From NCBI GenBank assembly GCA_965214845.1, contig CBDCCO010000007.1, positions 1,137,030 through 1,201,029 on the forward strand: a DNA stretch of 64,000 nucleotides, in the 5' to 3' direction. Numbering within the stretch: position 1 is the first letter of the stretch; every line of letters begins with the position of its first letter. Under the pieces are notes generated by a model. That model was not told where the DNA came from. It worked only from the letters and a program-made list of their open reading frames with translations, and ran no database searches. The stretch comes from Vicinamibacterales bacterium (lineage in GTDB: Bacteria > Acidobacteriota > Vicinamibacteria > Vicinamibacterales > UBA8438). Both the position numbers and the translations under genes were made by a program. Positions 1-64,000 of the stretch are shown here, in pieces.

Positions 1-514
1 GGTCGGCTTTCGCGGCGCACACCACGTCGAAGACATCACGCACCGGGCTTGTCAGTCCCCGTCTCAGCTTCCCGCGCAGGATCTGGCTGTTCGACAGGAC
101 CGTCTCGACCTTACCGTCAGCGATAGCCTGCTCTTCGGCGCCTCGTGCGCTCGGCCGCAGCCGCGCCAGGTGCAGCACACCGTCTCCGCAGTGGATCTTG
201 ATCTCGTCGACGTTTTCGATCTCGGCTTTGCCACTGATACGTCGCGCGAGGTTGTGTTCGTCGTCCCGCGTCAAGTCGCCGAGGCTCAGGTCTCCTGGCA
301 AGGTGACGTCGATGTCCGTGCTCGCCCGGTGTCCCCACCGCGCCGCCAGCGTCGTGCCGCCTCCGATGTGCGGCTCGATACGCTTGTCGGGCCGCCGGCT
401 GCCGAGTTCGTGCACCGTTGCACGGATTCGTTTCCACAGTCGCGTCGCCGGTTCTGGCAGCTTCAGCTGTTCGCGGTCGTGTTGATCGCGCGGATCTGCT
501 TTGGGTCCGCCCAT
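1..514 (-). CDS. AbiEii/DUF1814-like nucleotidyltransferase (putative toxin), N-terminal ~170 codons; 3' end lies beyond the window edge
   Basis: Not in the ORF track because it runs off the edge. My minus-strand translation from 514: MGGPKADPRDQHDREQLKLPEPATRLWKRIRATVHELGSRRPDKRIEPHIGGGTTLAARWGHRASTDIDVTLPGD...SNSQILRGKL. It has the GGGxxL..RW.HRxSTDID pol-beta NTase signature and is a clear paralog of 51175..52287. The start is uncertain; ATG 514 overlaps the upstream gene by 52 nt. Confidence 0.6.
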   Translation of the reverse strand, partial: MGGPKADPRDQHDREQLKLPEPATRLWKRIRATVHELGSRRPDKRIEPHIGGGTTLAARWGHRASTDIDVTLPGDLSLGDLTRDDEHNLARRISGKAEIENVDEIKIHCGDGVLHLARLRPSARGAEEQAIADGKVETVLSNSQILRGKLRRGLTSPVRDVFDVVCAAKAD

Positions 515-912
515 GTTTCTCTTTCCATCGCGCGGGCTACTTGCCGCCACGTGAATGCGCCTTCCATCCAGGCCGCGAACAGTGTCTCGAAGTCGGCTCG
601 CAGCACCATGTTGATCATCGACTGTTGCAGGTCCGTCGGACTCTCTGCCCGCATCGCTTCGTAGACTTCGTCGCTCGTCGGTCGCTTCGGCCAGCCGCAG
701 CAGTCTCCAATGATCAGTCCCCGGATGGTTCCCGAGTTCCGTCCCACCCGTTCCTGGTCGACTGTCTTGTACCTCGTCGGATCCGCGTACTCGTCGCTGA
801 AGTCCTCGAGCGGCCGCAGTCGTGCCGGTCGTTCCGGGTTCTCTTCCCGGCTGCGCCGCGCGGTTTCCTCGTGGACCCACCGGAACAGTTCGCGGTTTCT
901 TTGCGTGTTCAT
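463..912 (-). CDS. hypothetical small protein, CCGWP-motif family (candidate partner/antitoxin of the downstream NTase)
   Basis: 149-aa ORF of normal composition, with GAGGA 9 nt upstream of the ATG. The blocks GDCCGWPKRPTSDEVYEAMR and AFTWRQVARAM are shared with 52284..52748. In both copies it sits directly upstream of the NTase gene. I recognise no family. Confidence 0.6.
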   Translation of the reverse strand: MNTQRNRELFRWVHEETARRSREENPERPARLRPLEDFSDEYADPTRYKTVDQERVGRNSGTIRGLIIGDCCGWPKRPTSDEVYEAMRAESPTDLQQSMINMVLRADFETLFAAWMEGAFTWRQVARAMERETWADPKQIRAINTTANS

Positions 913-1008
913 CGCCGTGTCCTCAGCGTAAACTTCGCGCGTCTGTTTTCTGGTGTCAAGCCGGAAGTTGTTCCATGGTGGTGCCGTGGCCTTGCCGGAT
1001 GATGCCGT

Positions 1009-1662
1009 CTACCTTGCCCTCGCGGGCCTGCCGGCTTCGGCCGTGCCGGCCTTGGCGATCCGCCCGTCCGGGGTCTCGAAGCCCCAGGACCTGACGCGCG
1101 TGCCGGTCGCGAACAGGCTCATTGCCCTGACCGCCGCGCCGCCCGAGTCGCGGCCGAGCACCAGCCGGTGGCGGAACCGCGCCGGCCGCACCGAGAGCGT
1201 GCCCGGCTCGATCGGGACCACGCCCTGCGGCGAGTGCTCCACGAGCCAGCCCTCGAGCAGCAGCGAGGCGGAGGCCCACGGGTGATCGTGCGGCGCAGCC
1301 GGGTCGTCGGCCTCGAAGACGTGCAGGTACAGCCCGTTGCGGCCGTGGCCGGCCGCGTCGGCCTCGCGCGCGAGCCACCAGCGCCGCATGTAGACCTCGC
1401 TCTCCGGCCCGTCGGTGCGCAGCACCAGCTGCGGCTCGGTCTCCCTGATCACCGGGCGGGCGATCCGGAGCAGCGCCGCGAGCGTGTCGCCGCGCGCCGC
1501 CCCCGGGGCCGCCCACGCGAGCGCCGAGTGGGGCTCGGCGGGCGCCGTGATGCGGCTGGGCTCTTGCGCGATCGCCTCGATGTCGAACGCGCTGCCGAGC
1601 ACGTCGCGGATCCTGGCCGCCGCGCTGTTGCGGAGCGCCTCCTGTTCGGTCTGGCTCTTCAT
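1009..1662 (-). CDS. hypothetical protein with cupin-like HDHPW motif
   Basis: 217-aa ORF with non-artefactual composition. Its C-terminal half reads GLYLHVFEADDPAAPHDHPWASASLLLEGWLVEH, which resembles small cupin-like phage/MGE proteins. The family is not identified. Confidence 0.5.
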   Translation of the reverse strand: MKSQTEQEALRNSAAARIRDVLGSAFDIEAIAQEPSRITAPAEPHSALAWAAPGAARGDTLAALLRIARPVIRETEPQLVLRTDGPESEVYMRRWWLAREADAAGHGRNGLYLHVFEADDPAAPHDHPWASASLLLEGWLVEHSPQGVVPIEPGTLSVRPARFRHRLVLGRDSGGAAVRAMSLFATGTRVRSWGFETPDGRIAKAGTAEAGRPARAR

Positions 1663-1803
1663 GTTCGGACCTCTTCGGGAGTCGGTGGAGAAACGGGGAC
1701 GGCTCAGTTTGCCAGCGCCGCGCAGACGCCTGCCGCCACTGCACAGCCCGGGGCCGGCGGGACGCCCGGCCGACGGTTTCCCCTTGCGCGGCGCGGGCCG
1801 CGT

Positions 1804-2280
1804 TCAGTGGATCGTCGCCGGCTCGACGCCGGCAATGCGGATGCTCCGCCCGAGACGCAGGATCTCGGCCTCGTCGGCTGTGTCGAGGCCGTCCGACGGG
1901 CGGAACGGAATCTTCCCGCGCCGGACCCGGTGGCCCAGCGTCAGGAGAAACGCGATGGCCACCGCCGCGGCCAGTGTCGGCGCCTTGCCCTGGTACGGTT
2001 CGGCGTCGTACGTCAGGACGAGCTTGCCGTACCGGACGTGGAGGTCGAACGGGCGGTGTCCGTCGACGGTGATCCGCCGGACTTTCTCGAGCGTGGCCCG
2101 CTTGTCCTCAGCAGTCCTGGCCTGTGGGATGAGCTTCTCCAGCGTTTCGATCCGCTTCCTGCTGATCCCGAGTGCGTCGAGCAGGGCGACGAGGACCGTT
2201 CCCAACGCGTTGGCGTCGCTCTTGCGGAGTTCCCGGCACGGCTCGCCGCCGTTGGCCTGCGCGATCTTGCGGTTGTGCAT
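1804..2280 (-). CDS. hypothetical protein
   Basis: 158-aa ORF with balanced K/E/L/I content, unlike the surrounding Arg-rich artefact ORFs. It lies in the same-strand gene string. It contains one internal copy of the CCAACGCGTTGG palindrome (2202-2213). Confidence 0.5.
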   Translation of the reverse strand: MHNRKIAQANGGEPCRELRKSDANALGTVLVALLDALGISRKRIETLEKLIPQARTAEDKRATLEKVRRITVDGHRPFDLHVRYGKLVLTYDAEPYQGKAPTLAAAVAIAFLLTLGHRVRRGKIPFRPSDGLDTADEAEILRLGRSIRIAGVEPATIH

Positions 2281-2368
2281 GGTGCGCCCGCGCTGCTGCC
2301 GGAAGCTTGCCGGCGTGCGGTCCGTTCGCCGCTGCCTGCTACAGCGCGCCGCCGGGCTGGCTCGTGCG

Positions 2369-2689
2369 CTAGGCGCCTGCGTTGGTGGTGTCTGCGACCA
2401 CGGGCGCTTCCTCGACCTCCTTGATCGTCGTCGTCGTGTATGCGTGTGGGTTTCCCCGCACGAAGAACTCCATGTTCATGCTCCGGCCGATGAAGCCGAT
2501 CCGCAGCATGCCGCCGTGGCCGAACGTGGATCCGGTAATCGTCGCGCGCGTCGGCTTCGGGCAGATTTGCGGATGGCCGCTCAGAAGGAACGGGTGGCCG
2601 GTGCCTCCCTCGGCGACCCGCTCGACCTGGGCGTTGAGCCTGGGCGACAGGCCCGGGTGCGGGTCGGGGAGCGTGTCCTTGTTCGTCAT
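2369..2689 (-). CDS. hypothetical protein (106 aa)
   Basis: Only the C-terminal part of ORF 2369..3580 looks coding: MTNKDTLPDPHPGLSPRLNAQVERVAEGGTGHPFLLSGHPQICPKPT...FVRGNPHAYTTTTIKEVEE. The internal ATG at 2689 is in frame. The upstream part is Arg/Gly junk that overlaps the next gene. Confidence 0.45.
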   Translation of the reverse strand: MTNKDTLPDPHPGLSPRLNAQVERVAEGGTGHPFLLSGHPQICPKPTRATITGSTFGHGGMLRIGFIGRSMNMEFFVRGNPHAYTTTTIKEVEEAPVVADTTNAGA

Positions 2690-2766
2690 CGTCTTCCTCT
2701 CGTCGACCGTGTCGGCCGTGCCAGGTGATCGCTCGGCGCAGCCGCGCATCGCGCCGGCCCTTCGGC

Positions 2767-3315
2767 TCAACGGACCTGCGCCCGCTCCGCCGCCGCGACG
2801 GCGTCGAGCGCCTCGAGGGTCTCGCCGGGCGAGTGGCGCGCCAGGTTGAAGACGGGGATGCCCGCGTCCTCGGCCATGTGGATACCGGTGGCGGTACCGC
2901 CGACAGCCACCGCGTTGGGCGTCCAGCAGACGACGGCCCCCACCGGGTCGCCGAGATTCTCGCCGTGGATGATCGCCGCGTTGCGGGCGTGGAGCTTCCG
3001 CGCGGCCTGCCGGCAGCGGTGCCATGCCGGGTGGTAGCGCGAGACGAAATCGGCCGCCTCGGCCTGCTGCACGCGGTCCATCAGCACGGCCGACGGCCCC
3101 GAGATGCCGTTGTAGCCCGGCCAGGGCAGGTGGATCCGCAGGCGCCGGGCGCTGAACCCGTCGGGGACGCCTGCGGCGAACGCCGCGTCCGCGCCGTCGG
3201 CGCCGCCCGTGCGCAGCGTCCAGCCGCGTTCGGCCAGCGCGGCCGCCAGGGCGCTCATCGTCGCCTGGACGTCGTGCGGCGTCCGCCGCGACCCGATCCC
3301 GGCGTACTGCAGCAT
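2767..3315 (-). CDS. SLOG-superfamily, DprA/Smf-like nucleotide-binding protein
   Basis: MLQYAGIGSRRTP...LRTGGADGADAAFAAG...NAAIIHGENLGDPVGAVVCWTP. This GSR / GGAxGxD Rossmann pattern is typical of DprA-like and DUF2493-like SLOG domains. Confidence 0.6.
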   Translation of the reverse strand: MLQYAGIGSRRTPHDVQATMSALAAALAERGWTLRTGGADGADAAFAAGVPDGFSARRLRIHLPWPGYNGISGPSAVLMDRVQQAEAADFVSRYHPAWHRCRQAARKLHARNAAIIHGENLGDPVGAVVCWTPNAVAVGGTATGIHMAEDAGIPVFNLARHSPGETLEALDAVAAAERAQVR

Positions 3316-3480
3316 GGTGGGCTCCCTTCTCTGCGCCTTCGGCGCTGTCTCGGCGGCTGACCTGCACCTCTGGTGCCCGTGCGTGGACGGGCTGGGCCGA
3401 AGGCCCGCGTACGTCGGGCCGTTCGGGCCGTGCGGTCTCCGTGGCGTGGTATCCGTACTGTCCGATTGTCCTCCGTCCGG

Positions 3481-3533
3481 CCCTCCCCCCGTGGTCCGTT
3501 GTCCCTGCGCGCCGAGTCGGCGAGGCGCGCCAG
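3481..3533. promoter_or_regulatory. conserved intergenic element, copy 1 (C-rich box plus GC hairpin)
   Basis: CCCTCCCCCCGTGGTCCGTTGTCCCTGCGCGCCGAGTCGGCGAGGCGCGCCAGG. About 55 nt are shared with 35358-35413. It lies ~170 nt upstream of the SLOG gene start on the minus strand. Confidence 0.4.
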
Positions 3534-3647
3534 GCCCGCCGGGGCGGTCGTCGTTTCAAGGAGCGGTTCCAGAGTCCCACGCGTCCTGTCCGAGGCGGCC
3601 TCGCGGCGGCGTCCGGCCTGCCCGGGTGGTCTCCGGACCGGCTGACC

Positions 3648-4799
3648 TCACGGGTGGAACTGCTTGCCGAGCGCGAGTCCCTGGTGCTGGTAGGACGATC
3701 CGATCCCGGCGCCGTACTGCCTGTCCGGCCGCTCGGCCATCCGGCTGTACTCGAGCCGGGCGACCACCTGCCCGTGCTCGATGACGAACGGCGTCTCGTG
3801 CGCCCGCACCTCGAGCACGGCGCAGGCGCCGCGGGCCGCGGGGCCTGCGTCTCCGAACCCGGGGTCGAAGAACCCGGCGTAGTGGACGCGCAGCTCGCCC
3901 ACCGACGGGTCGAACGGCACCATCTCGGCCGCGTAGTCCGCAGGCACGCGCACCCGCTCGCGTGATGCGAGGACGTAGAAGTCGCCCGGGTTGAGGATCA
4001 GCCGGCCGTCCGGACACGCCCCGGTGGCTTCCCAGTAGCCCTGCGGGTCGTGCCGCCCGAGCATGTTGACGATCGGTGCGTTCGGCCGCCCGCGGTAGGC
4101 CGCCGGCCCGCCGGTCGTGCCGGGCCGCAGGCTCGCCGACAGACGGATGCCCCGGTCGATCGCGGCGGCCTGCGGCTGGCCGTCGACGTACGCCAGCGGC
4201 GTCCGCTGATCGATCGCGGCGAGCTCGGCGTCGCCGATCGCGGCGCCGGCCTCGTCCTTAATGAACCGCATCTGCGACAGGCAGAGTCCGGCCTGGACGA
4301 TTACCGGGAACGTGCGCGGCATGATCTCGGCGTAGAGCGGTCCCTCGTAGCCTTGGGGGACGTGCTCGAAGCTCCCGCTGCGGTCGGCGATCAGGCGCGT
4401 GAAGACGTCGAGCCGCCCGGTCGTGCTCTTCGGGTTCGCCCGGCCGCATACGCCCGCGGGGAGCGCGAGACGCTCGGCGAGCTCGACCAGGTAGACGCAC
4501 CCGGTCTCGAGCACCGTCGGCTCGTCGAGGCGCAACGTCGTCATCGACAGCGGGCCGAGGCCCTCCGCCACAGTGCGGTTAGCGCCCGGCAGGAAGCTCG
4601 CCTGCAGCCGGTGGGCCACGCGTCCGAGGCGCAGGTCGATGCTCGCGGGCTGGACCTGGCGGCCTTGGACCGGATCGGCGGCCCGGATCCGGCCGTCCGC
4701 GATCAGCCGCTCGATCTGCTGCGAGGGCAGCACGCCCGGCCCGGGGGGCCGGGCGCCGGTAGGCTTCCTGCTGCCTGATGTCTGGTGAAGTCTCGTCAC
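3648..4799 (-). CDS. dcd: 2'-deoxycytidine 5'-triphosphate deaminase (long, ~370-aa DCD family)
   Basis: 383-aa ORF: GVLPSQQIERLIADGRIRA...PASIDLRLG...CGRANPKSTTGRLDVFTRLI...LILNPGDFYVLASRERVRVP...GFFDPGFG. This is a duplicated dUTPase-fold dCTP deaminase pattern. The start may instead be the GTG at 4733, because 4799 overlaps the divergent gene. Confidence 0.7.
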   Translation of the reverse strand: MTRLHQTSGSRKPTGARPPGPGVLPSQQIERLIADGRIRAADPVQGRQVQPASIDLRLGRVAHRLQASFLPGANRTVAEGLGPLSMTTLRLDEPTVLETGCVYLVELAERLALPAGVCGRANPKSTTGRLDVFTRLIADRSGSFEHVPQGYEGPLYAEIMPRTFPVIVQAGLCLSQMRFIKDEAGAAIGDAELAAIDQRTPLAYVDGQPQAAAIDRGIRLSASLRPGTTGGPAAYRGRPNAPIVNMLGRHDPQGYWEATGACPDGRLILNPGDFYVLASRERVRVPADYAAEMVPFDPSVGELRVHYAGFFDPGFGDAGPAARGACAVLEVRAHETPFVIEHGQVVARLEYSRMAERPDRQYGAGIGSSYQHQGLALGKQFHP

Positions 4800-6178
4800 T
4801 GCGTTCTCCTTCGGCCGCCCTCTCGCCCCTGCTCCTGGCCGCGGTGCTGTTCGCCGAGGGCTACTCGTCGCTCTCGATCGAGATCCTGGCCCTGCGCCGG
4901 ATGGTCCCGTGGGTCGGCTCGGCGGTGCCGGTCACCTCGCTTCTGCTCAGCGTGTACCTGGCCGCGCTGGCCGCGGGCTACCAGACCGGCGGGCGCCTGG
5001 CCGCCGCGGGCGGCGACCTGCGCGGCGCCCTCGGCCGGCGCCTGGTTCTGGCCGCCGCGCTCGCGGCCTTCTGGCTCTCGGACCTGGGCGTCACGCTGGT
5101 CTTCTCGCTGCCGCTGCCGCCGGTCGCGGCGATAGCGCTCTACTCGGTCGCCGGGATTGCGCCGCCGGGGTACCTGCTGGCGCAGTGCATCCTGCTGGCC
5201 CACGCGTGCGCGCGGCCGGCGGATCCGTCCGTGCGCGCCGGGCGCGTCTTCGCGGTCTCGACCGCGGGCAACGTCGCCGGCTCGCTCCTGACGGCCTTCG
5301 TGGTGCTCTCGCACCTGGGCACGGCGGCCGCCGCGCTGCTCATCGTCGCGGCGCTGGTCGCCGCCGCGCTGGCCGTCAGCCCGCGCTCGTTCGGCCCGGT
5401 CGCGATCGCGCTGTGCCTGATCGGTCCGGGCTTCAGCCTCTGGTACGAGGCGACGCGGCTGGTCGCCAGCACGGCGTACGCCGACTACAGCGTGCTGCCG
5501 ATAGACGCCGAGCCGGCGGGCAGGCTGCTCTTGCTCAACCGGAGCCCGGCGTCCCGGGACGACCCGGACGGCACGGGCTGGGAGTACCTCGAGTGGATCG
5601 AGGACCAGCTGTGCGCGGAGCGGCCCGGGCGGGTGCTCGTCCTCGGCGCCGCCGGGCGCACGCTCGGCCGCGGGCGCGACTGCTTTCCGCCGCCGGTCTT
5701 CGTCGACATCGACCCGGCCGTGGGTCGTGTCGCCGGGGAGCTGCTCTTCGGTCCCGCCCCCGGCCCGCTCGTCGTGGCCGACGCGCGCGCGTTCCTGCGC
5801 CGCGGCGACCCGGCCTGGGACGTTGTCGTGGTCGATGCCTACTCGCACGAGCTCACGTTCCCGTCGCACCTGGGGACGGCGGAGTTCTTCTCGGCGGTCC
5901 GCGGCAGCCTGGCGGTAGGCGGCATCGCGTACCTCAACGTGCTGACGCCGCCGGACTCGGCCCGTTTCCTCTCGCGCCTTGACCGGACGGTCCGCAGCGT
6001 CTTCGCCGAGTGCCGCACCTGGTCGGTGCTCGCGCACGGCCGGCGCGAGCCCCTTGTCCGGGCGGTCGGCCGGCCGGACAACCTCGTCTACCGCTGCCTG
6101 CGTTCGCCGCACGACGGCGACGCGGCGGTGTACTCCGACGCGCTGCCGCGCATCGACCTCGATCGCGGCCTGCGCTGA
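4778..6178 (+). CDS. membrane-anchored spermidine synthase-like (class I SAM-fold) protein
   Basis: 466 aa. The N-terminal ~230 aa form multiple hydrophobic helices. The C-terminus reads VLVLGAAGRTLGRG...FVDIDPAV...VVVVDAYSHELTFPSHLGTAEFF...GGIAYLNV, which resembles an aminopropyltransferase fold. Confidence 0.6.
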   Translation: MSGEVSSLRSPSAALSPLLLAAVLFAEGYSSLSIEILALRRMVPWVGSAVPVTSLLLSVYLAALAAGYQTGGRLAAAGGDLRGALGRRLVLAAALAAFWLSDLGVTLVFSLPLPPVAAIALYSVAGIAPPGYLLAQCILLAHACARPADPSVRAGRVFAVSTAGNVAGSLLTAFVVLSHLGTAAAALLIVAALVAAALAVSPRSFGPVAIALCLIGPGFSLWYEATRLVASTAYADYSVLPIDAEPAGRLLLLNRSPASRDDPDGTGWEYLEWIEDQLCAERPGRVLVLGAAGRTLGRGRDCFPPPVFVDIDPAVGRVAGELLFGPAPGPLVVADARAFLRRGDPAWDVVVVDAYSHELTFPSHLGTAEFFSAVRGSLAVGGIAYLNVLTPPDSARFLSRLDRTVRSVFAECRTWSVLAHGRREPLVRAVGRPDNLVYRCLRSPHDGDAAVYSDALPRIDLDRGLR

Positions 6179-6324
6179 CGGCTTCCCTGCAGGCGGCGGA
6201 CCTCGACCTGGACATGGCACTGGTCGGGCCGGCCGCCGATGCAGCGGCCGCCCTTGCCGCACGTCTCGTGCACGGTCCGCTTCGGCCCCTGCCGCCACAG
6301 CAGATTGATCAGCCGGTCCTTCAT
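6088..6324 (-). CDS. possible small Cys-containing protein (weak call)
   Basis: MKDRLINLLWRQGPKRTVHETCGKGGRCIGGRPDQCHV.., with a GGGGG box 7 nt upstream of the ATG, 14 nt after the upstream stop. It overlaps the convergent gene by 90 nt and its tail is Arg-rich. Confidence 0.25.
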   Translation of the reverse strand: MKDRLINLLWRQGPKRTVHETCGKGGRCIGGRPDQCHVQVEVRRLQGSRQRRPRSRSMRGSASEYTAASPSCGERRQR

Positions 6325-6337
6325 GCTTCGGCCCCCG

Positions 6338-6670
6338 CTAGTGAAGTGTGCGGTGCTTCTCGTCGACGAGGATCTCGACGCGCCAGCGCCCGTTCGCGGC
6401 GTCTTCCGGCTCGTCCGGGCCGAGGCGCACGTCGACCGTGATCCGGGCGCCCGCTCCGACGCCGGTCTTCATGGCGGCCTCGTCGTCGAGGCCGCCCAGG
6501 TAGTCGTTGACGGCCGCGTGCGCGGCGGTCGTCTCGTCGGGGGCCGAGAAGGCCGCGCGCGCGGCGACGGCGCGCCGGCGGCCGTCGAAGCCGTCGATCG
6601 TGTGGATCAGCGTCTCGTAGTCCCGCGTCCCGCCGCCGGGCGGCGGCGCCCCGGTCTCTGGATCGAGCAT
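6338..6670 (-). CDS. hypothetical protein (110 aa)
   Basis: MLDPETGAPPPGGGTRDYETLIHTIDGFDGRRR...GRWRVEILVDEKHRTLH. I chose the internal ATG at 6670 because the ORF-track start at 6742 lies inside the CCAACGCGTTGG palindrome. Confidence 0.5.
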   Translation of the reverse strand: MLDPETGAPPPGGGTRDYETLIHTIDGFDGRRRAVAARAAFSAPDETTAAHAAVNDYLGGLDDEAAMKTGVGAGARITVDVRLGPDEPEDAANGRWRVEILVDEKHRTLH

Positions 6671-6738
6671 TCCGACTGTCGTCCTTTCGGTTTCCGTCTG
6701 GTTCGGTTGTGCGTGGGACGCCGCTGAGGTTGGCGCGT

Positions 6739-6750
6739 CCAACGCGTTGG
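6739..6750. promoter_or_regulatory. CCAACGCGTTGG palindrome (island-wide motif)
   Basis: Perfect 12-mer palindrome in an intergenic position. It lies 41 nt after the stop at 6791 and ~70 nt upstream of the start at 6670. Confidence 0.5.
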
Positions 6751-6790
6751 GCTCCTGGCGCGGACCGGCGCGCGGGTGCCCGCCGGGGCG

Positions 6791-7012
6791 TCAGCCCCGG
6801 GTCCGGCCGGCACGCCTGCCTGCCGGTGGGACTGTGTCGCGCCGGGGCGCGGCTGCCCGGGCACGCAGCTGCTCCTGCTCGAGCCGGCACCGGAGGCAGC
6901 GGTCGACCGCGGTCCCGTAGAAATGCCGCCCGCAGAGGCGGCAGCGCATCATCATGGGGATGGCGGCGCCGTCGTACTCGTCGTTGTCGTGGACTGATCG
7001 CCCGCGAGCCAT
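6791..7012 (-). CDS. small zinc-ribbon-like protein with basic tail
   Basis: 73 aa: RCRLCGRHFYGTAVDRCLRCRLEQEQLRAR, i.e. CxxC...CxxC followed by a basic tail. It is one of four similar small ORFs in the island. Confidence 0.45.
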   Translation of the reverse strand: MARGRSVHDNDEYDGAAIPMMMRCRLCGRHFYGTAVDRCLRCRLEQEQLRARAAAPRRDTVPPAGRRAGRTRG

Positions 7013-7033
7013 GGCGGTCCCGCTCGGTCCCTG

Positions 7034-7717
7034 TCACCGGTGGCGCCGGCCGGCGCCCTGCAGCACCTCGCGCCGGAGGCGCCGGTCCATCCGCTGGCGC
7101 GCGCGGCGTGCGCGGACGGCGGCCCACGCCGCTGCCTCGAGCTCTCCCGGCGTCAGCTCGATTCCGTCGGCGAGTGCGCCGAGCATCGTCTCGAGCCTTG
7201 CGAGGGCGATCTCGTCGGGCCGGCCCCGGCCGGCCTGCTCCGTGAGCTCCCAGAAGTCGACTGCGGGCAGCGTCCGGGCCGCCTCGATGATTGCCGCCAG
7301 CGTTTCCGGCGTCTCGACCGGCACCCAGGCGTCCTGGTTCAGCCAGCCGAACCAGCGTTCGCACGTGGCCCCGATCTCGGGGGGTCTCGCGTGCATCCAG
7401 ACCTGGTCGATCTCCTGCTCGGCCCGGCAGACGCCGGCGATGGTGGCCGGGTCGATCCCGAGCGCCGCGGCGGCGGTCTCGGCCGGCCTGTCCCCGGCGG
7501 GCAACTCGGCGATGCCGAGTCCCAGCGCCGAGGGGCAGACCAGCAGTGCTTCGCGGCACCCGGGAGTTCTCGCCGGCCGGCGGGCGACGAACTCCATCGG
7601 CTTGCTGCCGGGCCTCGCGGCCTTCTCGTGCGCGAAGGCGGCGAAGTGCTTCTCCTCGAGCGCCTTCAGGATCCGGCTCTGCCGCCGGTCCTCGTTCTGT
7701 CCGGTGGTCTTCGTCAT
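7034..7717 (-). CDS. hypothetical protein
   Basis: 227-aa ORF: MTKTTGQNEDRRQSRILKALEEKHFAAFAHEKAARPGSKPMEF...WFGWLNQDAWVPVETPETLAAIIEAARTLPAVDFWELTEQ. The composition looks coding. No family recognised. Confidence 0.55.
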   Translation of the reverse strand: MTKTTGQNEDRRQSRILKALEEKHFAAFAHEKAARPGSKPMEFVARRPARTPGCREALLVCPSALGLGIAELPAGDRPAETAAAALGIDPATIAGVCRAEQEIDQVWMHARPPEIGATCERWFGWLNQDAWVPVETPETLAAIIEAARTLPAVDFWELTEQAGRGRPDEIALARLETMLGALADGIELTPGELEAAAWAAVRARRARQRMDRRLRREVLQGAGRRHR

Positions 7718-7727
7718 CGGTAGCGCC

Positions 7728-8381
7728 TTACTTCCCGGCCGGCGTCTGCCCGCCGGCTTCGCGGTCCTGATCTCTGGACCCGACGATGCGGGGCGGCCCG
7801 GCGGGCCAGGGCGCGGCGAAGACGAGCACGCCGGCTGCGGCGATCCGCCCCGCGTCCTCGTCGTTGTCGAGGGCCGGCCGGCCGTCCGTGCGCCGGATCC
7901 AGGTCAGCAGCGTCCGCCAGGGGTCGCTGCGCCGGAACTCGATCCGCTCGGCCGTCGCCCTGATGGTTCCGGCGGGTGCAGGGTTCCATTGCGCCTGAAC
8001 CGTGAGCGCACCGTTCTCGGCGCCGGGGATGCGCCTGACCGTCCACCGCTGGTGCTGCCAGCAGCGCTCGCCCGTCAGGGTATCCGTTGCCGGTTCGGCC
8101 TGCGGCGCGTCGCCGCCGAGGCGGATCTCGACCGCGCAGGGGTTGTCGTCGAGCGCGGCGCCCGGCGGGTCCAGGCCGAAGTGCTGCCGCCCGGCAGAGA
8201 GGTCGTGGTCCTCGCGCCAGTCGACCGGACGGCGTACCCAGGGCGTCCCGAACGGCGTCAGGTGCCTGCTGCCGGCGTCGCCGTCGAGTGGCCGCCCGTC
8301 CTGCGGCATGGCGGCCGGCTCGAAGACTTCGCCGGCGTCCTCGATCGGGTCGGCGGCGTGGTGTCGGCTGCTGGCGGGCAT
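7728..8381 (-). CDS. hypothetical protein
   Basis: 217-aa ORF: ...TPFGTPWVRRPVDWREDHDLSAGRQHFGLDP...ERCWQHQRWTVRRIPGAENGALTVQAQWNP... Its start faces the left inverted repeat. Confidence 0.5.
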   Translation of the reverse strand: MPASSRHHAADPIEDAGEVFEPAAMPQDGRPLDGDAGSRHLTPFGTPWVRRPVDWREDHDLSAGRQHFGLDPPGAALDDNPCAVEIRLGGDAPQAEPATDTLTGERCWQHQRWTVRRIPGAENGALTVQAQWNPAPAGTIRATAERIEFRRSDPWRTLLTWIRRTDGRPALDNDEDAGRIAAAGVLVFAAPWPAGPPRIVGSRDQDREAGGQTPAGK

Positions 8382-8517
8382 GGCTCTTCCTTGTTCTCCT
8401 TGCCGCGGCGTGCGGCGGTCCGGGCGGAAAGTCTTGGACTGGCCGGATCGGGCCGGCGGTGTGGGGACCTCGCCCCTGGCCAGCTGGTCAGGTGGCCGGG
8501 GACGTGGCGGTCAGGCT

Positions 8518-8881
8518 GGGATCGGTTGCCGGCCGCCTGGATGGATCCGGGCCGGCAGGGGGCCTCAGAGGGGGCCCACTCTGGGGGCCCACCTCGATTG
8601 TTCAGTCGGCTTCTGAATAGAGCGGTTTTCTGCTTGCCGGGCCCGGCAAGCAGAATTGGACGGCTTTTTGGCCCTCAGGGGCGAAAGTCGTTTTTCTGTC
8701 CGCAATTTGTTGCTGAAGAACGAGTTCTGCTGATTCCCATCGGCTTGCAGGCGAAAAGGGTAACCCCAAATTTTTGGGGTAACCACTTTCATACTTATGC
8801 AGTCTGAAAATAATTATGCAGTCCGGGACCCGTCGTGTCCCGGGCGCGCGGATGGGAGCGATTTCGGGCCGGGCGCGCCCT
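8518..8881. repeat. left copy of a ~370-bp inverted repeat with an AT-rich core (core 8614-8841)
   Basis: It is the reverse complement of 48481-48856. The 228-bp core differs at 1 position by my alignment, and the flanks are ~85% identical with indels. The core contains the hairpins GCTTGCCGGGCCCGGCAAGC, CCCCAAATTTTTGGGG and CCGGGACCCGTCGTGTCCCGG, plus the direct repeat TTATGCAGTC-N10-TTATGCAGTC. Confidence 0.9.
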
Positions 8882-8939
8882 CTCGGAGGCGGTCAGCTGT
8901 GGCGGCCTGCCGCCCGTTCTGCCCGGGTGGGGCGGCGGG

Positions 8940-11900
8940 TCACAGCCGTGCGTGCGCCGCGCTCTCGTGCCCCCTTGCGGCGGCTCTCTCGGCAGTGTCC
9001 GCCGCGGCCGGGGCGTCGTGCGGCCCGTGGCGCCCGGCCGTCTCCAGGTCGCCGCCGCCGCCGATCTCGCGAATCGGGTCGTACGTCTCGAGCTGTTCGC
9101 CCCTGTCGCCCTCGACCGCGCCGCGGTCGTCCCCGGTGCGGCGGCCGATCGCCCCCAGGTCGGTCAGCTGCGCGTCGCTGGTGCGGGTGACGCCGTGCTC
9201 GTCGACCGTCTCGACGGGCACTTCCGCCTCGCCCGCGTGCATGATCAGGTGCTCGCACAGCGGCGTGTCCTCGTCGCGCGGGAACGCGACCAGGACGTGG
9301 GCGCCGGCCTCGGCGACCATGCGCTCGTTGCGCCGGTAGCCGGCGCCGCGGCCCTCCTCGTCCCAGGCCGCCTCGTACACGTCGCAGGGCACCCCGGCGT
9401 CCTCGCACCAGCGCAGCGCCTCGCGGTCGGCGCCCCGCGAGTCCCCCACGACGACCCGCATCGGCGCCCCGCCGATCCGCTGGCCGACCTCGTCGAGCTT
9501 CGCCCGCAGCAGGTTGGTCTCGGTCAGCGAGCGCGAGCCGCAGACCATCACGCGGACCTCGCGCGTGCCCTCGGCGGGCGCCGGGCGGGCCGCCGGCGGG
9601 CTCAGTGATTCGGGCGCCGGCGCGCGGGCCGGGCGGGGGCGCCGCGTCAGCCGGCCGTCGCGCTCGAGCTCGCGCTCGATCTCGCGGCCGACCTCCAGCG
9701 GGCCGCCGGGCGCGCCGAGCGCCTCGACCAGGTGCTCGAGGTCCGGCGCCGCAGGCCGCTCGCCCGCGCCGGCCAGCCGCGCCCGGACGTCCTCGTCGAT
9801 CCTGGCCTCGAGGTTCGCGGCCGCCTGGCGCATGCGCTCGAGCTGGGCCTCGCTCGCCCCGCCCTCGCGCATGCGCTCGACGTGAGCCTCGGCCGCGGCG
9901 ACGCGCGCGGCGTCGGGGTGCCCGGCGCGCAGCGCGTCGAGCCGGTCGTCGGGCGGCGCGTCGAGCAGGCGGCTCTCGAGCTCGTAGACGGCATCGTCGT
10001 AGCGCTTGAGCTGCTCGCCCGAGGCGCCGTGGCGCTCGAGCACGTCCCGCCGCCGGTTGATGGCATCGACGCTGCTCTTGCCCGGCTCGCAGGCGTGGGC
10101 GGCCACCGCGGCCTCCGGCTCGAGGTCGGCGCCGTCGTCCCAGGCCGGGATGTCGTCGACGTCGACCTCGACGGTTCCGAGCGCCTCGTCGAGCCGGCCG
10201 TCGCGTTGCGGCGCCCGCGGCTTCTGCGCGGCCTCGCGCTCCCGCTCGATCCCGGCCGCCCAGGCTGCGGCCTGGCTCAGCGGGCCGCCGTGGCAGGGCT
10301 CGGGCGCGCAGTGGCACGCCAGCGGCCGGCCGTCGAGCGCGGCGAGCTCCGCCAGGTCGACCTGGCCGCTGTCGATGCGCGCGGCGAGCACCTCGCGGTA
10401 CTGCTCGACAACCTCGCGGCGCTCGTCGGCGCCGGCTCCGCGGGCGAGCGGGAACGGGTTGCCCCACTTCGTGTTGCGGTCGATCCGCACGGCCGCGCCG
10501 GTGCGCACCTTCTCGAACGCCCCGGCCTCGCGCAGGTTGAGCAGCTCGGCGTCTCCCGCCGGCGCGCCGGGCTGCGCCCAGGGGGCGTCGGCGGCCCGCT
10601 CGCCCAGCCGGCGGGCCACACTCCGGGCGCTGCGGCCCGGGACGGGCTTGACGACGCCGTCCGCCGGGTCGGCCCGCCCGCGCGAGCGCGCCTCCTCGGT
10701 CCCGAGCTCGGCGGGCCCGGTCCCGCTGACCCGCGTCCATCCGTTCGTGGTGACCGTCTCGATCGGCACGCCGGCCCTCTCGGCCGCGTCCGCCCAGGCG
10801 CGCGGCATCGCGCGCCCCCCCAGCAGCAGGTGCGGGTCCTGCTCGTCGAGGATGCGCCGCGCCAGCCCGGCGCTCGTGTCCCCGGCCTCGGCCCGCAGGT
10901 ACATGTCGCAGCGGACGCCGCTCGTGCGGGCCCACTCGTGCGCGACGGCCGCCGCGCTGCTGGTCGCCACGGTCTCCTCGAAGGCGAGGCGCAGCGCCGC
11001 CGGGGCGCTCCGCTCCCGGACGGCGTCGAGCTTGGCCCGCAGCGCGGCCCGGTTCTCGCCGCTTGGCCCCGGGGCGACGGCGATGCGGATCTCGCCGTCG
11101 ATGGCCGGGTCGCCGTTGGCGAGCCGCGCCGCCGCCAGCTCGCCCGGGCCCTCGACGGGCGCGTGGAGCCTGGTGCGGCCCAACGCGTTGCCCATCGCCG
11201 CCAGGTCGGCCAGCTTGCCGTCCGCCGTGTGCGTCCAGGCCTCGCCGCCCTCCACCACGACCTGCTCGACCTCGAGCCGGCGCTCGCGCGCCTCGTGGAG
11301 CAGGTGCCGCGGGCGCTTGCCGTCGTAGTCGGGAAAGCCCACCACGACGTGCGGGTCGCCGCTGGCCAGCAGCGCCTCGTTGGCGCGGTAGCCGGCCGCC
11401 TTCGGGTGCGCGTCCCAGTCGGCCGGGTACGCCGCCGCCGGCGTGCCGGTCTCCCGGGCCCACGCCTCCACGGCCGCGTCGAGCTCGCCGGCGCCGCCGT
11501 GGAGCAGGCGCAGCGGGTGCGGCGAGGCCCGCTCGGCCAGCTCGTCGAGCTTGCGCCGGACCACCTCCGCGTCCCCGAAGCGGGGGCTGCCGGTCACGGC
11601 GACGCGGATCTCCGAGCGGCGGCTCTCGTCGGTCGGCCCGGCGGCGAAGCCCTGGTCCATCAGCTCGGAGAAGGCCATCGGGTCGTCGAGCCGGTCGAGC
11701 ACCCTGGCCCGGGCCATGCCCTGCAGCATCGCCATGCTGCGGGCCTGGCAGGCCAGGGCGTGGCCGCGGCGGTGGAACCTGTCGGTGAACGCGTCGTAGT
11801 CGACGGCGCCGACGCCGGCGGCCCGGGCCGAGCGGATCCAGAGCCGGTCGTAGAACTGCGTGCCGGTCTCGGCCGGCCAGAACAGGCGGCCGTCGTCGAA

Positions 11901-12206
11901 GCCGCGCAGCCGCCCGGCGCGGCAGCGGGTCCGGTCGAGCTGCTTGGCGTCGAAGCCGTTGGCGAGCACCCGCCCGGCGGGGCCGCCCTCGGGCCCGTAG
12001 CACTTGGCGGCCTGGTAGACCGCCTCGACGGGCTTGCCCGACGCCGGGTCCTCGAGGAACATCGCCGAGAGCTGGCGGCCGAGCGGCTGCGGGCTGCGGC
12101 TGCTGATCTCGAGCACCCGCAGGCTGTCGGGGGGGCCGTCCGGCCCGTGGTGCTCCCGTGCGAACGGCGGCCGGGCGAGCGGCGTGAACCAGGTCGTCGG
12201 CTTCAT
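8940..12206 (-). CDS. polyvalent protein: unknown N-terminal domain + DUF2493(SLOG) x3 (middle copy degenerate) + DUF4326
   Basis: 1088 aa. DUF2493-like units: IRVAVTGSPRF...LLHGGAGELDAAVEAWARETG...ADWDAHPKAAGYRANEALL...VVGFP and VRVMVCGSRSL...VVVGDSRGADREALRWCEDAG...AAWDEEGRGAGYRRNERMV...LVAFP. DUF4326-like unit: VRIDRNTKWGNPFPL...YREVL...LDGRPLACHCAPEPCHG. Confidence 0.8.
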   Translation of the reverse strand: MKPTTWFTPLARPPFAREHHGPDGPPDSLRVLEISSRSPQPLGRQLSAMFLEDPASGKPVEAVYQAAKCYGPEGGPAGRVLANGFDAKQLDRTRCRAGRLRGFDDGRLFWPAETGTQFYDRLWIRSARAAGVGAVDYDAFTDRFHRRGHALACQARSMAMLQGMARARVLDRLDDPMAFSELMDQGFAAGPTDESRRSEIRVAVTGSPRFGDAEVVRRKLDELAERASPHPLRLLHGGAGELDAAVEAWARETGTPAAAYPADWDAHPKAAGYRANEALLASGDPHVVVGFPDYDGKRPRHLLHEARERRLEVEQVVVEGGEAWTHTADGKLADLAAMGNALGRTRLHAPVEGPGELAAARLANGDPAIDGEIRIAVAPGPSGENRAALRAKLDAVRERSAPAALRLAFEETVATSSAAAVAHEWARTSGVRCDMYLRAEAGDTSAGLARRILDEQDPHLLLGGRAMPRAWADAAERAGVPIETVTTNGWTRVSGTGPAELGTEEARSRGRADPADGVVKPVPGRSARSVARRLGERAADAPWAQPGAPAGDAELLNLREAGAFEKVRTGAAVRIDRNTKWGNPFPLARGAGADERREVVEQYREVLAARIDSGQVDLAELAALDGRPLACHCAPEPCHGGPLSQAAAWAAGIEREREAAQKPRAPQRDGRLDEALGTVEVDVDDIPAWDDGADLEPEAAVAAHACEPGKSSVDAINRRRDVLERHGASGEQLKRYDDAVYELESRLLDAPPDDRLDALRAGHPDAARVAAAEAHVERMREGGASEAQLERMRQAAANLEARIDEDVRARLAGAGERPAAPDLEHLVEALGAPGGPLEVGREIERELERDGRLTRRPRPARAPAPESLSPPAARPAPAEGTREVRVMVCGSRSLTETNLLRAKLDEVGQRIGGAPMRVVVGDSRGADREALRWCEDAGVPCDVYEAAWDEEGRGAGYRRNERMVAEAGAHVLVAFPRDEDTPLCEHLIMHAGEAEVPVETVDEHGVTRTSDAQLTDLGAIGRRTGDDRGAVEGDRGEQLETYDPIREIGGGGDLETAGRHGPHDAPAAADTAERAAARGHESAAHARL

Positions 12207-12218
12207 CTTGCAGTCCTC

Positions 12219-12250
12219 GTTTCAATCCTCGCCACGCGAGCGTACCGCGC
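12219..12250 (-). CRISPR. solitary type I-C-like CRISPR repeat unit (partial) in the 5' UTR of the polyvalent gene
   Basis: On the minus strand: GCGCGGTACGCTCGCGTGGCGAGGATTGAAAC, then GAGGACTGCAAG, then the ATG at 12206. The last 14 nt, GCGAGGATTGAAAC, are shared with R2 at 55087-55118. It has a short CTCGC/GCGAG hairpin. The IS1634 end lies 33 nt upstream. Confidence 0.45.
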
Positions 12251-12282
12251 GCCGGGGACCGTCGTCCGGAGGCCGCGGCCCG

Positions 12283-14255
12283 CTAGCCGGAAGTTTCAGC
12301 GTTGATCGCGCGTAAGTCACTAGAATTGTGTGATTTATCGATTTCGCAGGTGTTGGCTACTGGCTACATTCGCGGGGTCACTCCCAGCAGCTCGAAGCAG
12401 CGCTGCTGTACCGGCGTGGGCTCGGTGAGCAGCGCGAAGGTGGCGTCGCTGTCGGCCACGCGCATGGTGTTGGCGGTCAGCGTGCCGAGGTCGGAGAGCA
12501 GCGTCCGGAAGCTGTGCACGGGGAGGTCCTCGGCGGTGCGCTTGCGGGCGGCCTTGGCGCGTGCCGCGGGCGAGCGCTTGGCCTTGCGGACCACGGATGA
12601 GCGCTGCCGTTCGGCGGCGGCCGGGTCGTGGTCATCGAAGAGCAGCGGGGCCAGGGCCTGGCGCATGTGCCACTCGACGTAGTAGGCGAGCATGCACAGC
12701 AGGACGTGCGCCCGCACCCGGTCGGCCCGCCGGTGGTAGATCGGCCGCACCTTCAGGTCCACCGACTTGAGGGACCGAAACGCGCGCTCGACCTTCGCCA
12801 GGTCCTTGTAGGCGCGGACGGTCTGCGCGGCATCGAACTGTTCCGGCTCGACGTTGGAACGGACGATGTAGATCCCGTCGAGTTGCTGTTCGTCTGCGAT
12901 CCCGGCCTCGTCGCGATGGAACGCGAACGACTCGTCGGTGATGGTGGTGACGAAGTGCTTGGCGACCTTGTAGCGGTTGACGACCTTGCCGACGCGCACG
13001 CCGATGTCTGCCGCGCCCCGTAGCGGGTCGTTCGGGCGCCGGGTCGCCGCCACAATCGGTTCGAGCTCCTTCTCGGTGGCGGCGAGCAGCTCGTTGCGCT
13101 TGCGGTGCCGCTCGGCGGCGAGCAGCGGATTGCGGCAGACGATGAGCCGTTCGCCGGGGAACTCGTTGCTGGTCACCTCGGCGAGGTCGCGCTCGTCGAA
13201 CAGCGACGGGGTGACGGTGCCGGCGGCCACCAGCTTGCGGATCGTCGGCGCGCGCAGCGTGGTGATCCAGCGCAGCCCGTCGACGCTGGCGAGGTCCTCG
13301 CGGATGCGCGCCGCGGTCAGCATGCCGCGGTCGCCGACGAGCACGACCCGCTGGAGGCCGAAGCGGGAGCGGAGCTTGTCGACCTGACGGGCCACGGTCA
13401 GCGGGTCGCTGGTCGAGCCTTCGAAGACCTCGACGGCGACCGGACACCCCTTGGCCGTGCACAACAAGCCGAAGACGATCTGCAGCGTGCCTTTCTTGCG
13501 GTCGCGGCTGTGTCCGCGTCGGGCGAGCTCGCAGTGCGTTCCCTCCACGTAGCTGGAGGTCAGGTCGTAGAGCACGAGGGTGTGCTCCTGCAGATGGCGC
13601 TTGGCCAGGCGCTGTTCGATGGCCGCCTGCCGCTCGACGAGCCAGTCCATGGCGGCGTACAGCTCGAGCGGGTCGACCTCGCCGAGATTCAACAGGTCCC
13701 CCAGCGTGGAGACGGCGCTCTCGGGGGTCAGGGCGCGGGCGGTGGCCAGCTTCGACTGCGCGTCGATGACGCGCGCGACGATGAGGGCGACGACGAGGTC
13801 ACGGACCCGGCTGGTGCCGCGGGCGAGGAGGGTAGGCAGTCCGAGGCGTTTGAGGGTGCCGAGCACGGCGGCAACGTGCCCGTGGGGGCGGCTGCGGACG
13901 CAGGTGAAGGCGTCGTCGGGATGGACGAGCCGCTCGCCGCGGAGGATGCGGCGCAGGGCCTCGATGGCGGTGGTGGGCAGCTTCGAGAGATTGGCGAGCG
14001 TACGCTTCTTGACACGGCCGCCGTCGCGGTAGGACTCGCGGAGGAGGACGGCGGGCGGCGAGGAGCGGTTGGGGACGCTCTCGATATACATGGTTACACA
14101 TTATAGCACAAACACCACTAATATTATGGACCAACACGCCAACATGACAACCACAATACATGGCTACATTTCGCCACATACAGCACGCCAAAACCCCCGC
14201 AACGCCTTTAGAATCTATGGGTTCCGAAAAACAGGCCTCTGAAACTTCCGGCTAG
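12283..14255 (-). mobile_element. IS1634-family insertion sequence
   Basis: 17-bp terminal inverted repeats: CTAGCCGGAAGTTTCAG at 12283-12299 and its reverse complement at 14239-14255. The non-coding ends are low in GC and there is a single DDE transposase ORF. I saw no clear target duplication. Confidence 0.8.
12364..14091 (-). CDS. IS1634-family (IS4-like DDE) transposase
   Basis: 575 aa: MYIESVPNRSSPPAVLLRESYRDGGRVKKRTLANLSKLP...VVLVGDRGM...YIVRSN...YKDLAKVERAFRSLKS. This is the typical IS1634 N-terminus and YREK-type C-terminus. Confidence 0.85.
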   Translation of the reverse strand: MYIESVPNRSSPPAVLLRESYRDGGRVKKRTLANLSKLPTTAIEALRRILRGERLVHPDDAFTCVRSRPHGHVAAVLGTLKRLGLPTLLARGTSRVRDLVVALIVARVIDAQSKLATARALTPESAVSTLGDLLNLGEVDPLELYAAMDWLVERQAAIEQRLAKRHLQEHTLVLYDLTSSYVEGTHCELARRGHSRDRKKGTLQIVFGLLCTAKGCPVAVEVFEGSTSDPLTVARQVDKLRSRFGLQRVVLVGDRGMLTAARIREDLASVDGLRWITTLRAPTIRKLVAAGTVTPSLFDERDLAEVTSNEFPGERLIVCRNPLLAAERHRKRNELLAATEKELEPIVAATRRPNDPLRGAADIGVRVGKVVNRYKVAKHFVTTITDESFAFHRDEAGIADEQQLDGIYIVRSNVEPEQFDAAQTVRAYKDLAKVERAFRSLKSVDLKVRPIYHRRADRVRAHVLLCMLAYYVEWHMRQALAPLLFDDHDPAAAERQRSSVVRKAKRSPAARAKAARKRTAEDLPVHSFRTLLSDLGTLTANTMRVADSDATFALLTEPTPVQQRCFELLGVTPRM

Positions 14256-14266
14256 GCTTCGCCTCC

Positions 14267-14725
14267 GTGCGCTTCGCTGTCGCTGCGGTTGTGCTCGTGC
14301 TCGCGGCGCCCGGCCCCGTCCGGGCCGGCGAGCTCCCGTTCGGCGGCGCCGTTGAGGCCGCGGCCGCGCGGCACGGCGTCGACCCGGCGCTGCTGCACGC
14401 CGTGATCGCCGTCGAGTCGGCGCACCGGCCGGCGGCGGTTTCCCCGGCGGGCGCCGAGGGCCTGATGCAGCTGATGCCTGCCACGCAGCGCGACCTGGGG
14501 GTCTCGGACCCGTTCGACCCGCGCGCCAACGTCGACGCGGGCGCCGCCTACCTGCGGCTGCTGGCCGACGAGTTCGGGACGGTGCTCGCGCTGGCCGCCT
14601 ACAACGCCGGCCCGGGGGCCGTCCGCCGCCACGGCGGCGTTCCGCCCTTCCCCGAGACCCGGCACTACGTGCGCCTCGTCCTCCGGGCGCTCTTCCGCCT
14701 GCGGGCGGGCCTGCCGCCCCGCTGA
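14267..14725 (+). CDS. lytic transglycosylase (SLT domain, VirB1-like), secreted
   Basis: Signal peptide MRFAVAAVVLVLAAPGPVRA. SLT motifs: AVIAVESAHRPAAVSPAGAEGLMQLMP and LAAYNAGPGAV. The GTG start lies only 12 nt from the IS1634 end. Confidence 0.85.
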   Translation: MRFAVAAVVLVLAAPGPVRAGELPFGGAVEAAAARHGVDPALLHAVIAVESAHRPAAVSPAGAEGLMQLMPATQRDLGVSDPFDPRANVDAGAAYLRLLADEFGTVLALAAYNAGPGAVRRHGGVPPFPETRHYVRLVLRALFRLRAGLPPR

Positions 14726-14741
14726 GGCCGGCTGGCGGCAG

Positions 14742-15947
14742 TTACCGGGACTGGCCCGCGTCGCGCCCGGCCGCCGCCCAGGCCGCCTCGCGCTCGGCCG
14801 CCGCGGCGGGCTCGGGCGCATCGGCGGGCGGGCGCCCGCCGGCGGCGGCCGGCGCGTCCGGCCAGGGGTCGCCGCCGCCGGGCCACTGCTCGCCGGGCCC
14901 GCGCCCGGCCAGGACCGTGTGGTCCGGGACGGTCGAGCCGGCCGGGATGTACGCCGGATGGCGGTCGCCGGGCGCGGCCGCCAGGATGCACTGGTCGCCG
15001 ACGCGGGCGCCGTCGCCCACCGTCATCTGGATGTTGCACCGCTCGCCGACCAGGGCGCCCTCGCCCACGGAGATCTCGGCGCCGACCCGCGTGCCGGCCC
15101 CGATTTGCGCCCCGGCCCCGACCCGCGCGTGATTGTCGATTACCGCGCCGGGCCCGATCGAGGCGTGCTCGCCGATCTCGACGCCGTGGCCGATCTCGGT
15201 CGACGGGTGGATGTCCGCGCTGGGCGCGATCGAGTCCCACGCCTGCCGCTCGCGCAGCCCCTCGAGGATGGCCTCGCGCTCGAGCTCGACGTCGCCGGGC
15301 TCGATGGTGAAGGCGGGCGCGCCGGTCTCCGGCTCGTAGCCGAGCAGCTCCACGTTCTGGAGCCAGTTGTCGATGCGTTCGGCCACCTCCGGCTCGAGGT
15401 ACTCGTCGGGGCGTTCGGCCGCGTGCGCGGCCGCCAGGCGCCGCCGGTCCAGGTGCGCCCAGACCTGCTCGGGCGGCTGATGCTGCGCGACGTGGCGGAC
15501 GGCCTGGGCCGCCTCGTCGGGCTGGATCCACGCCCGAGACCCCCCGGCCCAGTTGGGCCCGTCGAAGAGCACCCGGGCGGTGTCCCTGTCGAGGCAGAGG
15601 ACCTCGGTGGCGACCTCGCGCGGCGAGGGCGTGTCGCCGTAGTCGGTGCGGACCCGCTCGGTGATCTCGATGCACGTGTGCGGGAACGTCTCGAGCACCA
15701 GGCCCTCGAGTCCGCTCACGGTCTCCCGTGCGTCGCCGCCGAGGCGGCCGCGGCAGGTGTCGAGGTTGAGCGCGCTGGCCCGCTCGCGGCAGCCGCCGCG
15801 CGCGACCAGCGCGTCGACCGCGCCGGGGCCGTCCTTCGTCCACTCGACGGCCGGCTCGTTGTCCCGGTTGGTCGTCCCCGGGGCCTCGCGCGTCGCGCGG
15901 CACTCGAGCACGCGGCGTTCAAGCGTCCTCAGCGCGTCGGTGTCCAT
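14742..15947 (-). CDS. protein with C-terminal left-handed beta-helix (hexapeptide-repeat) domain
   Basis: 401 aa. The C-terminus, IGHGVEIGEHASIGPGAVIDNHARVGAGAQIGAGTRVGAEISVGEGALVGERCNIQMTVGDGARVGDQC, is a hexapeptide LbH repeat. The N-terminal 230 aa are unrecognised. Confidence 0.6.
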   Translation of the reverse strand: MDTDALRTLERRVLECRATREAPGTTNRDNEPAVEWTKDGPGAVDALVARGGCRERASALNLDTCRGRLGGDARETVSGLEGLVLETFPHTCIEITERVRTDYGDTPSPREVATEVLCLDRDTARVLFDGPNWAGGSRAWIQPDEAAQAVRHVAQHQPPEQVWAHLDRRRLAAAHAAERPDEYLEPEVAERIDNWLQNVELLGYEPETGAPAFTIEPGDVELEREAILEGLRERQAWDSIAPSADIHPSTEIGHGVEIGEHASIGPGAVIDNHARVGAGAQIGAGTRVGAEISVGEGALVGERCNIQMTVGDGARVGDQCILAAAPGDRHPAYIPAGSTVPDHTVLAGRGPGEQWPGGGDPWPDAPAAAGGRPPADAPEPAAAAEREAAWAAAGRDAGQSR

Positions 15948-16032
15948 CGGCGAGAGTGTAGCGGCCGGCCCGCGGCCGGCCCGGGCCGGGTCCCCGGCCG
16001 GTTGCGGGAGAGGCGGGCCGGCGGGTGGCGGC

Positions 16033-16044
16033 CCAACGTGTTGG
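16033..16044. promoter_or_regulatory. palindrome variant CCAACGTGTTGG
   Basis: Intergenic, 24 nt after the ERF-like gene stop and 86 nt upstream of the start at 15947. It has one central mismatch to the island motif. Confidence 0.4.
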
Positions 16045-16067
16045 ACGGCCGCCCCGGGTGCGGGGGG

Positions 16068-17222
16068 CTAGGCGCCAGCCTGCTGGCCGCGGCTGGCGTA
16101 GAGCTCCCGGACCCGTGCGAGCAGCTCGTACGGCTTGTCGCGGTACTCCTTGCGCAGCGCCGCTTCCGCGGCCGGCTCGAGCCGGAGCGCGCTGATGCCC
16201 CGGGCGGCCGCGGCGTCGGCCCGGATCCGGACCTCCACCAGCAGGTCGGCCGGGCGGCCGATGTACTCGCTCCTGAGCGCCATCTCCTCGGCCTTCGGCC
16301 TGCCCAGCACCCGGAAGCCCGCCGCGATCGCCTCCTCGGTCTCGGCCTCGCCGCCCTCGGCGGCGAGGCCGAGCGCCTCGATCGCGGCCGCGAGCAGTTT
16401 CGCCGGCTGCTCGCCGAACTTCTCGCGCAGCTCGCCGGCCTGCCCGGGCGGCAGCTTGGCCAGCGCCGCGTCGGCGCGGCTGAGCACCTGCTGCCGGGCC
16501 TGAGCGTCCTGGTCTCCGGCCGGGCGCGGGCGCTGCTGCGGGGACTCGGCCGCCGGCTGAGGCCGGGCCGCGGCCTGCTCGGGCCGGGGTGCCGCCTCGG
16601 GCTCCCCGGCCGCCGGCTGCGGCCGGGCCTCGGCGCGGCGGCCGCCGGTGCCGGCGCGCGCGGTATCGCTGATGTCGCGCTCGCCGCTCTCCTCCTCCGC
16701 CGCCAGGCCGAGCAGCTGCACCGTCAGGTAGCGGCGCAGCATCGTGATCTGCTTGGCCAGGCCCTGGATGTCGCTCGACGGCGCCAGGTCGAGCCACGAC
16801 ACCAGCATGCCGTTCCCCTCGTGCAGCAGCACGGCGACGATGGCGTACGGGCTCGTCAGCGTCGTCAGCATCAGCCCGTTGTCGGACAGCGGGCCGGTGA
16901 TCGCCTGGTGGATCGAGTCGAGGCTCGCGAAGTCGTACTCGATGAGCTCGTTCGTCCGCTGCGACTTGTACTTGACCGTCTGGTCCTTCGGGATCGGCGG
17001 GATCGCCTTGCGTGCCGCGACCAGCGCCGCCGTCAGCTTGCGGGACGCCTCGATCTCGTCGGCGGCCGGCATCGGCGGCCGGACGGTCATCAGCATGCTC
17101 GCGATCTCGCGTGGGATGTGGTCCCACCAGGTGGGCATGTCGGCCGTGGCCGGCGGCCTCGCCTGCTGTGTGTCCGGGGCGGCCTGGGCGCCGCTCCCGG
17201 TGGTCTCGTGCGCTTGCTGCAT
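16068..17222 (-). CDS. ERF-family single-strand annealing protein (tentative)
   Basis: Internal start in ORF 16068..18677, with AGGAGGAAGCG before the ATG at 17222. ...KDQTVKYKSQRTNELIEYDFASLDSIHQAITGPLSDNGLMLTTLT...LLHEGNGMLVSW... resembles the ERF core. The C-terminal half is low-complexity and acidic/Pro-rich. Confidence 0.55.
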   Translation of the reverse strand: MQQAHETTGSGAQAAPDTQQARPPATADMPTWWDHIPREIASMLMTVRPPMPAADEIEASRKLTAALVAARKAIPPIPKDQTVKYKSQRTNELIEYDFASLDSIHQAITGPLSDNGLMLTTLTSPYAIVAVLLHEGNGMLVSWLDLAPSSDIQGLAKQITMLRRYLTVQLLGLAAEEESGERDISDTARAGTGGRRAEARPQPAAGEPEAAPRPEQAAARPQPAAESPQQRPRPAGDQDAQARQQVLSRADAALAKLPPGQAGELREKFGEQPAKLLAAAIEALGLAAEGGEAETEEAIAAGFRVLGRPKAEEMALRSEYIGRPADLLVEVRIRADAAAARGISALRLEPAAEAALRKEYRDKPYELLARVRELYASRGQQAGA

Positions 17223-17362
17223 CGCTTCCTCCTTGCGCCCCCGCGGCGCCTGCCGCGCCGGGCCGGGCGGGTCCTCTCGAGCTCCCGCGCGGCTCCGTGG
17301 CCGCCCGGGCGGTGTCCGGTTCTCGTGTCGGGTCGTGGTGTCCGGGCGGCGCGGCCTGCCGT

Positions 17363-17581
17363 TCAGGCCGTCCGCCGTTCGGCCGCGGCGCGGCGGCCGA
17401 GAGTCCGCCGGCGCGTCCGCGCCGCTTCCTTGCGGTGCAGCGTGCGGCGGCGCATGCACTCCTGGCAGCGTCCCGGGTGGCCGAGGACCCGCCCGCACGT
17501 CTCGTCGTCCGGGGGCCACTCGGGCCCCGGACAGATCCACTGCCGCGCCTCGCGCCGCTCGCGCGCCCGTTCGTCGAGCAT
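17363..17581 (-). CDS. small zinc-ribbon-like protein with basic tail
   Basis: 72 aa: WICPGPEWPPDDETCGRVLGHPGRCQECMRRRTLHRKEAARTRRR. It has the same architecture as 6791..7012, 37484..37918 and 42751..43197. Confidence 0.4.
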   Translation of the reverse strand: MLDERARERREARQWICPGPEWPPDDETCGRVLGHPGRCQECMRRRTLHRKEAARTRRRTLGRRAAAERRTA

Positions 17582-17635
17582 TCGCCTCCCCCGTTCCCGG
17601 CGGCGGGCGCCGCCGGGCGTCCCGCCGGCGAGAGT

Positions 17636-18838
17636 CTACGGCGGTCCGCGGCGCCGGGGCCGGCGCCGCCCGGCCAGCAACCGCACCGCGAGCCTGAGCG
17701 CCCCTTCGGCGCCGCCGCCGCGGCCGGCGCGGTGGTCGCAGAGGTTCGCGGCCGCGGCGCCGATCCCGATCGCGAGCATCGTCGCCGCCACGGTCTCCTC
17801 GGCGCCGAGCCGGCCGTGCAGGCCGAACCCCCAGCCCTGCGCGAAGGCCGCCAGCCCCAGCGTCGCCGTCAGCGCGGCCGTCAGGCTGCGGCGTCCGCAG
17901 GCCGCCGCCCAGCCCCCCGGTCCGCGGGCCCAGAGCCGCCGGGGCGCGTGCGTCGCCGCGGCCACCGCGGCGGCGGCCAGCAGCGCGCCGCCCGCGTAGG
18001 TCGCCGCCTGCCACAGGCTCACCGCCCACGGGTCGTGCCCGCTCGCTGCGCCGGCCCAGGCCGCGCCGCCCGTCAGGACCAGGCCGGCCGCGGCCAGCAG
18101 CGGCGGCGCGGCCGGGTGGAGCCTGGCGTGGCGCCCCTCGCGCTGCCACCAGATCCCGGCCAGCATGCCGGCGCCGGCCTGCCAGATGAGCCGGAAGGGG
18201 TAGATGGTCTCGAGCTGGTCGAGCAGCTGCGAGAGGCGCACGGCCGTGGCCGCCGCCCAGGACCCGGCGTAGCCGGCCGTCTCCCACGCGTTGTAGTCGG
18301 CGCTGCCGAACGTGACCGGCTCGTGCGGCAGCCGGCTGCCGAGCAGCAGCAGGCCCTGGCCGTCGTTCCATGGCAGCCCGCCGGCGAGTCCTATCCCGGC
18401 GGCCAGCGCCGCCACGCCCCAGGGGGGGCTCTCGCGGTCCTCGGCCGCCCGCGTCAGCAGCAGCGCCACCAGCCCGAAGGGCAGCAGGATGCCGCCCGGC
18501 CAGAGGCCGACGGCGACCGCGGCGCCCAGGACGGCCAGTGCCGCGGCGCGGGCGCAGTGCGTGCGCCGCCAGCCGGGCCCCGGGTCCTGCTCGCGGCCCG
18601 CCGCCAGCGCGGCGCCCATCGCCGCCGCGAGCAGCCACACGCCGGTCTCGTCGGCCAGCGTCTCGGTCGCCAGCCACCAGGCGCGGGACGCCGGCGTGTG
18701 ACCTTCAGGGACGTCCGGGTCGAGCAGGTGCGCGCGGGGGTGCAGGAGCCAGCGGGCGGCGACCGTCAGGGCGGCCAGCGTCCCGGCCCCGCGGACGGCG
18801 TCGAGCCAGCCGATTCTGCCGGGAGCCGCCGGGATCAT
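17636..18838 (-). CDS. polytopic membrane protein (DUF418/DUF1624, YeiB-like; tentative)
   Basis: Internal ATG at 18838 in ORF 17636..19204: MIPAAPGRIGWLDAVRGAGTLAALTV.., followed by ~9 hydrophobic segments. It overlaps the upstream stop by 4 nt (ATGA). Confidence 0.5.
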   Translation of the reverse strand: MIPAAPGRIGWLDAVRGAGTLAALTVAARWLLHPRAHLLDPDVPEGHTPASRAWWLATETLADETGVWLLAAAMGAALAAGREQDPGPGWRRTHCARAAALAVLGAAVAVGLWPGGILLPFGLVALLLTRAAEDRESPPWGVAALAAGIGLAGGLPWNDGQGLLLLGSRLPHEPVTFGSADYNAWETAGYAGSWAAATAVRLSQLLDQLETIYPFRLIWQAGAGMLAGIWWQREGRHARLHPAAPPLLAAAGLVLTGGAAWAGAASGHDPWAVSLWQAATYAGGALLAAAAVAAATHAPRRLWARGPGGWAAACGRRSLTAALTATLGLAAFAQGWGFGLHGRLGAEETVAATMLAIGIGAAAANLCDHRAGRGGGAEGALRLAVRLLAGRRRPRRRGPP

Positions 18839-19398
18839 GCCGCCGGGAGCGGCCCGGAGCCGTCGGCGGAAGGCCCCTCCTCGCTGTCGTCCGCGGCGGA
18901 GCGCTCGCCCGCCCCGGCGCCGCGCAACGCGGGCGCCGGCGGCGTCTCGTCCTGGCGCGGCCCGGCCGCCGGGTCGGGGCCCACCGGCGGCGGGGGCGGC
19001 TCGCCGCCGCGCGCCGCGGCGAGCATCTCGTGGCTTTCGATCCAGTTCGCGATGTGTGCGGGGTTCGCCGGGGTCTCGCCGGTCAGTACCGCGTCGGCGG
19101 CCTGGCGCAGCAGGATGGCTGTCGCGGTCCGCTCCGGCGTGCAGCGCTCGGCTGCGCGCAGGGCGGCCCCGGCGTCGCGGAACGGGCCCTGCTGGCGTGC
19201 GCACGCCGTGCGCCAGCGGAGGCTCGCCGCCAGGTCTTCCGTGCCGGCGTTCGCCGGCACGGGCGTCCAGTACCAGCCGCTGGCCAGGCCGTCGTCCTCC
19301 GGCTCGTTCATCAGGAGCAGCGCCGTGGCGACGTGGTGCTCGCCGCCTGTCGCCTCGTGGAGGATCACGGCCTTCTCGGGCGGGCTGCCCAGTATCAT
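18835..19398 (-). CDS. hypothetical protein
   Basis: 187 aa: MILGSPPEKAVILHEATGGEHHVATALLLMNEPEDDGLASGWYWTPVPANAG... It is translationally coupled to the downstream gene. Confidence 0.5.
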   Translation of the reverse strand: MILGSPPEKAVILHEATGGEHHVATALLLMNEPEDDGLASGWYWTPVPANAGTEDLAASLRWRTACARQQGPFRDAGAALRAAERCTPERTATAILLRQAADAVLTGETPANPAHIANWIESHEMLAAARGGEPPPPPVGPDPAAGPRQDETPPAPALRGAGAGERSAADDSEEGPSADGSGPLPAA

Positions 19399-19525
19399 CC
19401 GCTGCCGCCTTCCTGCCTGTTCCCGGCCGCCGGGGGCGTGGTGAGGGCGCCCGCCGCGCGATGCGCGGCGGCAGTCGCGGCGGGCCGTGTTGGGGGCCGC
19501 GCCGGCGGCTGGCCTGCGCCCGCGG

Positions 19526-20602
19526 CTAATGTACCAGCGCCGGGTCCGGACCGTGCCGCGGCGCGTCGTCCGGGTCGTTCGGCGCGTTCCACCAGGGCAC
19601 CTCGCTCACCGAGGGCAGGACCGCCAGCTGCAGGCGCATCCGCCGCTCGATGTCCTCGTCCTCGAGGGCGCGCCGCGCCAGCGCCCAGGCCAGGTCGCGG
19701 ACGCTCCTCAGCCCCGGCTCGCCGGCCGCCGCGCGCCGGCGCGACGTGTCGTGTGCAACGAGCAGCCGGCGCGGCACGTCGGCCCCGAACCGCGGCCCGG
19801 CGACCGCGCCCGCCCAGGCGGCCAGGGTCGGCCGGCTCAGTCCGTCCGTGCTCCACATGGCCAGCAGGTGGGCGCTCGTGTCGAGCACCTCCCCCATCAG
19901 GTCGATGCACTCGCCGCCGGCCAGCGGGCCCATCCGCAGCCGGCGGCCCCGCACCCGGGCCCCCGCGGCCTGCCCGATGATCTCGGCGCCGCTCGCCAGG
20001 TCGAGCCAGCTGGCCTGAACGACCAGGTCCGGGCTGCACACGTCGTGCCGGACGGTGATGGCGCCGGCCAGCGGCCGGGCCCCGGCCCGCCCGTCGGGCG
20101 CGCCCGGCCAGAGGGCGCGCAGCAGCCACCAGTCGCCGCACTCCGTCCAGCGGCACTGCCACTCGACGGGCTCTCCCACGCTGCTCTCGACGGTCGCCGC
20201 GCGCAGCGCGTCGGCGACCGCCTCGGGCGAGACCGTCCGCCCGTTCGGGCCGGTCCCGATGGGGCGCCCGCTCCAGGCCCGCCGCCTGCCGGTGGTCAGC
20301 GCGCCCGCCGGGGGCCAGACCAGGCACACGGCGCTTGTCCGCGGGTGCGGCCGCGCGTCGCGGTCGGCGAGCAGCACGGACTCGGCCGACGGGAGCGCGG
20401 CGCGCAGCGCGTCCCACCCGAACCGGGTCAGGACCGTCTCCTGGCCCCGCCACGTCGTCCGCAGCTCGACCTCGGCCGCCGCGGCCGCGGGCGCCGGGTC
20501 CGCGGCCCCGGCCGCGGCGGCGCGGCAGGCGTCCGGATGCCCGGCTTGCACCTGCCGCTCCGCGGCTGTCCCGGCCAGCTTGGTAATCATCATCGCCGTC
20601 AC
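19526..20602 (-). CDS. hypothetical protein
   Basis: 358 aa: ...EPVEWQCRWTECGDWWLLRALWPGAPDG...ECIDLMGEVLDTSAHLLAMWSTDGLSRPTLAAWAG... It shows a 4-nt ATGA overlap with the upstream gene stop. No family recognised. Confidence 0.5.
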   Translation of the reverse strand: MTAMMITKLAGTAAERQVQAGHPDACRAAAAGAADPAPAAAAAEVELRTTWRGQETVLTRFGWDALRAALPSAESVLLADRDARPHPRTSAVCLVWPPAGALTTGRRRAWSGRPIGTGPNGRTVSPEAVADALRAATVESSVGEPVEWQCRWTECGDWWLLRALWPGAPDGRAGARPLAGAITVRHDVCSPDLVVQASWLDLASGAEIIGQAAGARVRGRRLRMGPLAGGECIDLMGEVLDTSAHLLAMWSTDGLSRPTLAAWAGAVAGPRFGADVPRRLLVAHDTSRRRAAAGEPGLRSVRDLAWALARRALEDEDIERRMRLQLAVLPSVSEVPWWNAPNDPDDAPRHGPDPALVH

Positions 20603-21204
20603 TCTCCTCTGCGCGCCGGGGCCGCGCCGCCCTGGCCCGGCTCTTCGTCGAGCGTACCGATGATTGGCGGCGGGGCGCCGCTCCCGCCCGCCGGGACCCG
20701 GAACAGGCCGGCCAGGTAGCGCGCCCCGGCGCGCCCCTCGCCGCCTTCGGCGCCGGTGCCGAAGGCGCGCCAGGCGCCGGCGGCATCGGTGAACGCCAGC
20801 CGCGCGCCGCAGAGCGCGCCGTCGATCCCCACGGCCGCCTCGACCCGCACCGCCGGGCCCGAGGCGGCGAGCAGCAGCGCCGCCGCGTCGGCCTCGACCC
20901 GGCCGTCGCTCTCGGGCACGGTCCAGCCCAGCCGCCGCACGAGCAGCGCCCGCACGAGGCGCCGGGCCGCCCGGTCGACCTCCGCCGCCGCCCCGAAGCG
21001 CCGCGTGCGGCGGACGCTCTCGCGCCAGACGACGGCGGGGGGCCCGGCCCGGCGGTCGACCTCGAGCCGGTGCCTGGCGGCAGCGGTTGGCGAGATCCGG
21101 CCTGTGGCTGCCGCCTCGGCCGCCGCGGCCAGCGCGTCGAGCGTGCGCGCCCAGCTCGCCGCGGCCAGCCGGGCCGCCTCGGTCTCCGCGTCGCCGGTCG
21201 CCAT
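20599..21204 (-). CDS. hypothetical protein
   Basis: I chose the internal ATG at 21204 (MATGDAETEAARLAAASWARTLDALAAAAEAAATGRISP...), because the upstream 23 codons are Gly/Arg junk. It is Ala-rich, so the call is weak. Confidence 0.35.
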   Translation of the reverse strand: MATGDAETEAARLAAASWARTLDALAAAAEAAATGRISPTAAARHRLEVDRRAGPPAVVWRESVRRTRRFGAAAEVDRAARRLVRALLVRRLGWTVPESDGRVEADAAALLLAASGPAVRVEAAVGIDGALCGARLAFTDAAGAWRAFGTGAEGGEGRAGARYLAGLFRVPAGGSGAPPPIIGTLDEEPGQGGAAPARRGE

Positions 21205-21369
21205 GCCCTGCTCGTTTCCTTCGCCGCCCGCGGGCCGCCCGCGGCCGACGCCCGGTCCCCGTGGCCTGTCCACGGCCGTCGGCCGCCGGGGGTCCCGGCA
21301 GCCGTCCCAGCCGGCCGTGCAGCGCGCGCCGGAGGCCGGGCGCCGGGCGCCGGCGGCCCCGCCGGGCCG

Positions 21370-21765
21370 CTAGCTCGCGTGCCAGCGCTCGAGCGTGCGG
21401 AGCGCCCGGCGCAGCCGGGCCATCGCGGTGGTTCCGTGAGGCTGCGCCGGGTCCGGCTGCTCCGCCCGCGCGGCAGCCAGCGTCTCGGCGGCCGGCGCGG
21501 CGGCCGTGGCCCGCGCCGCCTCGAGCGCCTCGCGGCCGAGCGTCTCGACGAGCTTGTCGTCGACCCGCGCGTGCCGCTCGATCTGCGCCGCGTCGAGCAC
21601 GTCCTCGTCGGTCAGCCGCCGTCCGTCGAGCTCGTAGAGGACCCGGGCCGCCTCGGCGACGGTCGCCGCGCGGGCGCTCCGCGCCTCGCCGCCCCGGGTC
21701 CAGCGGACCAGCCAGCCGCCGCCCTCGGCCTCGACCCGCGCGCCGGCGAGCCGGTCCGCTGTCAC
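21370..21765 (-). CDS. hypothetical protein (131 aa)
   Basis: The GTG at 21765 overlaps the upstream stop (GTGA). VTADRLAGARVEAEGGGWLVRWTRGGEARSARAATVAEAARVLYELDGRRLTDEDVLDAAQIERHARVDDKLVETLG... Confidence 0.4.
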   Translation of the reverse strand: MTADRLAGARVEAEGGGWLVRWTRGGEARSARAATVAEAARVLYELDGRRLTDEDVLDAAQIERHARVDDKLVETLGREALEAARATAAAPAAETLAAARAEQPDPAQPHGTTAMARLRRALRTLERWHAS

Positions 21766-22910
21766 TGGCCGGCCCCCGGCCGCGCCGCCGGGCGCAGCCC
21801 CTCGATCTGCGGCGTCGCCGCGTCGGTCCAGAACCGGTCCGCCCCGCACCGGGGGCGGAGGCGCTCGGCCGCCGCGCGGACGCCGGCGGCCTCCGCGGCG
21901 GCGAGCCGGCGCGGCCGGCCGCCCTCGAGGAGCCGCAGCCATGAGCCGTCTTCGACGACCACGGCGGGCTCGCCGCGGGCCAGCCGGACGTCGAGCTCCC
22001 ACGGGCGCCTCTCGTCGTACGGGTCGGCGCCCTGCTGGTCCCGCAGCGGCGAGGCGGCGCACAGCCGCTCGAACAGCCAGCCGGTCCCGGCCTCCACCGT
22101 CCAGTTCTCGCCGCCGGCGCGCTCGACCCACAGCGTCAGCCGCGCGCCGGGGCCGGCCGCCTGCGGCCGCCCGGCGAGCCGCCCGGCGGCGGCCAGCAGG
22201 GCCAGGCGCGGCGCGCGCGGGCGCACCCCGGCGGCGTCGCGCGCCGCCGCCAGGCAGGCCGTCTCGAGGTCGCGCAGCGGCATCTCGCAGCGACGGCCGG
22301 CGATGCGCACGGCCGGCCCGCCGGCCTCGAGCCCGCAGACCTCGACCGCGGACGAGCCGGCCTCCTCGAGCAGTACGCGCACGGGCCGCGGCCGGAGCCC
22401 CGGCTCGTGCGGCGCCGCGGCGTCAATCCGCAAACGCGCCGGCCCGCGGCCCCCGTAGCGCCCGGCGAGCGGGGGGGCCGCCTGCCGCACGCCGGTCCAG
22501 GCCTCGCCGGGCGCGGACGCCGCCGCCGAGTCCATCCATGCGGCCAGGGCGCCGGCCGCCGCGCGGCGCACGGCGGGGGGCGTGTCGGCCAGCGCGGCCT
22601 CGCGCCCGCGGGCCGCCCCGGCCGCCGCGCGGACGGCGGCGTCGCCGAAGCCGGCCGCCGCCCGGCGCGCCGTGAGCACCAGGGGCGTCCCGCACGGGTC
22701 GCACCCTCCGCCGCACAGGCGGCCCGCCTCGGCGAGCGGGTCGGCCCCCGGCGGCGCGGCGAGGAGCACCCCGGCGGGCCGCCGCCGCGGCGGGAGGCCG
22801 GGCCCGGGCGGCTCGCAGGCCGGGCCCGGCACGTCGCGCTCGGGCCCGGCGGCCCCCGGCGCCGCCGGCAGGTACCACAGCACCAGCCCGTCCAGCGTGT
22901 CGTCGTTCAT
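21762..22910 (-). CDS. hypothetical protein (382 aa), first gene of a minus-strand ORFan operon
   Basis: Internal ATG at 22910: MNDDTLDGLVLWYLPAAP...LTLWVERAGGENWTVEAGTGWLFERLCAASPLRDQQGADPYDERRPWELDVRLARGEPAVVVEDGSWLRLLE. It is divergent from topA. Confidence 0.45.
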   Translation of the reverse strand: MNDDTLDGLVLWYLPAAPGAAGPERDVPGPACEPPGPGLPPRRRPAGVLLAAPPGADPLAEAGRLCGGGCDPCGTPLVLTARRAAAGFGDAAVRAAAGAARGREAALADTPPAVRRAAAGALAAWMDSAAASAPGEAWTGVRQAAPPLAGRYGGRGPARLRIDAAAPHEPGLRPRPVRVLLEEAGSSAVEVCGLEAGGPAVRIAGRRCEMPLRDLETACLAAARDAAGVRPRAPRLALLAAAGRLAGRPQAAGPGARLTLWVERAGGENWTVEAGTGWLFERLCAASPLRDQQGADPYDERRPWELDVRLARGEPAVVVEDGSWLRLLEGGRPRRLAAAEAAGVRAAAERLRPRCGADRFWTDAATPQIEGLRPAARPGAGQ

Positions 22911-22960
22911 CGTGTTCTCCGGTCTTCCGGTCCGCCCTGCGCGCTGGTCCCGCCCGCGAG

Positions 22961-22974
22961 CCCAACGCGTTGGG
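22961..22974. promoter_or_regulatory. CCCAACGCGTTGGG palindrome in a divergent promoter region
   Basis: Perfect 14-mer, 51 nt upstream of the minus-strand start at 22910 and 43 nt upstream of the topA ATG at 23017. Confidence 0.55.
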
Positions 22975-23016
22975 TGGTCCGCAGTGCGGCGGGCGCGCCG
23001 GGCTAGTCTTGTCCTC

Positions 23017-25152
23017 ATGCCGACGCTCGTCATCGTCGAATCGCCGGGCAAGTGCCGGAAGATCAACGAGATCCTCGGGCGGGACTACCTGGTCCGGGCC
23101 TCGCTGGGGCACATCCGCGACCTGCCGCAGCCGTCCCGCAAGGCGGCGCGGCCCGCGGGGGGCGACGCCCTCGGGATCGACATCCCGGGCGGCTGGACGC
23201 CCCGCTGGGAGGTCCTCGAGGGCAAGGAGAAGGTCGCCGCCGAGCTGCGGCGGCTCGGCGGCTCGGGCCCGGTCTTCCTCGCCACCGACCTCGACCGCGA
23301 GGGCGAGGCCATCGCCTGGCACCTGCGCGACCTGCTCGGCGGCGACGAGTCGCGCTTCCGCCGGGTCACCTTCTCGGAGATCACCCCGGAAGCCGTCCGC
23401 GCCGCGTTCGCCGAGCCCCGCGGTATCGACTACGACCTGGTCCGCGCCCAGGAGGCGCGCCGGTTCATCGACCGGGTGGTCGGCTTCACGGTCTCGCCGC
23501 TGCTCTGCCGCCGGCTCGACGCGCGGCTCTCGGCCGGCCGCGTGCAGTCGGCCGCGCTGCGCATCCTCGCCGACCGCGACGAGCAGGTCCGGACGTTCTC
23601 GCCGGCCGAGTTCCACGGGGTCGACGTGGCGCTGCCGCTCTCGGGCGCCGACGACGTCACGGCCCAGGCGGTCGACGCCGAGGGCAACGTGCGGCGCTTC
23701 GACGAGCGCGGCGAGGCCGAGGCGCTCTCGGCCCGGCTCGCCGCGTCCGCGGTCCGCCTCGACCACGTCGACGAGGCGGAGACGGCGCAGCGCCCGAAGC
23801 CGCCCTTCACGACGTCGACCCTCCAGCAGGCCGCCTCGTCGATGCTCAAGCTGCCGGTCTCGCAGACGATGGCGCTGGCGCAGAAGCTCTACGAGGCGGG
23901 CCGCATCACCTACATGCGCTCGGACGCGGTCTTCGTCGCCGAGGGCGCCCAACAGGCCGCCCGCTCGTGGCTCGAGGCCGCCTTCGGCCCCGAGGCCCTG
24001 CCGGCCGAGCCGCCCGCCTACGCCTCGAAGTCCGGGGCGCAGGAGGCCCACGAGGCCATCCGGCCGACCGACCCGGCCGTCGGGCGCGAGGCCGTGGCCG
24101 ACGAGGGCGAGGCCGCGCTCTACGACCTGATCCGGCGCCGCCTGCTGGCCTCGCAGATGGCCCCGGCGCGCATCCGGCGCACCACCTGGAAGCTCACCGG
24201 ACTCACCGCCGAGGGCCCGGCGGCGCTGGCCGCGAAGGGCCGGACGGTCGTCTCGCCGGGCTTCCATCTGGTGCTGCCGCCGGCGTCAGCGGCCGACGAG
24301 CCGCCGCCGGTCCCGGCGCTCGGGCCGGGGGCCGAGTGGCCGGCCGGGTCCGTGCGCCCGGCGGTCTCCACGTCGTGGACCAAGCCGCCGCCGCGCTACA
24401 CCGAGGCGTCGCTGGTGGCCGAGCTCGAGTCGGCCGGCGTCGGCCGGCCGTCGACCTACGCGAGCATCCTCAAGGTGCTCGTCGAGCGCGCGTACGTGCT
24501 CGTCGACCGGCGCGTGTTCGTCGTCACGCCGCTCGGGCGGCTGGTCAACGACCGGCTCTCGCGGCACTTCCCGAAGGTGAACACCGTGGGGTTCACGGCC
24601 GAGCTCGAGGTGTCGCTCGACGAGGTGGCGGCCGGCAGGACGGCCCAGCGCGGCCTGCTCGACGGCTTCTACTCGGCGCTCTCGGGCGAGCTGGCCCGGG
24701 CCGGGCGCGACGCGGCGTTCGCGCCGCCGCCGCCCGGGCGGGCCGAGGGCGCCTGCCCGGGCTGCGGCCAGCCGCCCGTCCTGCGCTTCGGCGGCGGCTC
24801 GCTGCGCCTCATCTGCGGCGGCTGCCGCCTCTTCGGCGACCTCGAGTGGAGTCCGAAGCGCGCCCGGCGCGAGAAGAAGAAGGCCGAGTCGGCCGAGCGG
24901 GCCGCCGCCGAGCAGGCCGCCGCCGACCAGCGGCTGCAGCCGCGCTGCGCCCGCTGCGGCGGCGCCGAGCAGCGCTGGAAGGTCTCGACCGGCGGCGAGC
25001 TGCACCTGTGCCAGGCGTGGCCGCGCTGCGCCGGCGCCCGCTACGAGCCGGGCCGCGCCCCGGCGGCCCCGCGCCGGCCGGCTGCCGCGCGGCCGGGCGC
25101 CCGGCGGGCCCCGGCGGCCGCGGGCCGCGGCCGCGGGCGCGGTGGCCGCTGA
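23017..25152 (+). CDS. topA: type IA DNA topoisomerase with C-terminal zinc ribbons
   Basis: Internal ATG at 23017: MPTLVIVESPGKCRKINEILGRDYLVRASLGHIRDLP (Toprim), ...ATDLDREGEAIAWH..., ITYMRSD (active-site Tyr region). The C-terminus reads CPGCGQPPVLRFGGGSLRLICGGC and CARCGG...LHLCQAWPRC. Confidence 0.9.
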   Translation: MPTLVIVESPGKCRKINEILGRDYLVRASLGHIRDLPQPSRKAARPAGGDALGIDIPGGWTPRWEVLEGKEKVAAELRRLGGSGPVFLATDLDREGEAIAWHLRDLLGGDESRFRRVTFSEITPEAVRAAFAEPRGIDYDLVRAQEARRFIDRVVGFTVSPLLCRRLDARLSAGRVQSAALRILADRDEQVRTFSPAEFHGVDVALPLSGADDVTAQAVDAEGNVRRFDERGEAEALSARLAASAVRLDHVDEAETAQRPKPPFTTSTLQQAASSMLKLPVSQTMALAQKLYEAGRITYMRSDAVFVAEGAQQAARSWLEAAFGPEALPAEPPAYASKSGAQEAHEAIRPTDPAVGREAVADEGEAALYDLIRRRLLASQMAPARIRRTTWKLTGLTAEGPAALAAKGRTVVSPGFHLVLPPASAADEPPPVPALGPGAEWPAGSVRPAVSTSWTKPPPRYTEASLVAELESAGVGRPSTYASILKVLVERAYVLVDRRVFVVTPLGRLVNDRLSRHFPKVNTVGFTAELEVSLDEVAAGRTAQRGLLDGFYSALSGELARAGRDAAFAPPPPGRAEGACPGCGQPPVLRFGGGSLRLICGGCRLFGDLEWSPKRARREKKKAESAERAAAEQAAADQRLQPRCARCGGAEQRWKVSTGGELHLCQAWPRCAGARYEPGRAPAAPRRPAAARPGARRAPAAAGRGRGRGGR

Positions 25153-25536
25153 CGCCGGTGCGTTGCCCTCGGGTCGCTCGCGGCCGCACGCACCGGGAAC
25201 CGGAGCTGGCCGTGGCCTGGCGGGGCTGGAATACCCCGATCACGACGTGCGGGCGGTCCGGGAACGCCGGCGGCGGCCGCGAGCACTTCCTTCCTCTCTG
25301 CTCTCCTGCGCCGCGCCGGCTGCGGATCACGATCCTGCCCGGCGGGTTTCACGTGGAACCACGGACCGTATGCTTGCGGCCGTTCAGGAGACCTGCGAGC
25401 AACCGCCGGCTGGCAGCTCGGCCGGACGAGGCGCCGGACGGCTGGTGTCCCGGAGCAGGTCGTCGGGGTCGCAACGCCGGCGGGCCTCCCGGGCGAGGCC
25501 GTCACCGGCAAGCGTGTGGTGAAGGGGGAAGAGATC

Positions 25537-26418
25537 ATGAGGCAGGGACATCGAGGGTTGATCGCAGCGTCGTGCTGCGTCTGGCTGTTGGCTGTGGCAG
25601 GGCCCGCCGGTGGCCAGGACGCGTACGTGACCGACTTGCGCAGCCTCCTGGCGGACCGGGGCGACGCTGATGTGCAGTCCATCCTCGGCGACACGTACGC
25701 CATCGGCCGGGGCGTGCGGCAGGATTACGTGGAAGCCGTCCGCTGGTACCGTCTTTCGGCCGGCCAGGGCCACGCCCGCGGGCAGTACAACCTCGGCGTC
25801 ATGTACGACTACGGCTGGGGCGTGGAGCAGGACGACGGGGAGACCGTCCGCTGGTACCGCCTCGCCGCCGACCAGGGCCTCGCCAGCGCGCAGGTCAACC
25901 TCGGCTTCATGTACCACCTTGGCCGGGGCGTGGAGCAGGATTATGCGGAAGCCGCCCGCTGGTTCCGCCTTGCGGCGGACCAGGGCCTCGCCAGCGCGCA
26001 GTACAACCTCGGCCTGGCGTACGCCGACGGCCAGGGTGTGGAGCAGGACGACGGGGAAGCCGCCCGCTGGTACCGCCTCGCGGCCGACCAGGGCCACGCC
26101 GACGCGCAGGTCAACCTCGGCGTCATGTACTACTTCGGCCGGGGCGTGGCGCCGGACGACGCGGAATCCGCCCGCTGGTACCGTCTCGCGGCGGACCAGG
26201 GCCTCGCCAGCGCGCAGGTCAACCTCAGCCTCGCGTACGCCAACGGCGAGGGCGTGCCGCTGGATTACGTCGCTGCGCACCTGTGGGCGAGTCTCGCCGC
26301 AGTGCAGGGCCAGGAAACTGGGCGCGAGCTCCGCGACTATCTCGCCCGGAACATGAGCGCCGAACAGATCGCCGCCGCCCGGCGAGCTGCACGCGAGTGG
26401 CGTCCCGCGCACCGGTAG
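25537..26418 (+). CDS. secreted Sel1-like repeat (SLR/TPR) protein
   Basis: Signal-like MRQGHRGLIAASCCVWLLAVAGPAGG, followed by ~7 repeats of the type GVxQDxxEAxRWYRLAADQGxAxAQxNLGxMY. Confidence 0.85.
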   Translation: MRQGHRGLIAASCCVWLLAVAGPAGGQDAYVTDLRSLLADRGDADVQSILGDTYAIGRGVRQDYVEAVRWYRLSAGQGHARGQYNLGVMYDYGWGVEQDDGETVRWYRLAADQGLASAQVNLGFMYHLGRGVEQDYAEAARWFRLAADQGLASAQYNLGLAYADGQGVEQDDGEAARWYRLAADQGHADAQVNLGVMYYFGRGVAPDDAESARWYRLAADQGLASAQVNLSLAYANGEGVPLDYVAAHLWASLAAVQGQETGRELRDYLARNMSAEQIAAARRAAREWRPAHR

Positions 26419-26570
26419 AGCGATGAAGTGGAGCTCGGCTGGATCAGGTGCCGGGGAAATGTCTGGTGCAGGGCAGGGAGATAATGGTGAACTCTCCCTG
26501 GTAGTCGAGGCGGGAGCGGGAAGGCGGGCGCCGCGGCGGCCCGGGCGGGAACGCCGCGGCCCCCGCGGCC

Positions 26571-27080
26571 TCAGAACCGGAGGCCTGCCCCCATCAGCAC
26601 GTGGGTGTGGCTGTCGAAGTCGAGGCCGGCGCGCAGCCGCAGGTTGCCGGCCACCCGGTAGCTGACCCCGATCCCGCCGCGCGGCTGGAAGTCGGTCGCC
26701 GTCCTCCGGGAGCCCGGCCCCTTCGCCCAGCCGACCTCGGCGCCCAGCAGGAAGTGCCCGAAGAAGGCGCCCGACTCGCTGAAGCTGAGCCGCACGCCGG
26801 GGCCGGCCCCGAAGTAGACGCTCTGCTGTCCCCCGGCCCTGTGCTGGTTCGAGAACGTGGCGTTGGCGGCCAGGGTGACCGGCCCGAACCGGGGCGCGTC
26901 GTAGTGGAAGCCGACGCCGCCCACGCGGCCGCTGCCCTCCCCGGCGTTCGTCGTCAGCTGGTAGCTGATGCCCAGCTCGCTGCCGCCAGCCAGCGGCTGC
27001 GCCCAGGCGCCGGGCGCCGCCAGCGGCGCCATCACCAGTGCCATCGTCGCGGCCAGCGCCGCCATCAGTCGTGTCCTCAT
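26571..27080 (-). CDS. small outer-membrane beta-barrel protein (OmpW/OmpX-like class)
   Basis: Internal ATG at 27080: MRTRLMAALAATMALVMAPLAAPGAWAQ is a signal peptide. The body shows alternating beta-strand patterning and ends with the C-terminal F (...LMGAGLRF). Confidence 0.7.
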   Translation of the reverse strand: MRTRLMAALAATMALVMAPLAAPGAWAQPLAGGSELGISYQLTTNAGEGSGRVGGVGFHYDAPRFGPVTLAANATFSNQHRAGGQQSVYFGAGPGVRLSFSESGAFFGHFLLGAEVGWAKGPGSRRTATDFQPRGGIGVSYRVAGNLRLRAGLDFDSHTHVLMGAGLRF

Positions 27081-27180
27081 CGTCCGTCTCTCCTTGTGAT
27101 CGGGCTCCGGGCCGCCGCCGCCCCATGCGGCAGCGCGCCTCGCCCGCTGGTTCCGGAATCCGTGCTGTGGGGATGTCCGC

Positions 27181-27212
27181 GCCGGGCGTCCCAACGCGTT
27201 GGGACGCCCGGC
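27181..27212. terminator. 32-nt perfect palindrome built around CCCAACGCGTTGGG (hairpin and/or operator)
   Basis: GCCGGGCGTCCCAACGCGTTGGGACGCCCGGC. It lies 13 nt after the stop of the methylase-helicase gene (27225) and ~100 nt upstream of the OMP gene start. Confidence 0.5.
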
Positions 27213-27224
27213 CGCTGAGGCGAG

Positions 27225-30200
27225 CTATCCGCCGGCCGCCAGCGGGTAGCGCTCGAGCACGCGCCCCAGGACGCCGGCGTCGGGGGCGAAGATGCGGGTC
27301 CGGTGCATGACCAGCTCCGTCCGGCACCCGAGCTGCTTGAGCAGCGCGAGCGAGCTGGCGTCCGGTCCCTCGACCTCGACTCGCACGCACCCCATGTGCC
27401 GCCGCCCGCGGATGCGCCAGCCCACCGCCAGGCGGAACGCCGCGCGGCCGCGGACGGCCTCGGCGTAGACCTCGGCGCCGCGCAGCCGCGGACCCGCCGC
27501 CCTGTCGAGCCCGAGCTGCGCGCGGAAGGCGATCGCCTCGTCCGCGGCGAGCGCGCGGCCGATCAGCCGCTCGCCCTCGTCGGTCGTCAGCCGGTAGACC
27601 TTCAGGTCCGTCTCGGCCAGCCGGTGCCAGATGGGCAGCAGCAGCCCGGTCACCAGCCAGAACCGCGACTCGCGGAAGCTCTCGGCGGCGCGGGCCGCCT
27701 CGGCGTCCCACGCCCGGCGCCACGCCGCCTCGGGAGCCTCGCGCCAGCGGGTCGCCGCCAGCGCCCTCTCCGCGATCGTCGTCCGCTCGACGGGCCGCAG
27801 CAGGCGCACCCGGGCCTCGACCGCGCCGTCGGCGAGCACCCCGGCCGGGGCGCGGACGGCCAGCGCGGCCCGCCGCGACTGGCGGTTGACCAGCAGCCGC
27901 GCCGGCCGCTTGTCCCACTCCTCCTCGCGGCGCCTGATGAGCAGCGCCTCGCCGGAGGTGAGCGGCCGCACCCTGTCGCGCCGCTCGATCTCGATGAGCG
28001 ACGTGTCCGACTCGGTCTCGGGGTGCGTGCAGGCGACCTCGCGGCCGGCCACCTTGAGGCTGTCGGCCGCGATCCGCTCGACGCCCTGCGTGAACGTCCC
28101 GGCGTCGACGGCCTGCTGGATGTTCGCCTCGAGCCGCGTCTCGAGCTCGCCGAACAGCTCGTTCTGCTCGCCGATCGGCAGCGCGAGCAGCCGGTTGAGG
28201 AAGACGGGCATCGGCGGCAGCCGCTCGAGCAGGCCGCCGGTGCGGTCGAGGATCCGCAGGCCCGTCACGGCGCAGAAGCGGCGGACCGGCCAGCCGGGGA
28301 CCTTCGAGTTGGCGACGGCCAGGTAGAACTGCCTCAGCGCGGCCAGCGCATAGGGCGACTCGAAGTTGTCGGCCGCGCGGAACAGCGACTTGTCGGCTCC
28401 CATCGCCGTCTGCGCGTCGCGCTGGCCGCGCGTGATCGCGCCGAGCGCGTCGAGCCGGCGGGCGATGGTCGAGATGAACCGGCGCTCGCCCCGCACGTCG
28501 GTCGTCACCGGCCGGAACAGCGGCGCCGAGGCCTGGTGCGTGCGGTGCGTGCGCCCGAGGCCCTGGATCGCCTGGTCGGCCCGCCAGCCGGCCTCGAGCA
28601 GGTAGTGCACGCGCCGCCGCGTGTTCCCGCAGCCGAGGTCGGCGTGGTAGCTGCGCCCGGTGTTGCCGGCGCCCGAGAAGACCAGGACCCGCTTGTCCCC
28701 GTTCATGAAGGCGTGCGTCTCGCGCCGGTTCGCCGAGCCGGCGCGCGGCCGCAGGGCGTGGCGCTCGCCCCGCTCGTCGGTCAGCTTGAGGACGCGCCGC
28801 GAGCGGCCCGTGATCTCGGCCACCGCCTCGTGGCCGAAGTGGTCGAGCAGGAGGTCGAGCGCCGAGCCGACCGGCGGCAGGGCGCCGAGCCGCTCGAGGA
28901 GCTCGTCGCGCATCCGCACCGCGTCCTCGGAGACGACCGGCTGGCCGTCCTCGCCGAAGACGGGGAACGTCTCCTCGTCCCCGGCGGCGTTCGTCACCGT
29001 CCGGTGCAGGGTCGTGGGGAAGGCGTGGCGCAGGTAGTCGAGGACGTACTCGCGCGGCGTCAGGTCGATGCGCAGGTCCTCCCACTCGTCGGCCGGCACC
29101 TCGGCCAGCCGGCGCTCGGTCAGCGCCTCGCCCGTCGAGACGATCTGGACGACCGCCGCGCGGTTCGCCTCGAGGTCCCGCTCGATCGCCCGGACGAGCG
29201 TCGGCGTCTTCATCGACGTCAGCAGGTGCCCGAAGAAGCGCTGCTTGGCCGCCTCGAACGCGCTGATGGCGGCCGCCTTGCTCTGCGCGCTGTTCGTCTC
29301 GCCGGCCTCGGTCACCCCGGTCGCCTCGAGCGCCTCCTCGATGTTGTCGTGGATGATCCGGAACGCGCCCGCGTACTCGTCCCAGATGGCGCGCTGCGCC
29401 GGCGTCAGCTCGTGCGTCAGGATGTCGATCTCGACGCCCTCGTAGGAGAGCGCCCGCGTCTGGTAGAGCCCGAAGGCCTTCAGGTCCCGGGCGACGATCT
29501 CGAGCGCGGCCACGCCGCCCTTGTCCATCGCCTCGACGAACTGCTCGCGTGTGGCGAACGGCGTGCGGGCGCTGGCCCACAGGCCGAGGCGCTGCGCGTA
29601 GGCCAGCCCCTCGAGCGAGCTGGCCCCGGTGGCCGACACGTAGACGACCCGCGCGTCGGGCAGCGCGTTCTGCAGCCTGAGCCCGGCCAGCCCCTGCTGC
29701 GACGGCGCGATCTTTCCGCGCCGGCCCTGGCCTCCCGCGGCGTTCTGCATCGCGTGGGCCTCGTCGAAGACGACGACGCCGTCGAAGGCGCGGCGCGCCG
29801 CCTCGCCGCTCCCGCCGGCCAGCCACTCGACGATCTGCTGCAGGCGCGCGCGGCCGCCGTTGCGCCCGGGCGAGCGCAGCGTGGCGTAGGTGGCGAAGAG
29901 GATCCCCTGCGAGCGGGGGACGGGGTCGCGCTGGCGCACCTTCGTCAGCTGGACGACGTCCTCGTCGCGGCCCCCGACGGCGCGCCAGTCGCGCCGCGCG
30001 TCCTCGATCAGCTTGTCGGACTGGCTGAGCCAGAGCGCCCGGCGCCGGCCGCGCAGCCACTGCTCGAGGACGATCCCGGCCACCTGGCGGCCCTTGCCGC
30101 AGCCGGTGCCGTCGCCCAGCATCCAGCCCTGCCGCAGCCGGACCGGCGGGCCCAGCCGCAGTCCGGCGTCGTCCATCGGGTCCGCCTCCGGCCCGCCGCC

Positions 30201-31751
30201 GGCCTCCTCGCCGGCGCGGGCCGCGGCCTCGGCGGCCGGCTCGTCCAGCCAGCGGACGTTCTCCCAGTTCTCGCTGATTTGGTACATGCCCCGCAGGTGC
30301 TCGCCGAGCGCCTCGCTGGCCAGCACCACGCTCTCGAGCTGCGCGTCCGAGAGCCGGCCCTCGGCGGCCAGGCTCACCGGCAGGCGCGGCCTCGCCCCGG
30401 GCGTGCGGTGCGGCACGGCCGCCATGGCCGCCGCCTCGACCAGCGCGGTCGGGTGGGCCTCGGCCCCGGGGACGATGACGGCCGCCGGGCGCCACGGCTG
30501 GTACGGGCGGTCGGCGGCCGTCCGCTCGGCCGCGCTCTCCGGCCGGCGCTCGGACGTGTAGTCGAGCTCGGCCGCCGGCCCCCACTCGTGCGGCCGCGCC
30601 TTGGCCGGGCGCCTGCCGGCGCCGTTCCGGCCGGCGCGGCCGGCGTGGCCGGCCATCGTCCGCCCGCGCGGGGCCTCGGCCGGCCCCAGGGGCTGGCGCG
30701 GCGGCAGCCGCTCGAGCACGGCGTCGAGCAGCTCGGCCGGCGAGCCGGCCGGCGGCGGGCCGGAGGCGCGCAGGCGGCGGCCCGGCCCCTCGGCCGGCCG
30801 TTCGATGACCGTCAGGCGGCTCTCGGCGGTCGTTCCGCGGCTGCGGTACAGGGCGCCGTCGAGCCGCAGGCTCAGCACGACGTCCGGCGCGGCGTGCGGG
30901 CCGCGGAAGACGCGGTTCCAGTGCCGGCCGCCCGGCTCGCACGCCGCGGAGGTGATGGCCACCAGGCGGCCGCCTGGCCGCAGCGCGGCGTAGGCCGCCC
31001 GGACGTGCATCGCGTCGGTGCCGAGGCGCATCCGCTCGGTCCCGGCGCTCCGCGAGAACGGCGGGTTCATGATCACGACCGAGGGCCGCACCTCGGGCAG
31101 CCGGTCGCGGATCTGCGCGGCGTCGTGGCGCGTCACCGGCTGGTCCGCGAACGTCCGGGCGAGCAGCCCGGCGCGGTCCGCCGCCAGCTCGTTGAGGACG
31201 AGCCGGCCGCCGGCCGCCGGGTCGAGGGCCGGGAGCGCCATCGCGGCCAGCGTCCCGGTCCCCGCCGACGGCTCGAGCACGGCGTCGCCGGGGCGCAGGC
31301 CCGCCGCCACGGCCGCGACCCAGGCGACGGCGAGCGGCGTCGAGAACTGCTGCAGCCGCACCTGGTGCTCGCTGCGCCGCGTCTGTGGCGGCTCGAGCCG
31401 CGCGATGCGCTCGACGCGCCGGAGCGCTGTGCGCGGGTCGCCCGCGTGGAGCCCGATGGCGCGGCCGTACTTGAGCAGCAGGAGCACGGCGGCGGTCTCG
31501 GCCGCCTCGTAGGCGTCCTTCCAGTCCCAGGCCCCGTCGGCGTCCCCGGCGCCGAAGGCCCGCTCGAGCGCCCGGCGCAGCGCGGACCGGTCGAGCCGGA
31601 CGCCGGCCTCGAGCAGCCCGGCGAGGTCCGCGCCGGCCCGCCAGATGCCGGCCGCCTTCGGCGTCGTGGCCGGGCGCCGGTGGCGCGCCAGGGCGCCGTC
31701 GGCCGCGTCGGCCGCCGCCGCCGGCTCCCCGCTTCTCGTCTGCAGGCTCAT
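27225..31751 (-). CDS. strawberry-notch-like helicase fused to an N-terminal N6-adenine DNA methyltransferase domain
   Basis: ~1508 aa from the ATG at 31751 (alternatives at 31763 and 31775). MTase: VLEPSAGTGTLA...VIMNPPFS. Helicase: GDGTGCGKGRQVAG (motif I), VVFDEAHAMQNA (DEAH). It has the long C-terminal region typical of ICE/plasmid Sno-like proteins. Confidence 0.85.
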   Translation of the reverse strand: MSLQTRSGEPAAAADAADGALARHRRPATTPKAAGIWRAGADLAGLLEAGVRLDRSALRRALERAFGAGDADGAWDWKDAYEAAETAAVLLLLKYGRAIGLHAGDPRTALRRVERIARLEPPQTRRSEHQVRLQQFSTPLAVAWVAAVAAGLRPGDAVLEPSAGTGTLAAMALPALDPAAGGRLVLNELAADRAGLLARTFADQPVTRHDAAQIRDRLPEVRPSVVIMNPPFSRSAGTERMRLGTDAMHVRAAYAALRPGGRLVAITSAACEPGGRHWNRVFRGPHAAPDVVLSLRLDGALYRSRGTTAESRLTVIERPAEGPGRRLRASGPPPAGSPAELLDAVLERLPPRQPLGPAEAPRGRTMAGHAGRAGRNGAGRRPAKARPHEWGPAAELDYTSERRPESAAERTAADRPYQPWRPAAVIVPGAEAHPTALVEAAAMAAVPHRTPGARPRLPVSLAAEGRLSDAQLESVVLASEALGEHLRGMYQISENWENVRWLDEPAAEAAARAGEEAGGGPEADPMDDAGLRLGPPVRLRQGWMLGDGTGCGKGRQVAGIVLEQWLRGRRRALWLSQSDKLIEDARRDWRAVGGRDEDVVQLTKVRQRDPVPRSQGILFATYATLRSPGRNGGRARLQQIVEWLAGGSGEAARRAFDGVVVFDEAHAMQNAAGGQGRRGKIAPSQQGLAGLRLQNALPDARVVYVSATGASSLEGLAYAQRLGLWASARTPFATREQFVEAMDKGGVAALEIVARDLKAFGLYQTRALSYEGVEIDILTHELTPAQRAIWDEYAGAFRIIHDNIEEALEATGVTEAGETNSAQSKAAAISAFEAAKQRFFGHLLTSMKTPTLVRAIERDLEANRAAVVQIVSTGEALTERRLAEVPADEWEDLRIDLTPREYVLDYLRHAFPTTLHRTVTNAAGDEETFPVFGEDGQPVVSEDAVRMRDELLERLGALPPVGSALDLLLDHFGHEAVAEITGRSRRVLKLTDERGERHALRPRAGSANRRETHAFMNGDKRVLVFSGAGNTGRSYHADLGCGNTRRRVHYLLEAGWRADQAIQGLGRTHRTHQASAPLFRPVTTDVRGERRFISTIARRLDALGAITRGQRDAQTAMGADKSLFRAADNFESPYALAALRQFYLAVANSKVPGWPVRRFCAVTGLRILDRTGGLLERLPPMPVFLNRLLALPIGEQNELFGELETRLEANIQQAVDAGTFTQGVERIAADSLKVAGREVACTHPETESDTSLIEIERRDRVRPLTSGEALLIRRREEEWDKRPARLLVNRQSRRAALAVRAPAGVLADGAVEARVRLLRPVERTTIAERALAATRWREAPEAAWRRAWDAEAARAAESFRESRFWLVTGLLLPIWHRLAETDLKVYRLTTDEGERLIGRALAADEAIAFRAQLGLDRAAGPRLRGAEVYAEAVRGRAAFRLAVGWRIRGRRHMGCVRVEVEGPDASSLALLKQLGCRTELVMHRTRIFAPDAGVLGRVLERYPLAAGG

Positions 31752-31878
31752 GTCCAGTCCCATCTCGAGTCTCATCTCGTTACGTATCCCGGACGCCGCC
31801 GGCGCCCGCCGCTCCGGACGGCTCCGGGCGGCAGGCGCCGCGGCCGCTGTGCCCCGGCCGCGTGGCCGGGCCCGCGGA

Positions 31879-34185
31879 TCAGGAGTCCTGCAGGAAGGCC
31901 GGCGCGGTCTCGGCCGGCGCCGGGTCGAAGCCGCCGCCGGCACCGTCGGCCGCCGCCGGCTCGGGCTCGTCCCCGGCGCCGGCGGCGGGGCCCGGCCGCG
32001 GGCCGCGCGGCGCGGGCGCCGCCGGGTCGAGCCCCCGCGTGTCGAACGCCCGGAAGCCGGGCGCCGTCCACGCCAGCGCGCGCTCGCGCTGCCCGGCGTC
32101 GAGGTCCGCCGGGCCGCTGCCGGCGGCGAAGGCCGCCTCGAGCGCCGCCGCCAGCTCCGCCTTCCGGTCGCCCGCGTGGGCGTCGGCCCAGGCGTCGCCG
32201 AGGACGGCGCGCGCCGCCGCCAGCGCGTTGGCCTTGGTGACCCGGCCCCAGAACGCCCGCGCCGTCGGGCGGAAGCCCCTGGCGAACGGCACGTCGAGCC
32301 GCGCGACGGTCTCCTCGAACGCGCCCACGGCCTCGGGCTCGAAGGCCAGCTGCGGCTTGAGCGTCCAGGCCACCGCGGCGGCGAAGACCCGCTGCCTGTC
32401 GGCGGTCCCCAGCGCGCGGAACGCCCGGAAGCGCTCGGCGCCCGTGCCGGCGTCCAGCCAGTCGAGCGGGAGGCCCGCGCGCAGCGCCTCGAGCGCCGCC
32501 GTGGTCTCGCCGAAGACCGCGTCGTTCTGCTCCTCGGTGCCGTGGAACGTCTTGGCCGCCGTCGCCGACGAGGCGATCTGCAGGCTCCCGCTGCCGGTGT
32601 AGAGGCTCGTCAGCACGGACTCGGCGAGCTGGAACGCCGCCAGGTCGAAGGCGGCCTCGAAGTCGCCGGCCAGCGCCAGCTTGACGAGCGACGTCCGCAC
32701 GACCTTCATGTCCTCGCCGAGCGCGCCGCCGAACCCGGCGGCGCCGCGCGCGTCCCGGGCGCGCTCCTCGAGCGTCGGCAGGCGCGTCGGCGGCTGGTAG
32801 TTGTCCGGCTCCCTGCCGGCCCCGTCCGCCCCGTCGGCCGGGCGCGCCGTCTCGCCGTCCGTCTCGCCGTCCGGCCGGGCCCCGCCGGCCCCGGCCTCCC
32901 CGGCGGGCGCACGGTCGCTGCGGGCGGGCATGTCCGCCGCGTCGGCCTCGCGCACCAGGCCGGCGTGCTTGAGGACCGAGCCGTCGTCGGCGACGGTGAT
33001 CAGCACGCCGGCGTGCTTCATCTGCGCCGGGTCGTAGACGGCGCGCTGTTCCTTGAGCCTGTCGAGCGCCCGGTCGGCGGCGTGGAGCGTGTGCAGCTCC
33101 TGGGCCAGGGCCGCCTGGCGCTCCTCGATCTCCTCGCCGGACGCGTCGCCGCCGCTGTCGGGCGCGTCCGGCTCGCCGGCGAGCTGCTCGGCGCGCTCGT
33201 GCAGCGTGTCGAGCTCCGCCTCGATAACGGCGATCCGCTCGACGAGCCTCGCGTGCTCCTCCTGCTCGCCGGCGGTCAGCGCCCCCGGGCGGCCCTCGAT
33301 CCGGCCGAACCCCTGCAGCTCGTGGTAGGGCACGGTCAGCGCCGCCTCGGCCCAGCCCCAGTCGCCGCGCAGCTCGTCGCGCACGGCCTCGAGCCGGGCC
33401 GTCGCCAGCTCGTCCACGATCCGGACGTCGGTCAGGAACGTGTCGTCGTCGCCCTTGGCGAACAGGTCGCGCTCGATGCGGCCGCCGGCCTGCTGGTAGG
33501 CCTCGAGTCCGACGAGGCGCGCGCGCGCGTGGCTCGCCGCCAGGTGCTCGCGGAGCATCTCGCCGCGGATCCACCCGGGGTGCGGGCTGCCGTAGCCCTG
33601 ACGGCAGTGGTTCCAGACGTCGAGCTGGCGGCTCGTGTCGGCGCTGGCGGCGAACGCCATCAGCGCCTCGGTCTCCAGCTCGCCGCGCGTGGCGGCCGCG
33701 AGGATCTCCTCGTGGACGTCGGCCAGGCGCAGGTACTGCTCGACGGTGCGGGCCGTGGTCCCGAACCGCTCGGCGATGGCCGCCGGGCTCGCCCCGTCCT
33801 CGGTCAGCCGGCGGAAGGCCTCGTACCGGTCGACCGGGTGCATCGGCGCCCGCACCGTGTTCTCGGCCAGCGACACCTCGCGGTCGGCGGCCTTCGGCCC
33901 CGCCTGGATCCGGCACGGCACGGCGAAGCCGGCCGCGATCGTGCCCCTGGCGGCCAGGTCCCGGAGCGCCCGCAGGCGGCGCCCGCCGGCCACCACCGCG
34001 TAGCGCGGCTCGCTGGCCTTCGCGCGCGCGTTGCGGCGCACGACCAGGCTCGAGAGCACGCCGTGGGCGGCGATCGACGCCATCAGCTCGTCGTGCTCGC
34101 GCCCCTCGGCCGGGAGCCGGCGGGCGTTCGTCTTCGCCGGCTCCAGCTCGCTCAGCGGGATCATCTCGATCTCGTGGTTCTGCAT
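31879..34185 (-). CDS. large ParB-like nuclease/partition-family protein
   Basis: ATG at 34185 with GAGAGGAA upstream. MQNHEIEMIPLSELEPAKTNARR...VVAGGRRLRALRDL...SLAENTVRAPMHPVD...IAERFGTTARTVEQYLRLA is a ParB N-domain plus HTH. The extension is ~500 aa long. Confidence 0.8.
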   Translation of the reverse strand: MQNHEIEMIPLSELEPAKTNARRLPAEGREHDELMASIAAHGVLSSLVVRRNARAKASEPRYAVVAGGRRLRALRDLAARGTIAAGFAVPCRIQAGPKAADREVSLAENTVRAPMHPVDRYEAFRRLTEDGASPAAIAERFGTTARTVEQYLRLADVHEEILAAATRGELETEALMAFAASADTSRQLDVWNHCRQGYGSPHPGWIRGEMLREHLAASHARARLVGLEAYQQAGGRIERDLFAKGDDDTFLTDVRIVDELATARLEAVRDELRGDWGWAEAALTVPYHELQGFGRIEGRPGALTAGEQEEHARLVERIAVIEAELDTLHERAEQLAGEPDAPDSGGDASGEEIEERQAALAQELHTLHAADRALDRLKEQRAVYDPAQMKHAGVLITVADDGSVLKHAGLVREADAADMPARSDRAPAGEAGAGGARPDGETDGETARPADGADGAGREPDNYQPPTRLPTLEERARDARGAAGFGGALGEDMKVVRTSLVKLALAGDFEAAFDLAAFQLAESVLTSLYTGSGSLQIASSATAAKTFHGTEEQNDAVFGETTAALEALRAGLPLDWLDAGTGAERFRAFRALGTADRQRVFAAAVAWTLKPQLAFEPEAVGAFEETVARLDVPFARGFRPTARAFWGRVTKANALAAARAVLGDAWADAHAGDRKAELAAALEAAFAAGSGPADLDAGQRERALAWTAPGFRAFDTRGLDPAAPAPRGPRPGPAAGAGDEPEPAAADGAGGGFDPAPAETAPAFLQDS

Positions 34186-34279
34186 CTGTTGTTCCTCTCG
34201 TGTTGCGGCTGTGTCGCGCACGCCGCCCGGCGTCCGGGCGGCGCCGTCCCAACGTGGCCAATTCGCGTGCTGCGGTCCT

Positions 34280-35071
34280 CTAGGCCGTCCGCGCGGCGGA
34301 GGCTACCAGGCGGGCGGCGGTTACCAGCCGGGGGCGGATGCCCGTGGCCGGGGCCGCCGGCGCGGCGGGCCGGCCGCGGCGCCCGCGCCGCTTCGGGCGG
34401 CCGGGCGCCGCGGCGAAGCGCCACTGCTCGATGGCCAGGCGCATCTGGGCCACGTGGCCGGGCGAGGCCCCCGAGCGCTCGTAGCGCGCGAGGATCGCCG
34501 CGAAGGCGGCCGTCAGGTCCTCGTCGAGCAGCGCGGCCAGCCTGGCGAGCTGCGTCCTGTCGCCCGGGCCGCCGTCGTGGCGGTAGACCAGGACCGGCGG
34601 CCCGATGGGGGTCACGCGCCACGCGCGCCAGTGCCGCGTCCCGTCGGCCTCGCGGTCGACCGCGACCAGCACGCCGCCGACGGGCAGCTCGACGAGCCGC
34701 CCGCCGTGGCTTGCCCAGCCGTCGGGCGACTCGGCCGCGGGCAGCTCCTGCCGGAGGCGGACGCCGTGGACGGCCAGCGCGCCCGGGTCGTCGGTCACGT
34801 GCTCGAGCAGTACCAGGTACCGCGCCGGCAGCCGGTCGGCCGGGATGTAGCGCATCCTCCGCGACGTGCGCGCCGTCACGGCGCGCGCATCGGCCGGCCT
34901 CGGGGTGCACGCGGGCAGGCCTCCGGGCAGGACGCCCGGCTCGGCCCCGGGGTCGAGCTCGACCCGCAGCAGCTCGCGGCCGGACCACCGCGCCGGGTCC
35001 GGGGCATAGCCCGGCGGGTACGGTTCCGGGCGCTCGCCGAACGGTACGTAGCTGATCTCGGCGCTCTGCAT
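34280..35071 (-). CDS. hypothetical protein
   Basis: Internal ATG at 35071: MQSAEISYVPFGERPEPYPPGYAPDPARWSGRELLRVELDPG...RHWRAWRVTPIGPPVLVYRHDGGPGDRTQLARLAALLDEDLTAAFAAILARYERSG. No family recognised. Confidence 0.5.
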   Translation of the reverse strand: MQSAEISYVPFGERPEPYPPGYAPDPARWSGRELLRVELDPGAEPGVLPGGLPACTPRPADARAVTARTSRRMRYIPADRLPARYLVLLEHVTDDPGALAVHGVRLRQELPAAESPDGWASHGGRLVELPVGGVLVAVDREADGTRHWRAWRVTPIGPPVLVYRHDGGPGDRTQLARLAALLDEDLTAAFAAILARYERSGASPGHVAQMRLAIEQWRFAAAPGRPKRRGRRGRPAAPAAPATGIRPRLVTAARLVASAARTA

Positions 35072-35357
35072 CGCTGCCTCCCTGCCGGCCTTGCCGCCGG
35101 CGCTGTCGTTTCCGCCGCCTGCCGCCCCGAGGCTCCCCGGGCGCACGGCGCCCCGCGCCGCCTGTCGGTGGTCTGCGGGCGCGCCGCGCCCGGCGCCGGG
35201 GTGGTCTGGGGGTGCGGGCCTCTGCCCGCTGGGTCGTGGGTCCGTCAGCGGCTCTGCCGCGCGTCCGGGGACGTCTCAGGCGCAAGCCTGCCCGCGTTCG
35301 CCCGCGCTTGGCGGGCCGTGAGGCGTCGTTGCCGCTTCCCTATTCTCGCCTTTCAGG

Positions 35358-35413
35358 ACCTCCCCCCGTGGTCCGTGTCCCTCTGCGCGCCGCCTCCGGG
35401 CGGCGCGCCGGGG
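35358..35413. promoter_or_regulatory. conserved intergenic element, copy 2
   Basis: ACCTCCCCCCGTGGTCCGTGTCCCTCTGCGCGCCGCCTCCGGGCGGCGCGCCGGGG. It aligns with 3481-3533, sharing the same C-rich box and a GC hairpin (GCGCGCCG/CGGCGCGC). Confidence 0.4.
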
Positions 35414-35521
35414 CCGATGGCCCGTGCGCGTTTCGTGGGGGCGGCCGCCGGCCGCGTCCGTTCCGGTTCAGGTGGGGCCGGTCGCTTGGCCGATGCGCAA
35501 GGAAGGTGGTGAGCGGCGAGG

Positions 35522-35842
35522 ATGGCGTGCGGGATTCGGTTCGCGGCGGCGGCCCTGGTGGCGGTTGCCGCCAGCCTCGCGCTGAGCGGTCCCCGGCTCT
35601 CCGGCAGCGTGATGTTCGCCGGCCGGGTCCCGTGGGACGCCATGGCGGTGCTCGTCCTGGTGGGGTCCGTCTGTGCCGGCGCTGTCTACGCGGCTCCTGC
35701 GCGGCCGGGCGTGCTCGTCGTGCTGGCCGGGCTGGGTTGCCTTTCGCTCGGGTCGACGAGCCAGCTTTTCCTGTTGGCAGGAGTCGTCCTGCTGCTCGTT
35801 GCGGCGGCCGATGCCGGGTTGCAGGCTGCGGCCGGTCCGTGA
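35522..35842 (+). CDS. possible small membrane protein
   Basis: 106 aa with three hydrophobic segments and a weak RBS. It lies just left of the IS5/IS1182 element. Confidence 0.35.
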   Translation: MACGIRFAAAALVAVAASLALSGPRLSGSVMFAGRVPWDAMAVLVLVGSVCAGAVYAAPARPGVLVVLAGLGCLSLGSTSQLFLLAGVVLLLVAAADAGLQAAAGP

Positions 35843-35881
35843 ACGGGGTGGTTCCCGGGATGCGTGGCAGTGGCTGCGGCT

Positions 35882-37488
35882 AGGAGTCTGCGCCGCAGAA
35901 AATCGGTGCGACAATCATAGGCGAGCACTCGACGCTGGAAGGACTTGATGTCGACGACGTTTCGCCCCTACTCGCCGGACCAGTCGCTGCTGCTGCCACC
36001 GGACGTGCGGGAGTGGCTGCCGGAAGGCCACTTGGCGCACCACGTCAGCGATCTGGTGGACGGTTTGGATCTGACGGCATTCTACGCCCCGTATGAGGGA
36101 GACGGTCGTCGCAACGCCCCGTATGACCCGCGGATGATGGTGAAGGTGCTGCTCTACGCGTATGCGACGGGGGTGTTCTCGTCGCGTGGGATCGCCCGGG
36201 CGCTGGAAGAGGACGTGGCGTTCCGGGTGTTGGCGGCGGGCAACTTTCCGCAGCACCGGACGCTGTGCGAATTTCGGCGCCGGCACTTGGAGGACTTCCA
36301 GGCGCTGTTCGTGGAGGTGGTGCGTCTGGCGCAGGAGTTGGGTCTGGCTCGCCTCGGCAAGCTGTCGGTCGACGGGACGAAGGTGCGTGCGAACGCGAGC
36401 AAGCGCAAGGCGATGAGCTACGACCGGATGGCGGAGGCGGAACGGCGTCTGGAAGGCGAGGTCGCGGCGCTGTTGCGCCAGGCGGACGAGACCGACGAGA
36501 CCGAGGATGCGTGCTTGGGCGCCGAGGTTCGGGGCGATGAGTTGCCGGCGGAGTTGCGTCGGCGGGAGGCGCGTCTGGCAGCGATCCGGGCGGCGAAGGC
36601 GCGGTTGGAAGCGGCGGCTCGGGCGGCGGACGACGCGCGGGGTCGGCAACCTGGGCAGGACCGGAACCCGAAGGGCGGGCGGCCGTACAAGCGGGCGTAT
36701 GGCGAGCCGGACGAGAAGGCGCAGAGCAACTTCACGGACCCGGAAAGCTCGATCATGATGACGAGCAACGAGGGCTTCCAGCAGTGCTACAACGCGCAGG
36801 TGGCGGTGGACGCCGAGCACCAGTTGGTGGTGGCAACGGGTCTGACGGCGAACGCGAGCGACCAGGGTGAGTTGCCGGTGTTGCTCGACACGGTCAACGA
36901 GACGCTTGACGCGCAGCCGGCGACGGTGCTGGCCGACGCGGGGTACTGCAACGAGCGAGACTTGACGGACCTGGAACGGCGGGGCGTTGACGGGTATGTG
37001 GCGGCGGGCCGGGAGGGCAAGCAGGCGGTTACCCGCAATCTGGAGGAACATCCGGCGACGGGTCGGATGATAGACAAGCTGAAGACGAAGGCGGGCCGGG
37101 CGGTGTATGCGCAGCGCAAGTGGTTGTCGGAGGCTCCCAACGGCTGGATCAAGCACGTGCTGGGCTTCCGGCGCTTCAGCCTGCGTGGACTGGCGAAGGC
37201 GCGGTGCGAGTGGGACCTGGTGTGCCTGGCGCTCAACGTCAAGCGCCTGCACGTGCTGAAGGCGACGTAGAGGGCGGGGCATGAGGCTCGCAACGGCGAC
37301 AAATCGACGCGGATCGCGGCCTCTGGCGGGCCATGTGGCCCGTGATGACCGATTTTCGCCTTCGGTTCGTCAACGGCCGCAAAATCTACCGCGCCCTGCC
37401 GACCGACACCGTTGCCCCGGCACGTGACTCAGGTCGTGAACTCACGACCCTTTCGTGCCGCAAATCTCCTGCGGCGCAGACTCCTAGC
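35882..37488 (+). mobile_element. IS5/IS1182-family insertion sequence
   Basis: 19-bp perfect terminal inverted repeats: CTAGGAGTCTGCGCCGCAG at 35882-35900 and its reverse complement at 37470-37488. CTAG is a possible target duplication but is ambiguous because it is palindromic. Confidence 0.8.
35945..37270 (+). CDS. IS5/IS1182-family transposase
   Basis: 441 aa: ...APYDPRMMVKVLLYAYATGVFSSRGIARALEEDVAFRVLAAGNFPQHRTLCEFRRRHL...LSVDGTKVRANAS...VLADAGYCNE... This is a DUF772-type N-terminus plus a DDE domain. Confidence 0.85.
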   Translation: MMSTTFRPYSPDQSLLLPPDVREWLPEGHLAHHVSDLVDGLDLTAFYAPYEGDGRRNAPYDPRMMVKVLLYAYATGVFSSRGIARALEEDVAFRVLAAGNFPQHRTLCEFRRRHLEDFQALFVEVVRLAQELGLARLGKLSVDGTKVRANASKRKAMSYDRMAEAERRLEGEVAALLRQADETDETEDACLGAEVRGDELPAELRRREARLAAIRAAKARLEAAARAADDARGRQPGQDRNPKGGRPYKRAYGEPDEKAQSNFTDPESSIMMTSNEGFQQCYNAQVAVDAEHQLVVATGLTANASDQGELPVLLDTVNETLDAQPATVLADAGYCNERDLTDLERRGVDGYVAAGREGKQAVTRNLEEHPATGRMIDKLKTKAGRAVYAQRKWLSEAPNGWIKHVLGFRRFSLRGLAKARCEWDLVCLALNVKRLHVLKAT

Positions 37489-37918
37489 GGTCGTTGATGG
37501 CGTGGCGGAGGTCGATGCTCTCCCACGCGACGGGTGTGCCGTCGTTGGTTTCGGTCCGTACGGTCCGCCACCGCACGTGCGGGTTCCGGGCGCGTTCCTC
37601 GGCGCGGCGGCTGGCGAGCACGGCGTCGGCCTCCCTGAGCGCCTCGGTGAAGGTCGCCGGGCGGCCGTCGGCCGCCGCCGGGCGGCGCGGCGGCCTCCGG
37701 GGCCGGTCGGCCCGGCGGGGCATGTGGCGCTTGCGCCGCTCGACCACGCAGCGGGGGCAGCGGCTCGTCCTCCCCCGCTGCCCGGCCGGGATCCGGCCGT
37801 TGCCGAGGCAGGCTTCCTCGTACGGCGCCCCCGGCCCGCGGCAGAACTCGGCGTTGCGGCCTGCGCGGCGGCCCCCGGCCTCCCCTGCTTCCTGCGTCCC
37901 GGCTTCGCGGCTGTCCAT
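37484..37918 (-). CDS. small zinc-ribbon-like protein with basic tail
   Basis: 144 aa: EFCRGPGAPYEEACLGNGRIPAGQRGRTSRCPRCVVERRKRHMPRR..., with C-terminus NPHVRWRTVRTETNDGTPVAWESIDLRHAINDR. Its TAG stop lies within the CTAG at the IS junction. Confidence 0.4.
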   Translation of the reverse strand: MDSREAGTQEAGEAGGRRAGRNAEFCRGPGAPYEEACLGNGRIPAGQRGRTSRCPRCVVERRKRHMPRRADRPRRPPRRPAAADGRPATFTEALREADAVLASRRAEERARNPHVRWRTVRTETNDGTPVAWESIDLRHAINDR

Positions 37919-37967
37919 CGGGAGGATTCTATCGCGCGTGCGGGATGGCGCCCGCTAGGCTCGCCGC

Positions 37968-39281
37968 GTGAGCGCTGCTGCCGCCGGCCAGCCGCCGGAC
38001 GGGTCCGGCGAGGAGCTGGACAGCTTCCCGGACTCGGACGCGGGTGCGGGCCTGCCCGCGCCCGGTCCTCCGCTGCCCACGGACGTGGCGCGCCAGGTCC
38101 GTGAAGCGCACAACCGCGCCGGCGGTCCGGCGCCCGGGGATCCCGGCGATCCGGAACCGGTTGTTCCGGCGCCGGCGCCGGCGCGCCCCCGGCCCCGACA
38201 TGCCCCGCCCGCCGGGCCGGAGGCCGGCGCGCCCCCGCCGGGTTCGGCCGCCGAGCCGGCCGGCGCGCGGCCGAGCGCCGTGTTCGGGTCGCCCACGTCG
38301 GTCGACGCGCCGCCGGAGCTGGCCGACCTCGACCGCCCGCCGGAGCCCGCCGCCCGCGCCGCGGCCGCCGAGCCTCCGTCGGGTCGCGCTACCCTGGCGC
38401 GCCGTGCGCTCGCGTCCCTGGTGGATGGTGCGGCGGCGCTCGCCGTCGTCGCCTTCGTGGCGCTCGTCGCCGAGGTGGTCCGGATCCGTACGGCCGGCGG
38501 CGTGACGGTCCCGCCTGTGGCGCTGGCGGCCGCCTGGGTGGCCGTCGGCTGGGGGGCCGTCCTCATCGGCGACGGCCTCTTCGGCGCGACCCTGGGCCGG
38601 CGGGCCTGCGGTGTGCGCCTGGTGCGCCCGGACGGCGCGCCCGCCGGCTGGTGGCGTCCGCTCGTCCGTCGGGCCGCCGTCGACCTGCGCGCGGCGCTGG
38701 TCCTCGGGCTCGCCTTCGCCCTCACGCTGCGCAGGCAGGGCGCTTCCGCCGGCCCGCTGCTGCCGCCGTCCGCCGCCGATGCCGGCGTGTTCGCGGCGTT
38801 CGCCGCCATCCTGGCCGCGATGCTCCTGCTGCTCGGGCGCGCCGGGCCGCGCCGCGCCGCGCTGGCCGATGCCGTCAGCGGCACGGTCTCTGCCGTCGCG
38901 CCCCCGCCGGAGGCGGCGCGTCCGGCGGTTTCCGTCTCGCGGGTGATCCGCGCCGCGCCGCGGCGGCGCGTCCGGGAGCGCCGGCGCGCGCCCGTCGTCC
39001 CGGACTACCTGCGCCTGCCGGGCGACCCGGACGATGAGGCGGACGAGCGCCCGCCGCGTCCGCGCGTGCTGCGGGCCCGGACCGGCCGGGCGGAGGACCC
39101 GCGGCTGGATCACCCCGAGGGCTTCGACGCCCCGCATGGCCTGCCGGGCCGTGCCGCCGCGTACCTTGTCCGGCGTTTGGGGTCCCGGTCTCGGTGGCAG
39201 GGGGGCTTCGATGCCCCGCGTGGCCTGCCGGGCCGCGTTGCCGCGTACCTTGTCCGGTGCTTGGGGTCCCGGTCCCGGTAG
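37968..39281 (+). CDS. RDD-family membrane protein with Pro-rich N-terminus and repeat-containing C-terminus
   Basis: ATLARRALASLVDGAAALAVV...GDGLFGATLGRRACGVRLVRPDG is an RDD-domain pattern with 3-4 TM segments. The C-terminal 56 aa are encoded by the 84-bp tandem repeat. Confidence 0.6.
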   Translation: MSAAAAGQPPDGSGEELDSFPDSDAGAGLPAPGPPLPTDVARQVREAHNRAGGPAPGDPGDPEPVVPAPAPARPRPRHAPPAGPEAGAPPPGSAAEPAGARPSAVFGSPTSVDAPPELADLDRPPEPAARAAAAEPPSGRATLARRALASLVDGAAALAVVAFVALVAEVVRIRTAGGVTVPPVALAAAWVAVGWGAVLIGDGLFGATLGRRACGVRLVRPDGAPAGWWRPLVRRAAVDLRAALVLGLAFALTLRRQGASAGPLLPPSAADAGVFAAFAAILAAMLLLLGRAGPRRAALADAVSGTVSAVAPPPEAARPAVSVSRVIRAAPRRRVRERRRAPVVPDYLRLPGDPDDEADERPPRPRVLRARTGRAEDPRLDHPEGFDAPHGLPGRAAAYLVRRLGSRSRWQGGFDAPRGLPGRVAAYLVRCLGSRSR

Positions 39282-39286
39282 CAGGT
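39119..39286. repeat. 2 x 84-bp tandem direct repeat
   Basis: GGGCTTCGA[C/T]GCCCCGC[A/G]TGGCCTGCCGGGCCG..GTACCTTGTCCGG..TTGGGGTCCCGGTC, with unit starts at 39119 and 39203 and ~85% identity. It is in frame, giving GFDAPxGLPGRxAAYLVRxLGSRSR twice. Confidence 0.8.
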
Positions 39287-39340
39287 GCGAGGCCGGCGCG
39301 GCCGCAGCCGGGTGCCGCGGCTTCCGGTCTCTCGCCGGTT

Positions 39341-39352
39341 CCAACGCGTTGG
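39341..39352. promoter_or_regulatory. CCAACGCGTTGG palindrome
   Basis: Perfect 12-mer between the convergent stops at 39281 and 39398. Confidence 0.45.
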
Positions 39353-39397
39353 GTTCGAGGCGCGGGGCGCCCGGTGCGCTTTCTCCGGGAGGCGGCG

Positions 39398-39661
39398 CTA
39401 CTTGCCGGCGGGCGGCGGGGGCGCGAGGAGGATGTCTTCGAGCCGGTCGAGCCGCTGGTCGATCCGGCCGTGCTCCTCGCGGCGCTCGGCGGCGGCTTCC
39501 GCGAAGCGCGCGTTGACGTCGGCCCGGAAATTGGTGAAGCGGGCGTTCATGTCCGTCCGGAGGTCGTTGATCCGGGCGTTCGTCGAGCACGTGCCCCCGG
39601 CGACGGCGAGGATGATGCCGACGCCGAGGCTGATAACCGTCAGCCGGTCCGTGGTGCCCAT
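39398..39661 (-). CDS. small membrane-anchored coiled-coil protein (87 aa)
   Basis: Only the last 87 codons of ORF 39398..42556 look coding: MGTTDRLTVISLGVGIILAVAGGTCSTNARINDLRTDMNARFTNFRADVNARFAEAAAERREEHGRIDQRLDRLEDILL. Confidence 0.5.
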   Translation of the reverse strand: MGTTDRLTVISLGVGIILAVAGGTCSTNARINDLRTDMNARFTNFRADVNARFAEAAAERREEHGRIDQRLDRLEDILLAPPPPAGK

Positions 39662-39811
39662 TGGTGCAGGATAGTCCTTTCTCGCGGGCCGTGTCTTCAC
39701 GGGCGTCCGCGTCCTTTTGTCGTGTCTCATCCGGCCGCGGTTCCCTACGCTTGCGCCGGCCAGCGGTGGTCGCGGGCGTCGGGGTCGGCGTGAGCGGAAC
39801 GGGGTCTGGGC

Positions 39812-42800
39812 GTGGAACTTCTGCTGCAGGCGGTGCGGGGATCCTTCCTTCGAGTGCGCGTGGCGTCCGGCGCCGGCGCCCCGGTCCGGCTCCGGCTGCG
39901 CCGGCCGGTCCCGGGCGCTCTCGTCTGCGCCTGTGCGTTCGCCATCCTGCTGCCTGCGCCCGTCCGGGCGCAGGGCGAGTCGCCGTCGTTCACCTACGTC
40001 CTCGCGCCGCTGGCGGCGGCCGAGCCCGAGCACCCGGCGGACGGCAGCCGTGCCCGCCGGGACGTTCGCTTCGCGTTGACCCGGGTTCTGCAGGGCGGCG
40101 GCCGGCAGGGAGACACGGAGGGTCCCTGGGAGCCTCTGCAGGCGCAGTGGATCCACTGGTGGGTCGAGGCCGAGACCGCGGACAAGGGGCCGCCCGGCCG
40201 CGATGGCTCCGACTTCGACGGCCCGGACCGGCCGGCGGGCCGGCTGTCCGCCGCCAGCCTTGGCATGCGCGGGACGGCTTGCTTCGAGCCCCGCAACCCG
40301 ACCGTCGTCCTCGAGGGCGTCGAGGTGTTCTCCGACGATCTCGCCGAGGCGCGGGAGACCTTCGTCCTCTCGTTCTCGTACGCGACGGACCCGCTCGCCC
40401 CGACCGACCCTCCGGTGGGTTGCGTGGAGCTCCGGCGCGACGTAGCCCGGGTGCGCTCGGCCCTGGCCCAGCCGAAGAGCTTCTTCACCGTCGGCATCAC
40501 CGACCACCGGACCGAGCAGGCCCCCGAGCTGACGTCGCAGGCCGGGCCGCTCGAGCTCGAGGTGGCCGAGACCGACCGGGACTTCCGGGCCGCGCTCGTC
40601 ATCGAGACCGACCGCGTGAGTCCCGCCACCTACTGCTATCCGTTCCGGCTGGTGGTGGGCCGGGGCACCGCGTCGGACGCCGACGTGTGGACCGCGGGCG
40701 GCGGTCCGGGCGGGTACTTTGCCCTGCCCGTCGGCTCGAGTCTCGCGCGCTCGGACCACCTCGTGGTCGTCGGCGACACCGTCTCCGAGGCGGACGAGAC
40801 GTTCCATCTCGACTTTTACGACCCGGTCGTGGGCGATTCGTGCTCGCCGCCTTTCGGGGCGGGCGGCCCGCCGCGCTGGGAGGCGGTGGTCGTCATCGTC
40901 GACGACGATGAGCCGGACGGCGGCGGCCTGCCCTGGTTCGGCCTTGACCCGGCGCGCTGCCCGGACGCGCCGTCCGTCCTGGCCGTCACCGAGCCGCCGG
41001 CGGCGGACGGGCTGGTCGCCGTGAGTTTCGAGCTCGTCCACCGCGTGGTCACCCGGGGCCCGGGCCCGGGGCCGGAGAACCCGGACGGCGCCGGCGGGGC
41101 CGCGGTCTGTCAGGAGCCCGTTTCGGACGTCGTGGAGGTGACTGCGGTGCTGGCGCGCGCCGGCGGGGGCGGCGCGGAGCCGGGCGTTGATATCGTGCTG
41201 CCGCCGCACTCGCGCCTTCTGCGGTTCTACCGCGACCAGCCGGTGGCCGTCGAGCTGCTGGTCAGGGGCGATGGGCTGGCGGAGGGCGCCGAGCGGATCG
41301 ACCTCCTGCTCGGCACGGGCCGCGGCGGCAACGTGCGGCTGAGCGTGGTCATCGAGGACCACGAGCTCCGGGTGGAGGTGGCCGCGGGCCGGGCGGCGTC
41401 GCTCACGCGCAGCGGCCGGCTCCTGGGCTCGGCCGTGACCGGTGCGCTCGCTGCGCGCTTCTCGTGCGCCGGCTCGGCCGCCTGCGACCCGTTCGAGGAC
41501 GAGTCGGAGACGCTCTTCCCCGGCGGCGGCCGGGTGCCCGCCGGACGGCGCGGCGCGGCCGCCGCACGGCGCCTCGGGCAGGCGGCGCGGGTGTTGCTCC
41601 CTGCCGGCGCGCCCGCGGCGGGTCCCGCCGGCCTCGGCCGAGTCGGCCGTGGCTTCCGCCACCGGGCGGCGGCGGTGATGGGGCCGGCCGCGGCCGGCGA
41701 CCCGCTCCGGCGCGTCGGGCGGCTGGTCGAGGCGCTCTCCTCGCAGGGAGACCTGCTCGGCTGGCTCGACCCGTCCGCGCGCCGCCCGCGGTCGCCGTGG
41801 TCGGTCTGGTTCCGCGGCTCGTCGCAGATGGACCGTGACGCCGCCGGCGCCGGGCGGTCCGTGGAGACGGGGCTGGTGACCGCGGTCGCGGGCGTCGACC
41901 GCCGGGTGGGCCGGGTCCGCATCGGCGGGCTCTACGGCTGGTCGTTCGGGGCCTACAGCCGCCGGCACGGCGCCGGGTCGCACGCGACGGACGTGGCCGA
42001 CGTGCCTGTGAGCTGGCAGTTCGCGGCGCCGTACGTCGGCGTCGCGCCGCACCCGAGGGTGCGGCTGTGGACCTCGGTCGGCGCCGCCTGGGGCGGCCCG
42101 GCCAGCGGCGGGCCCGGCGCCGAGGCGTCGACCGGCGCCGCTCCCGGCGGCGCCGAGGCCCGCGTCGGCCTCTGGCTGTACTCCGGCGGCGGCTCGCTGT
42201 CGCTGGCCCGGGCCGGCGTTGTCGAGCTCGAGCTCGAGGGCGACGTCTTCCGGGTGCGCGTCGAGCACGGCGGCGGCGGCGTGATCGGCGACGCGTCGTC
42301 GGCCCTGCGCGGACGCGCGGGCGTCCGGGCCGGGATGCGGGTCGGCGGCCCCCGCGCCCCGTCGCACCTGTCGCTGGCGGTCTGGCAGCGGTGGGACGCC
42401 GGCCGCGACCTCGAATGGGTGCGCCGCCTCGGGCCGCGCGCCGTGGCGATGGCCACCGATCTGGGCGTCGACTACCGCTGGCAGCGTCCCGGCTCGCGCC
42501 TGGCGTGGACGGCCGCGGCCGAGGTCGAGGTCGTTGGTGGCGGCGGCGGCGCCCACCGCTCGAAGCGGGTGTCAGCGGGCGGCGGCCTGCGCTGGGGAGC
42601 GTCGGAGACCGGCGAGGGCTGGTCGCTGGCGGTGCGGCCGGGCTACGGCCCGGCGGCGGGGCTCGGGCCCTCGGCGTGGTGGGATGCCGCGGCGCCGGGC
42701 GCCGCGTCCCTGTTCGGGCCGGCGCGGCCGCGCGTGGACACGGACGTCGGCTACGTCTTCGCCGGCGGGGCCGCGGCCGTCGTCACGGCTTCGTCGCCCC

Positions 42801-42877
42801 TGGCGGGCGGCGGGCCGGACGGCCTCGGGCTCGAGCGCGGGGCGTCGGTGGCCCTGCGCTTCGACCGCGGGTGGTGA
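39812..42877 (+). CDS. autotransporter-like outer-membrane protein with Calx-beta-like passenger modules
   Basis: Signal-like ...ALVCACAFAILLPAPVRAQG. It has repeated modules that end in ..DDLAEARETFVLSFS and ..VSEADETFHLDF..VVVIVDDDE. The C-terminal ~300 aa show alternating beta-barrel patterning and end in ..VALRFDRGW. Confidence 0.65.
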   Translation: MELLLQAVRGSFLRVRVASGAGAPVRLRLRRPVPGALVCACAFAILLPAPVRAQGESPSFTYVLAPLAAAEPEHPADGSRARRDVRFALTRVLQGGGRQGDTEGPWEPLQAQWIHWWVEAETADKGPPGRDGSDFDGPDRPAGRLSAASLGMRGTACFEPRNPTVVLEGVEVFSDDLAEARETFVLSFSYATDPLAPTDPPVGCVELRRDVARVRSALAQPKSFFTVGITDHRTEQAPELTSQAGPLELEVAETDRDFRAALVIETDRVSPATYCYPFRLVVGRGTASDADVWTAGGGPGGYFALPVGSSLARSDHLVVVGDTVSEADETFHLDFYDPVVGDSCSPPFGAGGPPRWEAVVVIVDDDEPDGGGLPWFGLDPARCPDAPSVLAVTEPPAADGLVAVSFELVHRVVTRGPGPGPENPDGAGGAAVCQEPVSDVVEVTAVLARAGGGGAEPGVDIVLPPHSRLLRFYRDQPVAVELLVRGDGLAEGAERIDLLLGTGRGGNVRLSVVIEDHELRVEVAAGRAASLTRSGRLLGSAVTGALAARFSCAGSAACDPFEDESETLFPGGGRVPAGRRGAAAARRLGQAARVLLPAGAPAAGPAGLGRVGRGFRHRAAAVMGPAAAGDPLRRVGRLVEALSSQGDLLGWLDPSARRPRSPWSVWFRGSSQMDRDAAGAGRSVETGLVTAVAGVDRRVGRVRIGGLYGWSFGAYSRRHGAGSHATDVADVPVSWQFAAPYVGVAPHPRVRLWTSVGAAWGGPASGGPGAEASTGAAPGGAEARVGLWLYSGGGSLSLARAGVVELELEGDVFRVRVEHGGGGVIGDASSALRGRAGVRAGMRVGGPRAPSHLSLAVWQRWDAGRDLEWVRRLGPRAVAMATDLGVDYRWQRPGSRLAWTAAAEVEVVGGGGGAHRSKRVSAGGGLRWGASETGEGWSLAVRPGYGPAAGLGPSAWWDAAAPGAASLFGPARPRVDTDVGYVFAGGAAAVVTASSPLAGGGPDGLGLERGASVALRFDRGW

Positions 42878-43197
42878 GCGGCGGCGCGCCCGGCCGCCGT
42901 GTCCCACGGCGTCTCGACGTTGACGTGGCCGCCGCCGGCGGGCGTCTCGACGATCTCGCCCGCCGCCTTGCGCGTCTGGCGCCGCCGCCAGCGCTCGGCG
43001 AGCGCCGCGCGGGCGCGCCGCACGGTGGGGTGCTTCCGGTGCTCGACCGGGCCGCCGCAGTAGCGGCACGCGGTATCGGCCGGGTCTCCGCGGTGGCGCA
43101 TCCCGGCGCGCAAGCAGCGCGTGCACCACGCGATGGCCGTCGGGCGCGGCGGCCTGCGCCCTGTCCCCTCCGCCGTGCCGCTCCCCGGTGTTCGCAC
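42751..43197 (-). CDS. possible small zinc-ribbon-like protein (weak; 3' part overlaps the autotransporter gene)
   Basis: AIAWCTRCLRAGMRHRGDPADTACRYCGGPVEHRKHPTVRRARAALAERWRRRQTRK. The architecture matches the other three small CxxC proteins. The true ends are uncertain. Confidence 0.3.
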   Translation of the reverse strand: MRTPGSGTAEGTGRRPPRPTAIAWCTRCLRAGMRHRGDPADTACRYCGGPVEHRKHPTVRRARAALAERWRRRQTRKAAGEIVETPAGGGHVNVETPWDTAAGRAAAHHPRSKRRATDAPRSSPRPSGPPPARGDEAVTTAAAPPAKT

Positions 43198-43224
43198 GGG
43201 CTATCCGGCGCTGGCGGCGCGCTG

Positions 43225-44373
43225 CTAGCGGTCCTTGGAGCCGGTGCTGGGGGTCGCCTCGGCCGCGGGCGTTTCCGGCGCCGTGGCTTTGCCGGTGGCC
43301 GCGTCCTCGGCGGCCGGGCCGCCCGAGGCCGCGGTATCGCCGGCGGCGTCGCCGGCGGCCGCGTCCCATGGCTCACTGCCCGTCGGTGTTGCGGCCTCGG
43401 CCGTGGTCGGGGCCGGTGCCTCGGCGGCAGCGGCCGGGGCACCGGCGGTCTCGGCCCGGGTATCGCCGGTGGCGTCGCCGGCGGCGGCGGGCGGTGGCTC
43501 GCCGGCCGTCGGCGCAGGGGCCTCGGCCGCCGCCTCGGTTCCGGCCGGGGACGGCGCCTCGGCGGCAGCGGCCGGCTCGGTGCTGTCCTTGTTTTCGGGC
43601 TTGCCGGGCGCGGCGCCGGCGTGGGGTTCCGGTGTCCAGCCTCCGGTCTTCTGTCTGGTCTTCGGCGGCCGCGCTGCGGCCTCGGCGGCCGGGCCGCTTG
43701 CGGCCTGGGTGTCGTCGGCGGTGTTGGCCGGTGGTTCGCCGGCCGTCGGCATTGTGCCCCTGGTCTCGGCCGGGGCCGGTGCGTCGGTGGCCGCAGCCGG
43801 CGTCTCGGCGGTTGGGGCTCCCGCCTGCGGCCGCTTCTTCCCGCCTGCGGCGGTGGCGGGCTGGCGCCTGCGGCGCTTCGGCGCGGCGTCGGCGCCCTGG
43901 CGGCCCTTGGCGCGGCGCCCGGGCTTGCCGACAGCCGCCGTGACTGTCTCGATCGCCTTGAGCGTCTCGGCGTGGCGCGCCTGGTGCCTCTCGTCGACAG
44001 CGCGCATCAGCTCGACCGCGCCGTCGACCTTCTGTGCCAGGGTGGCCGTCTCGATCTGCGCGGCGTCGTTGGCGTCGAGCACGGCGCGCACGTTCCTGGC
44101 GGTCTGGTCGCTCTGCGTCTTGATGGCGGCCGAGTCGTCGGTCAGCTGGTCGATCCGGCTGTGCATCCGGGCTATCGACTCGGCCATCGCCCCGGGGGCG
44201 GCGGGCGGCGCGGCCTGGCCGTCGCCGCGCTCGTCGCGGTGCGACTCGTCGATGCGCAGCGCGCATTGCTTCGCCCGCCGCGATGCGCGCCAGGCGAGCA
44301 GCGCCGAGACGGTGGCCGCCGAGAGGATGAGGGCATCGGGCAGGGTGATCTGGATCTGGCTCATGTCGACCAT
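43225..44373 (-). CDS. membrane-anchored coiled-coil protein with long Ala/Pro/Thr-rich repetitive tail
   Basis: MVDMSQIQITLPDALILSAATVSALLAWRASRRAK is a TM anchor. It is followed by a helical region (IDQLTDDSAAIKTQSDQTARNVRAVLDANDAAQIETATLAQKVDG) and then a low-complexity tail with AAAEAPAPT-type repeats. Confidence 0.55.
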   Translation of the reverse strand: MVDMSQIQITLPDALILSAATVSALLAWRASRRAKQCALRIDESHRDERGDGQAAPPAAPGAMAESIARMHSRIDQLTDDSAAIKTQSDQTARNVRAVLDANDAAQIETATLAQKVDGAVELMRAVDERHQARHAETLKAIETVTAAVGKPGRRAKGRQGADAAPKRRRRQPATAAGGKKRPQAGAPTAETPAAATDAPAPAETRGTMPTAGEPPANTADDTQAASGPAAEAAARPPKTRQKTGGWTPEPHAGAAPGKPENKDSTEPAAAAEAPSPAGTEAAAEAPAPTAGEPPPAAAGDATGDTRAETAGAPAAAAEAPAPTTAEAATPTGSEPWDAAAGDAAGDTAASGGPAAEDAATGKATAPETPAAEATPSTGSKDR

Positions 44374-44571
44374 CGGTTCCTCCGTGCCGCCGCCGGCGGC
44401 CTCTCGTCGGGGGCGGGCGGCCGGCGGCGCCTCCGCGCTCGCGACGGACCCGCCTGCGGGCGCCGCCCCGCGTCGCTGGAGTATTGGGTACCGGGGTCCC
44501 CGCCGCGGCGGGCGCGCCTCCCTCGGGTAGTCTGCGCCGTGTTGCCGGCATCACTTCAGGGAGGGTTCATC

Positions 44572-45153
44572 ATGGGCAACCGCAACCGGCGTCTCGTCTC
44601 GTCGTCGCTGCTCTTCGTCTCGAGCCTCGTGACCGTCGCGGTACTGGTGGCAATGGGCTGCACGGGGGGCGGCATCGCGTACTACCAGGCCGTGGCCGTC
44701 GTGTCCGGCCTGGTACTGCTGTCGGCCGTCGGGGCGCCGCCGGCGCTCGCTCGCGGGCGGCGGCGGCTCCTGCGCGTGATCGTGCGCACGCGCCGGGCGG
44801 TGTACGCGGCGGCCGCGGCCGCGCCGCGCCGCGTGCTTGCCACGCGGCCGGCCCTGCTCGCCGGCTCCGCCGTCGCGGCGGCGTTCGCCGTCGTGCTCGT
44901 GGACTCGTCGGCCGTCGTGCTGGCGAGCGACGGGCCGTGGGGCACGGCGGCCCAGGCGGTCTGCAACGCGTTCACGGGCGTCATCGGCAAGGGGCTCGCG
45001 CTGACGGCCTTCGTCGTCGGGGGCCTGATGTTCGCGTTCGGCGAGGGCGGCAGCAAGTCGGCGCTCGCCGGCCTGATCTTCGGTGCGGGCATGGTGCTCT
45101 CGGCGCCGGCGTTCCTCACCTGGATCGGCATCGTCGGGTCGGTCGGCTGCTAG
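44572..45153 (+). CDS. TrbC/VirB2-family T4SS pilin-like protein
   Basis: Internal ATG at 44572 with GGGAGGG upstream. The C-terminus, GPWGTAAQAVCNAFTGVIGKGLALTAFVVGGLMFAFGEGGSKSALAGLIFGAGMVLSAPAFLTWIG, has two TM helices in the VirB2/TrbC pattern. Confidence 0.65.
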   Translation: MGNRNRRLVSSSLLFVSSLVTVAVLVAMGCTGGGIAYYQAVAVVSGLVLLSAVGAPPALARGRRRLLRVIVRTRRAVYAAAAAAPRRVLATRPALLAGSAVAAAFAVVLVDSSAVVLASDGPWGTAAQAVCNAFTGVIGKGLALTAFVVGGLMFAFGEGGSKSALAGLIFGAGMVLSAPAFLTWIGIVGSVGC

Positions 45154-45273
45154 TCCGGCCGTTGCCGCTCCCTGCCGGATCCCGCCGCGGCGAGCGCGGC
45201 GGGCGCGGCCGTCCTGGGGCCGGACCCCTCGTTCTCCCGCAGGGCGGCCGTGTGTTTCCCGGCCCGCGGCGTC

Positions 45274-45291
45274 GGCCCAACGCGTTGGGCC
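45274..45291. promoter_or_regulatory. GGCCCAACGCGTTGGGCC palindrome
   Basis: 18-nt perfect palindrome in the 3' region of macrodomain remnant A. It is duplicated at 47897-47912. Confidence 0.45.
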
Positions 45292-45337
45292 GGCCCGTGG
45301 GCCGGCGCTCTGCCGCGGCCCGCGCCCGGGCCGGCCA

Positions 45338-45547
45338 GCGGCAGAGCGTCCAGCTGATCCCAGGGCGCCGGGCGGTCGCCTCGAGGACCAGCGGCAGGAC
45401 GCGGGCGGCTTCAAGGCCGCCGAGGCCGCAACCGAGCGGGGGTACCGCCACCTCGCTGACGCCGAGGCGCAGGCACGCGGGGCCGATGGCGGCGATGGTC
45501 GCCTCGATCAGCTCGGGTGGCGAGGGATCGCGCCAGTGGCGCTTGGT
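45338..45547 (-). pseudogene. DarG/TARG1-like macrodomain gene remnant A (C-terminal ~70 codons only)
   Basis: TKRHWRDPSPPELIEATIAAIGPACLRLGVSEVAVPPLGCGLGGLEAARVLPLVLEATARRPGISWTLCR. This matches the FPTKxHWRxPS...AVPPLGxGxGGL block of DarG-type macrodomains as I recall them. The N-terminal half is missing, and homology to copy B stops at ~45549. Confidence 0.65.
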
Positions 45548-45614
45548 CGGCGGCGCTTGGTCGGCGCCTCGTGTGCGCGAGCAGGAGGGGCAGCACGGAC
45601 GAGATGTGGATCCT

Positions 45615-45653
45615 GAACGCTCTCGATCAGAGGATCGCTGATCGAGAGCGTTC
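45615..45653. terminator. perfect 16-bp-stem hairpin after the protease gene
   Basis: GAACGCTCTCGATCAG-AGGATCG-CTGATCGAGAGCGTTC, 3 nt downstream of the stop at 45657 on the minus strand. There is no U-tract. It lies at the left edge of the low-GC insert. Confidence 0.5.
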
Positions 45654-45656
45654 GGC

Positions 45657-46142
45657 CTACCGCTGATACCCGTTTGGGCCGGTATCGATCGTGAAGAAAC
45701 CTTGTCTCTGACTGAACAGCACGTCATGCCGATCGAAGAATCCGCTCTGTCCGAGCAAGCCAATACCCTGCGCGTCCAGGCCTTCCGTAAATCCGGTGAT
45801 GATGTCTAAACGGATCACGTGGAAGGGAGCCTGTTCTCCGGCTCTCGTGAAGCCGATTTCGACGTTGACCTGGGCATGGTAAACGACCGCGCTTGACCCC
45901 ACGCCCATCGTGAGGGAGCTGGGCATGTCCAGCACATTCAGGCCGAGGCGGTGAGCGAGCGACAGCGGGAACACACATGAGTCCGCACCGGTGTCCAGGC
46001 AGACGGTGCAGGGCAATCTTCTTGCCTGTCCGGGTAACGCGACGCCTGCAATCAACCAGGGGCGCAGGACGATGTGTCCGTTGGGGTGAGTAGCGGTGGG
46101 TCCGATCGGTACGCGGGTGTAGCTGCAACTGATTGAGGGCAC
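45657..46142 (-). CDS. retropepsin-like (clan AA) aspartic protease
   Basis: ...LPCTVCLDTGADSCVFPLSLAHRLGL...GVGSSAVVYHAQVNVEIGF... contains the D-T-G-A active-site motif. I chose the GTG at 46142, which overlaps the upstream TAG by 1 nt. Local GC is visibly lower than the surrounding sequence. Confidence 0.65.
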   Translation of the reverse strand: MPSISCSYTRVPIGPTATHPNGHIVLRPWLIAGVALPGQARRLPCTVCLDTGADSCVFPLSLAHRLGLNVLDMPSSLTMGVGSSAVVYHAQVNVEIGFTRAGEQAPFHVIRLDIITGFTEGLDAQGIGLLGQSGFFDRHDVLFSQRQGFFTIDTGPNGYQR

Positions 46143-46357
46143 TAGAGAAATGCCATCGCTTTCTCGGGCACCCTGATGATGAGAGGATTCAGTTCTCCCT
46201 TGGACTCGGCTTCGGCGACAACCGCAGAGATGGTGGAGCCGTGGGCGACCACGCGATCGTGAGTCGACGCAATGGCCACCCACGATCCAAGAGGGATGCC
46301 TTTGGTCAGGTTCTCGATGTCGAGTGCCGGGATCTCCGGAACTGCTGCATTGGCCAT
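46142..46357 (-). CDS. DUF5678-like small protein (antitoxin-like partner of the protease)
   Basis: 71 aa: MANAAVPEIPALDIENLTKGIPLGSWVAIASTHDRVVAHGSTISAVVAEAESKGELNPLIIRVPEKAMAFL, with a GGAGA RBS. The G.WVAI...VVA.G.T pattern is as I recall for DUF5678. Confidence 0.55.
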   Translation of the reverse strand: MANAAVPEIPALDIENLTKGIPLGSWVAIASTHDRVVAHGSTISAVVAEAESKGELNPLIIRVPEKAMAFL

Positions 46358-46396
46358 GTTGCCGATTCTCCTTTCAGGTTAACGTGAATCAGTAAA

Positions 46397-46412
46397 CTTG
46401 ACGCGTGTCAAG
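46397..46412. promoter_or_regulatory. candidate operator CTTGACGCGTGTCAAG overlapping a TTGACA -35-like box
   Basis: Inverted repeat CTTGAC-GCGT-GTCAAG, ~40-55 nt upstream of the ATG at 46357 on the minus strand. Confidence 0.35.
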
Positions 46413-46545
46413 CCCTTCCGCCAAGAAAAGCAGATCAGGAGTGGGGCTGCTTGACTTTCGCCTGATAAGGCGAGTACAGCCTGTCGATTTCCTGAACGAG
46501 AGTGGCGGTCGGATGATCAGGTTGCCGAACAGCGATTCTGGCAGC

Positions 46546-47857
46546 TAAGGATTCTCGCCAAAATAAATTAACCGTTCAGGTCGGATCTGGGTAGCAGGCT
46601 GTAGTTCCACTCACCATGAAACGCGTCGCGTTTGATGGACAGCCTGTCCATCTGGTCGTCCGTGACCTCCCGACCGGTTGGATAGTCGGCCTCGTCCAAC
46701 TCCGACCGGATGGCCAAACCGCCCTGCGTAGTCGTACCGCCGATCAGGTTCACCACCACCTCGTGACTCACCAGCGGCCGGCCCCGCCAGTTCTCCGTGA
46801 TGTGGCAGAACATCCGGTGCTCGATCTTGTTCCACTTGCTGGTCCCCGGCGGAAAGTGGCACACCGAGATCCGTAACCCCAGCGCGTCGGCCAGCTTCTG
46901 CAACTCGAACTTCCACAGCCGGCTGCGGCTGCTGTTCGAACCGCCCCCGTCGGCGGTGAGCAGCAATCGCGTGGCCGACGGATACGCCTGACGCCCCATT
47001 TGCAGCCACCAGCGCCGAACCGTCTCCACGGCGAACTCCGCCGTGTCGTGGTCAACGCCCACGCTCACCCAACCCGTGTTCGCCGTCAGGTCGTAGACCC
47101 CGTAGGGGATCGCCTTGCCGAGTTCCCGATCGATGAAGTCATGGACCTTCACTTCCTCGGGCTGGCCCTTCGGACGCCATTCCCGGCCGCCGTTGCGGTA
47201 TCGGCCGACCAACTCCTTCTTCTTCGTGTCGATCGAGGCGACCGGCTGGCCCAAGCGTTGAAACGCCCGCACGCGACGGGCGATGCGCCGGAATTGCGCA
47301 TCCCGATCCGGATGCTGGCGGCCTTCGAGCGTCTTGCGATTGGCCTGCAAGCTATAGCCCAATTCGTGCAGCAGCCGGTTCACCGTGCGCTCGCTGACCC
47401 GATGGCCTTCAGCCCCCAATTGCTCCGCCAAGCGCGCCGCGCTGCTGCATGTCCAGCGCAGAGGTCCCTGCGGGTCGCCCCGGGTGAACGGGTCGAGCAG
47501 ATGCTCCAACGCCTTGACCAGACCCGGGTCGCGTTCCGCCGCCGCCTTGCGGCCACCGCCCGGGGCACGAATCCGCGCACCGCCCGCCCGCGGCACCGGC
47601 GGCGTGGCCGAATCCAGTTCCCTCACGCCGGCCCGCACCGTGCCGCGCGACAGCCCGGTCGCCTCGGCAACCCGCGTAATTCCGCCGCGGCCAATGGCGC
47701 GGGCTTCCGCCGCGGCCCACAGGCGTCGCGTGCGTTCGTCCAACAGCGGCCCCAACACGTTGAACTTTCCTTGCACCGCTTGCGTTACGGCGTTCATGAC
47801 GCCGAGCATAGCAGAGCGGCCGGCATAACGGGCAAGTTATTCTGGCGGGAGTCCTAA
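46546..47857 (-). mobile_element. ISAzo13-family insertion sequence
   Basis: Imperfect terminal inverted repeats: TAAGGATTCTCGCCAAAATAA.. at 46546 versus the reverse complement of ..TTATTCTGGCGGGAGTCCTAA ending at 47857, about 20 of 26 positions matching. It has a single transposase ORF. Confidence 0.7.
46568..47809 (-). CDS. ISAzo13-family (Rhodopirellula-type DDE) transposase
   Basis: 413 aa: ...LRWTCSSAARLAEQLGAEGHRVSERTVNRLLHELGYSLQANRKT...SIDTKKKELVG...LLLTADGGGSNSSRSRLWKFELQKLADALGLRISVCHFPPGTSKWNKIEHRMF... Confidence 0.85.
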   Translation of the reverse strand: MLGVMNAVTQAVQGKFNVLGPLLDERTRRLWAAAEARAIGRGGITRVAEATGLSRGTVRAGVRELDSATPPVPRAGGARIRAPGGGRKAAAERDPGLVKALEHLLDPFTRGDPQGPLRWTCSSAARLAEQLGAEGHRVSERTVNRLLHELGYSLQANRKTLEGRQHPDRDAQFRRIARRVRAFQRLGQPVASIDTKKKELVGRYRNGGREWRPKGQPEEVKVHDFIDRELGKAIPYGVYDLTANTGWVSVGVDHDTAEFAVETVRRWWLQMGRQAYPSATRLLLTADGGGSNSSRSRLWKFELQKLADALGLRISVCHFPPGTSKWNKIEHRMFCHITENWRGRPLVSHEVVVNLIGGTTTQGGLAIRSELDEADYPTGREVTDDQMDRLSIKRDAFHGEWNYSLLPRSDLNG

Positions 47858-47896
47858 CGATCACGCCGACCCTGTGTTTCACGGCCCGCGGCGTCA

Positions 47897-47912
47897 GCCC
47901 AACGCGTTGGGC
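47897..47912. promoter_or_regulatory. GCCCAACGCGTTGGGC palindrome
   Basis: 16-nt perfect palindrome that overlaps the last codons (PNALG) and the stop of macrodomain copy B. Confidence 0.45.
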
Positions 47913-47967
47913 CGGCGGCAGAGCGTCCAGCTGATCCTGGGGCGCCGGGCGGCGGCCTCGAGGACCA

Positions 47968-48167
47968 GCGGCAGAACGCTGGCGGCGCCCCTGCCGCCGA
48001 GGCCGCACCCGAGCGGGGGTACCGCTACCTCGCTGATGCCGTGGCGCAGGCACGCCGGGCCGATGGCGCGGCAGGACGCTGGCGGCGCCCCTGCCGCCGA
48101 GGCCGTAGCCGAGCGGGGGCACCGCCCCCTCGCTGATGCCGCGGCGCAGGCACGCGGGGCCGATGGC
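47968..48167. repeat. 2 x 100-bp tandem duplication inside macrodomain gene B
   Basis: The units at 47968-48067 and 48068-48167 both begin GCGGCAG[A/G]ACGCTGGCGGCGCCCCTGCCGCCGAGGCCG.. 100 is not a multiple of 3, so the duplication shifts the frame. Confidence 0.85.
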
Positions 48168-48480
48168 GGCGATGGTCGCCTCGACCAGCTCGGGCGGCGA
48201 GGGATCGCGCCGGCGGCTGGTCGGCGCCAGCAGCACCCAGCCATCGGCCCGGCGCCAGAGGGCGGCCGTTCCCTCGCCGAGCTCCTCCGAGCGCAGCATC
48301 GTCCGGCGTCCGGCAGGCCGGCACGATCGCCGGCCAGCGGCGGGCGGCTTCGAGAGGGGAAGAGCCCCGGCGCGCGGGTCTCCGGGACGATGCGGCCCGA
48401 CGGCCTGCTGCCCGCCCGGATGGCTGGGCCGCAGACCCCTGCAACCTGCCGCCGGACGGATCGGCCAATCCACCTGCAAC

Positions 48481-48856
48481 AGGGCGCGCCCGGCCCGAGA
48501 TCGCTCCCATCCATGCACCTGGGACACGACGGGTCCCGGACTGCATAATTATTTTCAGACTGCATAAGCATGAAAGTGGTTACCCCAAAAATTTGGGGTT
48601 ACCCTTTTCGCCTGCAAGCCGATGGGAATCAGCAGAACTCGTTCTTCAGCAACAAATTGCGGACAGAAAAACGACTTTCGCCCCTGAGGGCCAAAAAGCC
48701 GTCCAATTCTGCTTGCCGGGCCCGGCAAGCAGAAAACCGCTCTATTCACTAACCGGCTGAACGACCGAGGCGGGCCCCCAGGGTGGGCCCCCTCCGAGGG
48801 CCCCCGGCCGGCCGGGATCCGGCCAAGACTCCGCCAGACGGCCGGCGGCCGATCCC
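48481..48856. repeat. right copy of the ~370-bp inverted repeat (AT-rich core 48521-48748)
   Basis: Reverse complement of 8518-8881. It lies between macrodomain gene B (reading leftward) and macrodomain fragment C (reading rightward). Confidence 0.9.
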
Positions 48857-48929
48857 TGCGGCTGGCCGACCGGCCATGAGGCGCCGGCACGCAGGCGGAG
48901 CACCGGCGAGAAAGGAACGGAGGAGCGCG

Positions 48930-49052
48930 ATGGAGAACGTCCGGCTGAGCGACGGTGACATTCTCGAGGCGGGGGCGCCGTGCGTCCCGGTGAACCTGGC
49001 CGGCGCCATGGGACGCGGCCTCGCGGGGGCGGCGCGCTGCGTCTCGCCGGGC
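48930..49052 (+). pseudogene. macrodomain gene fragment C (N-terminal ~40 codons only)
   Basis: GGAGGAG RBS and then the ATG at 48930. MENVRLSDGDILEAGAPCVPVNLAGAMGRGLAGAARCVSPGL matches the GDLL..ALVNxVNxxGVMGKGIA N-terminal macrodomain block. The similarity ends where the helicase gene 3' end begins. Confidence 0.5.
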
Positions 49053-51159
49053 CTAGCGCGCGGCGGCGGCGTAGCCCGGCTCGGTCCGCCCCGCGCCGTG
49101 GGGCCCCAGTGGCCGCTCCCGCGCCGTGGCCCCGGCCGGCGCCGGTGCGGCGTGCGGCTCTGGCGGCTCGGTGCGCTCGATCAGCCGGTCGGGAATGGAC
49201 TCGATGAAGGGCGAGCGCTCCACGCGCTTGAGCCTGGCGCCGTGGGCGATCCGCAAGGGCGCCGTCAGGTGCAGCTCCCTGCGCGCCCGGGTCATGCCGA
49301 CGTAGGCTAGGCGGCGCTCCTCCTCGATGGCCGCCGCCGGGGTCGCCGGCCTCCGACACCGTGCGGTGGTGCGGCAGCCGCTCGGCGTCGAAGCCGGCGA
49401 GGATCACCGTGTCGAACTCGAGCCCCTTGGCCGCGTGTAGTGTGGACAGGGTGACCGGCTCGCGGCCCGCGCCGGCCTCGCGCGCGCCGTGCGCGGCCTC
49501 GCGGAGCTGCCTGCAGCGTTCGACGAACCCGGCGCTCACCTGGCGCGGGTCCTCGCGCCCGGCGCCGGCCGCCCCGCGCCCCTCGCGCGCGAACTCGCGC
49601 GCGTCGCGCACCAGCTCGTCGATGTTCTCGATCCGCTCGATCTGGCGCTTGTCGTCGCCCTTGCGCAGCGCGTCGCGGTAGCCGGTCAGCCTCTGCGCCC
49701 GGACGATGACGTCGGCCGGACCCAGGCCCTGCCAGCCCTCCAGCGTCCGGATTTTCTCGAGCCGGCGGGCCGCCGCCGCCGCGTCCCTCGGGCTCAGCGA
49801 GCCGTCGCCGAGGGCCGCCGCGACCCGCTCGCGGCAGGGCGCCGAGGATGGACCGGCACGGTCAATGCGGTCGAGCCCGGCTGCGCTGACCCGCTCGCCG
49901 GGCGGCATCGCCAGGAAGCGCCGCGCAGCGGCGCCGGCCCCGCCGCCCCCGGCCGCGATCTCGACGCAGGCCAGCATGTCCCGGATCTCCGGCCGCTCGT
50001 AGAACGATTCGCCGCCGGCGATCCGGTACGGGACCGACGCGTTCCTGAACGCCGACTCCATCGCGCACGCCTGCGCGTTCGTCCGGTAGAGCACCGCGAC
50101 CGGCCCGCCGCCGGCCGTCTGCCGCCGGCGGGCGGCCTCGGCGGCGTAGTGGGCCTCGCCGGCCGGGTCCGCCGCCAGGTGCAGGCGCACTGGGCCGCCG
50201 GCGTCGCGGGTCGTCTCGATGGCGCGGTCGATGCGCGCCGTGTTCGGCTCGATGACCGCCCGGGCCGCCTCGAGGATGTTCCCCGTCGAGCGGTACGTCA
50301 GGTTCAGGTCGATGCGCCGCGCGCCCTCGAAGTCGTCCTCGAAGCGCATGATGTTCTCGATGCTCGCCCCGCGCCACTCGTAGATCGCCTGGTCGGGGTC
50401 GCCGACCGCGAACACGTTGCCGCGCTCGGCGGTCAGCTGCCGGATGAGCACGTACTGCGGCAGGTTCGTGTCCTGGTACTCGTCGACCAGCAGGTGCGGG
50501 TGCTCCCGCTCGCCGGCCGCGGCCACGTCCCTGTGCTCGTGCAGCAGCCGGATGGTCCAGAGCATCATGTCGTCGAAGTCGAGCGTGTTGCGCTCGGCGA
50601 GCTTGTCCTGGTACCGTCCGGCTATCGCCGCCGTCTCGGCGGCCTGCCCGCCCGCCCCCCACTGTTTCGGGTCGTCGGGGCTCTCGAGCCTGTTCTTGAT
50701 CCCGCTGATGCGGTGCAGCACGGCGTTCGCGCCGAGCGGCCCGCCGCGGCCGCGGACCTCGCGCGCGGCCTCGCGCAGCAGCGCCTGCCGCTCGCCCGCC
50801 TGCGCCACGGCGAAGTCCGGCGGGATGCCGACGCGCGCGCCGTCCCGGCGCAGGATGCGGCCGCACAGGCGGTGGAAGGTCGAGACCCAGACGCCGTTGC
50901 CGTGGAGCGGCCCGAGCATCTCGCGCACGCGCCCGGCCATCTCGCCGGCTGCCTTGCGCGTGAAGGTGATGGCCGCGATGCGGGCGGGGTCGATGCCGCG
51001 GCTGCGCACCAGGTGGGCGATCCGCGCACAGATCACCCGGGTCTTGCCCGAGCCGGGCCCGGCCAGCACCAGGGTCGGCCCGTCGGGGGCCGAGGCGGCC
51101 TCGCGCTGGCGGTCGTTGAGCCCCTCGAGAGGCGGCCTTTCCCAGGCGCAGCCGTCCAT
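49053..51159 (-). pseudogene. UvrD/Rep/PcrA-family helicase with an apparent 1-nt frameshift near 49,325-49,345
   Basis: LNDRQREAASAPDGPTLVLAGPGSGKTRV (Walker A), LLVDEYQDTN, VGDPDQAIYEWRGA, TLHAAKGLEFD. The C-terminal motif, (A)AAIEEERRLAYVGMTRARRELHLT...SPFI, is in another frame (ORF 49053..49295). The total length of 2107 nt is not a multiple of 3. This could also be a sequencing error. Confidence 0.7.
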
Positions 51160-51275
51160 TGCCTGCGGTGCGGGCTAGCGCTCGCGGCCACGGTCGCGGT
51201 TGCGCGAGTCGCGAGGCTGCTGCCTGCCGGCCGGGTCCGGCCCCGGATTCGGCTCCGGTGCGTCGGGCGGGCTGC
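51115..51275. repeat. ~160-bp direct repeat, copy 1 (helicase start plus upstream gene tail)
   Basis: GTTGAGCCCCTCGAG.GGCGGCC..TCCCAGGCG..GCCGTCCAT.GCCTGCGGTGCGGGCTAGCG... aligns with 53265-53420 at roughly 80% identity with one 12-nt indel. Confidence 0.8.
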
Positions 51276-52287
51276 CGGGCCGGAGCGAGATGGCGTCGGG
51301 CGCTCTGGCGGGCTCCTCTGCCTGGTCGCCGATCTCGACCATCTTGCCGAGCCCGGCGCTGCTGCGCGCCTCGTTCAGGCGTCGCTCCGGCGTCCCGTCG
51401 TCGCTGTCGAACGCCACGCCGGTCCACCTCTTCTTGCTGAGTGCGTCGAGGCTTGCTTCCAGTCCTCGCCGACGCAGCGTGCTGTTCGCGGCGATGTAGG
51501 CGCCGATACCGGATTGAGTCAGTGCGGCGTGTGCCTGTTCCCGCTGGTAGGTCTCGGTCCGCGTTCCGCCCGCGGGGCTCGTCGTCTCGATCGCGATGCC
51601 GATGTCGGTCGTCCGGATTCGCACGTGCCTGTAGCGGTGGTTCCACGCAGCGTCGGCTGCCGCGTCTCCCATGCCGTCCAGGTATTTCTCGTAATGTGGC
51701 GGCACCCCTCGCAGCGTTGTCTTCGCGTCCTCGACCATTTCGTCGTTCATGGTCAAGAGGTTGTGACAGATGGTTCGTCTCTTGGCCTCGTCGAGGCTGT
51801 TGACTGCGATCTCGAGCGCACGGGGGTCTTCTTCGGCGGCCACTGCCATGTCGAAGGCGTCGCGTGTCACGCCGCGGTCGGTACGGTAGAACTTTCCCCG
51901 CAGGATCTGCGCGTTGTCGAGGACCACCTCGGAACGTCCTTCGACGTCGGTTCGGCTTTCGAGCCCTGGCAGCTGTGGCGGGATTGCCGCAACGTCGAGC
52001 TTGCCGTTCTTGAGTACGACGATCAGCCGCTCGCGGGTGCTGCCCTCATGTTTTCCCCCCGTGGCTGCTGCCAGGTCCAGTGGTCCGCCCTTGCCAGCGT
52101 CGGCGACGTTGTCGCGGTCCGGCAGAAGGATGTCGATATCGGTGCTTTCGCGGTGGTGCCACCGTGAAGCGAGCACGGATCCGCCGCCCAGCATCGTGCG
52201 GCTCTCGCCGCCTGACGCCGTGGCGATTCGGTCGATGGCCTTGCGGTGCTGCTTCCACAGCGTGCGCGCTGGTTCCGGCAGGGTCAT
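51175..52287 (-). CDS. AbiEii/DUF1814-like nucleotidyltransferase (putative toxin), copy 2
   Basis: The ATG at 52287 overlaps the upstream stop (ATGA). MTLPEPARTLWKQHRKAIDRIATASGGESRTMLGGGSVLASRWHHRESTDIDILLP...NAQILRGKFYRTDRGVTRDAFDMAVAAEEDP... The C-terminal ~25 aa (PEPNPGPDPAGRQQPRDSRNRDRGRER) are homologous to the tail of 53325..53756. Confidence 0.65.
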   Translation of the reverse strand: MTLPEPARTLWKQHRKAIDRIATASGGESRTMLGGGSVLASRWHHRESTDIDILLPDRDNVADAGKGGPLDLAAATGGKHEGSTRERLIVVLKNGKLDVAAIPPQLPGLESRTDVEGRSEVVLDNAQILRGKFYRTDRGVTRDAFDMAVAAEEDPRALEIAVNSLDEAKRRTICHNLLTMNDEMVEDAKTTLRGVPPHYEKYLDGMGDAAADAAWNHRYRHVRIRTTDIGIAIETTSPAGGTRTETYQREQAHAALTQSGIGAYIAANSTLRRRGLEASLDALSKKRWTGVAFDSDDGTPERRLNEARSSAGLGKMVEIGDQAEEPARAPDAISLRPGSPPDAPEPNPGPDPAGRQQPRDSRNRDRGRER

Positions 52288-52748
52288 TGGTGTGGCTTCG
52301 CGTGCCGGTTGACGTAGTCGGCGAGCTCCGCGCTGTAGTGGTTGTTCTCGTGCATCGCCTGCGCCAGTTGCCGCCAGGTGTACGCCCCGTCGAGGTAGCC
52401 GAATGCGACCGTGTCGGTCGTCCCTTCGACGATCAGCACACGTACGATCGCCCGCTGGCGTGCGGTTCGCACCGGCGTGCGCATCGCCTCGTAGAACTCT
52501 CGTGCTGTCGGGCTCTGCGGCCACCCGCAGCACGCCCGGTTCAGCAGCCCCGCGATTGCTGCGCATTCGGGTCCGCGCCCGCTTGTCGGGAATCGCGGGT
52601 CGGGGTCGGCGTACGCGTCGCTGAACGCGTTGGGCGGCAGCACCGCCACCGGCTGCGTCAGTGCTCCCTCTTCGCGGCCCCGGCGCTTGAGCTCCGTTCG
52701 TATCCAGGCGTTTCGGTCGGTGGGCCCGGCGGCGTGACCACTTGGCAT
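52284..52748 (-). CDS. hypothetical small protein, CCGWP-motif family, copy 2
   Basis: I chose the ATG at 52748 (MPSGHAAGPTDRNAWIRTELKRRG...NRACCGWPQSPTAREFYEAMR...GAYTWRQLAQAMHEN). The ORF-track extension to 52961 is a read-through of the CRISPR-like repeats, visible as periodic RPAHA..MNP. Confidence 0.6.
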   Translation of the reverse strand: MPSGHAAGPTDRNAWIRTELKRRGREEGALTQPVAVLPPNAFSDAYADPDPRFPTSGRGPECAAIAGLLNRACCGWPQSPTAREFYEAMRTPVRTARQRAIVRVLIVEGTTDTVAFGYLDGAYTWRQLAQAMHENNHYSAELADYVNRHAKPHQ

Positions 52749-52780
52749 TTTCCGAGGATAGCAGTGTCTCACGAACGCGG

Positions 52781-52990
52781 GGTTCATCCCGGCCTGCGCG
52801 CGCCGGGCGGATCCGTACCGGTCGTGTCGCTCCGATCTGCGCTTCGTCCCCGCGTGCGCGGGGCGGATCTGTCGAGCCTGGAGCGATGACTGCGGGGCTG
52901 GGTTCATCGTCGCGTGCGCGGGGCGCACGAGTGGAACCTGACAGGTATTGACTGGGGACACGGCTCATTCCCGCCCGGGCGGGGTGGTCT
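52781..52990 (-). CRISPR. degenerate orphan type I-E-like CRISPR mini-array (4 repeats, 3 spacers)
   Basis: Plus-strand repeats: 52781 GGTTCATCCCGGCCTGCGCGCGCCGGGCGGATC (33 nt); 52841 GCTTCGTCCCCGCGTGCGCGGGGCGGATC; 52901 GGTTCATCGTCGCGTGCGCGGGGCGCACG; 52962 GGCTCATTCCCGCCCGGGCGGGGTGGTCT. The period is 60/60/61 nt and the spacers are 27/31/32 nt. The reverse complement of repeat 2, GATCCGCCCCGCGCACGCGGGGACGAAGC, resembles the I-E consensus. Confidence 0.6.
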
Positions 52991-53264
52991 CGATCCGGTG
53001 CCGTCCGTGCCGCGGGTGATGAACTTGGCGTGCACCCGGCCGCTCCTCTCCGAAGCGGAACAGTCGCGCGATTGCCCGCTCAATGGCGACTCAGTGGGCG
53101 AGACCTTGCGCTTCGGCCGTCTCGGTGTGCGTGTTCGCCTACCGCGCGATCTGGTTCAGTTTATTGCCGATGCGGGCGACCTGCCGGCTGCCGGGTGCAC
53201 TCGCGCTCGGTGCCGACCGCCTGCGCGGCACCGGCCCACTGCGTGGTTCGCTTGATGGGCGGTA

Positions 53265-53420
53265 GTTGAGCCCCTCGAGCGGCGGCCGCTCCCAGGCGTG
53301 GCCGTCCATCGCCTGCGGTGCGGGCTAGCGCCCGTGGCCGTGGTCATGGCCCCGGTCGCGGTTGCGCGGGTCGGGAGGGAGTTGCCTGCCGGCCCAATCC
53401 GGGCCGTTGTTCGGCTTTGG
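53265..53420. repeat. ~160-bp direct repeat, copy 2 (contains a 15-codon remnant of the helicase start at 53265-53309, minus strand)
   Basis: The remnant MDGHAWERPPLEGLN compares with the intact helicase N-terminus MDGCAWERPPLEGLN at 51159. The repeat also covers the 3' tail of 53325..53756. Confidence 0.8.
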
Positions 53421-53756
53421 ATCATCAGGCTGGCCGCCCTGCCGGAGGGGGACCTCGCGCGCGTTCCGCAGGGTCTCGGACGTCCCGGCCGCCGCCCGGG
53501 CCGCGCCCGAGCCGGCGGGTTCGCCGGGTCCGCCCGGCGCGTCCTGGCCGCCGCGGCCGAGTCGCCGGCCCAATGCGCCGAGGCCGGCGCCGATGGCGTC
53601 GTTGAGCGGGTTGCGGGCCTGGGCGGCGTTGCCCGTCATGATCCCGGTCGTCACCTGGGACTGCGTGTCCTCGATGGCGCTGGCCGTGCGCGACACCGCC
53701 GGGGCGGCCTTCGAGATCGCGCTGCCCGCTGCCGCGCGCAGCTCCTTGTTCGCCAT
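53325..53756 (-). CDS. hypothetical protein
   Basis: 143 aa: MANKELRAAAGSAISKAAPAVSRTASAIEDTQSQVTTGIMTGNAAQARNPLNDAIGAGLGALGRRLG.., with the tail ..PKPNNGPDWAGRQLPPDPRNRDRGHDHGHGR. Confidence 0.45.
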   Translation of the reverse strand: MANKELRAAAGSAISKAAPAVSRTASAIEDTQSQVTTGIMTGNAAQARNPLNDAIGAGLGALGRRLGRGGQDAPGGPGEPAGSGAARAAAGTSETLRNAREVPLRQGGQPDDPKPNNGPDWAGRQLPPDPRNRDRGHDHGHGR

Positions 53757-53779
53757 GGCTGATCCTCCTTGCGGTCTTC

Positions 53780-54409
53780 CTACCGTTGCGGCCCCTGGCC
53801 GCGCGAGCGCGCCGCGAGCGCCGCCAGCCCGGTTGCGGGCGGCGGCCCGGCCGGCGGGGCCAGCGCGTGGCCGGCGCCGCGGCGCAACACGGGCTGGCCC
53901 CGCGGGCGATCGACCACGTTGCTGCGGCTGAAGTCCTGCGGGCCGTAGCTGTACTTCTGCTCGACGGTGGTGATGCTCGGCCGCGACGGGGACGCCGGGC
54001 TGCGCGGGTCCCGGGCGCGCTCGTCGCGCGGCGGCGCGGCCTCGACCGCCGTCGACGCGGCGACGCGGGCGCTTTGCGGGTCGTGGCCGTCGGCCACGTT
54101 GCCCGCGAGGGCGGCGAGCTGCATCTCCCGGCGGTGCCCCTCGAGCACGGCGCGCAACGTGTCGTTCGTCGTGCCGTCGCCGTGGCCGGGGCCGGCGACG
54201 CCGTCGCGCGTGTGGTTGGCGTAGCGCCGGACCATCGAGGTCAGCCAGCCGTCGATGCCGCCGGCGCTTCGGGCCCCCCGGCCCGGCGCGCTCCGCATCT
54301 CGACGGCCGTCGTCCGGACGTGCTCGCGGATGTGCGCGTGCTTGGCCGCCACCAGCTCGTGGTCGGCCGGCTGGGCGGCGGCGCGGTCGTCGTGGCGATC
54401 GGCGGGCAT
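53780..54409 (-). CDS. hypothetical protein
   Basis: 209 aa: ...IDGWLTSMVRRYANHTRDGVAGPGHGDGTTNDTLRAVLEGHRREMQLAALAGNVADGHDP...SITTVEQKYSYGPQDFSRSNVVDRPRG... Confidence 0.45.
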   Translation of the reverse strand: MPADRHDDRAAAQPADHELVAAKHAHIREHVRTTAVEMRSAPGRGARSAGGIDGWLTSMVRRYANHTRDGVAGPGHGDGTTNDTLRAVLEGHRREMQLAALAGNVADGHDPQSARVAASTAVEAAPPRDERARDPRSPASPSRPSITTVEQKYSYGPQDFSRSNVVDRPRGQPVLRRGAGHALAPPAGPPPATGLAALAARSRGQGPQR

Positions 54410-54522
54410 TCTCGGCGGTGTCTCCGGCGCGGCCGGCGCTATCCTGGTTGTCAGCCGACAGCCTAGCGCAACGGCCCGCGGGTGCGCCGGCAGGGGCCCG
54501 GTCGGCGGGGGTGGTCTTGACG

Positions 54523-55032
54523 ATGCGACTGGTTCTCTTCGTGCTGTACTACGGGCTGGCGGTACTGCTCGGCTTCATCCTCCGCGGGCGTTTCGACCAG
54601 TGGATGTACGCGAAGCCGCACATGCAGGAATCGCTCGTGCGCTATGCGTCGGAGGTGATCCACGCGGTCGAGCACGGGGCCGACGAGGTCCCGCCGCCGC
54701 CCCTGACCGTCGACGCCGACGCCTTCTCGCCGGTGGTGCTGCAGGGGCCGCTCGGGCGCGTCGCCCGTGCCCCCGACGCCGCGGCCGGCGAGCCGGCGGG
54801 CGCGCTCGACGTTGCCCCGGAGCCCGGGTCCGCGGACGCGCGGCCGCCCGTCCCCGAGGGCGGTGTTCCCGGCGCGGCGGACGGGCGGTCCCAACATGTT
54901 GGAGCCGGTCCCCCGGCCGCGGGCGCCGGGCCCGCGCCCCGGGCCCGCGTCGCCCCGGGGGCGATTGACCCCGGGGCGGACACCGACGCGGCCGCCTCGG
55001 GCGGCGGACCCGCCCCGATCCGGCCGGAATAG
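54523..55032 (+). CDS. small membrane-anchored protein with low-complexity tail
   Basis: Internal ATG at 54523: MRLVLFVLYYGLAVLLGFILRGRFDQWMYAKPHMQESLVRYASEVIHAVEHG.. The Ala/Pro/Gly tail contains the CCAACATGTTGG palindrome variant (54891-54902), so the true 3' end is uncertain. Confidence 0.4.
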   Translation: MRLVLFVLYYGLAVLLGFILRGRFDQWMYAKPHMQESLVRYASEVIHAVEHGADEVPPPPLTVDADAFSPVVLQGPLGRVARAPDAAAGEPAGALDVAPEPGSADARPPVPEGGVPGAADGRSQHVGAGPPAAGAGPAPRARVAPGAIDPGADTDAAASGGGPAPIRPE

Positions 55033-55042
55033 CGTGCGGCGG

Positions 55043-55118
55043 ACCGCTCCCGGCACGGGAGCAGGGATTGAAACTGAAACGTAGAGGCTGCTCCCCAGGT
55101 GGGAGCGAGGATTGAAAC
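55043..55118 (+). CRISPR. tandem pair of type I-C-like CRISPR repeats with a 12-nt pseudo-spacer (solitary-repeat / mini-array-like)
   Basis: R1 55043-55074 ACCGCTCCCGGCACGGGAGCAGGGATTGAAAC; gap TGAAACGTAGAG; R2 55087-55118 GCTGCTCCCCAGGTGGGAGCGAGGATTGAAAC; the ATG follows at 55119. Against the I-C repeat as I recall it (GTCGCGCCCCGCACGGGCGCGTGGATTGAAAC), R1 matches 25/32 and R2 23/32, with a compensatory G-C to T-A change in the stem. Confidence 0.7.
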
Positions 55119-56795
55119 ATGCCAAATGATGCAACCGACGCGGCCTGGCCGGCCGGCGGCGAGCCGCCGGGGTCGGCGCCCGAGACCTACGCCTTTGGCG
55201 GGGTCGAGTACACCGCGCACAGGATCGCGCGGCTCTTTCCCCTCATCGAGGGCAAGGCCTTTGACGAGATGGTCAAGGACGTCGAGGCCAATGGGCTGCG
55301 CCACCCGGTCGTGCGCCGGGGCACCGAGATCATCGACGGTCGCAACCGGTTCCGGGCGGCCCTGGCCGCGAAGGTCCCGGTGACGTTCTGCGACCTTGAG
55401 CCCGGCCAGCATCCGGTCCACGTCATCGTGTCCGAGAACCTCCACGTGCGTTCCCTCTCGCAGAGCGAGAGGGCCATGATCGCCGCAAACATCCGGCGCC
55501 TGGCCCCGGGTGCGTTCGGGGTTCCGCCGAGGGGCGTCGGCGGCCCGGTCGGCGACGAGGCACGTGCCGCCGCCGGCGAAGAACTGGCGAAGGGCGGGGC
55601 TCCCGGCTCCGGAGCCGGTCCGGCCCCGGCTCCGTCCCCGGCGGCGCGGGCCGCCGATGCGGCGGCCGACGGCGACGGCAAGGCTGACGCCAACGGCGAG
55701 CCGGCAGGCGTCGTGCGCGAGCAGGAGCGCGTGTCGGCCGCGCTGGGCGTTTCGCCGGAGTACACCCGCCAGGCCGAGCGCCTCATGGAGCAGGCTCCCG
55801 AGCTTGCCTCCGCGGTCAGCCGCGGCGACGTAAAGGTTGGTGACGCCTACGCCGTCCGGGAGCAGCCGGAGGACGTACGCCGGCAGGCCCTTGAGGACGT
55901 GAAGGCGAAGCGTGCCCCGACGCTCGTCGGTGCGGTCGAGCAGCGCACCGGGCGGCCGTCGAAGGCCCGTGCGGCGGCGCCGCGCCGCCCGCCGGCGCCC
56001 CCCAAGGCCCCGAAGGCACCGAAGGCCGATGACGACGCCGGGCGGCCCGCGCTCCCGCCGCTGCCCACGGCCGGGAAGGCTCCGGCCGCGGCTCCGGCCG
56101 CGGCCGGCTCTCCGCCGGCCCCCGGGCCCGCTGCCGCGCCTGCGGCCGCCCCGGCGGCCAGGGCGCCGGCAGGAGGCCAGGAGGACGCGCCCGCCGCGGG
56201 CGGGCCGGACGGCGGCGGCGCGCCCGCGGATGCGCCCGCGGACGAGGCCGCCGGCTACGAGGACGTCCACCCGGACCTGATCGTCCCGCGCCTGCTGCTC
56301 GCGTGCGTGAGGAAGGCCTTCGATGGGTCGATCGACCTCGACCCGTGCTCGAACGCTGATGCGCAGGACCGCATCGCGGCCACCGAGTGGTATTCGGCCG
56401 AGCAGGACGGGCTCTCGCTCGCGTGGCGCGGCGCCGTGTGGGTGTTCCCGCCGCTGGCGCTGGCCCCGGCCTTCGCCTCGAAGCTCGAGAGCGAGCTCCG
56501 CGCCGGGAACGTCTCCCGCGCGGCGCTGCTCGCGCCGGCCGACCTGAGCCGGGACTGGGCGGGCCGGCTGCTGCGCATGCCGCAGCTGAGCGCCTTGGCG
56601 GTGCAGCACGGCCGGCAGCCGTTCGATGTCTCCGGCGACAGCCGGAAGCTGCGCGTCCCGGGGGCGATGGCGGTCTACCTGTTCGGTCTCGGCGGCGCCC
56701 CGGCCGCGGGCGGCCGCGACCCGCTGGTCCAGAATCTGGGCGTCTGGGGCCACGTGCTCCGCAACGTGGCGGGCCAGCCCGCGCAGTCCGCGTGA
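55119..56795 (+). CDS. ParB-like nuclease domain fused to a phage-Dam-type N6-adenine methyltransferase-like domain
   Basis: N-terminus: HRIARLFPLIEGKAFDEMVKDVEANGLRHPVVRRGTEIIDGRNRFRAA (ParB/Srx fold). A Pro/Ala-rich linker follows. C-terminus: SIDLDPCSNA...YSAEQDGLSLAWRGAVWVFPPLA..AALLAPADLSRDW.. (Dam_phage-like), where motif IV reads FPPL instead of (D/N)PP(Y/F). Confidence 0.7.
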   Translation: MPNDATDAAWPAGGEPPGSAPETYAFGGVEYTAHRIARLFPLIEGKAFDEMVKDVEANGLRHPVVRRGTEIIDGRNRFRAALAAKVPVTFCDLEPGQHPVHVIVSENLHVRSLSQSERAMIAANIRRLAPGAFGVPPRGVGGPVGDEARAAAGEELAKGGAPGSGAGPAPAPSPAARAADAAADGDGKADANGEPAGVVREQERVSAALGVSPEYTRQAERLMEQAPELASAVSRGDVKVGDAYAVREQPEDVRRQALEDVKAKRAPTLVGAVEQRTGRPSKARAAAPRRPPAPPKAPKAPKADDDAGRPALPPLPTAGKAPAAAPAAAGSPPAPGPAAAPAAAPAARAPAGGQEDAPAAGGPDGGGAPADAPADEAAGYEDVHPDLIVPRLLLACVRKAFDGSIDLDPCSNADAQDRIAATEWYSAEQDGLSLAWRGAVWVFPPLALAPAFASKLESELRAGNVSRAALLAPADLSRDWAGRLLRMPQLSALAVQHGRQPFDVSGDSRKLRVPGAMAVYLFGLGGAPAAGGRDPLVQNLGVWGHVLRNVAGQPAQSA

Positions 56796-57412
56796 TGTCG
56801 CTGGTCTTCCGGCCCCTGATCGCGGTGCTCTGCATGACGCTGCTCATGTGGTACTTCGGCCGGGAGGGCGGGCCCGGGTCCGGGGTGGACCCGGCGGCCC
56901 CCGCCCCGGCGGCCGGGCGGGCGGCGCCCGCCTGGGACCCGCGGGCGCACGCGCAGCTGGCGGTGCTGGCCAACTGCCTCGACAACCTCGCCTACGCCGG
57001 GCAGGCGGCCGCGGGCGAGACGGTCGCGGCGACCGGCTTGCTGCGCATCGAGGACGCCTACCGGCGGCGGTGCCGGTCGCAGGTCTACGGCGCGGGCTTC
57101 GAGACCTTCTCGCACGCCTACGGCGAGCGCGCCCGCGGGGCGGTGGTCGCCATCCTCGACCGCGAGGAGTCGTACGTCGCCGAGGCGCTGGCCGACCCGC
57201 TGGTCGGGGCCGCCGACCACGCCGCCCTCTGGCAGGTCGGCCTGCAGCGGGCCTCGGCCGACCTGCGCGAGCTCTCGCGCCGCCTCCGGGACGTCTACGC
57301 CGGGCTCGTCCCGGTCCCGGCGGTGTCCTGGCCCGTCAAGCGCTTCCTGCCCGGGGTCGCGGGGGCCGTGCGGGAGCACGGCAGTCATGTCCAGGCCTCT
57401 CGTTCGCCGTAG
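56795..57412 (+). CDS. hypothetical membrane-anchored protein
   Basis: The ATG at 56795 overlaps the upstream TGA. MSLVFRPLIAVLCMTLLMWYFGREGG...LANCLDNLAYAGQAAAGE... Confidence 0.45.
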   Translation: MSLVFRPLIAVLCMTLLMWYFGREGGPGSGVDPAAPAPAAGRAAPAWDPRAHAQLAVLANCLDNLAYAGQAAAGETVAATGLLRIEDAYRRRCRSQVYGAGFETFSHAYGERARGAVVAILDREESYVAEALADPLVGAADHAALWQVGLQRASADLRELSRRLRDVYAGLVPVPAVSWPVKRFLPGVAGAVREHGSHVQASRSP

Positions 57413-58121
57413 CCTGCTCGTGCGCTTGCCGGCGCTCGCCGCGCTGGCCGCGGCCGCCGGCGCCGGGTGCGCGCACGCCGCGGGGCCCGCCGGGCCGGGC
57501 GCCCCGCCGCCGGAAGCCGCTCCCGCGCCGGAGGCGGGCACCACGCGGCTGGCGCGGCTGGTCCATCCCGCCGCGCCGCCCGGCCGGCGCCTCGCGGGCC
57601 CGGCCGGTGGCGGCGAGCCCCTGCCGCGGACCTGGCGGGGGCTGCGGCTCGAGGCCAGGAGCCGCTGCCCGGACTACGACGCGTCGGCCTACGGGCCGCC
57701 CGGGCCACCGCCGCGGCTGCGGGCCGAGGGCGGCTGGCGCGAGCTCGCCGGCTGCGCGCTGTTTGCCGGCCCGGGCGCCGAGGCGGTCGATGCCGCCCGC
57801 CTCGTCCCGGCCGCCGCAGCCCACGATGCGGGCCTGTGCCGCGCGCCGGCCGGCGTCCGCGCGGCCTTCGCCGCTGATCCGGACAACGTGTTGCACCTGC
57901 CGCGCAGCGTCGCGGCGCTGCGCCGCTACCTCGCCGACACCGGCGCGCCCGTGTGGATGCCGGCGCGCAACCGCTGCTGGTACGTCCGCGCGCAGCTGCG
58001 GGTCCGCCGCCGCTACGACCTGTCGGTCACCCCCGCGGAGGCGGCGGCCTTCGACGCCGTGCTGGCCGGGTGCGCCGGCGCCCCGGCGGCGCCGGCCTGC
58101 GGGCCGCCGGGGGCCTTCTGA
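57387..58121 (+). CDS. lipoprotein with catalytically degenerate DUF1524/HNH-like domain
   Basis: Lipobox ..AAAGAGC. ..AVDAARLVPAAAAHDAG...RAAFAADPDNVL...VWMPARNRCWYVRAQLRVRRRYDLSVTPAEAAAFDAVLAGC aligns to the secreted DUF1524 pattern DIDHxVPL..A..SG...FANDxxN...W.P....C.Y.....VK..Y.L.vt..E..AL...L..C, but the D-H pair is replaced by A-R. Confidence 0.5.
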   Translation: MSRPLVRRSLLVRLPALAALAAAAGAGCAHAAGPAGPGAPPPEAAPAPEAGTTRLARLVHPAAPPGRRLAGPAGGGEPLPRTWRGLRLEARSRCPDYDASAYGPPGPPPRLRAEGGWRELAGCALFAGPGAEAVDAARLVPAAAAHDAGLCRAPAGVRAAFAADPDNVLHLPRSVAALRRYLADTGAPVWMPARNRCWYVRAQLRVRRRYDLSVTPAEAAAFDAVLAGCAGAPAAPACGPPGAF

Positions 58122-58196
58122 CGCGCGCCCGGGCGGCGGACTGGCGCCGCGCCGGGCGGGGCACGCGCCGGCTGCCGGCCGAAGGCGGCGCCGCGG

Positions 58197-58982
58197 TCAC
58201 GGGCGCCTCCCGCCGGTCTCGACCCGGGGCCGGGTCCCGGTGTCTGCTTCCCGGTCGTTGTCTCTCGTCAGGACGTACGGGCGGAGCGGTCCCCACTGGC
58301 CGTGGAACCAGCCGAGGCGGGAGCCGTCGAGGGCCTGGGCGAGGGTCCACCCGCGCGCCGCGAGCGCCCGGGCCGTTCTCTCGCAGGCGTCGCCGTCCCA
58401 GAGCTCGAGGTCCTGGGGCGGCGGGGTGCGGCCGCGCGGATCCCAGTCGTCGGGCATCTTGCCGAGATCCGTGAGGGGAGGCCGTGCGGGGTCGGGGTCG
58501 TCGCCGGCGGGGTCCGGCCACTCGATGTCGCCCTCGTCGATCGCGCAGGCGGGATCGGCCAGCTTGAGCCGCCAGTGCTCGGGCAGCCAGACGATGCCTT
58601 CCGTGTGGTGGAGGATGAGGTGCTCGGTGTCGCTCCCAGGTGATCTGAAGCGCCACATGCCGGCCGCCTCGTCGCCGGCGAGGACCTCGTGGTTGACGGC
58701 CTTGTAGGTCGCGATGTCGCCGAGCGTCCCCTCGTAATGGCCGAACTCGGCTTCCGTCCCGGCCACCGGGCCGAGGATTGCGTAGCCCTCGTTCTCGAGC
58801 CTGGCGGCCTCCTGGTCGGCGGCGGCGCGGTTCCACGGATCGTCGGGATCCATGTCATCGAAGACGTCGGCCACGCTGTTGGCGATGTAGCTCTGCCACG
58901 CGGCGGGCAGCTCCACGGTGATCCGGAAGGCCGGGATGCCGGGCGCCGGGGTCCGGTCCTTCCGTCGTCTCATGCTGGTCAT
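58197..58982 (-). CDS. hypothetical protein
   Basis: Internal ATG at 58982: MTSMRRRKDRTPAPGIPAFRITVELPAAWQSYIANSVADVFDDMDPDDPWNRAAADQEAARLENEGYAILGPVAGTEAEFGHYEGTLGDIATYKAVNHEVL... This acidic protein has coding-like composition. Confidence 0.55.
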   Translation of the reverse strand: MTSMRRRKDRTPAPGIPAFRITVELPAAWQSYIANSVADVFDDMDPDDPWNRAAADQEAARLENEGYAILGPVAGTEAEFGHYEGTLGDIATYKAVNHEVLAGDEAAGMWRFRSPGSDTEHLILHHTEGIVWLPEHWRLKLADPACAIDEGDIEWPDPAGDDPDPARPPLTDLGKMPDDWDPRGRTPPPQDLELWDGDACERTARALAARGWTLAQALDGSRLGWFHGQWGPLRPYVLTRDNDREADTGTRPRVETGGRRP

Positions 58983-59377
58983 GGTTTGCAAGCTCGGTCT
59001 CTGCGGTTCGTTTTCCGGTTCGGACGATGTTGCGGGTTGGCTGCTGCGCGTTGCTGGTGAGGCGCGCGGGACTTCAGGTGGGCGGATCAGTCCTGGGGGC
59101 GCTGCAGGGCTTCGTGAGGGTGGAGTCGCAGGTGTTGGAGGTGTGCTCCAGGCCGCGACTGCGGGGGTGCTGCCTGGCTCGGGGATCTGGTGCTCGACAG
59201 CCGCCACGGCCGCCAGGAGCGCATTCAGCGCCGGTTGGAACCCTGGAGCCCGGCCGGGCGGCCGAACGCCGCGGCAGCGCGCCAGCAACGCCACCACGAG
59301 GCAGAGGTTGACTGGACGTGTGGGCGAGACGGCCGGTCGTCCGTACACCGAGCGCGGGAGTATCGAAGAGGCGCGTC

Positions 59378-59389
59378 CCAACGCGTTGG
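59378..59389. promoter_or_regulatory. CCAACGCGTTGG palindrome
   Basis: Perfect 12-mer within CGTCCCAACGCGTTGGAACG, 5 nt after the stop at 59394. Confidence 0.45.
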
Positions 59390-59393
59390 AACG

Positions 59394-59726
59394 TCAGGCC
59401 GGCCGGTGGATCTCGACTTCGGCCGAGCGCTGGCCGCACGCCAGCCACGCCGCGATTATCGCGTCCTCGAGCGGCCGCGTGCTCGAGTCGGGGTCGGCGG
59501 GCCGCAGCAGGTCGTACCGCCTGCGCCGGCCGTCGACCGAGTAGGTCCGCGCCGGCATCGTAAGCCGGGGCCTGTCTCCGCCGTCGGCCGGCTCCCAGAG
59601 CGCGAAGCCCGTGATGGCGCAGCCGCCCAGCGGGCCGTCCCGCGTCTCGTCGAACTTCAGCATGGCTACGGCGACCCGGCCCAGCGGGCGCTCGGCCGGG
59701 TCCGTCTTCGTGAACTGGATGGTCAT
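59394..59726 (-). CDS. hypothetical protein (possibly SpoVG-like fold)
   Basis: Internal ATG at 59726: MTIQFTKTDPAERPLGRVAVAMLKFDETRDGPLGGCAITGFALWEPADGGDRPRLTMPARTYSVDGRRRRYDLLRPAD... It has a loose resemblance to SpoVG-type proteins. Confidence 0.4.
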   Translation of the reverse strand: MTIQFTKTDPAERPLGRVAVAMLKFDETRDGPLGGCAITGFALWEPADGGDRPRLTMPARTYSVDGRRRRYDLLRPADPDSSTRPLEDAIIAAWLACGQRSAEVEIHRPA

Positions 59727-59825
59727 CGTCTCGCTCCGTCCTGGTGCGGTCGCCGGCGCATGCCCCGGGACGCCGGTGCCGGTCCGCGCCGCGTCGAGCA
59801 TCCCGGATGGCGGCCGCCGGCCGGC

Positions 59826-60578
59826 CTACGGGTCCTCGGACGCCCTCTCGCCGGGCGCCTCGGCCTCTGGTCCGTGCGGACAGGCGTCGGCGCGCGCCGG
59901 CATCGGCACGATGTCCGCGCGGTCTGCCGCCGGCCGGCGAGTCCGCGGCGTCCGTTCCCCCATCCGTTGCGCGACTCTGGCGAGCCACCTCGCCGACCAG
60001 CCTTCGAGCTCACTGCTCTGGTAGGTGATCACTCCGTTGGTGAGCACTGCCTCGGTCTTCGCGTCCGGCACCTGCCCGCTCTCTTCCCCGGAGTTGTCCA
60101 TGATCGTCAGCTCGTCGAAGAGCTCGACCGTCTCCTCGAGGTTGCGCAGGCTCTGTCGGTACTGGTCCGCGATCTGGTGAATCTTGACCGGGTGCCCGGT
60201 CTTGTGCCGGACCCGCTGCTCGATGCGGCTCACGTTGATGTTCGGCGAGGCCGTCCCCAGGTAGAAGCCCTGGATGCGGTAGCCGAGCTGGCGTGCCGCC
60301 GCGACGCGCTCGCGGCCCCACTCGTTGCTGTAGCCGCACTCGACTCCGGCGTTGCGCCGCTCGCGCAGTGCGCGTTCGAGCTCGCCGTCGAGCAGTATCG
60401 CGCTGCGCCGGCGGGCCTCCGGGGTCTCCCAGCCCCCCATCCCGTCGGCCACGGCGTCGTAGTCGAGCAGCAGGTCCGGCATCTGGCTGGCGTTGTCGCG
60501 CCGCCAGGCCGACTTGCCGCTGCCCTCGCAGCCCATCAGTACCGTGAACGTCCCGCGGTTGTCCCAGTTGCTCCCCAT
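59826..60578 (-). CDS. zeta-toxin-like / AAA_33-type P-loop kinase
   Basis: 250 aa: FTVLMGCEGSGKSAWRR (Walker A) ..LLDYDAVADGMGG...YRIQGFYLGTASPNINVSRIEQRVRHKTGHPVKIHQIADQYRQS... No upstream epsilon-like ORF is evident. Confidence 0.55.
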   Translation of the reverse strand: MGSNWDNRGTFTVLMGCEGSGKSAWRRDNASQMPDLLLDYDAVADGMGGWETPEARRRSAILLDGELERALRERRNAGVECGYSNEWGRERVAAARQLGYRIQGFYLGTASPNINVSRIEQRVRHKTGHPVKIHQIADQYRQSLRNLEETVELFDELTIMDNSGEESGQVPDAKTEAVLTNGVITYQSSELEGWSARWLARVAQRMGERTPRTRRPAADRADIVPMPARADACPHGPEAEAPGERASEDP

Positions 60579-60840
60579 CGGGCGCCCCCCTGTCCCGGCG
60601 GGTGGCCGGTGACCAGCCGCCGCCGCGAGTCCGGTTGCCGTCGCCGCGCGCGGTCCCTGTCCCTGTTATCGGACGGAGCGGCGTGTGCCGTCCCCCGCGC
60701 CGGGTCGGGGCGGTGGTTGCGGGCGTTGGGTCGGTTCGGGGGCGGCGGTGCGCCCGGCTGTCGTTGGCGGGCGTTGGGGGCTGCCGGCGGCGGCCGGTTG
60801 CTCACGGCTGTGGTCGATTGTCGCTGGGTGGTCGGCGAGA

Positions 60841-60876
60841 GTCCAGGATCGCGTCCAGGATCGCGTCCAGGATTCC
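60841..60876. repeat. 3 x 12-bp tandem repeat near the island end
   Basis: GTCCAGGATCGC GTCCAGGATCGC GTCCAGGATTCC, ~170 bp from the pilQ junction in a ~470-bp stretch where I see no convincing ORF. Confidence 0.8.
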
Positions 60877-61044
60877 TGTTGCTGAACGTTGTCGGACGTT
60901 GCCGGGCGTCGCCGGCCGCCTTTGGCTGCTGGTCCGCCCTTGGCGGCGTAATCCCCAGTGTTTTCAGGTACTTGCCGTTTTCCCCTGTGTTTGTCGGGGT
61001 TGTCCCGTACCTGGTTTCGCCGTGTGCGTTGGTGCCGAACTCGC

Positions 61045-61359
61045 CTAGCCGAGTCGATTCGTGCGCAGGATGACGTCGAGGGCCTGGTCCCACGGTATGT
61101 CGGTCAGGAACACGTCGACGACGCCGTCCACCTGCGGATCGATCACGACATTCAGGCCGCTTATCCGGGCGAACGTGCGGAGAACCGCGCGCAGATCGGC
61201 GTTCTGGAAGTCCAGCGATACCGGCTCGCCGGTGAACGGCGGCGGCTCCTGGCCGGCCAGCGCCGCCGCGGGGTGCGCCCGAGCGCCGTGGGCGGCGGCG
61301 TGCCCGCCGAGCAGCGATACCAGTACCAGCACGGCTACCAGCAAGGCGAGACCTCGCAT
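61045..61359 (-). pseudogene. pilQ: pilQ secretin gene, 5' fragment only (104 codons)
   Basis: MRGLALLVAVLVLVSLLGG.. is a signal peptide. ..PVSLDFQNADLRAVLRTFARISGLNVVIDPQVDGVVDVFLTDIPWDQALDVILRTNRLG is the N0/STN-type domain. A TAG follows at 61045-61047 and the sequence beyond is unrelated and lower in GC. Full secretins are >600 aa. Confidence 0.7.
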
Positions 61360-61361
61360 GC

Positions 61362-62291
61362 CTACCGTTCCTCCTGCGCGCTCGCGAGCACCTTGCGCAC
61401 CTCGCGCCCCGCGCCGCCCGCTGCTGCGTCGCCCGCGGCCTCCTCGAAGACCACGGCCGCGGGCGTCACCGCCTTCACGACGCCGTCGAGCAGGCGCTCC
61501 GCGCCGCGCACGACGTACGTCCGTTCGCCGGGCGCCTCGAGCACGCCCAGGTGGCGCCCCCCGGCGCGAACCAGTCCCCGCAGCGCGAGCTCGGCGATAC
61601 GCACCCCGGCCAGCCCGCGCGGGCGGTCGACGGCGCCGCGGCCTCCGTCGGCGGCGGGCCGCGGGCCGGCGAACGGGTCGCGGCGTCCCTGCGGGTCGTA
61701 CGCCCCCTCCCGCTGCGCGGGCGCCGGGGGCGCGGCCAGCTCCGGGTGGAACGTCGTGACGATGCAGGCCGCGGCGATCGTTGCGCCGCGCCCGGGCGGC
61801 TCGATCGCACGCAGGTCGAGCCCGCCGATGCGAACCATCCGCGGCAGGCGGCCGACGTGCTCGAAAAAGCGCGCCAGCTCGTGAAATGTCCCGCTCAACT
61901 CGAGGCGGCTGGCCCGCTCCTCGTGGAACTCCCCCGCCTCGGCGGCCTGGGGCGCGAAAGCGCGAATCGCCAGATTCGACGCGTTCGCCAGGGTCTGCAG
62001 CCGCCGCAGCAGCGCGCCCGTGTCCCACGGATCCGCGGCAACGGCGGTCAACCGGCCGCTGCGTCGCTCGCGCGCCGCGAGCTGCGCCGCGAGCTGCGAC
62101 CGCCGCCGCTCGGCCTCCCGGGCGGCGGCGATCTCGCCGCGCGTCCGCGCCAGCTCCTGCTCGCGGCGCGCGATGTCGCGGCGCCCGGGCGCGATCCACG
62201 CGGCGTGGAAGACCAGCACCCCCAGGACGGCGGCCAGCAGGATGACGCCCACCTGGCCGTACCACGGCAGCCCGTGCAGTCCCAGCTTCAT
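61362..62291 (-). CDS. pilO: type IV pilus assembly protein PilO fused to PilP
   Basis: The N-terminus, MKLGLHGLPWYGQVGVILLAAVLGVLVF plus a coiled coil plus ..LELSGTFHELARFFEHVGRLPRMVRI, is PilO-like. The C-terminus, ..RRDPFAGP...LRGLVRAGGRHLGVLEAPGERTYVVRGAERLLDGVVKAVTPAAVVFEE, is PilP-like. Confidence 0.75.
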   Translation of the reverse strand: MKLGLHGLPWYGQVGVILLAAVLGVLVFHAAWIAPGRRDIARREQELARTRGEIAAAREAERRRSQLAAQLAARERRSGRLTAVAADPWDTGALLRRLQTLANASNLAIRAFAPQAAEAGEFHEERASRLELSGTFHELARFFEHVGRLPRMVRIGGLDLRAIEPPGRGATIAAACIVTTFHPELAAPPAPAQREGAYDPQGRRDPFAGPRPAADGGRGAVDRPRGLAGVRIAELALRGLVRAGGRHLGVLEAPGERTYVVRGAERLLDGVVKAVTPAAVVFEEAAGDAAAGGAGREVRKVLASAQEER

Positions 62292-62306
62292 GTTCGGCGT
62301 TCCTCC

Positions 62307-62876
62307 TCACGGCGCCGGCGCGCCGAACCGGACGCGCAGCGCAAATCGCACCGCCTCGCCGGCGGGCGTGTCCGCCGCCTGGCTGTCGATGATCTCGATG
62401 CGGGACGCCGCCTGGTGCGAGCGCTCCAGGTTGGCCACGAAGTCCGAGAGCGCGTGCAGGCTCGCGGCATGACCCTCGACGACCACGCCTGCCGGCGACT
62501 GGCTGAGGGCGGACAGCCACAACCCGTCCGGCACGCTGCGGCCGATCGCGTCGAGCAAACGGACCGGGTCCCCGCGCGTTCGGCGCAGCTCCTCGATCAC
62601 TGCCTCGCGCCGGTCCAGCGCCGCGCGACGCGCCTCGAGGGCCTCCAGATCGTCCGCGGCCGGCGCCAGCCGCCGGAGCGTCCCGTTCGCCGCAGCCAGC
62701 TCCCGGGCGAGGTGTGCCGAGCGCGCCTGCAGCGACCAGGCGCTCCAGGCGATGGCCGCGGCGGCGGCCCCCAGGATCGCACCGCAGCCGAGCGCGAGCG
62801 GCCAGCGGGCAACCCGGCCTCCGGGCTGCTGCTGCCGCGGGACGCGGTCGCCGGCCAGCAGGTTGATGCGTATCAT
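62307..62876 (-). CDS. pilN: type IV pilus assembly protein PilN
   Basis: Last 189 codons of ORF 62307..63980: MIRINLLAGDR.. then a TM segment ..LDAIGRSVPDGLWLSALSQSPAGVVVEGHAASLHALSDFVANLE. The ATGA overlaps the pilM stop. Confidence 0.8.
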   Translation of the reverse strand: MIRINLLAGDRVPRQQQPGGRVARWPLALGCGAILGAAAAAIAWSAWSLQARSAHLARELAAANGTLRRLAPAADDLEALEARRAALDRREAVIEELRRTRGDPVRLLDAIGRSVPDGLWLSALSQSPAGVVVEGHAASLHALSDFVANLERSHQAASRIEIIDSQAADTPAGEAVRFALRVRFGAPAP

Positions 62877-63991
62877 CGGTCCTCGCCGCGGCGCAAAGCG
62901 AGCCCGGCGGCCACCACGGCGAGCGGCCCGAGCTCCGCCCGCTGCTCCGCGCTGACCCGGCCTTCCGCAACGGCCATCGCCCGGAACGGATCGAGCGGCG
63001 CGACCGGCGTGCCGAGCGCGCCCTCCAGCGCCGCCGCGAGCCCCGCGACGCGCGACGTGCCGCCGCTCAGCACGAGCGTGCGGATCGCGCTGGCCGGACT
63101 GGCCGTCCGAAACAGGTCGATCGTCCGGGCGATCTCCATCACGAGGTTGTCCGTGACGGCCCGCAGGACGGGCTCCGCATCGTGGTACGTGGCCCCGGCC
63201 ACCGGCGTGCCGGCCTTGAGCAGCTCCGCGTCGTCGAAGCCGAGGCCGAGCGCCTGCTGCAGGGCCTCCGTATAGGCGTTGCCGCCGATGGCCAGGTCGC
63301 GCGTGTATAGCGGCCGGCCATCCTGCACCACGCTCAGGCCGGTCGCGGCGGCGCCGGCGTGGAGCAGCGCGACGGCGCTGCCGGGCTCGCTGCCGTGGCT
63401 CCGTTCGTACGCGTTCTGGACCGCGAAGGCGTCGACGTCGACCAGCACGGGCAGGCGGCCGGCCCGCGTGACGACGTCGGCGTATTCGGCGATGCGGTCC
63501 TTCTTCGCCGCCACGAGCAGTACGTCGAGCGCCCGCTCGCCCGCCGCCTCCGCGGACGGCGTGAGCACCTGGTAGTCCAGGTTGACCTCCTCGACGTCGA
63601 ACGGCAGACAGCGCTTCGCCTCCCAGTAGATCGACGTCCGCAGCTCGCCGGGGCTCATCGCGGGCAGGGTGACCCGCTTGACGATGACGGCGTTGCCCGC
63701 GAGTGAGACAGCCACGCGCGGATTGCGGATCGCATGGTCCGCGAAGACCTTGCGGATGGCGCCCGTGACAACGTCGCGGTCCACGATGGCGCCGTCGACG
63801 ATCGCGCCCCGCGGCAACGGCTCGGCGCCGAGCGCCACGATGAGATGCGACCGGCCGTGCCGGCGGAGGCGGACCGCCTTCACGGCGGTCGAGCCGATGT
63901 CGAGACCGACCAGCGACGTGCCGCGCCGCCGGCGCCGCCGGCGGCTGCCGGGACTCGCGTCCGGCCGTGCGGGAGTGCAATGATTGCTCAC
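62873..63991 (-). CDS. pilM: type IV pilus assembly ATPase-like protein PilM
   Basis: 372 aa: LVGLDIGSTAVKAVRL...AVSLAGNAVIVKRVTLPAMSPGELRTSIYWEAKRCLPFDVEEVNLDYQVL...VDVDAFAVQNAY...IGGNAYTEAL...LVLSGGTSRVAGL. This is the actin-like PilM pattern. Confidence 0.9.
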   Translation of the reverse strand: MSNHCTPARPDASPGSRRRRRRRGTSLVGLDIGSTAVKAVRLRRHGRSHLIVALGAEPLPRGAIVDGAIVDRDVVTGAIRKVFADHAIRNPRVAVSLAGNAVIVKRVTLPAMSPGELRTSIYWEAKRCLPFDVEEVNLDYQVLTPSAEAAGERALDVLLVAAKKDRIAEYADVVTRAGRLPVLVDVDAFAVQNAYERSHGSEPGSAVALLHAGAAATGLSVVQDGRPLYTRDLAIGGNAYTEALQQALGLGFDDAELLKAGTPVAGATYHDAEPVLRAVTDNLVMEIARTIDLFRTASPASAIRTLVLSGGTSRVAGLAAALEGALGTPVAPLDPFRAMAVAEGRVSAEQRAELGPLAVVAAGLALRRGEDR

Positions 63992-64000
63992 CGTGCCATG

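Follow-up and report, generated by a model that had tools for sequence, protein, structure and literature searches.

A solitary, diverged type I-C-like repeat unit in the leader of a polyvalent gene: a probable imitation of the CRISPR system of the same genome

The stretch of DNA analysed here, 64 kb in all and hereafter called the window, is a conjugative-element-like island that encodes a ParB-domain protein, a type IA topoisomerase (Toprim/Topoisom_bac), a UvrD helicase, a Strawberry-notch-type helicase (Sno-type; Pfam AAA_34 and Helicase_C_4) and several insertion sequences. No cas genes were found in the 64-kb window, and three units resembling type I-C CRISPR repeats, R1, R2 and R3, lie within it (Table 1). 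The third of these raises the question of what a piece of CRISPR repeat might be doing inside the leader of a gene. R3 is intergenic and lies on the mobile element away from cas genes and other repeats, between a lytic transglycosylase (SLT) gene and the gene of a polyvalent protein; it stands on the sense strand of the latter, in its leader, and ends 12 nt before the start codon, which bears out the original prediction of a repeat directly ahead of a likely anti-defence gene. Our analysis indicates that R3 is probably one of three copies imitating the type I-C CRISPR system of the same genome. RNA anti-CRISPRs are known mainly as free small RNAs of phages, and here the setting is an integrated conjugative element from a poorly studied soil phylum; the unusual feature is a crRNA handle placed inside the 5' leader of anti-defence mRNAs.

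Table 1. Position, strand and supporting evidence of the features discussed in the text.
Feature	Position	Strand	Evidence or remark
Polyvalent protein gene, 1088 aa, NADAR-DarT1 + YAcAr SLOG x2 + DUF4326	8940..12206	-	Pfam scan
Probable native leader GAGGACTGCAAG, Shine-Dalgarno GAGGA 7 nt before ATG	12207..12218	-	Orthologous leaders
R3, solitary diverged type I-C-like repeat unit, 36 nt CGGCGCGCGGTACGCTCGCGTGGCGAGGATTGAAAC	12219..12254	-	Fold, geometry control, covariance-model matches
14-mer GCGAGGATTGAAAC	12219..12232	-	Three stem-foot bases + 11-nt crRNA 5' handle AGGATTGAAAC (12229-12219)
TACGCT, candidate -10 box, in R3 loop and 3' arm	12239..12244	-	Predicted; start at about 12232
TAGCGG, alternative -10-like box at IS/target junction	12280..12285	-	Predicted; whole R3 hairpin would be transcribed
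IS1634-family insertion sequence, transposase gene 12364-14091(-)	12283..14255	-	Perfect 17-nt TIRs at 12283-12299 and 14239-14255
Divergent lytic transglycosylase (SLT) gene	14267..14725	+	-10-like TAGGCT (14253-14258) overlaps duplicated CTAG
R1, I-C repeat mimic	55043..55074	+	Covariance model 41.9 bits, E about 1e-8; hairpin z-score -3.5
R2, I-C repeat mimic	55087..55118	+	Covariance model 39.7 bits; tail abuts ATG 55119 of 558-aa gene

Boundaries, fold and ancestry of R3

As first described, the minus strand from 12250 to 12219 reads GCGCGGTACGCTCGCGTGGCGAGGATTGAAAC, followed by GAGGACTGCAAG and the ATG at 12206-12204, and the last 14 nt of R3 are exactly identical to the 3' end of R2 (55105-55118). 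The handle length and cleavage site that we apply to this 14-mer are those of PMC8524198. GCGAGGATTGAAAC occurs twice in the 64-kb window, at 12219-12232(-) and 55105-55118(+), and was absent from all of 100 dinucleotide shuffles, while the shorter GGATTGAAAC, with at most one mismatch allowed, gave 4 matches in the window where 0.51 were expected. The sequence ATTGAAAC, which holds a TGA that is the only in-frame stop upstream of ATG 12206, is present three times in the 64 kb, once each in R1, R2 and R3. This confinement indicates that it is no general ribosome-binding context within the window, a trivial origin that the original prediction had allowed for. Two further sites were discarded: that of GGATCGAAAC at 2144 lies within a coding region, and repeat features were not found around the TTGAAAC at 3553.

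Outside the 14-mer R3 has little to do with its companions. By eye, 4 of 18 positions are shared with R1/R2, there is nothing else in common, and the stem of R3 bears no sequence relation to GCTCCC/GGGAGC, which forms the stem in R1, R2 and, as described below, in the proxy host array. The 5' 18 nt of R3 align to the 5' half of the 32-nt family no better than 43% of random local sequences do. We rejected the idea that R3 consists of a tail only, which had arisen from folding the 32 nt from 12250 (no significant hairpin, z=+0.4) and was reversed once the sequence was extended by 4 nt in the 5' direction. Thus the 3' end of the unit first proposed, 12219-12250, is correct and its 5' boundary was drawn 4 nt short, excluding the 5' arm of the hairpin; both the fold and the covariance-model match place the true 5' start at about 12254/12253.

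In the minimum-free-energy fold of 12254-12219, ((.(((((((.....))))))).))..........., a 9-bp stem with one G.G mismatch and two G.U pairs closes a UACGC pentaloop, leaving a free tail of exactly 11 nt, AGGAUUGAAAC (12229-12219), which is unpaired and is found as the same tail in real I-C arrays. The fold energy is not distinguished from that of shuffled sequences (z=-1.1; 28 of 200 shuffles fold equally well). The layout is more unusual. When random 22-nt pieces of the window were set before the same 14-mer and scored for an 11-nt free tail, at least 9 pairs and a loop of 3-7 nt, 38 of 5000 trials reproduced the R3 arrangement (0.8%, p about 0.008).

Two covariance models were run over the window. 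With the 32-nt I-C model, trained on 36 real repeats, R3 received 18.0 bits (E=0.019) and ranked third, behind the much higher scores of R1 and R2 listed in Table 1, and other matches were not meaningful. With the 37-nt I-C model, trained on 13 repeats of the long-stem family, R3 (12253-12219) was the best match in the window at 24.4 bits (E about 9e-5), followed by R2 at 23.1. R3 agrees with all five invariant 5' positions of the 37-nt family (G1 and G4-C7) and has a length of 35 against 37. The share of this score contributed by the tail is circular, since the training arrays were found through R3's own 14-mer, and the independent information in the match is the 5' agreement, the length and the placement of the hairpin. 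The Rfam model CRISPR-DR9 gave R3 20.6 bits, below its gathering score of 45, and neither covariance scan detected a further repeat within 43 kb of R3. Judged from these results R3 is closer in form to the long-stem I-C subfamily than to R1 and R2, and we regard it as highly likely that R3 is a diverged but complete unit derived from an I-C repeat.

Type I-C repeat families and the cognate system

A scan of GTDB (one genome per species) for the R1/R2 form, GCTCCC-N5-GGGAGC-NN-GGATTGAAAC, returned at least 118 loci, and nearly all of the matches listed are arrays with a period of 65-67 nt and the consensus GTCGCTCCCCnnGCGGGAGCGTGGATTGAAAC. A scan of JGI metagenomes with a 19-mer of R3 revealed a second family, GTAGCGCCCG...CGGGCGAGGATTGAAAC, of 37 nt with a 71-72-nt period, which is the CRISPR-DR9 of Rfam. 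This GTAGCGCCC...GCGAGGATTGAAAC family might have been expected to be type I-G, but one of its arrays (L134) adjoins cas3-cas5d-cas8c-cas7-cas4-cas1, a complete type I-C operon, so that the 37-nt family is also of type I-C. Both families ending in GGATTGAAAC adjoin cas5d-cas8c-cas7, in agreement with the repeat type originally assigned.

One of the GTDB matches, in a 75%-GC Vicinamibacteraceae MAG (L024), has cas5d-cas8c(Csd1)-cas7 immediately upstream of its array. The 3' halves of R2 and R1 recur there as unit endings, GGGAGCGAGGATTGAAAC and GGGAGCAGGGATTGAAAC respectively, and among the matches listed this locus alone has the GA variant of R2 and the AG variant of R1, both of them unusual; R2 and the closest unit of the array match at about 26 of 32 positions. 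The whole proxy contig, L158, has the order UvrD ... ParB - 278-aa protein - cas5d - cas8c - cas7 - array, with a ParB that is 41% identical to that of the window and an array of 11-12 very variable units. No cas3, cas1, cas2 or cas4 was found within the 13.8 kb of readable sequence. This layout, with UvrD and ParB beside the cas genes, hints that a related element may be the carrier of the cognate system. The Cas8c protein P0043 is 90% identical to the Cas8c of the MAG. Its contig measures 7,280,722 bp, exactly as does that of P0030, the window's own 558-aa protein, and from this we infer that the genome holding the window encodes this I-C Cas8c, matching the subtype of R3. The mimics would match an unusual I-C module of the same lineage, with variable repeats and with ParB and UvrD neighbours like those of this element.

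Searches for what such a system might target returned little. Three spacers of the proxy array (L024/L158) share the seed TACCGCGC; sites of the form TTC+TACCGCGC appeared at chance level only, and when all L158 spacers were compared by BLAST with the window and with related loci, only noise resulted. The 12-nt gap between R1 and R2, TGAAACGTAGAG, taken as a spacer, retrieved only itself. The sequence GAGGACTG, seen right after the I-C tail, is found in the same place in two other loci (L009 and L109), the first of which has 12 nt in common with the R3 leader. We attach no meaning to this likeness, which is probably coincidental given that no PAM-flanked target and no extended similarity were found.

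Units of this kind evolve fast, by slippage and deletion. R1 carries an extra TGAAAC, the tails of R1 and R2 differ at 2 of 14 positions, and tail duplications (GGGTTGAAAC-TGGGTTGAAAC and GGATTGAAAC-GATTGAAAC) are seen in the MAG array. In L006, a locus with 91% identity to the window across 4.5 kb, the counterpart of R1-R2 has been rearranged to one intact hairpin and a separated tail, AAGGATTGAAAC, followed by AG-ATG, which suggests rapid turnover more than strong constraint. Searches of JGI metagenomes and IMG/VR yielded real arrays and chance singletons only, with no second copy or orthologue of R3 among them.

The leader of the polyvalent gene and its orthologous loci

Homologues of the polyvalent protein (50-68% amino acid identity) are found in syntenic loci with the order hexapeptide-repeat protein - bPH - SLT - polyvalent. 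A comparison with homologous islands free of the insertion sequence had been proposed as a check, on the understanding that the inference would fail if they lacked the motif, and in the literal sense it did: the R3 motif is absent from all five such orthologous loci. This absence marks R3 as a lineage-specific gain and not as a conserved regulatory element, and mimicry is not thereby disproved. In the plasmid database there were no relatives of the R3 region, and of the polyvalent protein only the NADAR domain was recovered.

The orthologous leaders also clarify the 12 nt downstream of R3, which had been read as a diverged second handle. CGAGGCAAAGA-ATG in one locus (L001) and AGGAACAAGAAAG-ATG in another (L126) occupy the same place, and GAGGACTGCAAG is better read, probably, as the gene's own native leader with its Shine-Dalgarno site. 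Relative to the orthologues the window has an extra ~20 nt, made up of CGCGTG and the 14-mer, between the -10 region and this native 12-nt leader.

Upstream, the transposase of the insertion sequence matches the NCBIfam IS1634 model at 325 bits (cutoff 100), and the end of the element lies at 12283, 33 nt from 12250, as had been noted. It inserted at a CTAG within the ~92 nt that separate the divergent SLT and polyvalent genes. Removal of the insertion restores these ~92 nt, compared with 86 nt in L126, where the equivalent site reads CCTAC. The 28 nt between the insertion and R3 are native and common to L126, and no further repeat has therefore been cut off from R3. Within the insertion sequence a promoter-like TTGTCA-16-CATAAT (14150-14123, minus strand) has the same orientation as the polyvalent gene, with no terminator predicted before the end of the insertion. 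Two candidate -10 boxes, recognised from their sequence, remain on the R3 side (Table 1); the one at the junction, TAGCGG, resembles a TAGCGT located 7 nt before R1 and recurs as TAGCGG in L006.

Competing readings of R3 and their relation to known systems

The explanation we favour, tentatively and at somewhat short of an even call, is that R3 is a solitary repeat mimic fused to an mRNA leader, a decoy possibly cut by Cas5c; that R3 has the proposed Cas-related function is a possibility to be taken seriously, though it falls below the level of the probable. R3 would be transcribed within the leader of the polyvalent mRNA and its RNA bound by the I-C Cas5c of a separate locus in that genome, possibly with a cut after G12230, in which case the handle would become the 5' end of the cleaved mRNA, with the gene's own Shine-Dalgarno site after it. 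R1-R2 and R3 together would form an RNA repeat mimic that, in the manner of the RNA anti-CRISPRs (Racrs), ties up Cas5c, Cas7 and Cas8c. R3 retains the stem foot GCG and the complete 11-nt handle in a form identical to R2, and these support the decoy reading since, according to the literature, they are the features that the I-C nuclease reads: Cas5c acts on a stem with a 4-5-nt loop and an 11-nt overhang, cutting at the 3' foot of the stem, and recognises the cut site and the downstream handle while tolerating changes in the loop and 5' overhang (PMC8524198).

Several observations speak against the decoy. The hairpin is no more stable than shuffles and its stem is unrelated to that of R1, R2 and the proxy host array, part of the 37-nt model score is circular, five orthologous loci lack the motif, the searches of JGI metagenomes and IMG/VR turned up no counterpart, and the R1/R2 region has been rearranged in a close relative. 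R3 also misses the published sequence criteria for solitary repeat units (see below). Moreover, were TACGCT the -10 box the hairpin would not be transcribed, and a Cas protein sitting on the leader should keep the element's own gene from being translated.

The strongest rival is that R3 is a neutral relic, a decaying I-C repeat fragment brought in by slippage, recombination or gene conversion from R2 or an array and now mere untranslated spacer. Taken by itself this is doubtful, yet it is almost as likely as a functional mimic, and the fast turnover of these units keeps it alive. Tail duplications and internal deletions are frequent in the family, as the TGAAAC of R1, the split hairpin and tail of L006 and the array of L024 attest; orthologues do without R3, its hairpin stability is not significant, and the polyvalent gene has its own Shine-Dalgarno site downstream of it. 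On the other hand, the handle and stem foot match R2 at 14 of 14 positions, whereas between R1 and R2 two of the 14 tail positions are different and the L006 tail departs again. The hairpin moreover ends exactly 11 nt before the end of the repeat, a placement seldom reproduced in the geometry control, and the unit lies on the sense strand just before an anti-defence gene in a genome with the matching Cas type. Should R3 prove non-functional, it would show how pieces of CRISPR repeats become dispersed over the regulatory regions of mobile elements and decay there.

It is unlikely that GCGAGGATTGAAAC is a Cas-independent cis-element, that is, a leader, ribosome-binding or operator module of the element's early genes read by ribosomes or by an element-encoded regulator. 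The R2 tail does provide a GAGGA 7 nt before its ATG, L006 retains AAGGATTGAAAC 2 nt before the ATG despite the rearranged hairpin, and start codons follow both sites. However, the motif occurs at only two genes in 64 kb and is missing from related elements, and in R3 it is too far from the ATG to bind ribosomes (12 nt, with a second Shine-Dalgarno site between). R1 and R2 are, furthermore, full I-C repeats (E about 1e-8), which locates the origin of the motif in CRISPR.

Rather improbable, too, is a reading in which the handle stands at the start of transcription. Here TACGCT (12244-12239) would serve as the -10 box and the mRNA would start at about G12232 as GCG+AGGAUUGAAAC, carrying a processing-independent tag and no hairpin. 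The predicted start falls on the first base of the shared 14-mer, at the 5' edge of the identity with R2. Genes in the window with TA[CG]NCT 6-8 nt before their start codons (TAGTCT-7-ATG of the topoisomerase, TACACT-7-ATG of the Hexapep gene and TAGGCT-6-GTG of an RDD-family gene) suggest leaderless or short-leader mRNAs, and a TAGACT box precedes the ATG of the orthologues by 12-13 nt in four loci and 22 nt in a fifth (L003), as well as preceding other genes of those elements. In the window TACGCT is 32 nt from the ATG. Against this, the box is proposed from a consensus with no recognisable -35, a generic sigma-70 scan found no promoter there, and the well-placed hairpin would have to be a coincidence (p about 0.008).

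A related and equally speculative scheme, which we consider improbable, is that R1-R3 form a Cas-coupled expression device in which the I-C crRNA handle is built into the leaders of two anti-defence mRNAs. The R2 handle would double as a Shine-Dalgarno site and the R3 handle might be the very 5' end of its transcript, with the Cas5c/Cascade proteins coming perhaps from a Cas3-less I-C module on a sibling element. Cas proteins would then be titrated by abundant early mRNAs or, alternatively, would cut or occupy the leaders so that translation of the anti-defence genes is switched by the presence of Cas.

Chance resemblance, finally, is very improbable: GC-rich (CG)n sequence readily forms hairpins and a 19-mer sought in about a terabase returns unrelated singletons (e.g. 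L130/L153, spanning a stop codon and ribosome-binding site), but the composition-based estimate for a 14-mer match in 128 kb is ~6e-5, none of the shuffles contained one and independent covariance-model matches agree. With the hairpin geometry, these results uphold the argument that recurrence of the same repeat mimic at two genes is not accidental.

If the decoy reading is correct, repeat mimicry would extend to conflicts between conjugative elements, and processing by a Cas nuclease would be linked directly to mRNA leaders. The nearest precedent is offered by solitary repeat units (SRUs; Faure et al. 2019, as cited in PMC10651486), which, when carried by phages and plasmids, bind Cas proteins and so work as RNA anti-CRISPRs (Camara-Wilpert et al. 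2023, PMC10651486). Of these units 83% match the host subtype, they cluster with acr and anti-defence genes, 90 are on plasmids, and the RNA anti-CRISPRs include RacrIC candidates (PMC10651486). R3 is likewise a single repeat-like unit, intergenic and on a mobile element away from cas genes, with a subtype that by our inference matches the Cas system of the host genome and with adjoining genes of anti-defence type. It differs in being only about 45-70% repeat-like by sequence, in being joined to an mRNA leader, 12 nt ahead of a start codon (the R2 handle abuts its ATG), and not a free small RNA, and in its carrier, an integrated conjugative element of a probable Vicinamibacteraceae-like acidobacterium. 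SRUFinder sets a minimum of 90% for both identity and coverage to a known repeat (PMC10651486). R3, with 14 contiguous identical bases and five scattered 5' positions, falls below these values, and R1 and R2 are diverged as well.

Besides the CreR/CreA mini-arrays of hosts, a further parallel is offered by the crRNA-like regulatory RNAs (Cracr) of viruses and plasmids, mini-arrays whose short spacers redirect Cas complexes and whose degenerate, sometimes stacked repeats load Cas proteins (bioRxiv 10.1101/2024.10.29.618823). The two-repeat layout R1-12 nt-R2 is similar, as is the proxy array with its very variable repeats and three spacers sharing a seed. Published spacers are longer, however, with a median of 19 nt for I-F (bioRxiv 10.1101/2024.10.29.618823), and no target was found for the 12-nt R1-R2 spacer, nor a TTC-PAM target for the shared-seed spacers. 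The Cracr/CreR layout of a repeat, a short spacer, a second repeat or terminator and a seed that matches a cas or toxin promoter beside a PAM is not seen at R3, which has no downstream partner repeat and where the sequence past the handle is the gene's own leader.

A canonical I-C repeat (PMC8524198) has a stem of 7-9 bp, a loop of 4-5 nt and a length of 32-37 nt. R3 shares with it a stem-loop with the foot GCG and, directly after the stem, an 11-nt 3' overhang that ends in AUUGAAAC and agrees with the canonical GGAUUGAAAC ending, at a total length of 35-36 nt against 32 or 37 nt. Unlike the canonical repeat it is solitary, with no spacers and no adjacent cas genes, its stem resembles neither family in sequence and includes one mismatch along with two wobble pairs, and position 22 is A where U is usual. 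As a single unit it is also distinct from an I-C array, in which spacers of about 33-36 nt lie beside cas5c-cas8c-cas7. On this comparison of sequences R1-R2 would fit into the Racr/Cracr world, and R3, which fails the sequence thresholds, would fit there as a diverged solitary unit.

Promoter-like boxes and large repeats of the island

Between the divergent SLT and polyvalent genes, two -10-like boxes of opposite direction, TAGGCT (for SLT) and TAGCGG (facing the polyvalent gene), overlap and share a CTAG, into which the IS1634-family element inserted. With the duplication of CTAG both boxes were retained, each being cut off from its own upstream DNA. Since several genes carry TA[CG]NCT 6-8 nt before their start codon (see the table), the sequence suggests that leaderless or near-leaderless transcripts are widespread in this element.

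Two larger repeats were also found. The first is a 346-nt inverted repeat around 39.6 kb, whose arms are 93% complementary; one begins 48 nt past the polyvalent gene's stop codon, and the second overlaps uvrD at its end. R3, the solitary I-C-like repeat unit ahead of the polyvalent gene, lies in the segment between the arms, and an inversion of this segment would give R3 the same orientation as R1 and R2, the two repeat mimics before the 558-aa gene. The second is a direct repeat (75-88% identical) of the uvrD start and its upstream region at a site 2.15 kb away; the box CTAGCGC/CTAGCCC is present in both copies, which may represent a duplicated promoter and N-terminal segment.

Features discussed in the text and their locations (MAG, metagenome-assembled genome of Vicinamibacteraceae)
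Feature	Location	Strand
IS insertion site (CTAG and divergent -10-like boxes)	window 12283-12286, 14252-14258	
TA[CG]NCT, SLT	window 14253	
TA[CG]NCT, hexapeptide-repeat protein gene	window 15960	
TA[CG]NCT, topoisomerase	window 23004	
TA[CG]NCT, RDD-family protein gene	window 37956	
346-nt inverted repeat	window 8547-8892, 48470-48815	
Direct repeat	window 51108-51290, 53258-53452	
tRNA-Arg(ACG) call	window 40645-40735	+
Long high-GC3 ORF	window 39794-42877	
Hairpin in uvrD	window 49379-49404	+
558-aa gene downstream of R2	window 55119-56795	+
Counterpart of R1-12 nt-R2	L006 205-271	
Solitary repeat, MAG	L067 1493-1524	+
Mini-array, Chthoniobacteraceae	L009 ~5420-5505	-
Variable-repeat array region, MAG contig	L024 170-925 = L158 12921-13671	-, + respectively

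The 558-aa gene and a tRNA call

No Pfam match was obtained for the 558-aa protein. Its N-terminus resembles a ParB-type domain, and residues 403-480 weakly match phage N6-adenine methyltransferase at 18.7 bits, far under the cutoff. The 7.28-Mb contig with this gene carries an 81% identical paralogue at another place, which points to a further related element in this genome. ARAGORN called a 91-nt tRNA-Arg(ACG) within a long high-GC3 ORF, which is probably a false positive because Rfam gave no tRNA at its gathering threshold.

Repeat-like units and their surroundings

L006 is a relative of window 54837-59306 with 91% nt identity, and its R1-R2 counterpart is rearranged into a single hairpin, GCTCCCGGTACGGGAGC, followed by GGGGAC-GGGAGC-TAAGGATC-AAGGATTGAAAC-AG-ATG. 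The tail, which contains a 7-nt tandem duplication, is set apart from the hairpin. A solitary I-C repeat (GTCGCTCCCGACGCGGGAGCAAGGATTGAAAC) in L067, from the same MAG as L024, directly follows a DNA methylase gene, with a possible GTG start of a ~95-aa ORF 10 nt beyond; it is a further case of a solitary repeat directly ahead of a (candidate GTG) start codon.

Within the window, another hairpin followed by GCGAGGAT scored 17.4 bits with the covariance model of the longer, 37-nt I-C repeat family; this hit, antisense to uvrD within its coding sequence and without the TTGAAAC end, is likely due to chance.

The single spacer of an I-C mini-array in L009 begins ATCGAGGACTGCAA, of which 12 bases are identical to the stretch after the R3 tail (CGAGGACTGCAA), and in L109 AACGAGGACTG follows the last repeat. 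These likenesses are probably coincidental, with ~0.3 such cases expected versus 2 seen.

A type I-C module in a Vicinamibacteraceae MAG

On the contig serving as proxy for the host I-C system, an array of 11-12 units lies directly after cas5d-cas8c-cas7. Its repeats vary greatly, its spacers measure 25-42 nt, and three of the spacers share their first 8 nt (TACCGCGC). Neither cas3 nor adaptation genes were found in the 13.8 kb of this contig, and upstream of the cas genes are ParB and UvrD genes resembling those of the window's element. The locus has the appearance of a regulatory or competition module that lacks Cas3 and is carried by a mobile element.

Follow-up and report, generated by a model that had tools for sequence, protein, structure and literature searches.

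A putative MenAT/AbiE-type toxin-antitoxin module with an unrelated small partner protein on a conjugative element of the Acidobacteriota

Few toxin and phage-defence enzymes are as abundant as the MenT/AbiEii nucleotidyltransferases. Structurally unrelated antitoxins have recently been proposed to share one way of neutralising them, by forced auto-phosphorylation of the active site. Motifs I and II are defined as hG[G/S] followed, about 13-15 residues on, by DhD, with an arginine four residues before the first aspartate; mutating any of the four motifs of AbiEii abolishes toxicity (PMC3985639). DUF1814 toxins with partners other than AbiEi are already known, namely with MenA1 and the COG4861-type MenA2 (PMC11375011), and the module described here is therefore not a new kind of system.

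In the window, i.e. the whole stretch of 64,000 nucleotides of Vicinamibacterales DNA that was analysed, a two-gene module had been predicted at 51175-52748. Both open reading frames were confirmed there on the minus strand, overlapping in ATGA (Table 1). We regard it as rather probable that they form a bicistronic, probably leaderless toxin-antitoxin (TA) module of the MenAT/AbiE type, carried as cargo of an integrated conjugative element (ICE), in which an antitoxin of a new, unrelated family accompanies the toxin. Homology and gene arrangement suggest a TA or abortive-infection function.

Table 1. Positions of the module, its diverged second copy and neighbouring features in the window.
Feature	Coordinates	Strand	Description
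Nucleotidyltransferase (NTase) gene	51175..52287	-	370 aa, P0001; DUF1814/AbiEii/MenT-type nucleotidyltransferase, putative toxin
Chimeric 3' end of NTase gene	51175..51285	-	last ~37 codons; from 3' end of 143-aa gene; within lower direct repeat
Small protein gene	52284..52748	-	154 aa, P0002; predicted all-alpha, seven helices; putative antitoxin or regulator, new family
Extended -10 promoter element	52755..52763	-	TGcTATCCT; predicted by sequence comparison; ends 6 nt before small-gene ATG; conserved in L051, L052, L009
Decayed type I-E-like CRISPR fragment	52781..52990	-	four repeats, three spacers; directly upstream of cassette, same orientation
Direct repeat, lower copy	51108..51285		first 17 helicase codons, intergenic region, tail codons; bounds ~2-kb insertion; 76% identity to 53258-53447
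Direct repeat, upper copy	53258..53447		helicase 5' fragment, intergenic region, tail of 143-aa gene
143-aa low-complexity protein gene of conjugative element	53325..53756	-	source-like sequence of the substituted NTase tail
Small-protein paralogue, second diverged module copy	463..912	-	149 aa; 32-39% identical
NTase paralogue, 5' part, second copy	1..514	-	ATG at 514; overlaps small gene by 52 nt; continues beyond window start

The nucleotidyltransferase and its small partner

In agreement with the original prediction, the 370-aa protein belongs to the DUF1814/AbiEii/MenT-type nucleotidyltransferases. Its match to the Pfam family AbiEii (PF08843) scores 25.6 bits against a gathering cut-off of 22.5 and spans profile positions 6-50 of 238 only, i.e. 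motifs I-II. The same family is matched by 22 of 29 NTase homologues (best E 4.8e-9). The PADLOC AbiEii match was weak (E 0.018), and solved MenT proteins gave no sequence match to the window NTase. Residues 33-56 (LGGGSVLASRWHHRESTDIDILLP) comprise motifs I and II, read as L33-G34-G35-G36 and R46-E-S48-T-D50-I-D52. They are followed by motif III (A-Q-I-L-R-G-K132-x-x-R135) and by motif IV with the +DxxD element (R142-D143-A-F-D146), in which the K, R and D positions do not vary. When the catalytic residues were checked in 29 sequences, all were found to be present and either invariant (G34-G36, R42, H45, R46, S48, D50, K132, R135, R142, D143 and D146) or near-invariant (D52, at least 90% conserved). 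The conserved residues agree with motifs I-IV of Dy et al. 2014, and the window NTase has all four. K132 and D146 are spaced by 14 residues, compared with 15 for K137 and D152 in MenT1. S48, a serine in every homologue, occupies the MenT auto-phosphorylation position; it lies two residues ahead of the first catalytic aspartate, as do T39 of MenT1 and S78 of MenT3.

Structural comparison led to the same family. The top Foldseek matches of the NTase AF2 model (pLDDT 89) were JHP933, ANT(2''), TM1012 and MenT1, with E 4e-5 and TM 0.5 on the target for JHP933 (4OK0) and E 3e-3 to 1e-2 for MenT1 (8AN5/8AN4). The pol-beta NTase fold and a helical part make up residues 1-~200 and are followed by a family-specific alpha/beta C-terminal domain (~200-320) and a disordered tail (327-370). 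This conserved C-terminal domain of ~100 residues is absent from MenT/AbiEii. The pI of the NTase core is near-neutral (6.8).

The small protein had been described as lacking the features of AbiEi, and this was borne out: 16 members of its family gave no match to the AbiEi_1-4 Pfam families at E<=0.1, and its confident AF2 model (pLDDT 86), which is all-alpha and has no beta wing, matched neither a winged-helix nor an AbiEi fold. It is not an AbiEi/COG5340 variant because no match was obtained in the family collections Pfam, NCBIfam, PADLOC and PHROGs, nor in PDB and BFVD, where the best Foldseek E value was 3; AbiEi (6Y8Q) and all HTH proteins were absent from these Foldseek matches. With regard to MenA1, a profile search against PDB sequences returned nothing relevant, and the antitoxin chain of 8AN5 was not matched by Foldseek. 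A sub-threshold match to TNP-like_RNaseH_C covered 19 residues and was regarded as chance. HEPN-MNT (type VII) systems are defined by a HEPN domain with a conserved Rx4-6H. In the small family R126 is kept, but paralogues have E, A or R in place of the histidine seven residues on, and no HEPN fold was matched, so that a HEPN reading was rejected. According to the models and searches, the 154-aa protein is most likely a new kind of antitoxin, of an undescribed family and fold.

CCGWP, EFYEAMR and YTWRQLAQAM, which had been put forward as conserved blocks, are all contained in the small protein. CCGWP as such did not hold up as conserved: other members read CAGWG, CAGWR or CAGWD at this position, and what is near-invariant is C-x-G-W together with P80. 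The near-invariant residues of the family are P38, F42, C73, G75, W76, P80, Y86, A88, Q98 and R126. With a pI of 8.5 the protein is basic, unlike many acidic antitoxins. The family comprises ~454 clusters at 50% identity, and a search for related loci with the single small protein as query found nothing.

The ATG at 52748 is backed as the start of the small gene by homologues, 153-154 aa long, whose start lies at the equivalent site. Since the predicted -10 element ends so close to this ATG, the mRNA of the module is probably leaderless. ATGA overlaps also occur in six related loci (L007, L051, L052, L053, L055 and L056). In 14 genomes, the NTase gene lies directly downstream of 59 of 82 small genes, and the order is unchanged across dozens of diverged copies, in line with the earlier view that the pairing is no chance adjacency. 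Loci with the small gene only (23/82) are commoner than loci with the NTase gene only (12/75).

A natural fusion of the small protein with AbiEii was found (P0137), and in L056 the small protein is fused to a P-loop kinase resembling zeta/polynucleotide kinases. The N-terminal domain of 491-aa fused paralogues (one of them at C7:5622842) could be aligned collinearly with the small protein by hhalign, but at a probability of 12% this gave no support for homology. Sometimes the small domain is fused or adjacent to other toxin-like domains (zeta/AAA_33 kinase, Uma2 nuclease, DUF6166); these are single examples, some of which may be gene-calling artefacts, and the NTase is by far the dominant partner. 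Synteny and fusions suggest that the two proteins interact physically. Co-directional overlapping genes, conserved pairing and a multi-copy, patchy spread linked to mobile genetic elements, all general characteristics of TA systems, are found together here.

Mobile context and distribution

The module is a ~2-kb cargo insertion in an integrated conjugative element and is bounded by ~190-bp direct repeats. In the ICE copy at C7 3.43 Mb the repeat is single and the cassette is absent. The direct repeats flanking the cassette explain the tail of the NTase, which had been predicted to be chimeric and homologous to 53325..53756. Indeed, collinearity between the window NTase and its closest relative, that of L051 (351 aa), extends up to ...EEPARAP, at about residue 330; beyond this point the window sequence tracks the 3' end of the 143-aa gene, along with the intergenic region and the initial 17 codons of the helicase. 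Megablast against phage and plasmid collections gave no match.

A diverged second copy of the module was confirmed at the beginning of the window, as had been predicted for 1-912, and its NTase is intact in the genome (about 380 aa). The source genome carries about 14 NTase and 11 small-protein paralogues, and up to 16 were found in relatives. Mobile elements, conjugative or other, harbour most of the module copies, and the neighbourhoods of the paralogues contain transposases, integrases and other TA genes. The distribution among relatives is patchy. Among the sampled genomes of the phylum Acidobacteriota, the small family is limited to one taxonomic family.

Proposed function and rival explanations

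By homology with MenT1/3/4 and AbiEii, the NTase would add nucleotides to the 3' acceptor ends of tRNA, so that translation stops. The 154-aa protein encoded upstream would be the cognate neutraliser, an all-alpha family unrelated to AbiEi/COG5340, COG4861 and MenA1. It may bind the NTase and push the invariant Ser48 in the loop R46-x-S48-x-D50-x-D52 towards the bound NTP, as in MenAT1 and MenAT3; the NTase would then phosphorylate itself at Ser48 and be inactivated. We infer the toxicity, the tRNA target, the neutralisation and the phosphorylation mechanism from such parallels.

Instead of a toxin and its antitoxin, the two genes might encode a non-toxic enzyme and its adaptor: the NTase would modify a nucleic acid, a small molecule or a protein to the benefit of the conjugative element (e.g. 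anti-defence, establishment in the recipient or RNA-end chemistry), with the small protein as specificity or regulatory subunit. The additional C-terminal domain, the position among ICE cargo genes and structural neighbours that include non-toxic NTases (ANT(2'') and CCA-adding enzymes, for example) are all in its favour, as are occasional links of the module to zeta/polynucleotide-kinase-type P-loop kinases and a single case, in L010, of Hen1-Pnkp RNA repair genes beside the NTase. We nevertheless consider this explanation unlikely, though worth keeping in mind, because motifs III and IV (K..R, +DxxD) are specific to DUF1814 and, like the RxSxDxD loop, are shared with proven toxins. Moreover, ten to sixteen diverged, patchily distributed copies per genome are typical of TA systems and not of a housekeeping or single-purpose enzyme, and the excess of small-only over NTase-only loci also speaks against it. 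A general RNA-repair linkage was rejected, Hen1/Pnkp being absent from the source genome and from all loci other than L010. Decay of a formerly active module on a heavily rearranged element is an explanation to which we give the least credence of all. The replacement of the NTase tail by recombination, the broken genes near the cassette (a frameshifted helicase, with IS copies close by), an insertion that splits one paralogue and in-frame stops in several relatives could be taken as signs of such decay. The tail swap, however, is confined to the disordered and poorly conserved end of the protein, the set of catalytic residues is complete, and two ICE copies, at 100% and 97.6% identity, have both reading frames intact. 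Compared with five independent relatives, dN/dS was well below 1 (0.17-0.33 for the NTase and 0.19-0.33 for the small gene, with matched dN); by this sequence measure both genes are under purifying selection.

The CRISPR fragment upstream raises the question of whether the cassette is functionally tied to it, either as a CreTA-like addiction module under a crRNA-like transcript or as a guard or exploiter of arrays. Decayed, co-oriented I-E-type repeats lie upstream of the module not only in the window but also in L009 and L052, with about 10 and 3 repeats, respectively, and in the second copy of the ICE; in L053 and L007 CRISPR repeats lie within a few kb, and the source genome carries I-E arrays of its own. 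Yet the association is seen in the closest clade only, where NTase identity to the window copy is from about 68% upward, and of 40 loci at which relatives carry more distant paralogues, one showed a single repeat-like match and none an array. The predicted promoter of the cassette adjoins its ATG. The hallmark of CreTA is pairing between the toxin promoter and the spacer of a degenerate repeat-spacer unit. Here neither the cassette nor its promoter was matched by any of the three spacers. A CreTA-like control of the module was rejected, as the spacers had no target near it and distant paralogue loci had no repeats. The segment 53007-53228 was rejected as a CRISPR leader, being a fragment of a multi-copy element that does not adjoin arrays. 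The pattern fits one ancestral juxtaposition that has since moved as a block, and we regard a functional link as highly improbable; the fragment has probably travelled with the cassette as a relic.

Taking the module to be a MenAT/AbiE-type TA system, a bolder version can be formulated. Here the 154-aa protein would found an antitoxin fold limited to one family of soil Acidobacteriota and would control a C-terminally extended MenT-like toxin through induced phosphorylation of Ser48; in some members a zeta/polynucleotide-kinase-like P-loop kinase, fused to the small protein (L056) or encoded next to it, would assume or strengthen this control. Such a kinase-adaptor-NTase variant would have three parts, with phosphorylation in trans of either the toxin or its RNA substrate. 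This version is speculative and appears quite unlikely as a whole.

An unrelated partner family with a confident, unmatched fold, next to a toxin with an invariant phospho-acceptor serine, would provide an independent natural test of the auto-phosphorylation idea. In addition, within a poorly studied group of soil Acidobacteriota one TA family would have reached 10-16 copies in each genome, an expansion of the size known from M. tuberculosis, and ~454 protein clusters currently without annotation could be named.

Comparison with known systems

The best structural match of the NTase model is JHP933 of Helicobacter pylori (PDB 4OK0), which we take to be a DUF1814 protein. Both lie in mobile islands, the one of JHP933 being the plasticity zone, but sequence identity is 15% and JHP933 is without the extra C-terminal domain; to our knowledge, it has no comparable small partner. 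Panacea domains (DUF4065) are 'promiscuous' antitoxin domains. The small domain resembles them in its occasional fusion or adjacency to varied toxin-like domains, but its partners other than the dominant NTase are single examples.

AbiE, a type IV TA and abortive-infection system of Streptococcus agalactiae and Lactococcus (PMC3985639), shares with the module a PF08843 toxin, a bicistronic operon and an association with mobile elements. Its antitoxin is different: the small protein is half the size of AbiEi, has no wHTH N-terminal domain and does not match COG5340/AbiEi_1-4. The MenAT systems of M. tuberculosis (MenT1/MenA1 and MenT3/MenA3; PMC7450476, PMC10435456, PMC11375011) share the DUF1814 NTase with the G-G, R-x-S/T-x-D-x-D, K and +DxxD motifs, the conserved Ser/Thr phospho-acceptor position (here S48) and, on the upstream side, a translationally coupled antitoxin gene. 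MenT-family toxins have partners that are structurally unrelated among themselves, and the small protein, which resembles neither MenA1 nor MenA3 nor any PDB chain in sequence or fold, fits this picture. Compared with MenAT, the window NTase carries in addition the ~100-residue alpha/beta C-terminal domain and a disordered Pro/Arg-rich tail, and the module occurs in one Acidobacteriota family, at 10-16 copies per genome.

Family and predicted structure of the two proteins

The 370-aa nucleotidyltransferase (NTase) had been described as AbiEii-like, and Pfam AbiEii (PF08843) indeed matches it above the gathering score, over motifs I-II only, as it matches 22 of 29 NTase homologues. In an alignment of these 29 homologues (identity down to 28%) the catalytic residues proved to be present: R42, H45, R46, S48, D50, Q127, I128, K132, R135, R142, D143 and D146 are invariant, and G34-G36 and D52 are conserved in at least 90%. 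The conserved residues correspond to the four AbiEii motifs hG[G/S], R...DhD, K...R and +DxxD, whose mutation abolishes toxicity (PMC3985639), and also to T39, D41, K137 and D152, conserved in MenT1 (PMC11375011). The AF2 model of the NTase was confident up to residue 326 (pLDDT 89, pTM 0.84), with a disordered tail (327-370). Best Foldseek matches were the H. pylori NTase JHP933 (4OK0; a DUF1814 protein), ANT(2'')-Ia, TM1012 and MenT1. An additional alpha/beta domain spans residues ~200-320 of the model and is conserved across the subfamily alignment, with the blocks HRY, SGIGAYL.ANST and GW.G.VFDS.D..P..RL. Since no sequence search with the NTase reached a solved structure, it is, judged by sequence, a remote subfamily.

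The small protein found no family match in Pfam, NCBIfam, PADLOC or PHROGs, and scans with 16 family members one by one had the same outcome. Its profile matched 454 clusters at E≤1e-3 in a search of 1.84 billion representatives. The confident AF2 model (pLDDT 86, pTM 0.76) is all-alpha with seven helices, the first of which is followed by a conserved extended segment, LPPxAFSDxYA. Foldseek found nothing for this model in PDB (best E 3) or BFVD (best E 0.6), which rules out a winged-helix AbiEi, in line with the lack of such features noted from the sequence, and likewise a MenA1-like protein. A HEPN domain was rejected on the same grounds and because the apparent Rx6H is not conserved. The motifs LGGGSVLASRWHHRESTDIDILLP, CCGWP, EFYEAMR and YTWRQLAQAM were all located in the window ORFs; within the supposedly conserved CCGWP block, C-x-G-W and P80 are conserved and the rest is not.

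Gene layout, pairing and distribution

The two ORFs overlap by ATGA. Relatives of 153-154 aa start at the same position as the ATG at 52748, the likely start of the small gene. Ending 6-7 nt ahead of this ATG is an extended -10 element, conserved between the window (TGcTATCCT) and the relatives' loci L051, L052 and L009 (TGCTATCCT, TGCTATCGT and TGATATGCT, respectively); on this sequence evidence the cassette mRNA is probably leaderless.

Coordinates of the module and associated features (C7, a contig of the source genome; L numbers, relatives' loci carrying the module)
Feature	Position	Strand	Remark
Small protein ORF, 154 aa	window 52284-52748	minus	
NTase ORF, 370 aa	window 51175-52287	minus	
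Second-copy small ORF	window 463-912	minus	
Second-copy NTase	starts at window 514		extends past window start
491-aa fusion	C7:5622842-5624317; 1394-1396 kb; 870-872 kb		N-terminal ~158 residues in frame with subfamily NTase
Direct repeats	window 51108-51285 and 53258-53447		each: 143-aa gene tail, intergenic region, first 17 helicase codons
Decayed I-E-like repeats	window 52781-52990	minus	upstream of cassette
Decayed I-E-like repeats	L009:4820-5450		~10 repeats, upstream, same orientation
Decayed I-E-like repeats	L052:5034-5180		3 repeats, upstream, same orientation
Zeta/AAA_33 kinase fused to small protein	L056:1175-3132		then NTase
Zeta/AAA_33 kinase	L042:2375-3911		immediately upstream of a small gene
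Zeta/AAA_33 kinase	C7:971307-973766		~600 nt downstream of one NTase paralogue
Zeta/AAA_33 kinase	window 59826-60578		window's own copy, 7 kb from module

NTase paralogues number ~14 and small-protein paralogues ~11 in the genome (7.36 Mb, 70.8% GC), and just one of them lies outside 0.87-1.51 Mb of C7. The two genes are nearly always adjacent; roughly nine pairs are intact, and an insertion has split another. The diverged second copy noted at the window start is real, its NTase being intact in the genome. A 491-aa fusion protein occurs in three near-identical copies; its N-domain is similar in size to the small protein, and a collinear but weak alignment only hints at homology.

The small protein was found in 13 of 40 relatives, all belonging to a single taxonomic family, and a genome can hold up to 15-16 copies. 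The NTase is distributed likewise, with the exception of one genome in which the small protein matched only weakly, and in a phylum sample of 250 genomes positives were restricted to that single family. The claim of conserved pairing held: an NTase match lies directly downstream on the same strand in 59 of 82 small-protein matches. Small-only loci numbered 23, versus 12 NTase-only loci; the latter include several fragments or fusions. Pairing and the 4-nt overlap recur in close (L051, L052, L053 and L007, a Vicinamibacterales MAG) and distant (L055) metagenomic relatives. Genes around the module encode transposases, integrases, a primase-helicase, HEPN/MNT and HicA. P0137 is a natural small+AbiEii fusion, and in L056 a zeta/AAA_33 kinase is fused to the small protein.

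Such zeta-toxin/AAA_33-type P-loop kinases recur with the module. In L010 (NTase 65% identical), the next genes after the NTase are RNA-repair genes for a Hen1 methyltransferase and a Pnkp kinase-phosphatase-ligase (7170-11110); they were absent from this genome and from the other fetched loci.

Insertion of the cassette and the chimeric tail

Window 31-61 kb is part of an element with three genome copies. In the copy at 3.43 Mb, window 51286-53257 is missing and the 143-aa gene directly precedes the helicase gene; in the window this segment is flanked by direct repeats of ~180-190 bp, 76% identical. The copy at 1.50 Mb carries the cassette and a further 350-bp deletion. Alignment with the closest relative, L051, upheld the proposed chimeric NTase tail: after ...EEPARAP, the native ~20-residue tail gives way to ~38 residues that resemble the 143-aa protein. 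By the model, the swap is confined to the disordered end. NTase paralogues, too, have native tails rich in Pro and Arg. The two cassette genes have GC3 values of 0.72 and 0.81, lower than their neighbours, most of which lie close to or over 0.9.

Also in the inserted block are a decayed type I-E CRISPR fragment and, at 53007-53228, part of an element with at least 8 genome copies; a CRISPR leader was rejected as a reading of this part. Its ORF ends in ...IGNKLNQIAR, similar to how MobC-type mobilisation proteins end. The UvrD-type helicase ORF (48742-51159, minus strand) runs out of frame near 49300, and the C-terminus expected for it (MTRARRELHL...) is found in another ORF (49053-49295); the gene looks frameshifted, or the assembly is in error. 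Insertion sequences at 35878-37488 and 12273-14258 have many near-identical genome copies (~25 of the 1.6-kb and 3 of the 2-kb element).

Interpretation of the module

The module is probably a toxin-antitoxin system of the MenAT/AbiE type, with an antitoxin from a new, unrelated family. A non-toxic enzyme/adaptor pair serving the conjugative element is an unlikely reading. We give still less credence to a CRISPR-linked module. Decayed I-E-like repeats lie upstream in the module's orientation in the window, the 1.50-Mb element copy, L009 and L052, and I-E repeats also occur near the L053 and L007 modules. A general functional coupling is not favoured, because only 1 of 40 more distant paralogue loci has a (single) repeat-like match, spacers of the window fragment have no target near the cassette, and the cassette appears to have its own promoter. 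We read the proximity as one old juxtaposition inherited by a clade. A dead relic is about as improbable, marginally more so: among six relatives dN/dS ranged over 0.19-0.33 in the small gene and 0.17-0.33 in the NTase, dN being similar in the two, and both genes are protein-coding, constrained and co-inherited.

The genome's own arrays carry related repeats (C7:942.3-943.9 kb, 947.1-947.5 kb, 2127-2131 kb). Outside the window, at C7:1019149 and C7:1430368, solitary diverged I-E-like repeats (3 mismatches in a 22-nt core) precede by ~60 nt the start of a gene for a 120-aa membrane protein; one of these genes is immediately upstream of a pair of paralogues that includes the NTase.

For the toxin-antitoxin module, DUF1814 toxins with diverse partners are already established. 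MenA partners mutually lack structural homology, yet can induce auto-phosphorylation of a conserved Ser/Thr, as shown for MenA1 and modelled for MenA3 (PMC11375011). On this precedent, our best guess is that the putative antitoxin would likewise induce auto-phosphorylation of the NTase, at S48, a guess supported by the invariant R-x-S-x-D-x-D loop. S48 precedes the first Asp by two positions and follows an Arg by two. The arrangement of R46 and S48 is the same as that of R76 and S78 in MenT3 and similar to that of R37 and T39 in MenT1, where S78 and T39 are the sites of antitoxin-induced auto-phosphorylation (PMC11375011).

Follow-up and report, generated by a model that had tools for sequence, protein, structure and literature searches.

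A degenerate type I-E-like CRISPR mini-array co-oriented with an AbiEii-type two-gene cassette in Vicinamibacterales

The type I-E array of E. coli K-12 consists of 29-nt repeats (GAGTTCCCCGCGCCAGCGGGGATAAACCG) separated by 32-nt spacers. Among toxin–antitoxin arrangements, the AbiE type IV toxin–antitoxin and abortive-infection system combines AbiEi with AbiEii, and chromosomal integrons are known to contain toxin–antitoxin cassettes within their cassette arrays. Plasmids commonly carry orphan arrays (PMC9071438). Racr candidates are solitary repeats unlinked to other full or partial repeats, and Racrs are encoded by mobile elements, in many cases with a promoter directly upstream and acr genes nearby (PMC10651486). 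One I-E Cracr array has been characterised in detail and carries 21- and 24-nt spacers (bioRxiv 10.1101/2024.10.29.618823), and the crRNA-like CreA/CreR regulators include CreTA and CrePA (PMC9458426; bioRxiv 10.1101/2024.01.05.574328; PMC10120712).

Here we describe a mini-array of four repeat units in a 64-kb window (the whole stretch of DNA that was analysed); it lies on a conjugative element in a soil-dwelling acidobacterium. Its units resemble those of I-E arrays in their order of 5 nt, CCCCGC stem, 4-nt loop, GCGGGG and an 8-nt AUGAACC-type handle, and it shares with them the 61-nt period and unique spacers of 31–32 nt. Unlike I-E arrays, however, it has no leader, no cas gene within the 64 kb and repeats that are just 62–79% alike, with a 4-nt loop insertion in one unit and loss of the hairpin in another. 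Like orphan or degenerate arrays of plasmids and other mobile elements (PMC9071438), it is cas-less and lies beside a plasmid-type, mobC-like fragment and an addiction-type module, whereas it is far more decayed than arrays regarded as functional and has no identified spacer target. With Racrs it has in common repeat mimics on a cas-less mobile element and hairpins kept in some of the units, but its four units stand at array spacing with canonical spacers and without an upstream promoter-like site. Degenerate repeats around few spacers, beside a toxin-type gene, are also seen in Cracr arrays and CreA. The mini-array differs from these in that its spacers are not shortened, show no seed match to the cassette promoter and lie outside any cas locus, and in that the toxin belongs to a protein pair with a partner gene of its own.

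Repeat units and their class

The initial annotation had placed four units at 52781–52990, with a 60/60/61-nt period and spacers of 27, 31 and 32 nt, all of which can be read directly from the sequence. The whole 64-kb window was scored on both strands, with filters off, using a covariance model (R1) built from 24 I-E-like units that came from other loci only. In the direction of the minus strand, the array is composed as follows:

52989-52961, minus strand: unit U4, GACCACCCCGCCCGGGCGGGAATGAGCCG, 29 nt; R1 28.6 bits, E = 7.9e-5; predicted fold −9.3 kcal/mol, hairpin at the canonical position
52929-52960, minus strand: spacer S1, 32 nt
52928-52900, minus strand: unit U3, GTGCGCCCCGCGCACGCGACGATGAACCC, 29 nt; R1 23.5 bits, E = 1.5e-3
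52869-52899, minus strand: spacer S2, 31 nt
52868-52840, minus strand: unit U2, ATCCGCCCCGCGCACGCGGGGACGAAGCG, 29 nt; R1 29.7 bits, E = 4.3e-5; predicted fold −15.1 kcal/mol
52813-52839, minus strand: spacer S3, 27 nt
52812-52780, minus strand: unit U1, ATCCGCCCGGCGCGCGCAGGCCGGGATGAACCC, 33 nt; R1 20.3 bits, E = 9.2e-3; predicted fold −14.7 kcal/mol

The 3′ ends of the units are 61, 60 and 60 nt apart, and the three spacers (32, 31 and 27 nt) bear no resemblance to one another; S1 has a G+C content of 53% in a region of ~69%. The best unit is U2, with its CCCCGC/GCGGGG stem whole and its 3′ handle mutated. In U1, the CCCGGC/GCCGGG stem is one compensatory pair flip away from the canonical stem, the loop measures 8 nt (four extra bases) and the handle, ATGAACCC, is whole. 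The hairpin of U4 is reduced to 5 bp. In U3 two stem pairs are broken and the canonical hairpin is gone, an alternative 5′ hairpin forming instead in the RNA fold prediction. The full canonical hairpin is therefore kept in U2 and U1 only, and both handle regions vary among the four units. Pairwise identities of 18–23 out of 29 positions (62–79%) fall short of the near-identical repeats of an I-E array.

R1 recovered the four units, each in minus-strand orientation, as its matches 1, 2, 3 and 5 (E = 4e-5, 8e-5, 1.5e-3 and 9e-3), and its alignments put stem, loop and handle in register in every one of them, in line with a 29-nt I-E repeat. When up to three mismatches to a 23-nt consensus were allowed, two sites were observed against 0.01 expected from shuffles. 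The period of ~61 nt with unique spacers of ~32 nt is likewise that of I-E arrays. The repeat core CCCCGCRCMCGCGGGGATGRACC builds 61-nt arrays in metagenomes, and at least 30 of 120 metagenome loci with this core contain I-E cas genes, array and cas genes always having the same orientation. This is exemplified by L090, where a full Cas3-Cse1-Cse2-Cas7-Cas5-Cas6e-Cas1 operon lies beside a repeat-core array; L039, L023 and about 30 more loci are further cases. For the Cas1 of L019, a protein that NCBI names 'type I-E CRISPR-associated endonuclease Cas1' was among the best 120 of 8000 matches listed, with 99% identity. Because the repeat core occurs beside complete I-E cas operons, the class and orientation of the mini-array are fixed: its repeats are of type I-E and co-directional with the downstream gene pair.

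The view that this is a degenerate, cas-less I-E-like mini-array upstream of and co-oriented with a gene pair was thus borne out by R1, the metagenome I-E loci and the 14-nt gap to the cassette. Repeat-family classification spoke for I-E, through both R1 and the cas-linked metagenome arrays, and the array does point toward the gene pair, as first described. An inverted partial unit that had been noted at 53009–53024 is present as sequence; R1 does not pick it up, which leaves it without statistical support. Relative to the E. coli repeat, the units are identical at 18–20 of 29 positions, and relative to a high-G+C consensus, which we wrote ourselves around the metagenome repeat core, at 21–24 of 29. 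The mini-array was not reported by Tandem Repeats Finder, and Rfam returned no CRISPR-DR family, either for the window at gathering thresholds or for 52600–53200 under permissive settings (two spurious weak matches only). The fold of 52740–53060 was no more stable than those of shuffles (z = +1.5), so no larger structured RNA is indicated.

No Cas domain was found by Pfam in the 37 ORFs that were scanned, and tblastn with seven I-E Cas proteins gave no match. A sigma-70 consensus scan of 51000–53500, including the DNA upstream of the array, detected no promoter-like site, and the 268 bp upstream of the array are a mobC-like fragment and offer no leader. No acr genes were identified. Comparison of the spacers with the window, INPHARED phages and PLSDB plasmids yielded no target, nor did 0.8 Mb of fetched loci; IMG/VR, searched with a 20-mer of S1, had none either. 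For CreA-like pairing, we found no seed match of ≥10/12 nt between the spacers and the cassette promoter region, with which the longest words in common were 8–9 nt; the sole such match in 51000–53500 sits inside gene B (51568–51579). The spacers of L003, L010 and L011 likewise showed no CreA-like seed match to their own loci. CreA-like regulation of the cassette was rejected on the lack of a seed match in the window and in these three loci.

The composite block and its gene cassette

The mini-array is part of a block with the following features:

53258-53452, no strand assigned: right direct repeat; 3′ end of the resident 143-aa gene and 5′ fragment of a UvrD-like gene
52990-53257, minus strand: upstream piece, 268 bp between the right direct repeat and the array; no leader-like promoter
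51292-52766, minus strand: conserved mobile cassette, 1.47 kb; promoter-like element, gene A and gene B
52755-52763, minus strand: TGCTATCCT, extended −10-like element at the 5′ cassette edge
52284-52748, minus strand: gene A, 154 aa, all-alpha, family not recognised; conserved C(C/A)GW motif
51175-52287, minus strand: gene B, AbiEii-type nucleotidyltransferase, 370 aa
51108-51290, no strand assigned: left direct repeat; P0012-type tail of the 143-aa gene, intergenic DNA and start of the intact UvrD-like gene

The upstream piece contains a mobC-like gene fragment (...VARIGNKLNQIAR) at 53142–53186, with a Pfam MobC E-value of 0.01 that is below the cut-off. The piece is present in the related contigs L138 and L139 and has no homologue in the other cassette loci. 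The initial annotation had proposed a ~2-kb insertion between direct repeats of ~160 bp; the insertion was confirmed, and the repeats proved to be ~185–195 bp long and 75–88% identical, the left one matching the tail of a different allele, P0012. The block, made up of mobC-like fragment, array and cassette, is 99.2% identical in L138 and L139, where the flanks differ by 7–23%; it has definite boundaries and has been transferred or exchanged as a unit. Between the window and L138, there is one difference in the 210 nt of the array, which makes the array as conserved as the coding cassette, although at 0.8% overall divergence this equality says little. The element around the block encodes ParB, a strawberry-notch-type helicase, a topoisomerase and transposases. 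Long imperfect direct repeats flank cassette insertions in two unrelated contexts and hint at an unusual insertion route.

The cassette is 90–92% identical to those of L001, L006 and L008 (blastn), and this similarity breaks off sharply at 52766 and 51292. The array is just excluded from the cassette, as homology stops at 52766, 14 nt from U1. At the 5′ edge, the TGCTATCCT element is conserved as GTGCTAT(C/G/T)(C/G)T in L001, L003, L006, L008 and L011, and it is probably the cassette's own promoter, judging from this conservation; the sigma-70 consensus scan called no site there. Gene A, presumably the antitoxin or partner, overlaps gene B by 4 nt and has nine homologue clusters. It had no Pfam, NCBIfam or PADLOC match, and its AlphaFold model (pLDDT 83) matched no PDB fold. 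The ORF track continues upstream from gene A into the array, and the earlier statement that this extension is a mere translation of the repeats was correct, since complete homologues start at Met 52748. The same homologues (P0001 and P0002) do not conserve the 225-aa extension, and the idea of a protein-coding repeat, which had been named as one finding that would overturn the CRISPR assignment, was rejected for that reason.

Gene B reached 25.6 bits with Pfam AbiEii (PF08843; cut-off 22.5) over the N-terminal residues 22–63 only, and five homologues all share its LGGG[ST] and DID motifs without change. No PDB sequence match was found for it. Its native part stops at 51292, the last 39 codons being supplied by the left direct repeat (3′ truncation and fusion). 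Exact-protein look-ups of gene A, gene B and P0011 returned no record. As far as can be judged from sequence, the pair resembles AbiE in that gene B exceeds the AbiEii threshold and keeps the nucleotidyltransferase motifs, and in its bicistronic layout with the 4-nt overlap; unlike AbiEi, gene A is not of the winged-helix type and has no family or fold match.

Cassette relatives and I-E arrays at other loci

The cassette was found in many contexts within the Vicinamibacterales, the order to which all genome matches belong, and relatives were absent from JGI metagenome contigs and IMG/VR. At L010 there is an intact I-E array in which four repeats are identical, and a 42%-identical cassette starts within one of its repeats; degenerate repeats follow the cassette. 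I-E units also lie at most ~750 nt from cassettes at L003, at L008 (between two divergent cassettes) and, twice, at L011. Among the nearby units, 27 of 29 are co-oriented with the cassette, and their proximity was enriched (P = 0.017, within-locus permutation). No I-E unit was present within 1 kb at 9 of the 15 non-redundant cassette loci. The units are upstream of the cassette at some loci and downstream at others, and at L003 they lie outside the repeat-bounded insert, meaning that co-transfer is not the sole route to adjacency. We detected no cas genes within 6–10 kb of any cassette, and no cassette in 120 generic I-E array loci.

Possible origins and roles of the mini-array

We think it fairly probable that the mini-array is a decayed I-E array fragment, a relic carried along with the cassette. 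It would be a truncated piece of a genuine I-E array that did not originate on the present conjugative element, and would have arrived within the ~2-kb composite block, together with the mobC-like fragment and the AbiEii-type cassette. The block sits between two diverged copies of the junction of the 143-aa gene and the UvrD-like gene, and it may have entered through a single crossover of circular DNA bearing a diverged copy of the target, which would explain the long imperfect direct repeats. As the cassette is confined to Vicinamibacterales and lies repeatedly in or beside co-oriented I-E arrays, the array piece is best read as a footprint, presumably left from a time when the cassette resided in an array or on a plasmid. 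The array would no longer give immunity. The cassette is probably transcribed from its own TGCTATCCT element and, having this element, should be independent of the array. If read-through RNA exists, the most to be expected is that a resident Cas6e could bind or cut the U2 and U1 hairpins. A captured array remnant had been one of the two readings offered initially, and it is the better of them and fits the evidence. Some observations nevertheless argue against a relic. The compensatory flip in U1 and the perfect U2 could mean that the hairpins are under selection and do not decay neutrally, and the three I-C-like mimics on the same element make a purposeful anti-CRISPR RNA role more likely a priori. 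Furthermore, arrays do not accompany every cassette (9 of 15 non-redundant loci lack a unit within 1 kb), and the P value of the permutation is modest.

A closer tie between cassette and arrays can be conceived in two ways. The cassette itself may be an array-resident toxin–antitoxin module that occupies I-E arrays much as a very large spacer would, in the same orientation and possibly in the same transcript, and either guards arrays from repeat-mediated deletion or moves between arrays and mobile elements via repeat recombination, the mini-array being a piece taken along; we regard this as rather unlikely. It would be comparable to integron arrays in that a toxin–antitoxin pair within a repeat-separated array could oppose large deletions, though the repeats here are CRISPR repeats and not attC sites, there is no integrase and the stabilising effect is putative. 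Alternatively, array and cassette could be functionally coupled, the cassette being co-transcribed with the pre-crRNA, freed by Cas6e at the last repeat, and stabilising the array by post-segregational killing or spreading between arrays by repeat recombination; the window would then hold a working or recently working version. We judge such coupling unlikely. It would account for the recurrence of co-oriented adjacency across cassette paralogues of 31–42% identity (window, L010, L008 and L011) and for the L010 repeats being identical upstream of the cassette and decayed downstream, as expected for a long stay at the end of an active array, and it agrees with a last window repeat 14 nt from the cassette edge. 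Yet most cassette copies have no array within 1–10 kb, the units are upstream at some loci and downstream at others, and a conserved promoter-like element lies within the cassette itself. Moreover, no cas genes occur within 6–10 kb of any cassette, the permutation support is modest (P = 0.017) and none of the 120 generic I-E array loci contains a cassette.

An anti-CRISPR RNA device, in which repeat mimics soak up recipient Cas6e or Cascade in the manner of Racrs or spacers redirect Cascade to repress cas promoters in the manner of Cracr arrays, appears decidedly unlikely to us. It has phage and plasmid precedents in I-E Racrs and in Cracr arrays with two to three spacers (PMC10651486; bioRxiv 10.1101/2024.10.29.618823), and it would suit a mobile element that lacks cas genes and an array that has kept two or three hairpins, including the one with the compensatory change in U1. 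The initial annotation had mentioned I-C-like repeat mimics, and the same element indeed carries three units with an I-C-like stem-loop and GGATTGAAAC, which adjoin anti-defence-type genes (ParB-methyltransferase; NADAR/SLOG); the exact I-C-like pattern is absent from IMG/VR. The mini-array, however, belongs to the inserted block with the mobC fragment and not to these genes, and the I-C-like units are the better candidates for RNA anti-CRISPRs. A Racr is a solitary repeat, while there are four units here, and the spacers of 27–32 nt are of normal I-E size, against 21 and 24 nt in the studied Cracr array. With divergent handles, the U3 hairpin lost, no promoter-like site upstream and no spacer target found, the repeat-based interference with host CRISPR systems that had also been suggested is not supported here, and a decoy role of the mini-array is possible but unsupported. 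That the mini-array is a still-active orphan array, which uses host I-E Cas proteins against competing mobile elements, seems very improbable. Plasmid orphan arrays are indeed common (PMC9071438), and the spacers are unique and of normal size, one of them being as poor in G+C as foreign DNA typically is; but both handles vary among the repeats, a leader is lacking, one of the hairpins has gone, and searches of phage, plasmid and viral collections and of the fetched loci turned up no protospacer. It is scarcely credible that the units are not CRISPR-derived at all and represent GC-rich palindromes arisen by chance, a REP-like element or repeats within a protein-coding sequence. The silence of Tandem Repeats Finder and Rfam would fit this, as would a G+C content of ~75% in the window, at which palindromes are common. 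It is already contradicted by the independent model's matches (E down to 4e-5, in exact 29/32 geometry and on one strand), by the mere 0.01 consensus matches expected in shuffles and by complete homologues (P0001 and P0002) that start downstream of the repeats.

Taken as an orphan CRISPR fragment that is in decay and is carried by a mobile element, the mini-array itself is of an ordinary kind. It points, however, to a lineage-restricted, uncharacterised two-gene cassette that recurs in or beside co-oriented I-E arrays. If the link between cassette and array is functional, CRISPR loci would be guarded or exploited through a protein toxin–antitoxin layer in addition to the ways already known.

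The array and its repeat class

The initial annotation had placed a four-unit, I-E-like CRISPR array at 52781-52990, which proved correct. On the plus strand, the four units have the form GGTTCATC-stem-loop-stem-GGATC; read on the minus strand, their layout is that of a type I-E repeat (5 nt, then CCCCGC and GCGGGG on either side of a 4-nt loop, then an ATGAACC-type handle of 8 nt). To avoid circularity, a covariance model (R1) was trained on 24 I-E-like units from other loci only, and the entire window was searched on both strands with filters off. The four units (U1-U4) were the matches ranked 1, 2, 3 and 5, all on the minus strand:

U2, 52840-52868, minus strand, R1 E 4.3e-5
U4, 52961-52989, minus strand, R1 E 7.9e-5
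U3, 52900-52928, minus strand, R1 E 1.5e-3
U1, 52780-52812, minus strand, R1 E 9.2e-3

The sole further R1 match with E < 0.01 in the window was a site of 90% G+C (57701-57729). Repeat lengths are 29/29/29/33 nt and spacer lengths 32/31/27 nt, and the 23-nt consensus, allowing ≤3 mismatches, occurs at 2 sites versus 0.01 expected. Identity is 18-23/29 between pairs of units and 18-20/29 to the E. coli repeat. The canonical hairpin folds in U2 and U1 (approximately -15 kcal/mol), in the latter by means of a compensatory C-G to G-C flip and a larger loop; U4 retains 5 bp of it, and U3 is misfolded and has lost it. Tandem Repeats Finder did not see the array, and Rfam gave no match. An inverted partial unit reported at 53009-53024 is present as sequence but is not detected by R1.

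Using the repeat core CCCCGCRCMCGCGGGGATGRACC as a query against metagenome contigs, we found at least 120 loci, mainly long arrays with a 61-nt period. By tblastn, at least 30 of the 120 listed contained I-E cas genes, in every case on the same strand as the repeat. In one (L090), Cas3, Cse1, Cse2, Cas7 (CT1975), Cas5, Cas6e and Cas1 are encoded immediately upstream of the array; another (L019) has Cas5, Cas6e and a Cas1 99% identical to NCBI proteins named type I-E Cas1e. Because the core forms arrays beside co-oriented I-E cas genes, and this Cas1 matches Cas1e so closely, the repeat family of the window array is type I-E. Since repeat and cas genes always share a strand, the minus strand would be the transcribed one, toward the gene pair, as previously proposed.

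The cassette, its block and the surrounding element

The window is a conjugative-element-like region, with genes for ParB-type proteins, a strawberry-notch-type helicase, a topoisomerase, a lytic transglycosylase, a NADAR/SLOG protein and transposases. The 37 ORFs scanned yielded no Cas domain, and seven I-E Cas proteins had no tblastn match in the window, bearing out the claimed absence of cas genes. The array begins 14 nt beyond the edge of a two-gene cassette, within a block (51291-53257) bounded by two copies of the junction of a 143-aa gene and a UvrD-like gene:

52748-52284, minus strand, gene A, 154-aa protein
52287-51175, minus strand, gene B, passing the Pfam AbiEii threshold
51108-51290, left direct repeat, 143-aa gene/UvrD-like gene junction
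53258-53452, right direct repeat, 143-aa gene/UvrD-like gene junction

Genes A and B overlap by 4 nt. Gene A had no match in Pfam, NCBIfam or PADLOC, and its confident all-alpha model had no PDB fold match; its homologues form just nine clusters in the protein collection searched, and its genome matches are all Vicinamibacterales, phylum Acidobacteriota (7/7). In gene B, the LGGG[ST] and DID nucleotidyltransferase motifs are invariant. Comparison by blastn with homologous loci gave sharp cassette edges at 52766 and 51292, and 90-92% identity to the copies in L001, L006 and L008. A conserved GTGCTAT(C/G/T)(C/G)T element lies at the 5′ edge; we infer it to be the cassette's own extended -10-like promoter. 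In other loci, the cassette ends on the 3′ side with the gene B stop codon; in the window, the final ~60 nt of gene B are absent and the frame continues into the left direct repeat.

The array and the 268 bp upstream of it had no blastn counterpart in other cassette loci. This 268-bp piece contains no promoter-like site. A short ORF in it, ending ...VARIGNKLNQIAR, has a weak MobC match (Pfam E 0.01, under cut-off), so the piece may be the remnant of a mobilisable plasmid. In ORF 53142-53309 (minus strand), the first 15-17 codons of a UvrD-like gene are fused to the VARIGNKLNQIAR-ending tail, the weak motif being that of a relaxosome protein.

Direct repeats do flank the block as claimed, but they measure about 185-195 bp rather than ~160 bp. 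They are only 75-88% identical to each other, and the left one matches the tail of another allele (P0012). L138 and L139, which are contigs of other samples, contain this block at 99.2% identity; their 210-nt array shows a single difference, whereas the flanking repeats diverge by 7-23% from those of the window. The mobC-like piece, array and cassette thus move or are exchanged as one unit. In L138 (1275-1465 / 3426-3616) both repeats are of the left type and mutually 95% identical. An unrelated cassette copy in L003 is also flanked by 182-nt direct repeats (5614-5795 / 7503-7684) of 77% identity. Imperfect target repeats of 180-195 nt (75-95% identical), far exceeding the usual length of target-site duplications, accompany the cassette insertions in both of these unrelated target contexts. 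Such repeats would arise if a circular DNA that bore a diverged version of the target had entered by a single crossover, the putative mechanism here.

For the 143-aa protein beside the block there is a paralogue, P0011 (82% identity), and the source genome may hold a second, related copy of the element or module. The UvrD/Rep-type helicase gene (48742-51159, minus strand) has an apparent frameshift near its 3′ end, its ORF continuing into a low-complexity Arg/Ala/Pro tail; in another frame, an 80-aa ORF (49053-49295, minus strand; 95% third-position G+C, starting MTRARRELHLT) looks like the true UvrD C-terminus. Either this is a pseudogene or the sequence was misassembled here. Tandem duplications occur in or near G+C-rich parts of the element at 47968-48167 (2 x 100 nt, 92% identity) and 39119-39285 (2 x 84 nt, 89% identity), and a 6 x 108-nt repeat at 25650-26297 encodes Sel1 repeats.

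Repeat units near other cassettes and elsewhere on the element

I-E units also lie near cassettes in other loci:

L010, array containing four identical repeats with a 61-nt period; a 42%-identical cassette begins within one of its repeats (GGCTTCCC/TTGCTAGG...), with degenerate repeats beyond the cassette
L008, four degenerate units, with a cassette on one side and another gene A (35% identical) on the other
L011, lone intact repeat 79 nt after the cassette; after a 31%-identical gene B paralogue, a five-unit array (~560 nt) and a single weaker, opposite-strand unit (~300 nt)
L003, three units ~720 nt upstream of the cassette

With a position-weight matrix (≥14 bits) and a conservative within-locus permutation, 8 of 20 cassette copies had a unit within 1 kb versus 4.2 expected (P = 0.017), and 27 of the 29 nearby units shared the cassette's orientation. 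Mobile-element regions of Vicinamibacterales hold several short, highly degenerate I-E array fragments, at L003 410-1074 and 5029-5180 (on both strands), L004 941-1151 and L011 992-1512, and cas genes are absent from the 6-10 kb around them. This order seems unusually rich in orphan I-E fragments, which inflates any local association test.

The claimed I-C-like repeat mimics were also found, as three units:

55046-55074, plus strand, stem-loop then GGATTGAAAC
55090-55118, plus strand, stem-loop then GGATTGAAAC
12219-12245, minus strand, stem-loop then GGATTGAAAC

These are the three exact occurrences of the 10-mer in the window (≤1 mismatch: 4 sites versus 0.5 expected); a search of IMG/VR for the exact pattern found nothing. 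The plus-strand units, 44 nt apart, end at the ATG (55119) of a ParB/N6-adenine-methyltransferase fusion gene, and the third ends ~20 nt before the ATG (12206) of a 1088-aa NADAR/SLOG/DUF4326 gene. They may be candidate RNA anti-CRISPRs of the solitary-repeat kind or else a shared 5′-UTR/ribosome-binding element (GAGGA).

Origin of the array

Most likely, the array is a truncated, leaderless type I-E piece that entered the element together with the AbiEii-type cassette and mobC-like fragment and has been decaying since; of the two readings in the initial annotation, the captured remnant is the better one. The cassette-array association is real enough to explain an array fragment here, yet too weak to establish that the two are functionally linked. 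A functional coupling of array and cassette keeps part of the remaining probability. Against it, units are missing from the 1 kb around the cassette in 9 of 15 non-redundant loci, every cassette lacks cas genes within 6-10 kb, and the cassette occurs in none of the 120 generic I-E array loci listed. CreA-like, crRNA-guided regulation of the cassette was rejected, as no seed complementarity to its promoter was found in the window or the other loci compared.

The rest of that probability is shared by an anti-CRISPR decoy role, which gains some plausibility from the I-C-like mimics elsewhere on the element, and an active orphan array. Solitary-repeat RNA anti-CRISPRs (Racr) are by definition single repeats (PMC10651486), and in the I-E array of crRNA-like regulators (Cracr) that has been studied in detail, the spacers are 21 and 24 nt long (bioRxiv 10.1101/2024.10.29.618823); with four units and 27-32-nt spacers, the window array fits neither description. 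At 53% G+C in a region of ~69%, S1 has the composition expected of a genuine spacer of foreign origin. The suggested search for spacer targets gave no match for S1-S3 in the window, the phage, plasmid and viral collections or the fetched loci.

The array itself belongs to an already known kind of object; the points worth pursuing are the association of cassette and array and the long imperfect repeats that flank them.
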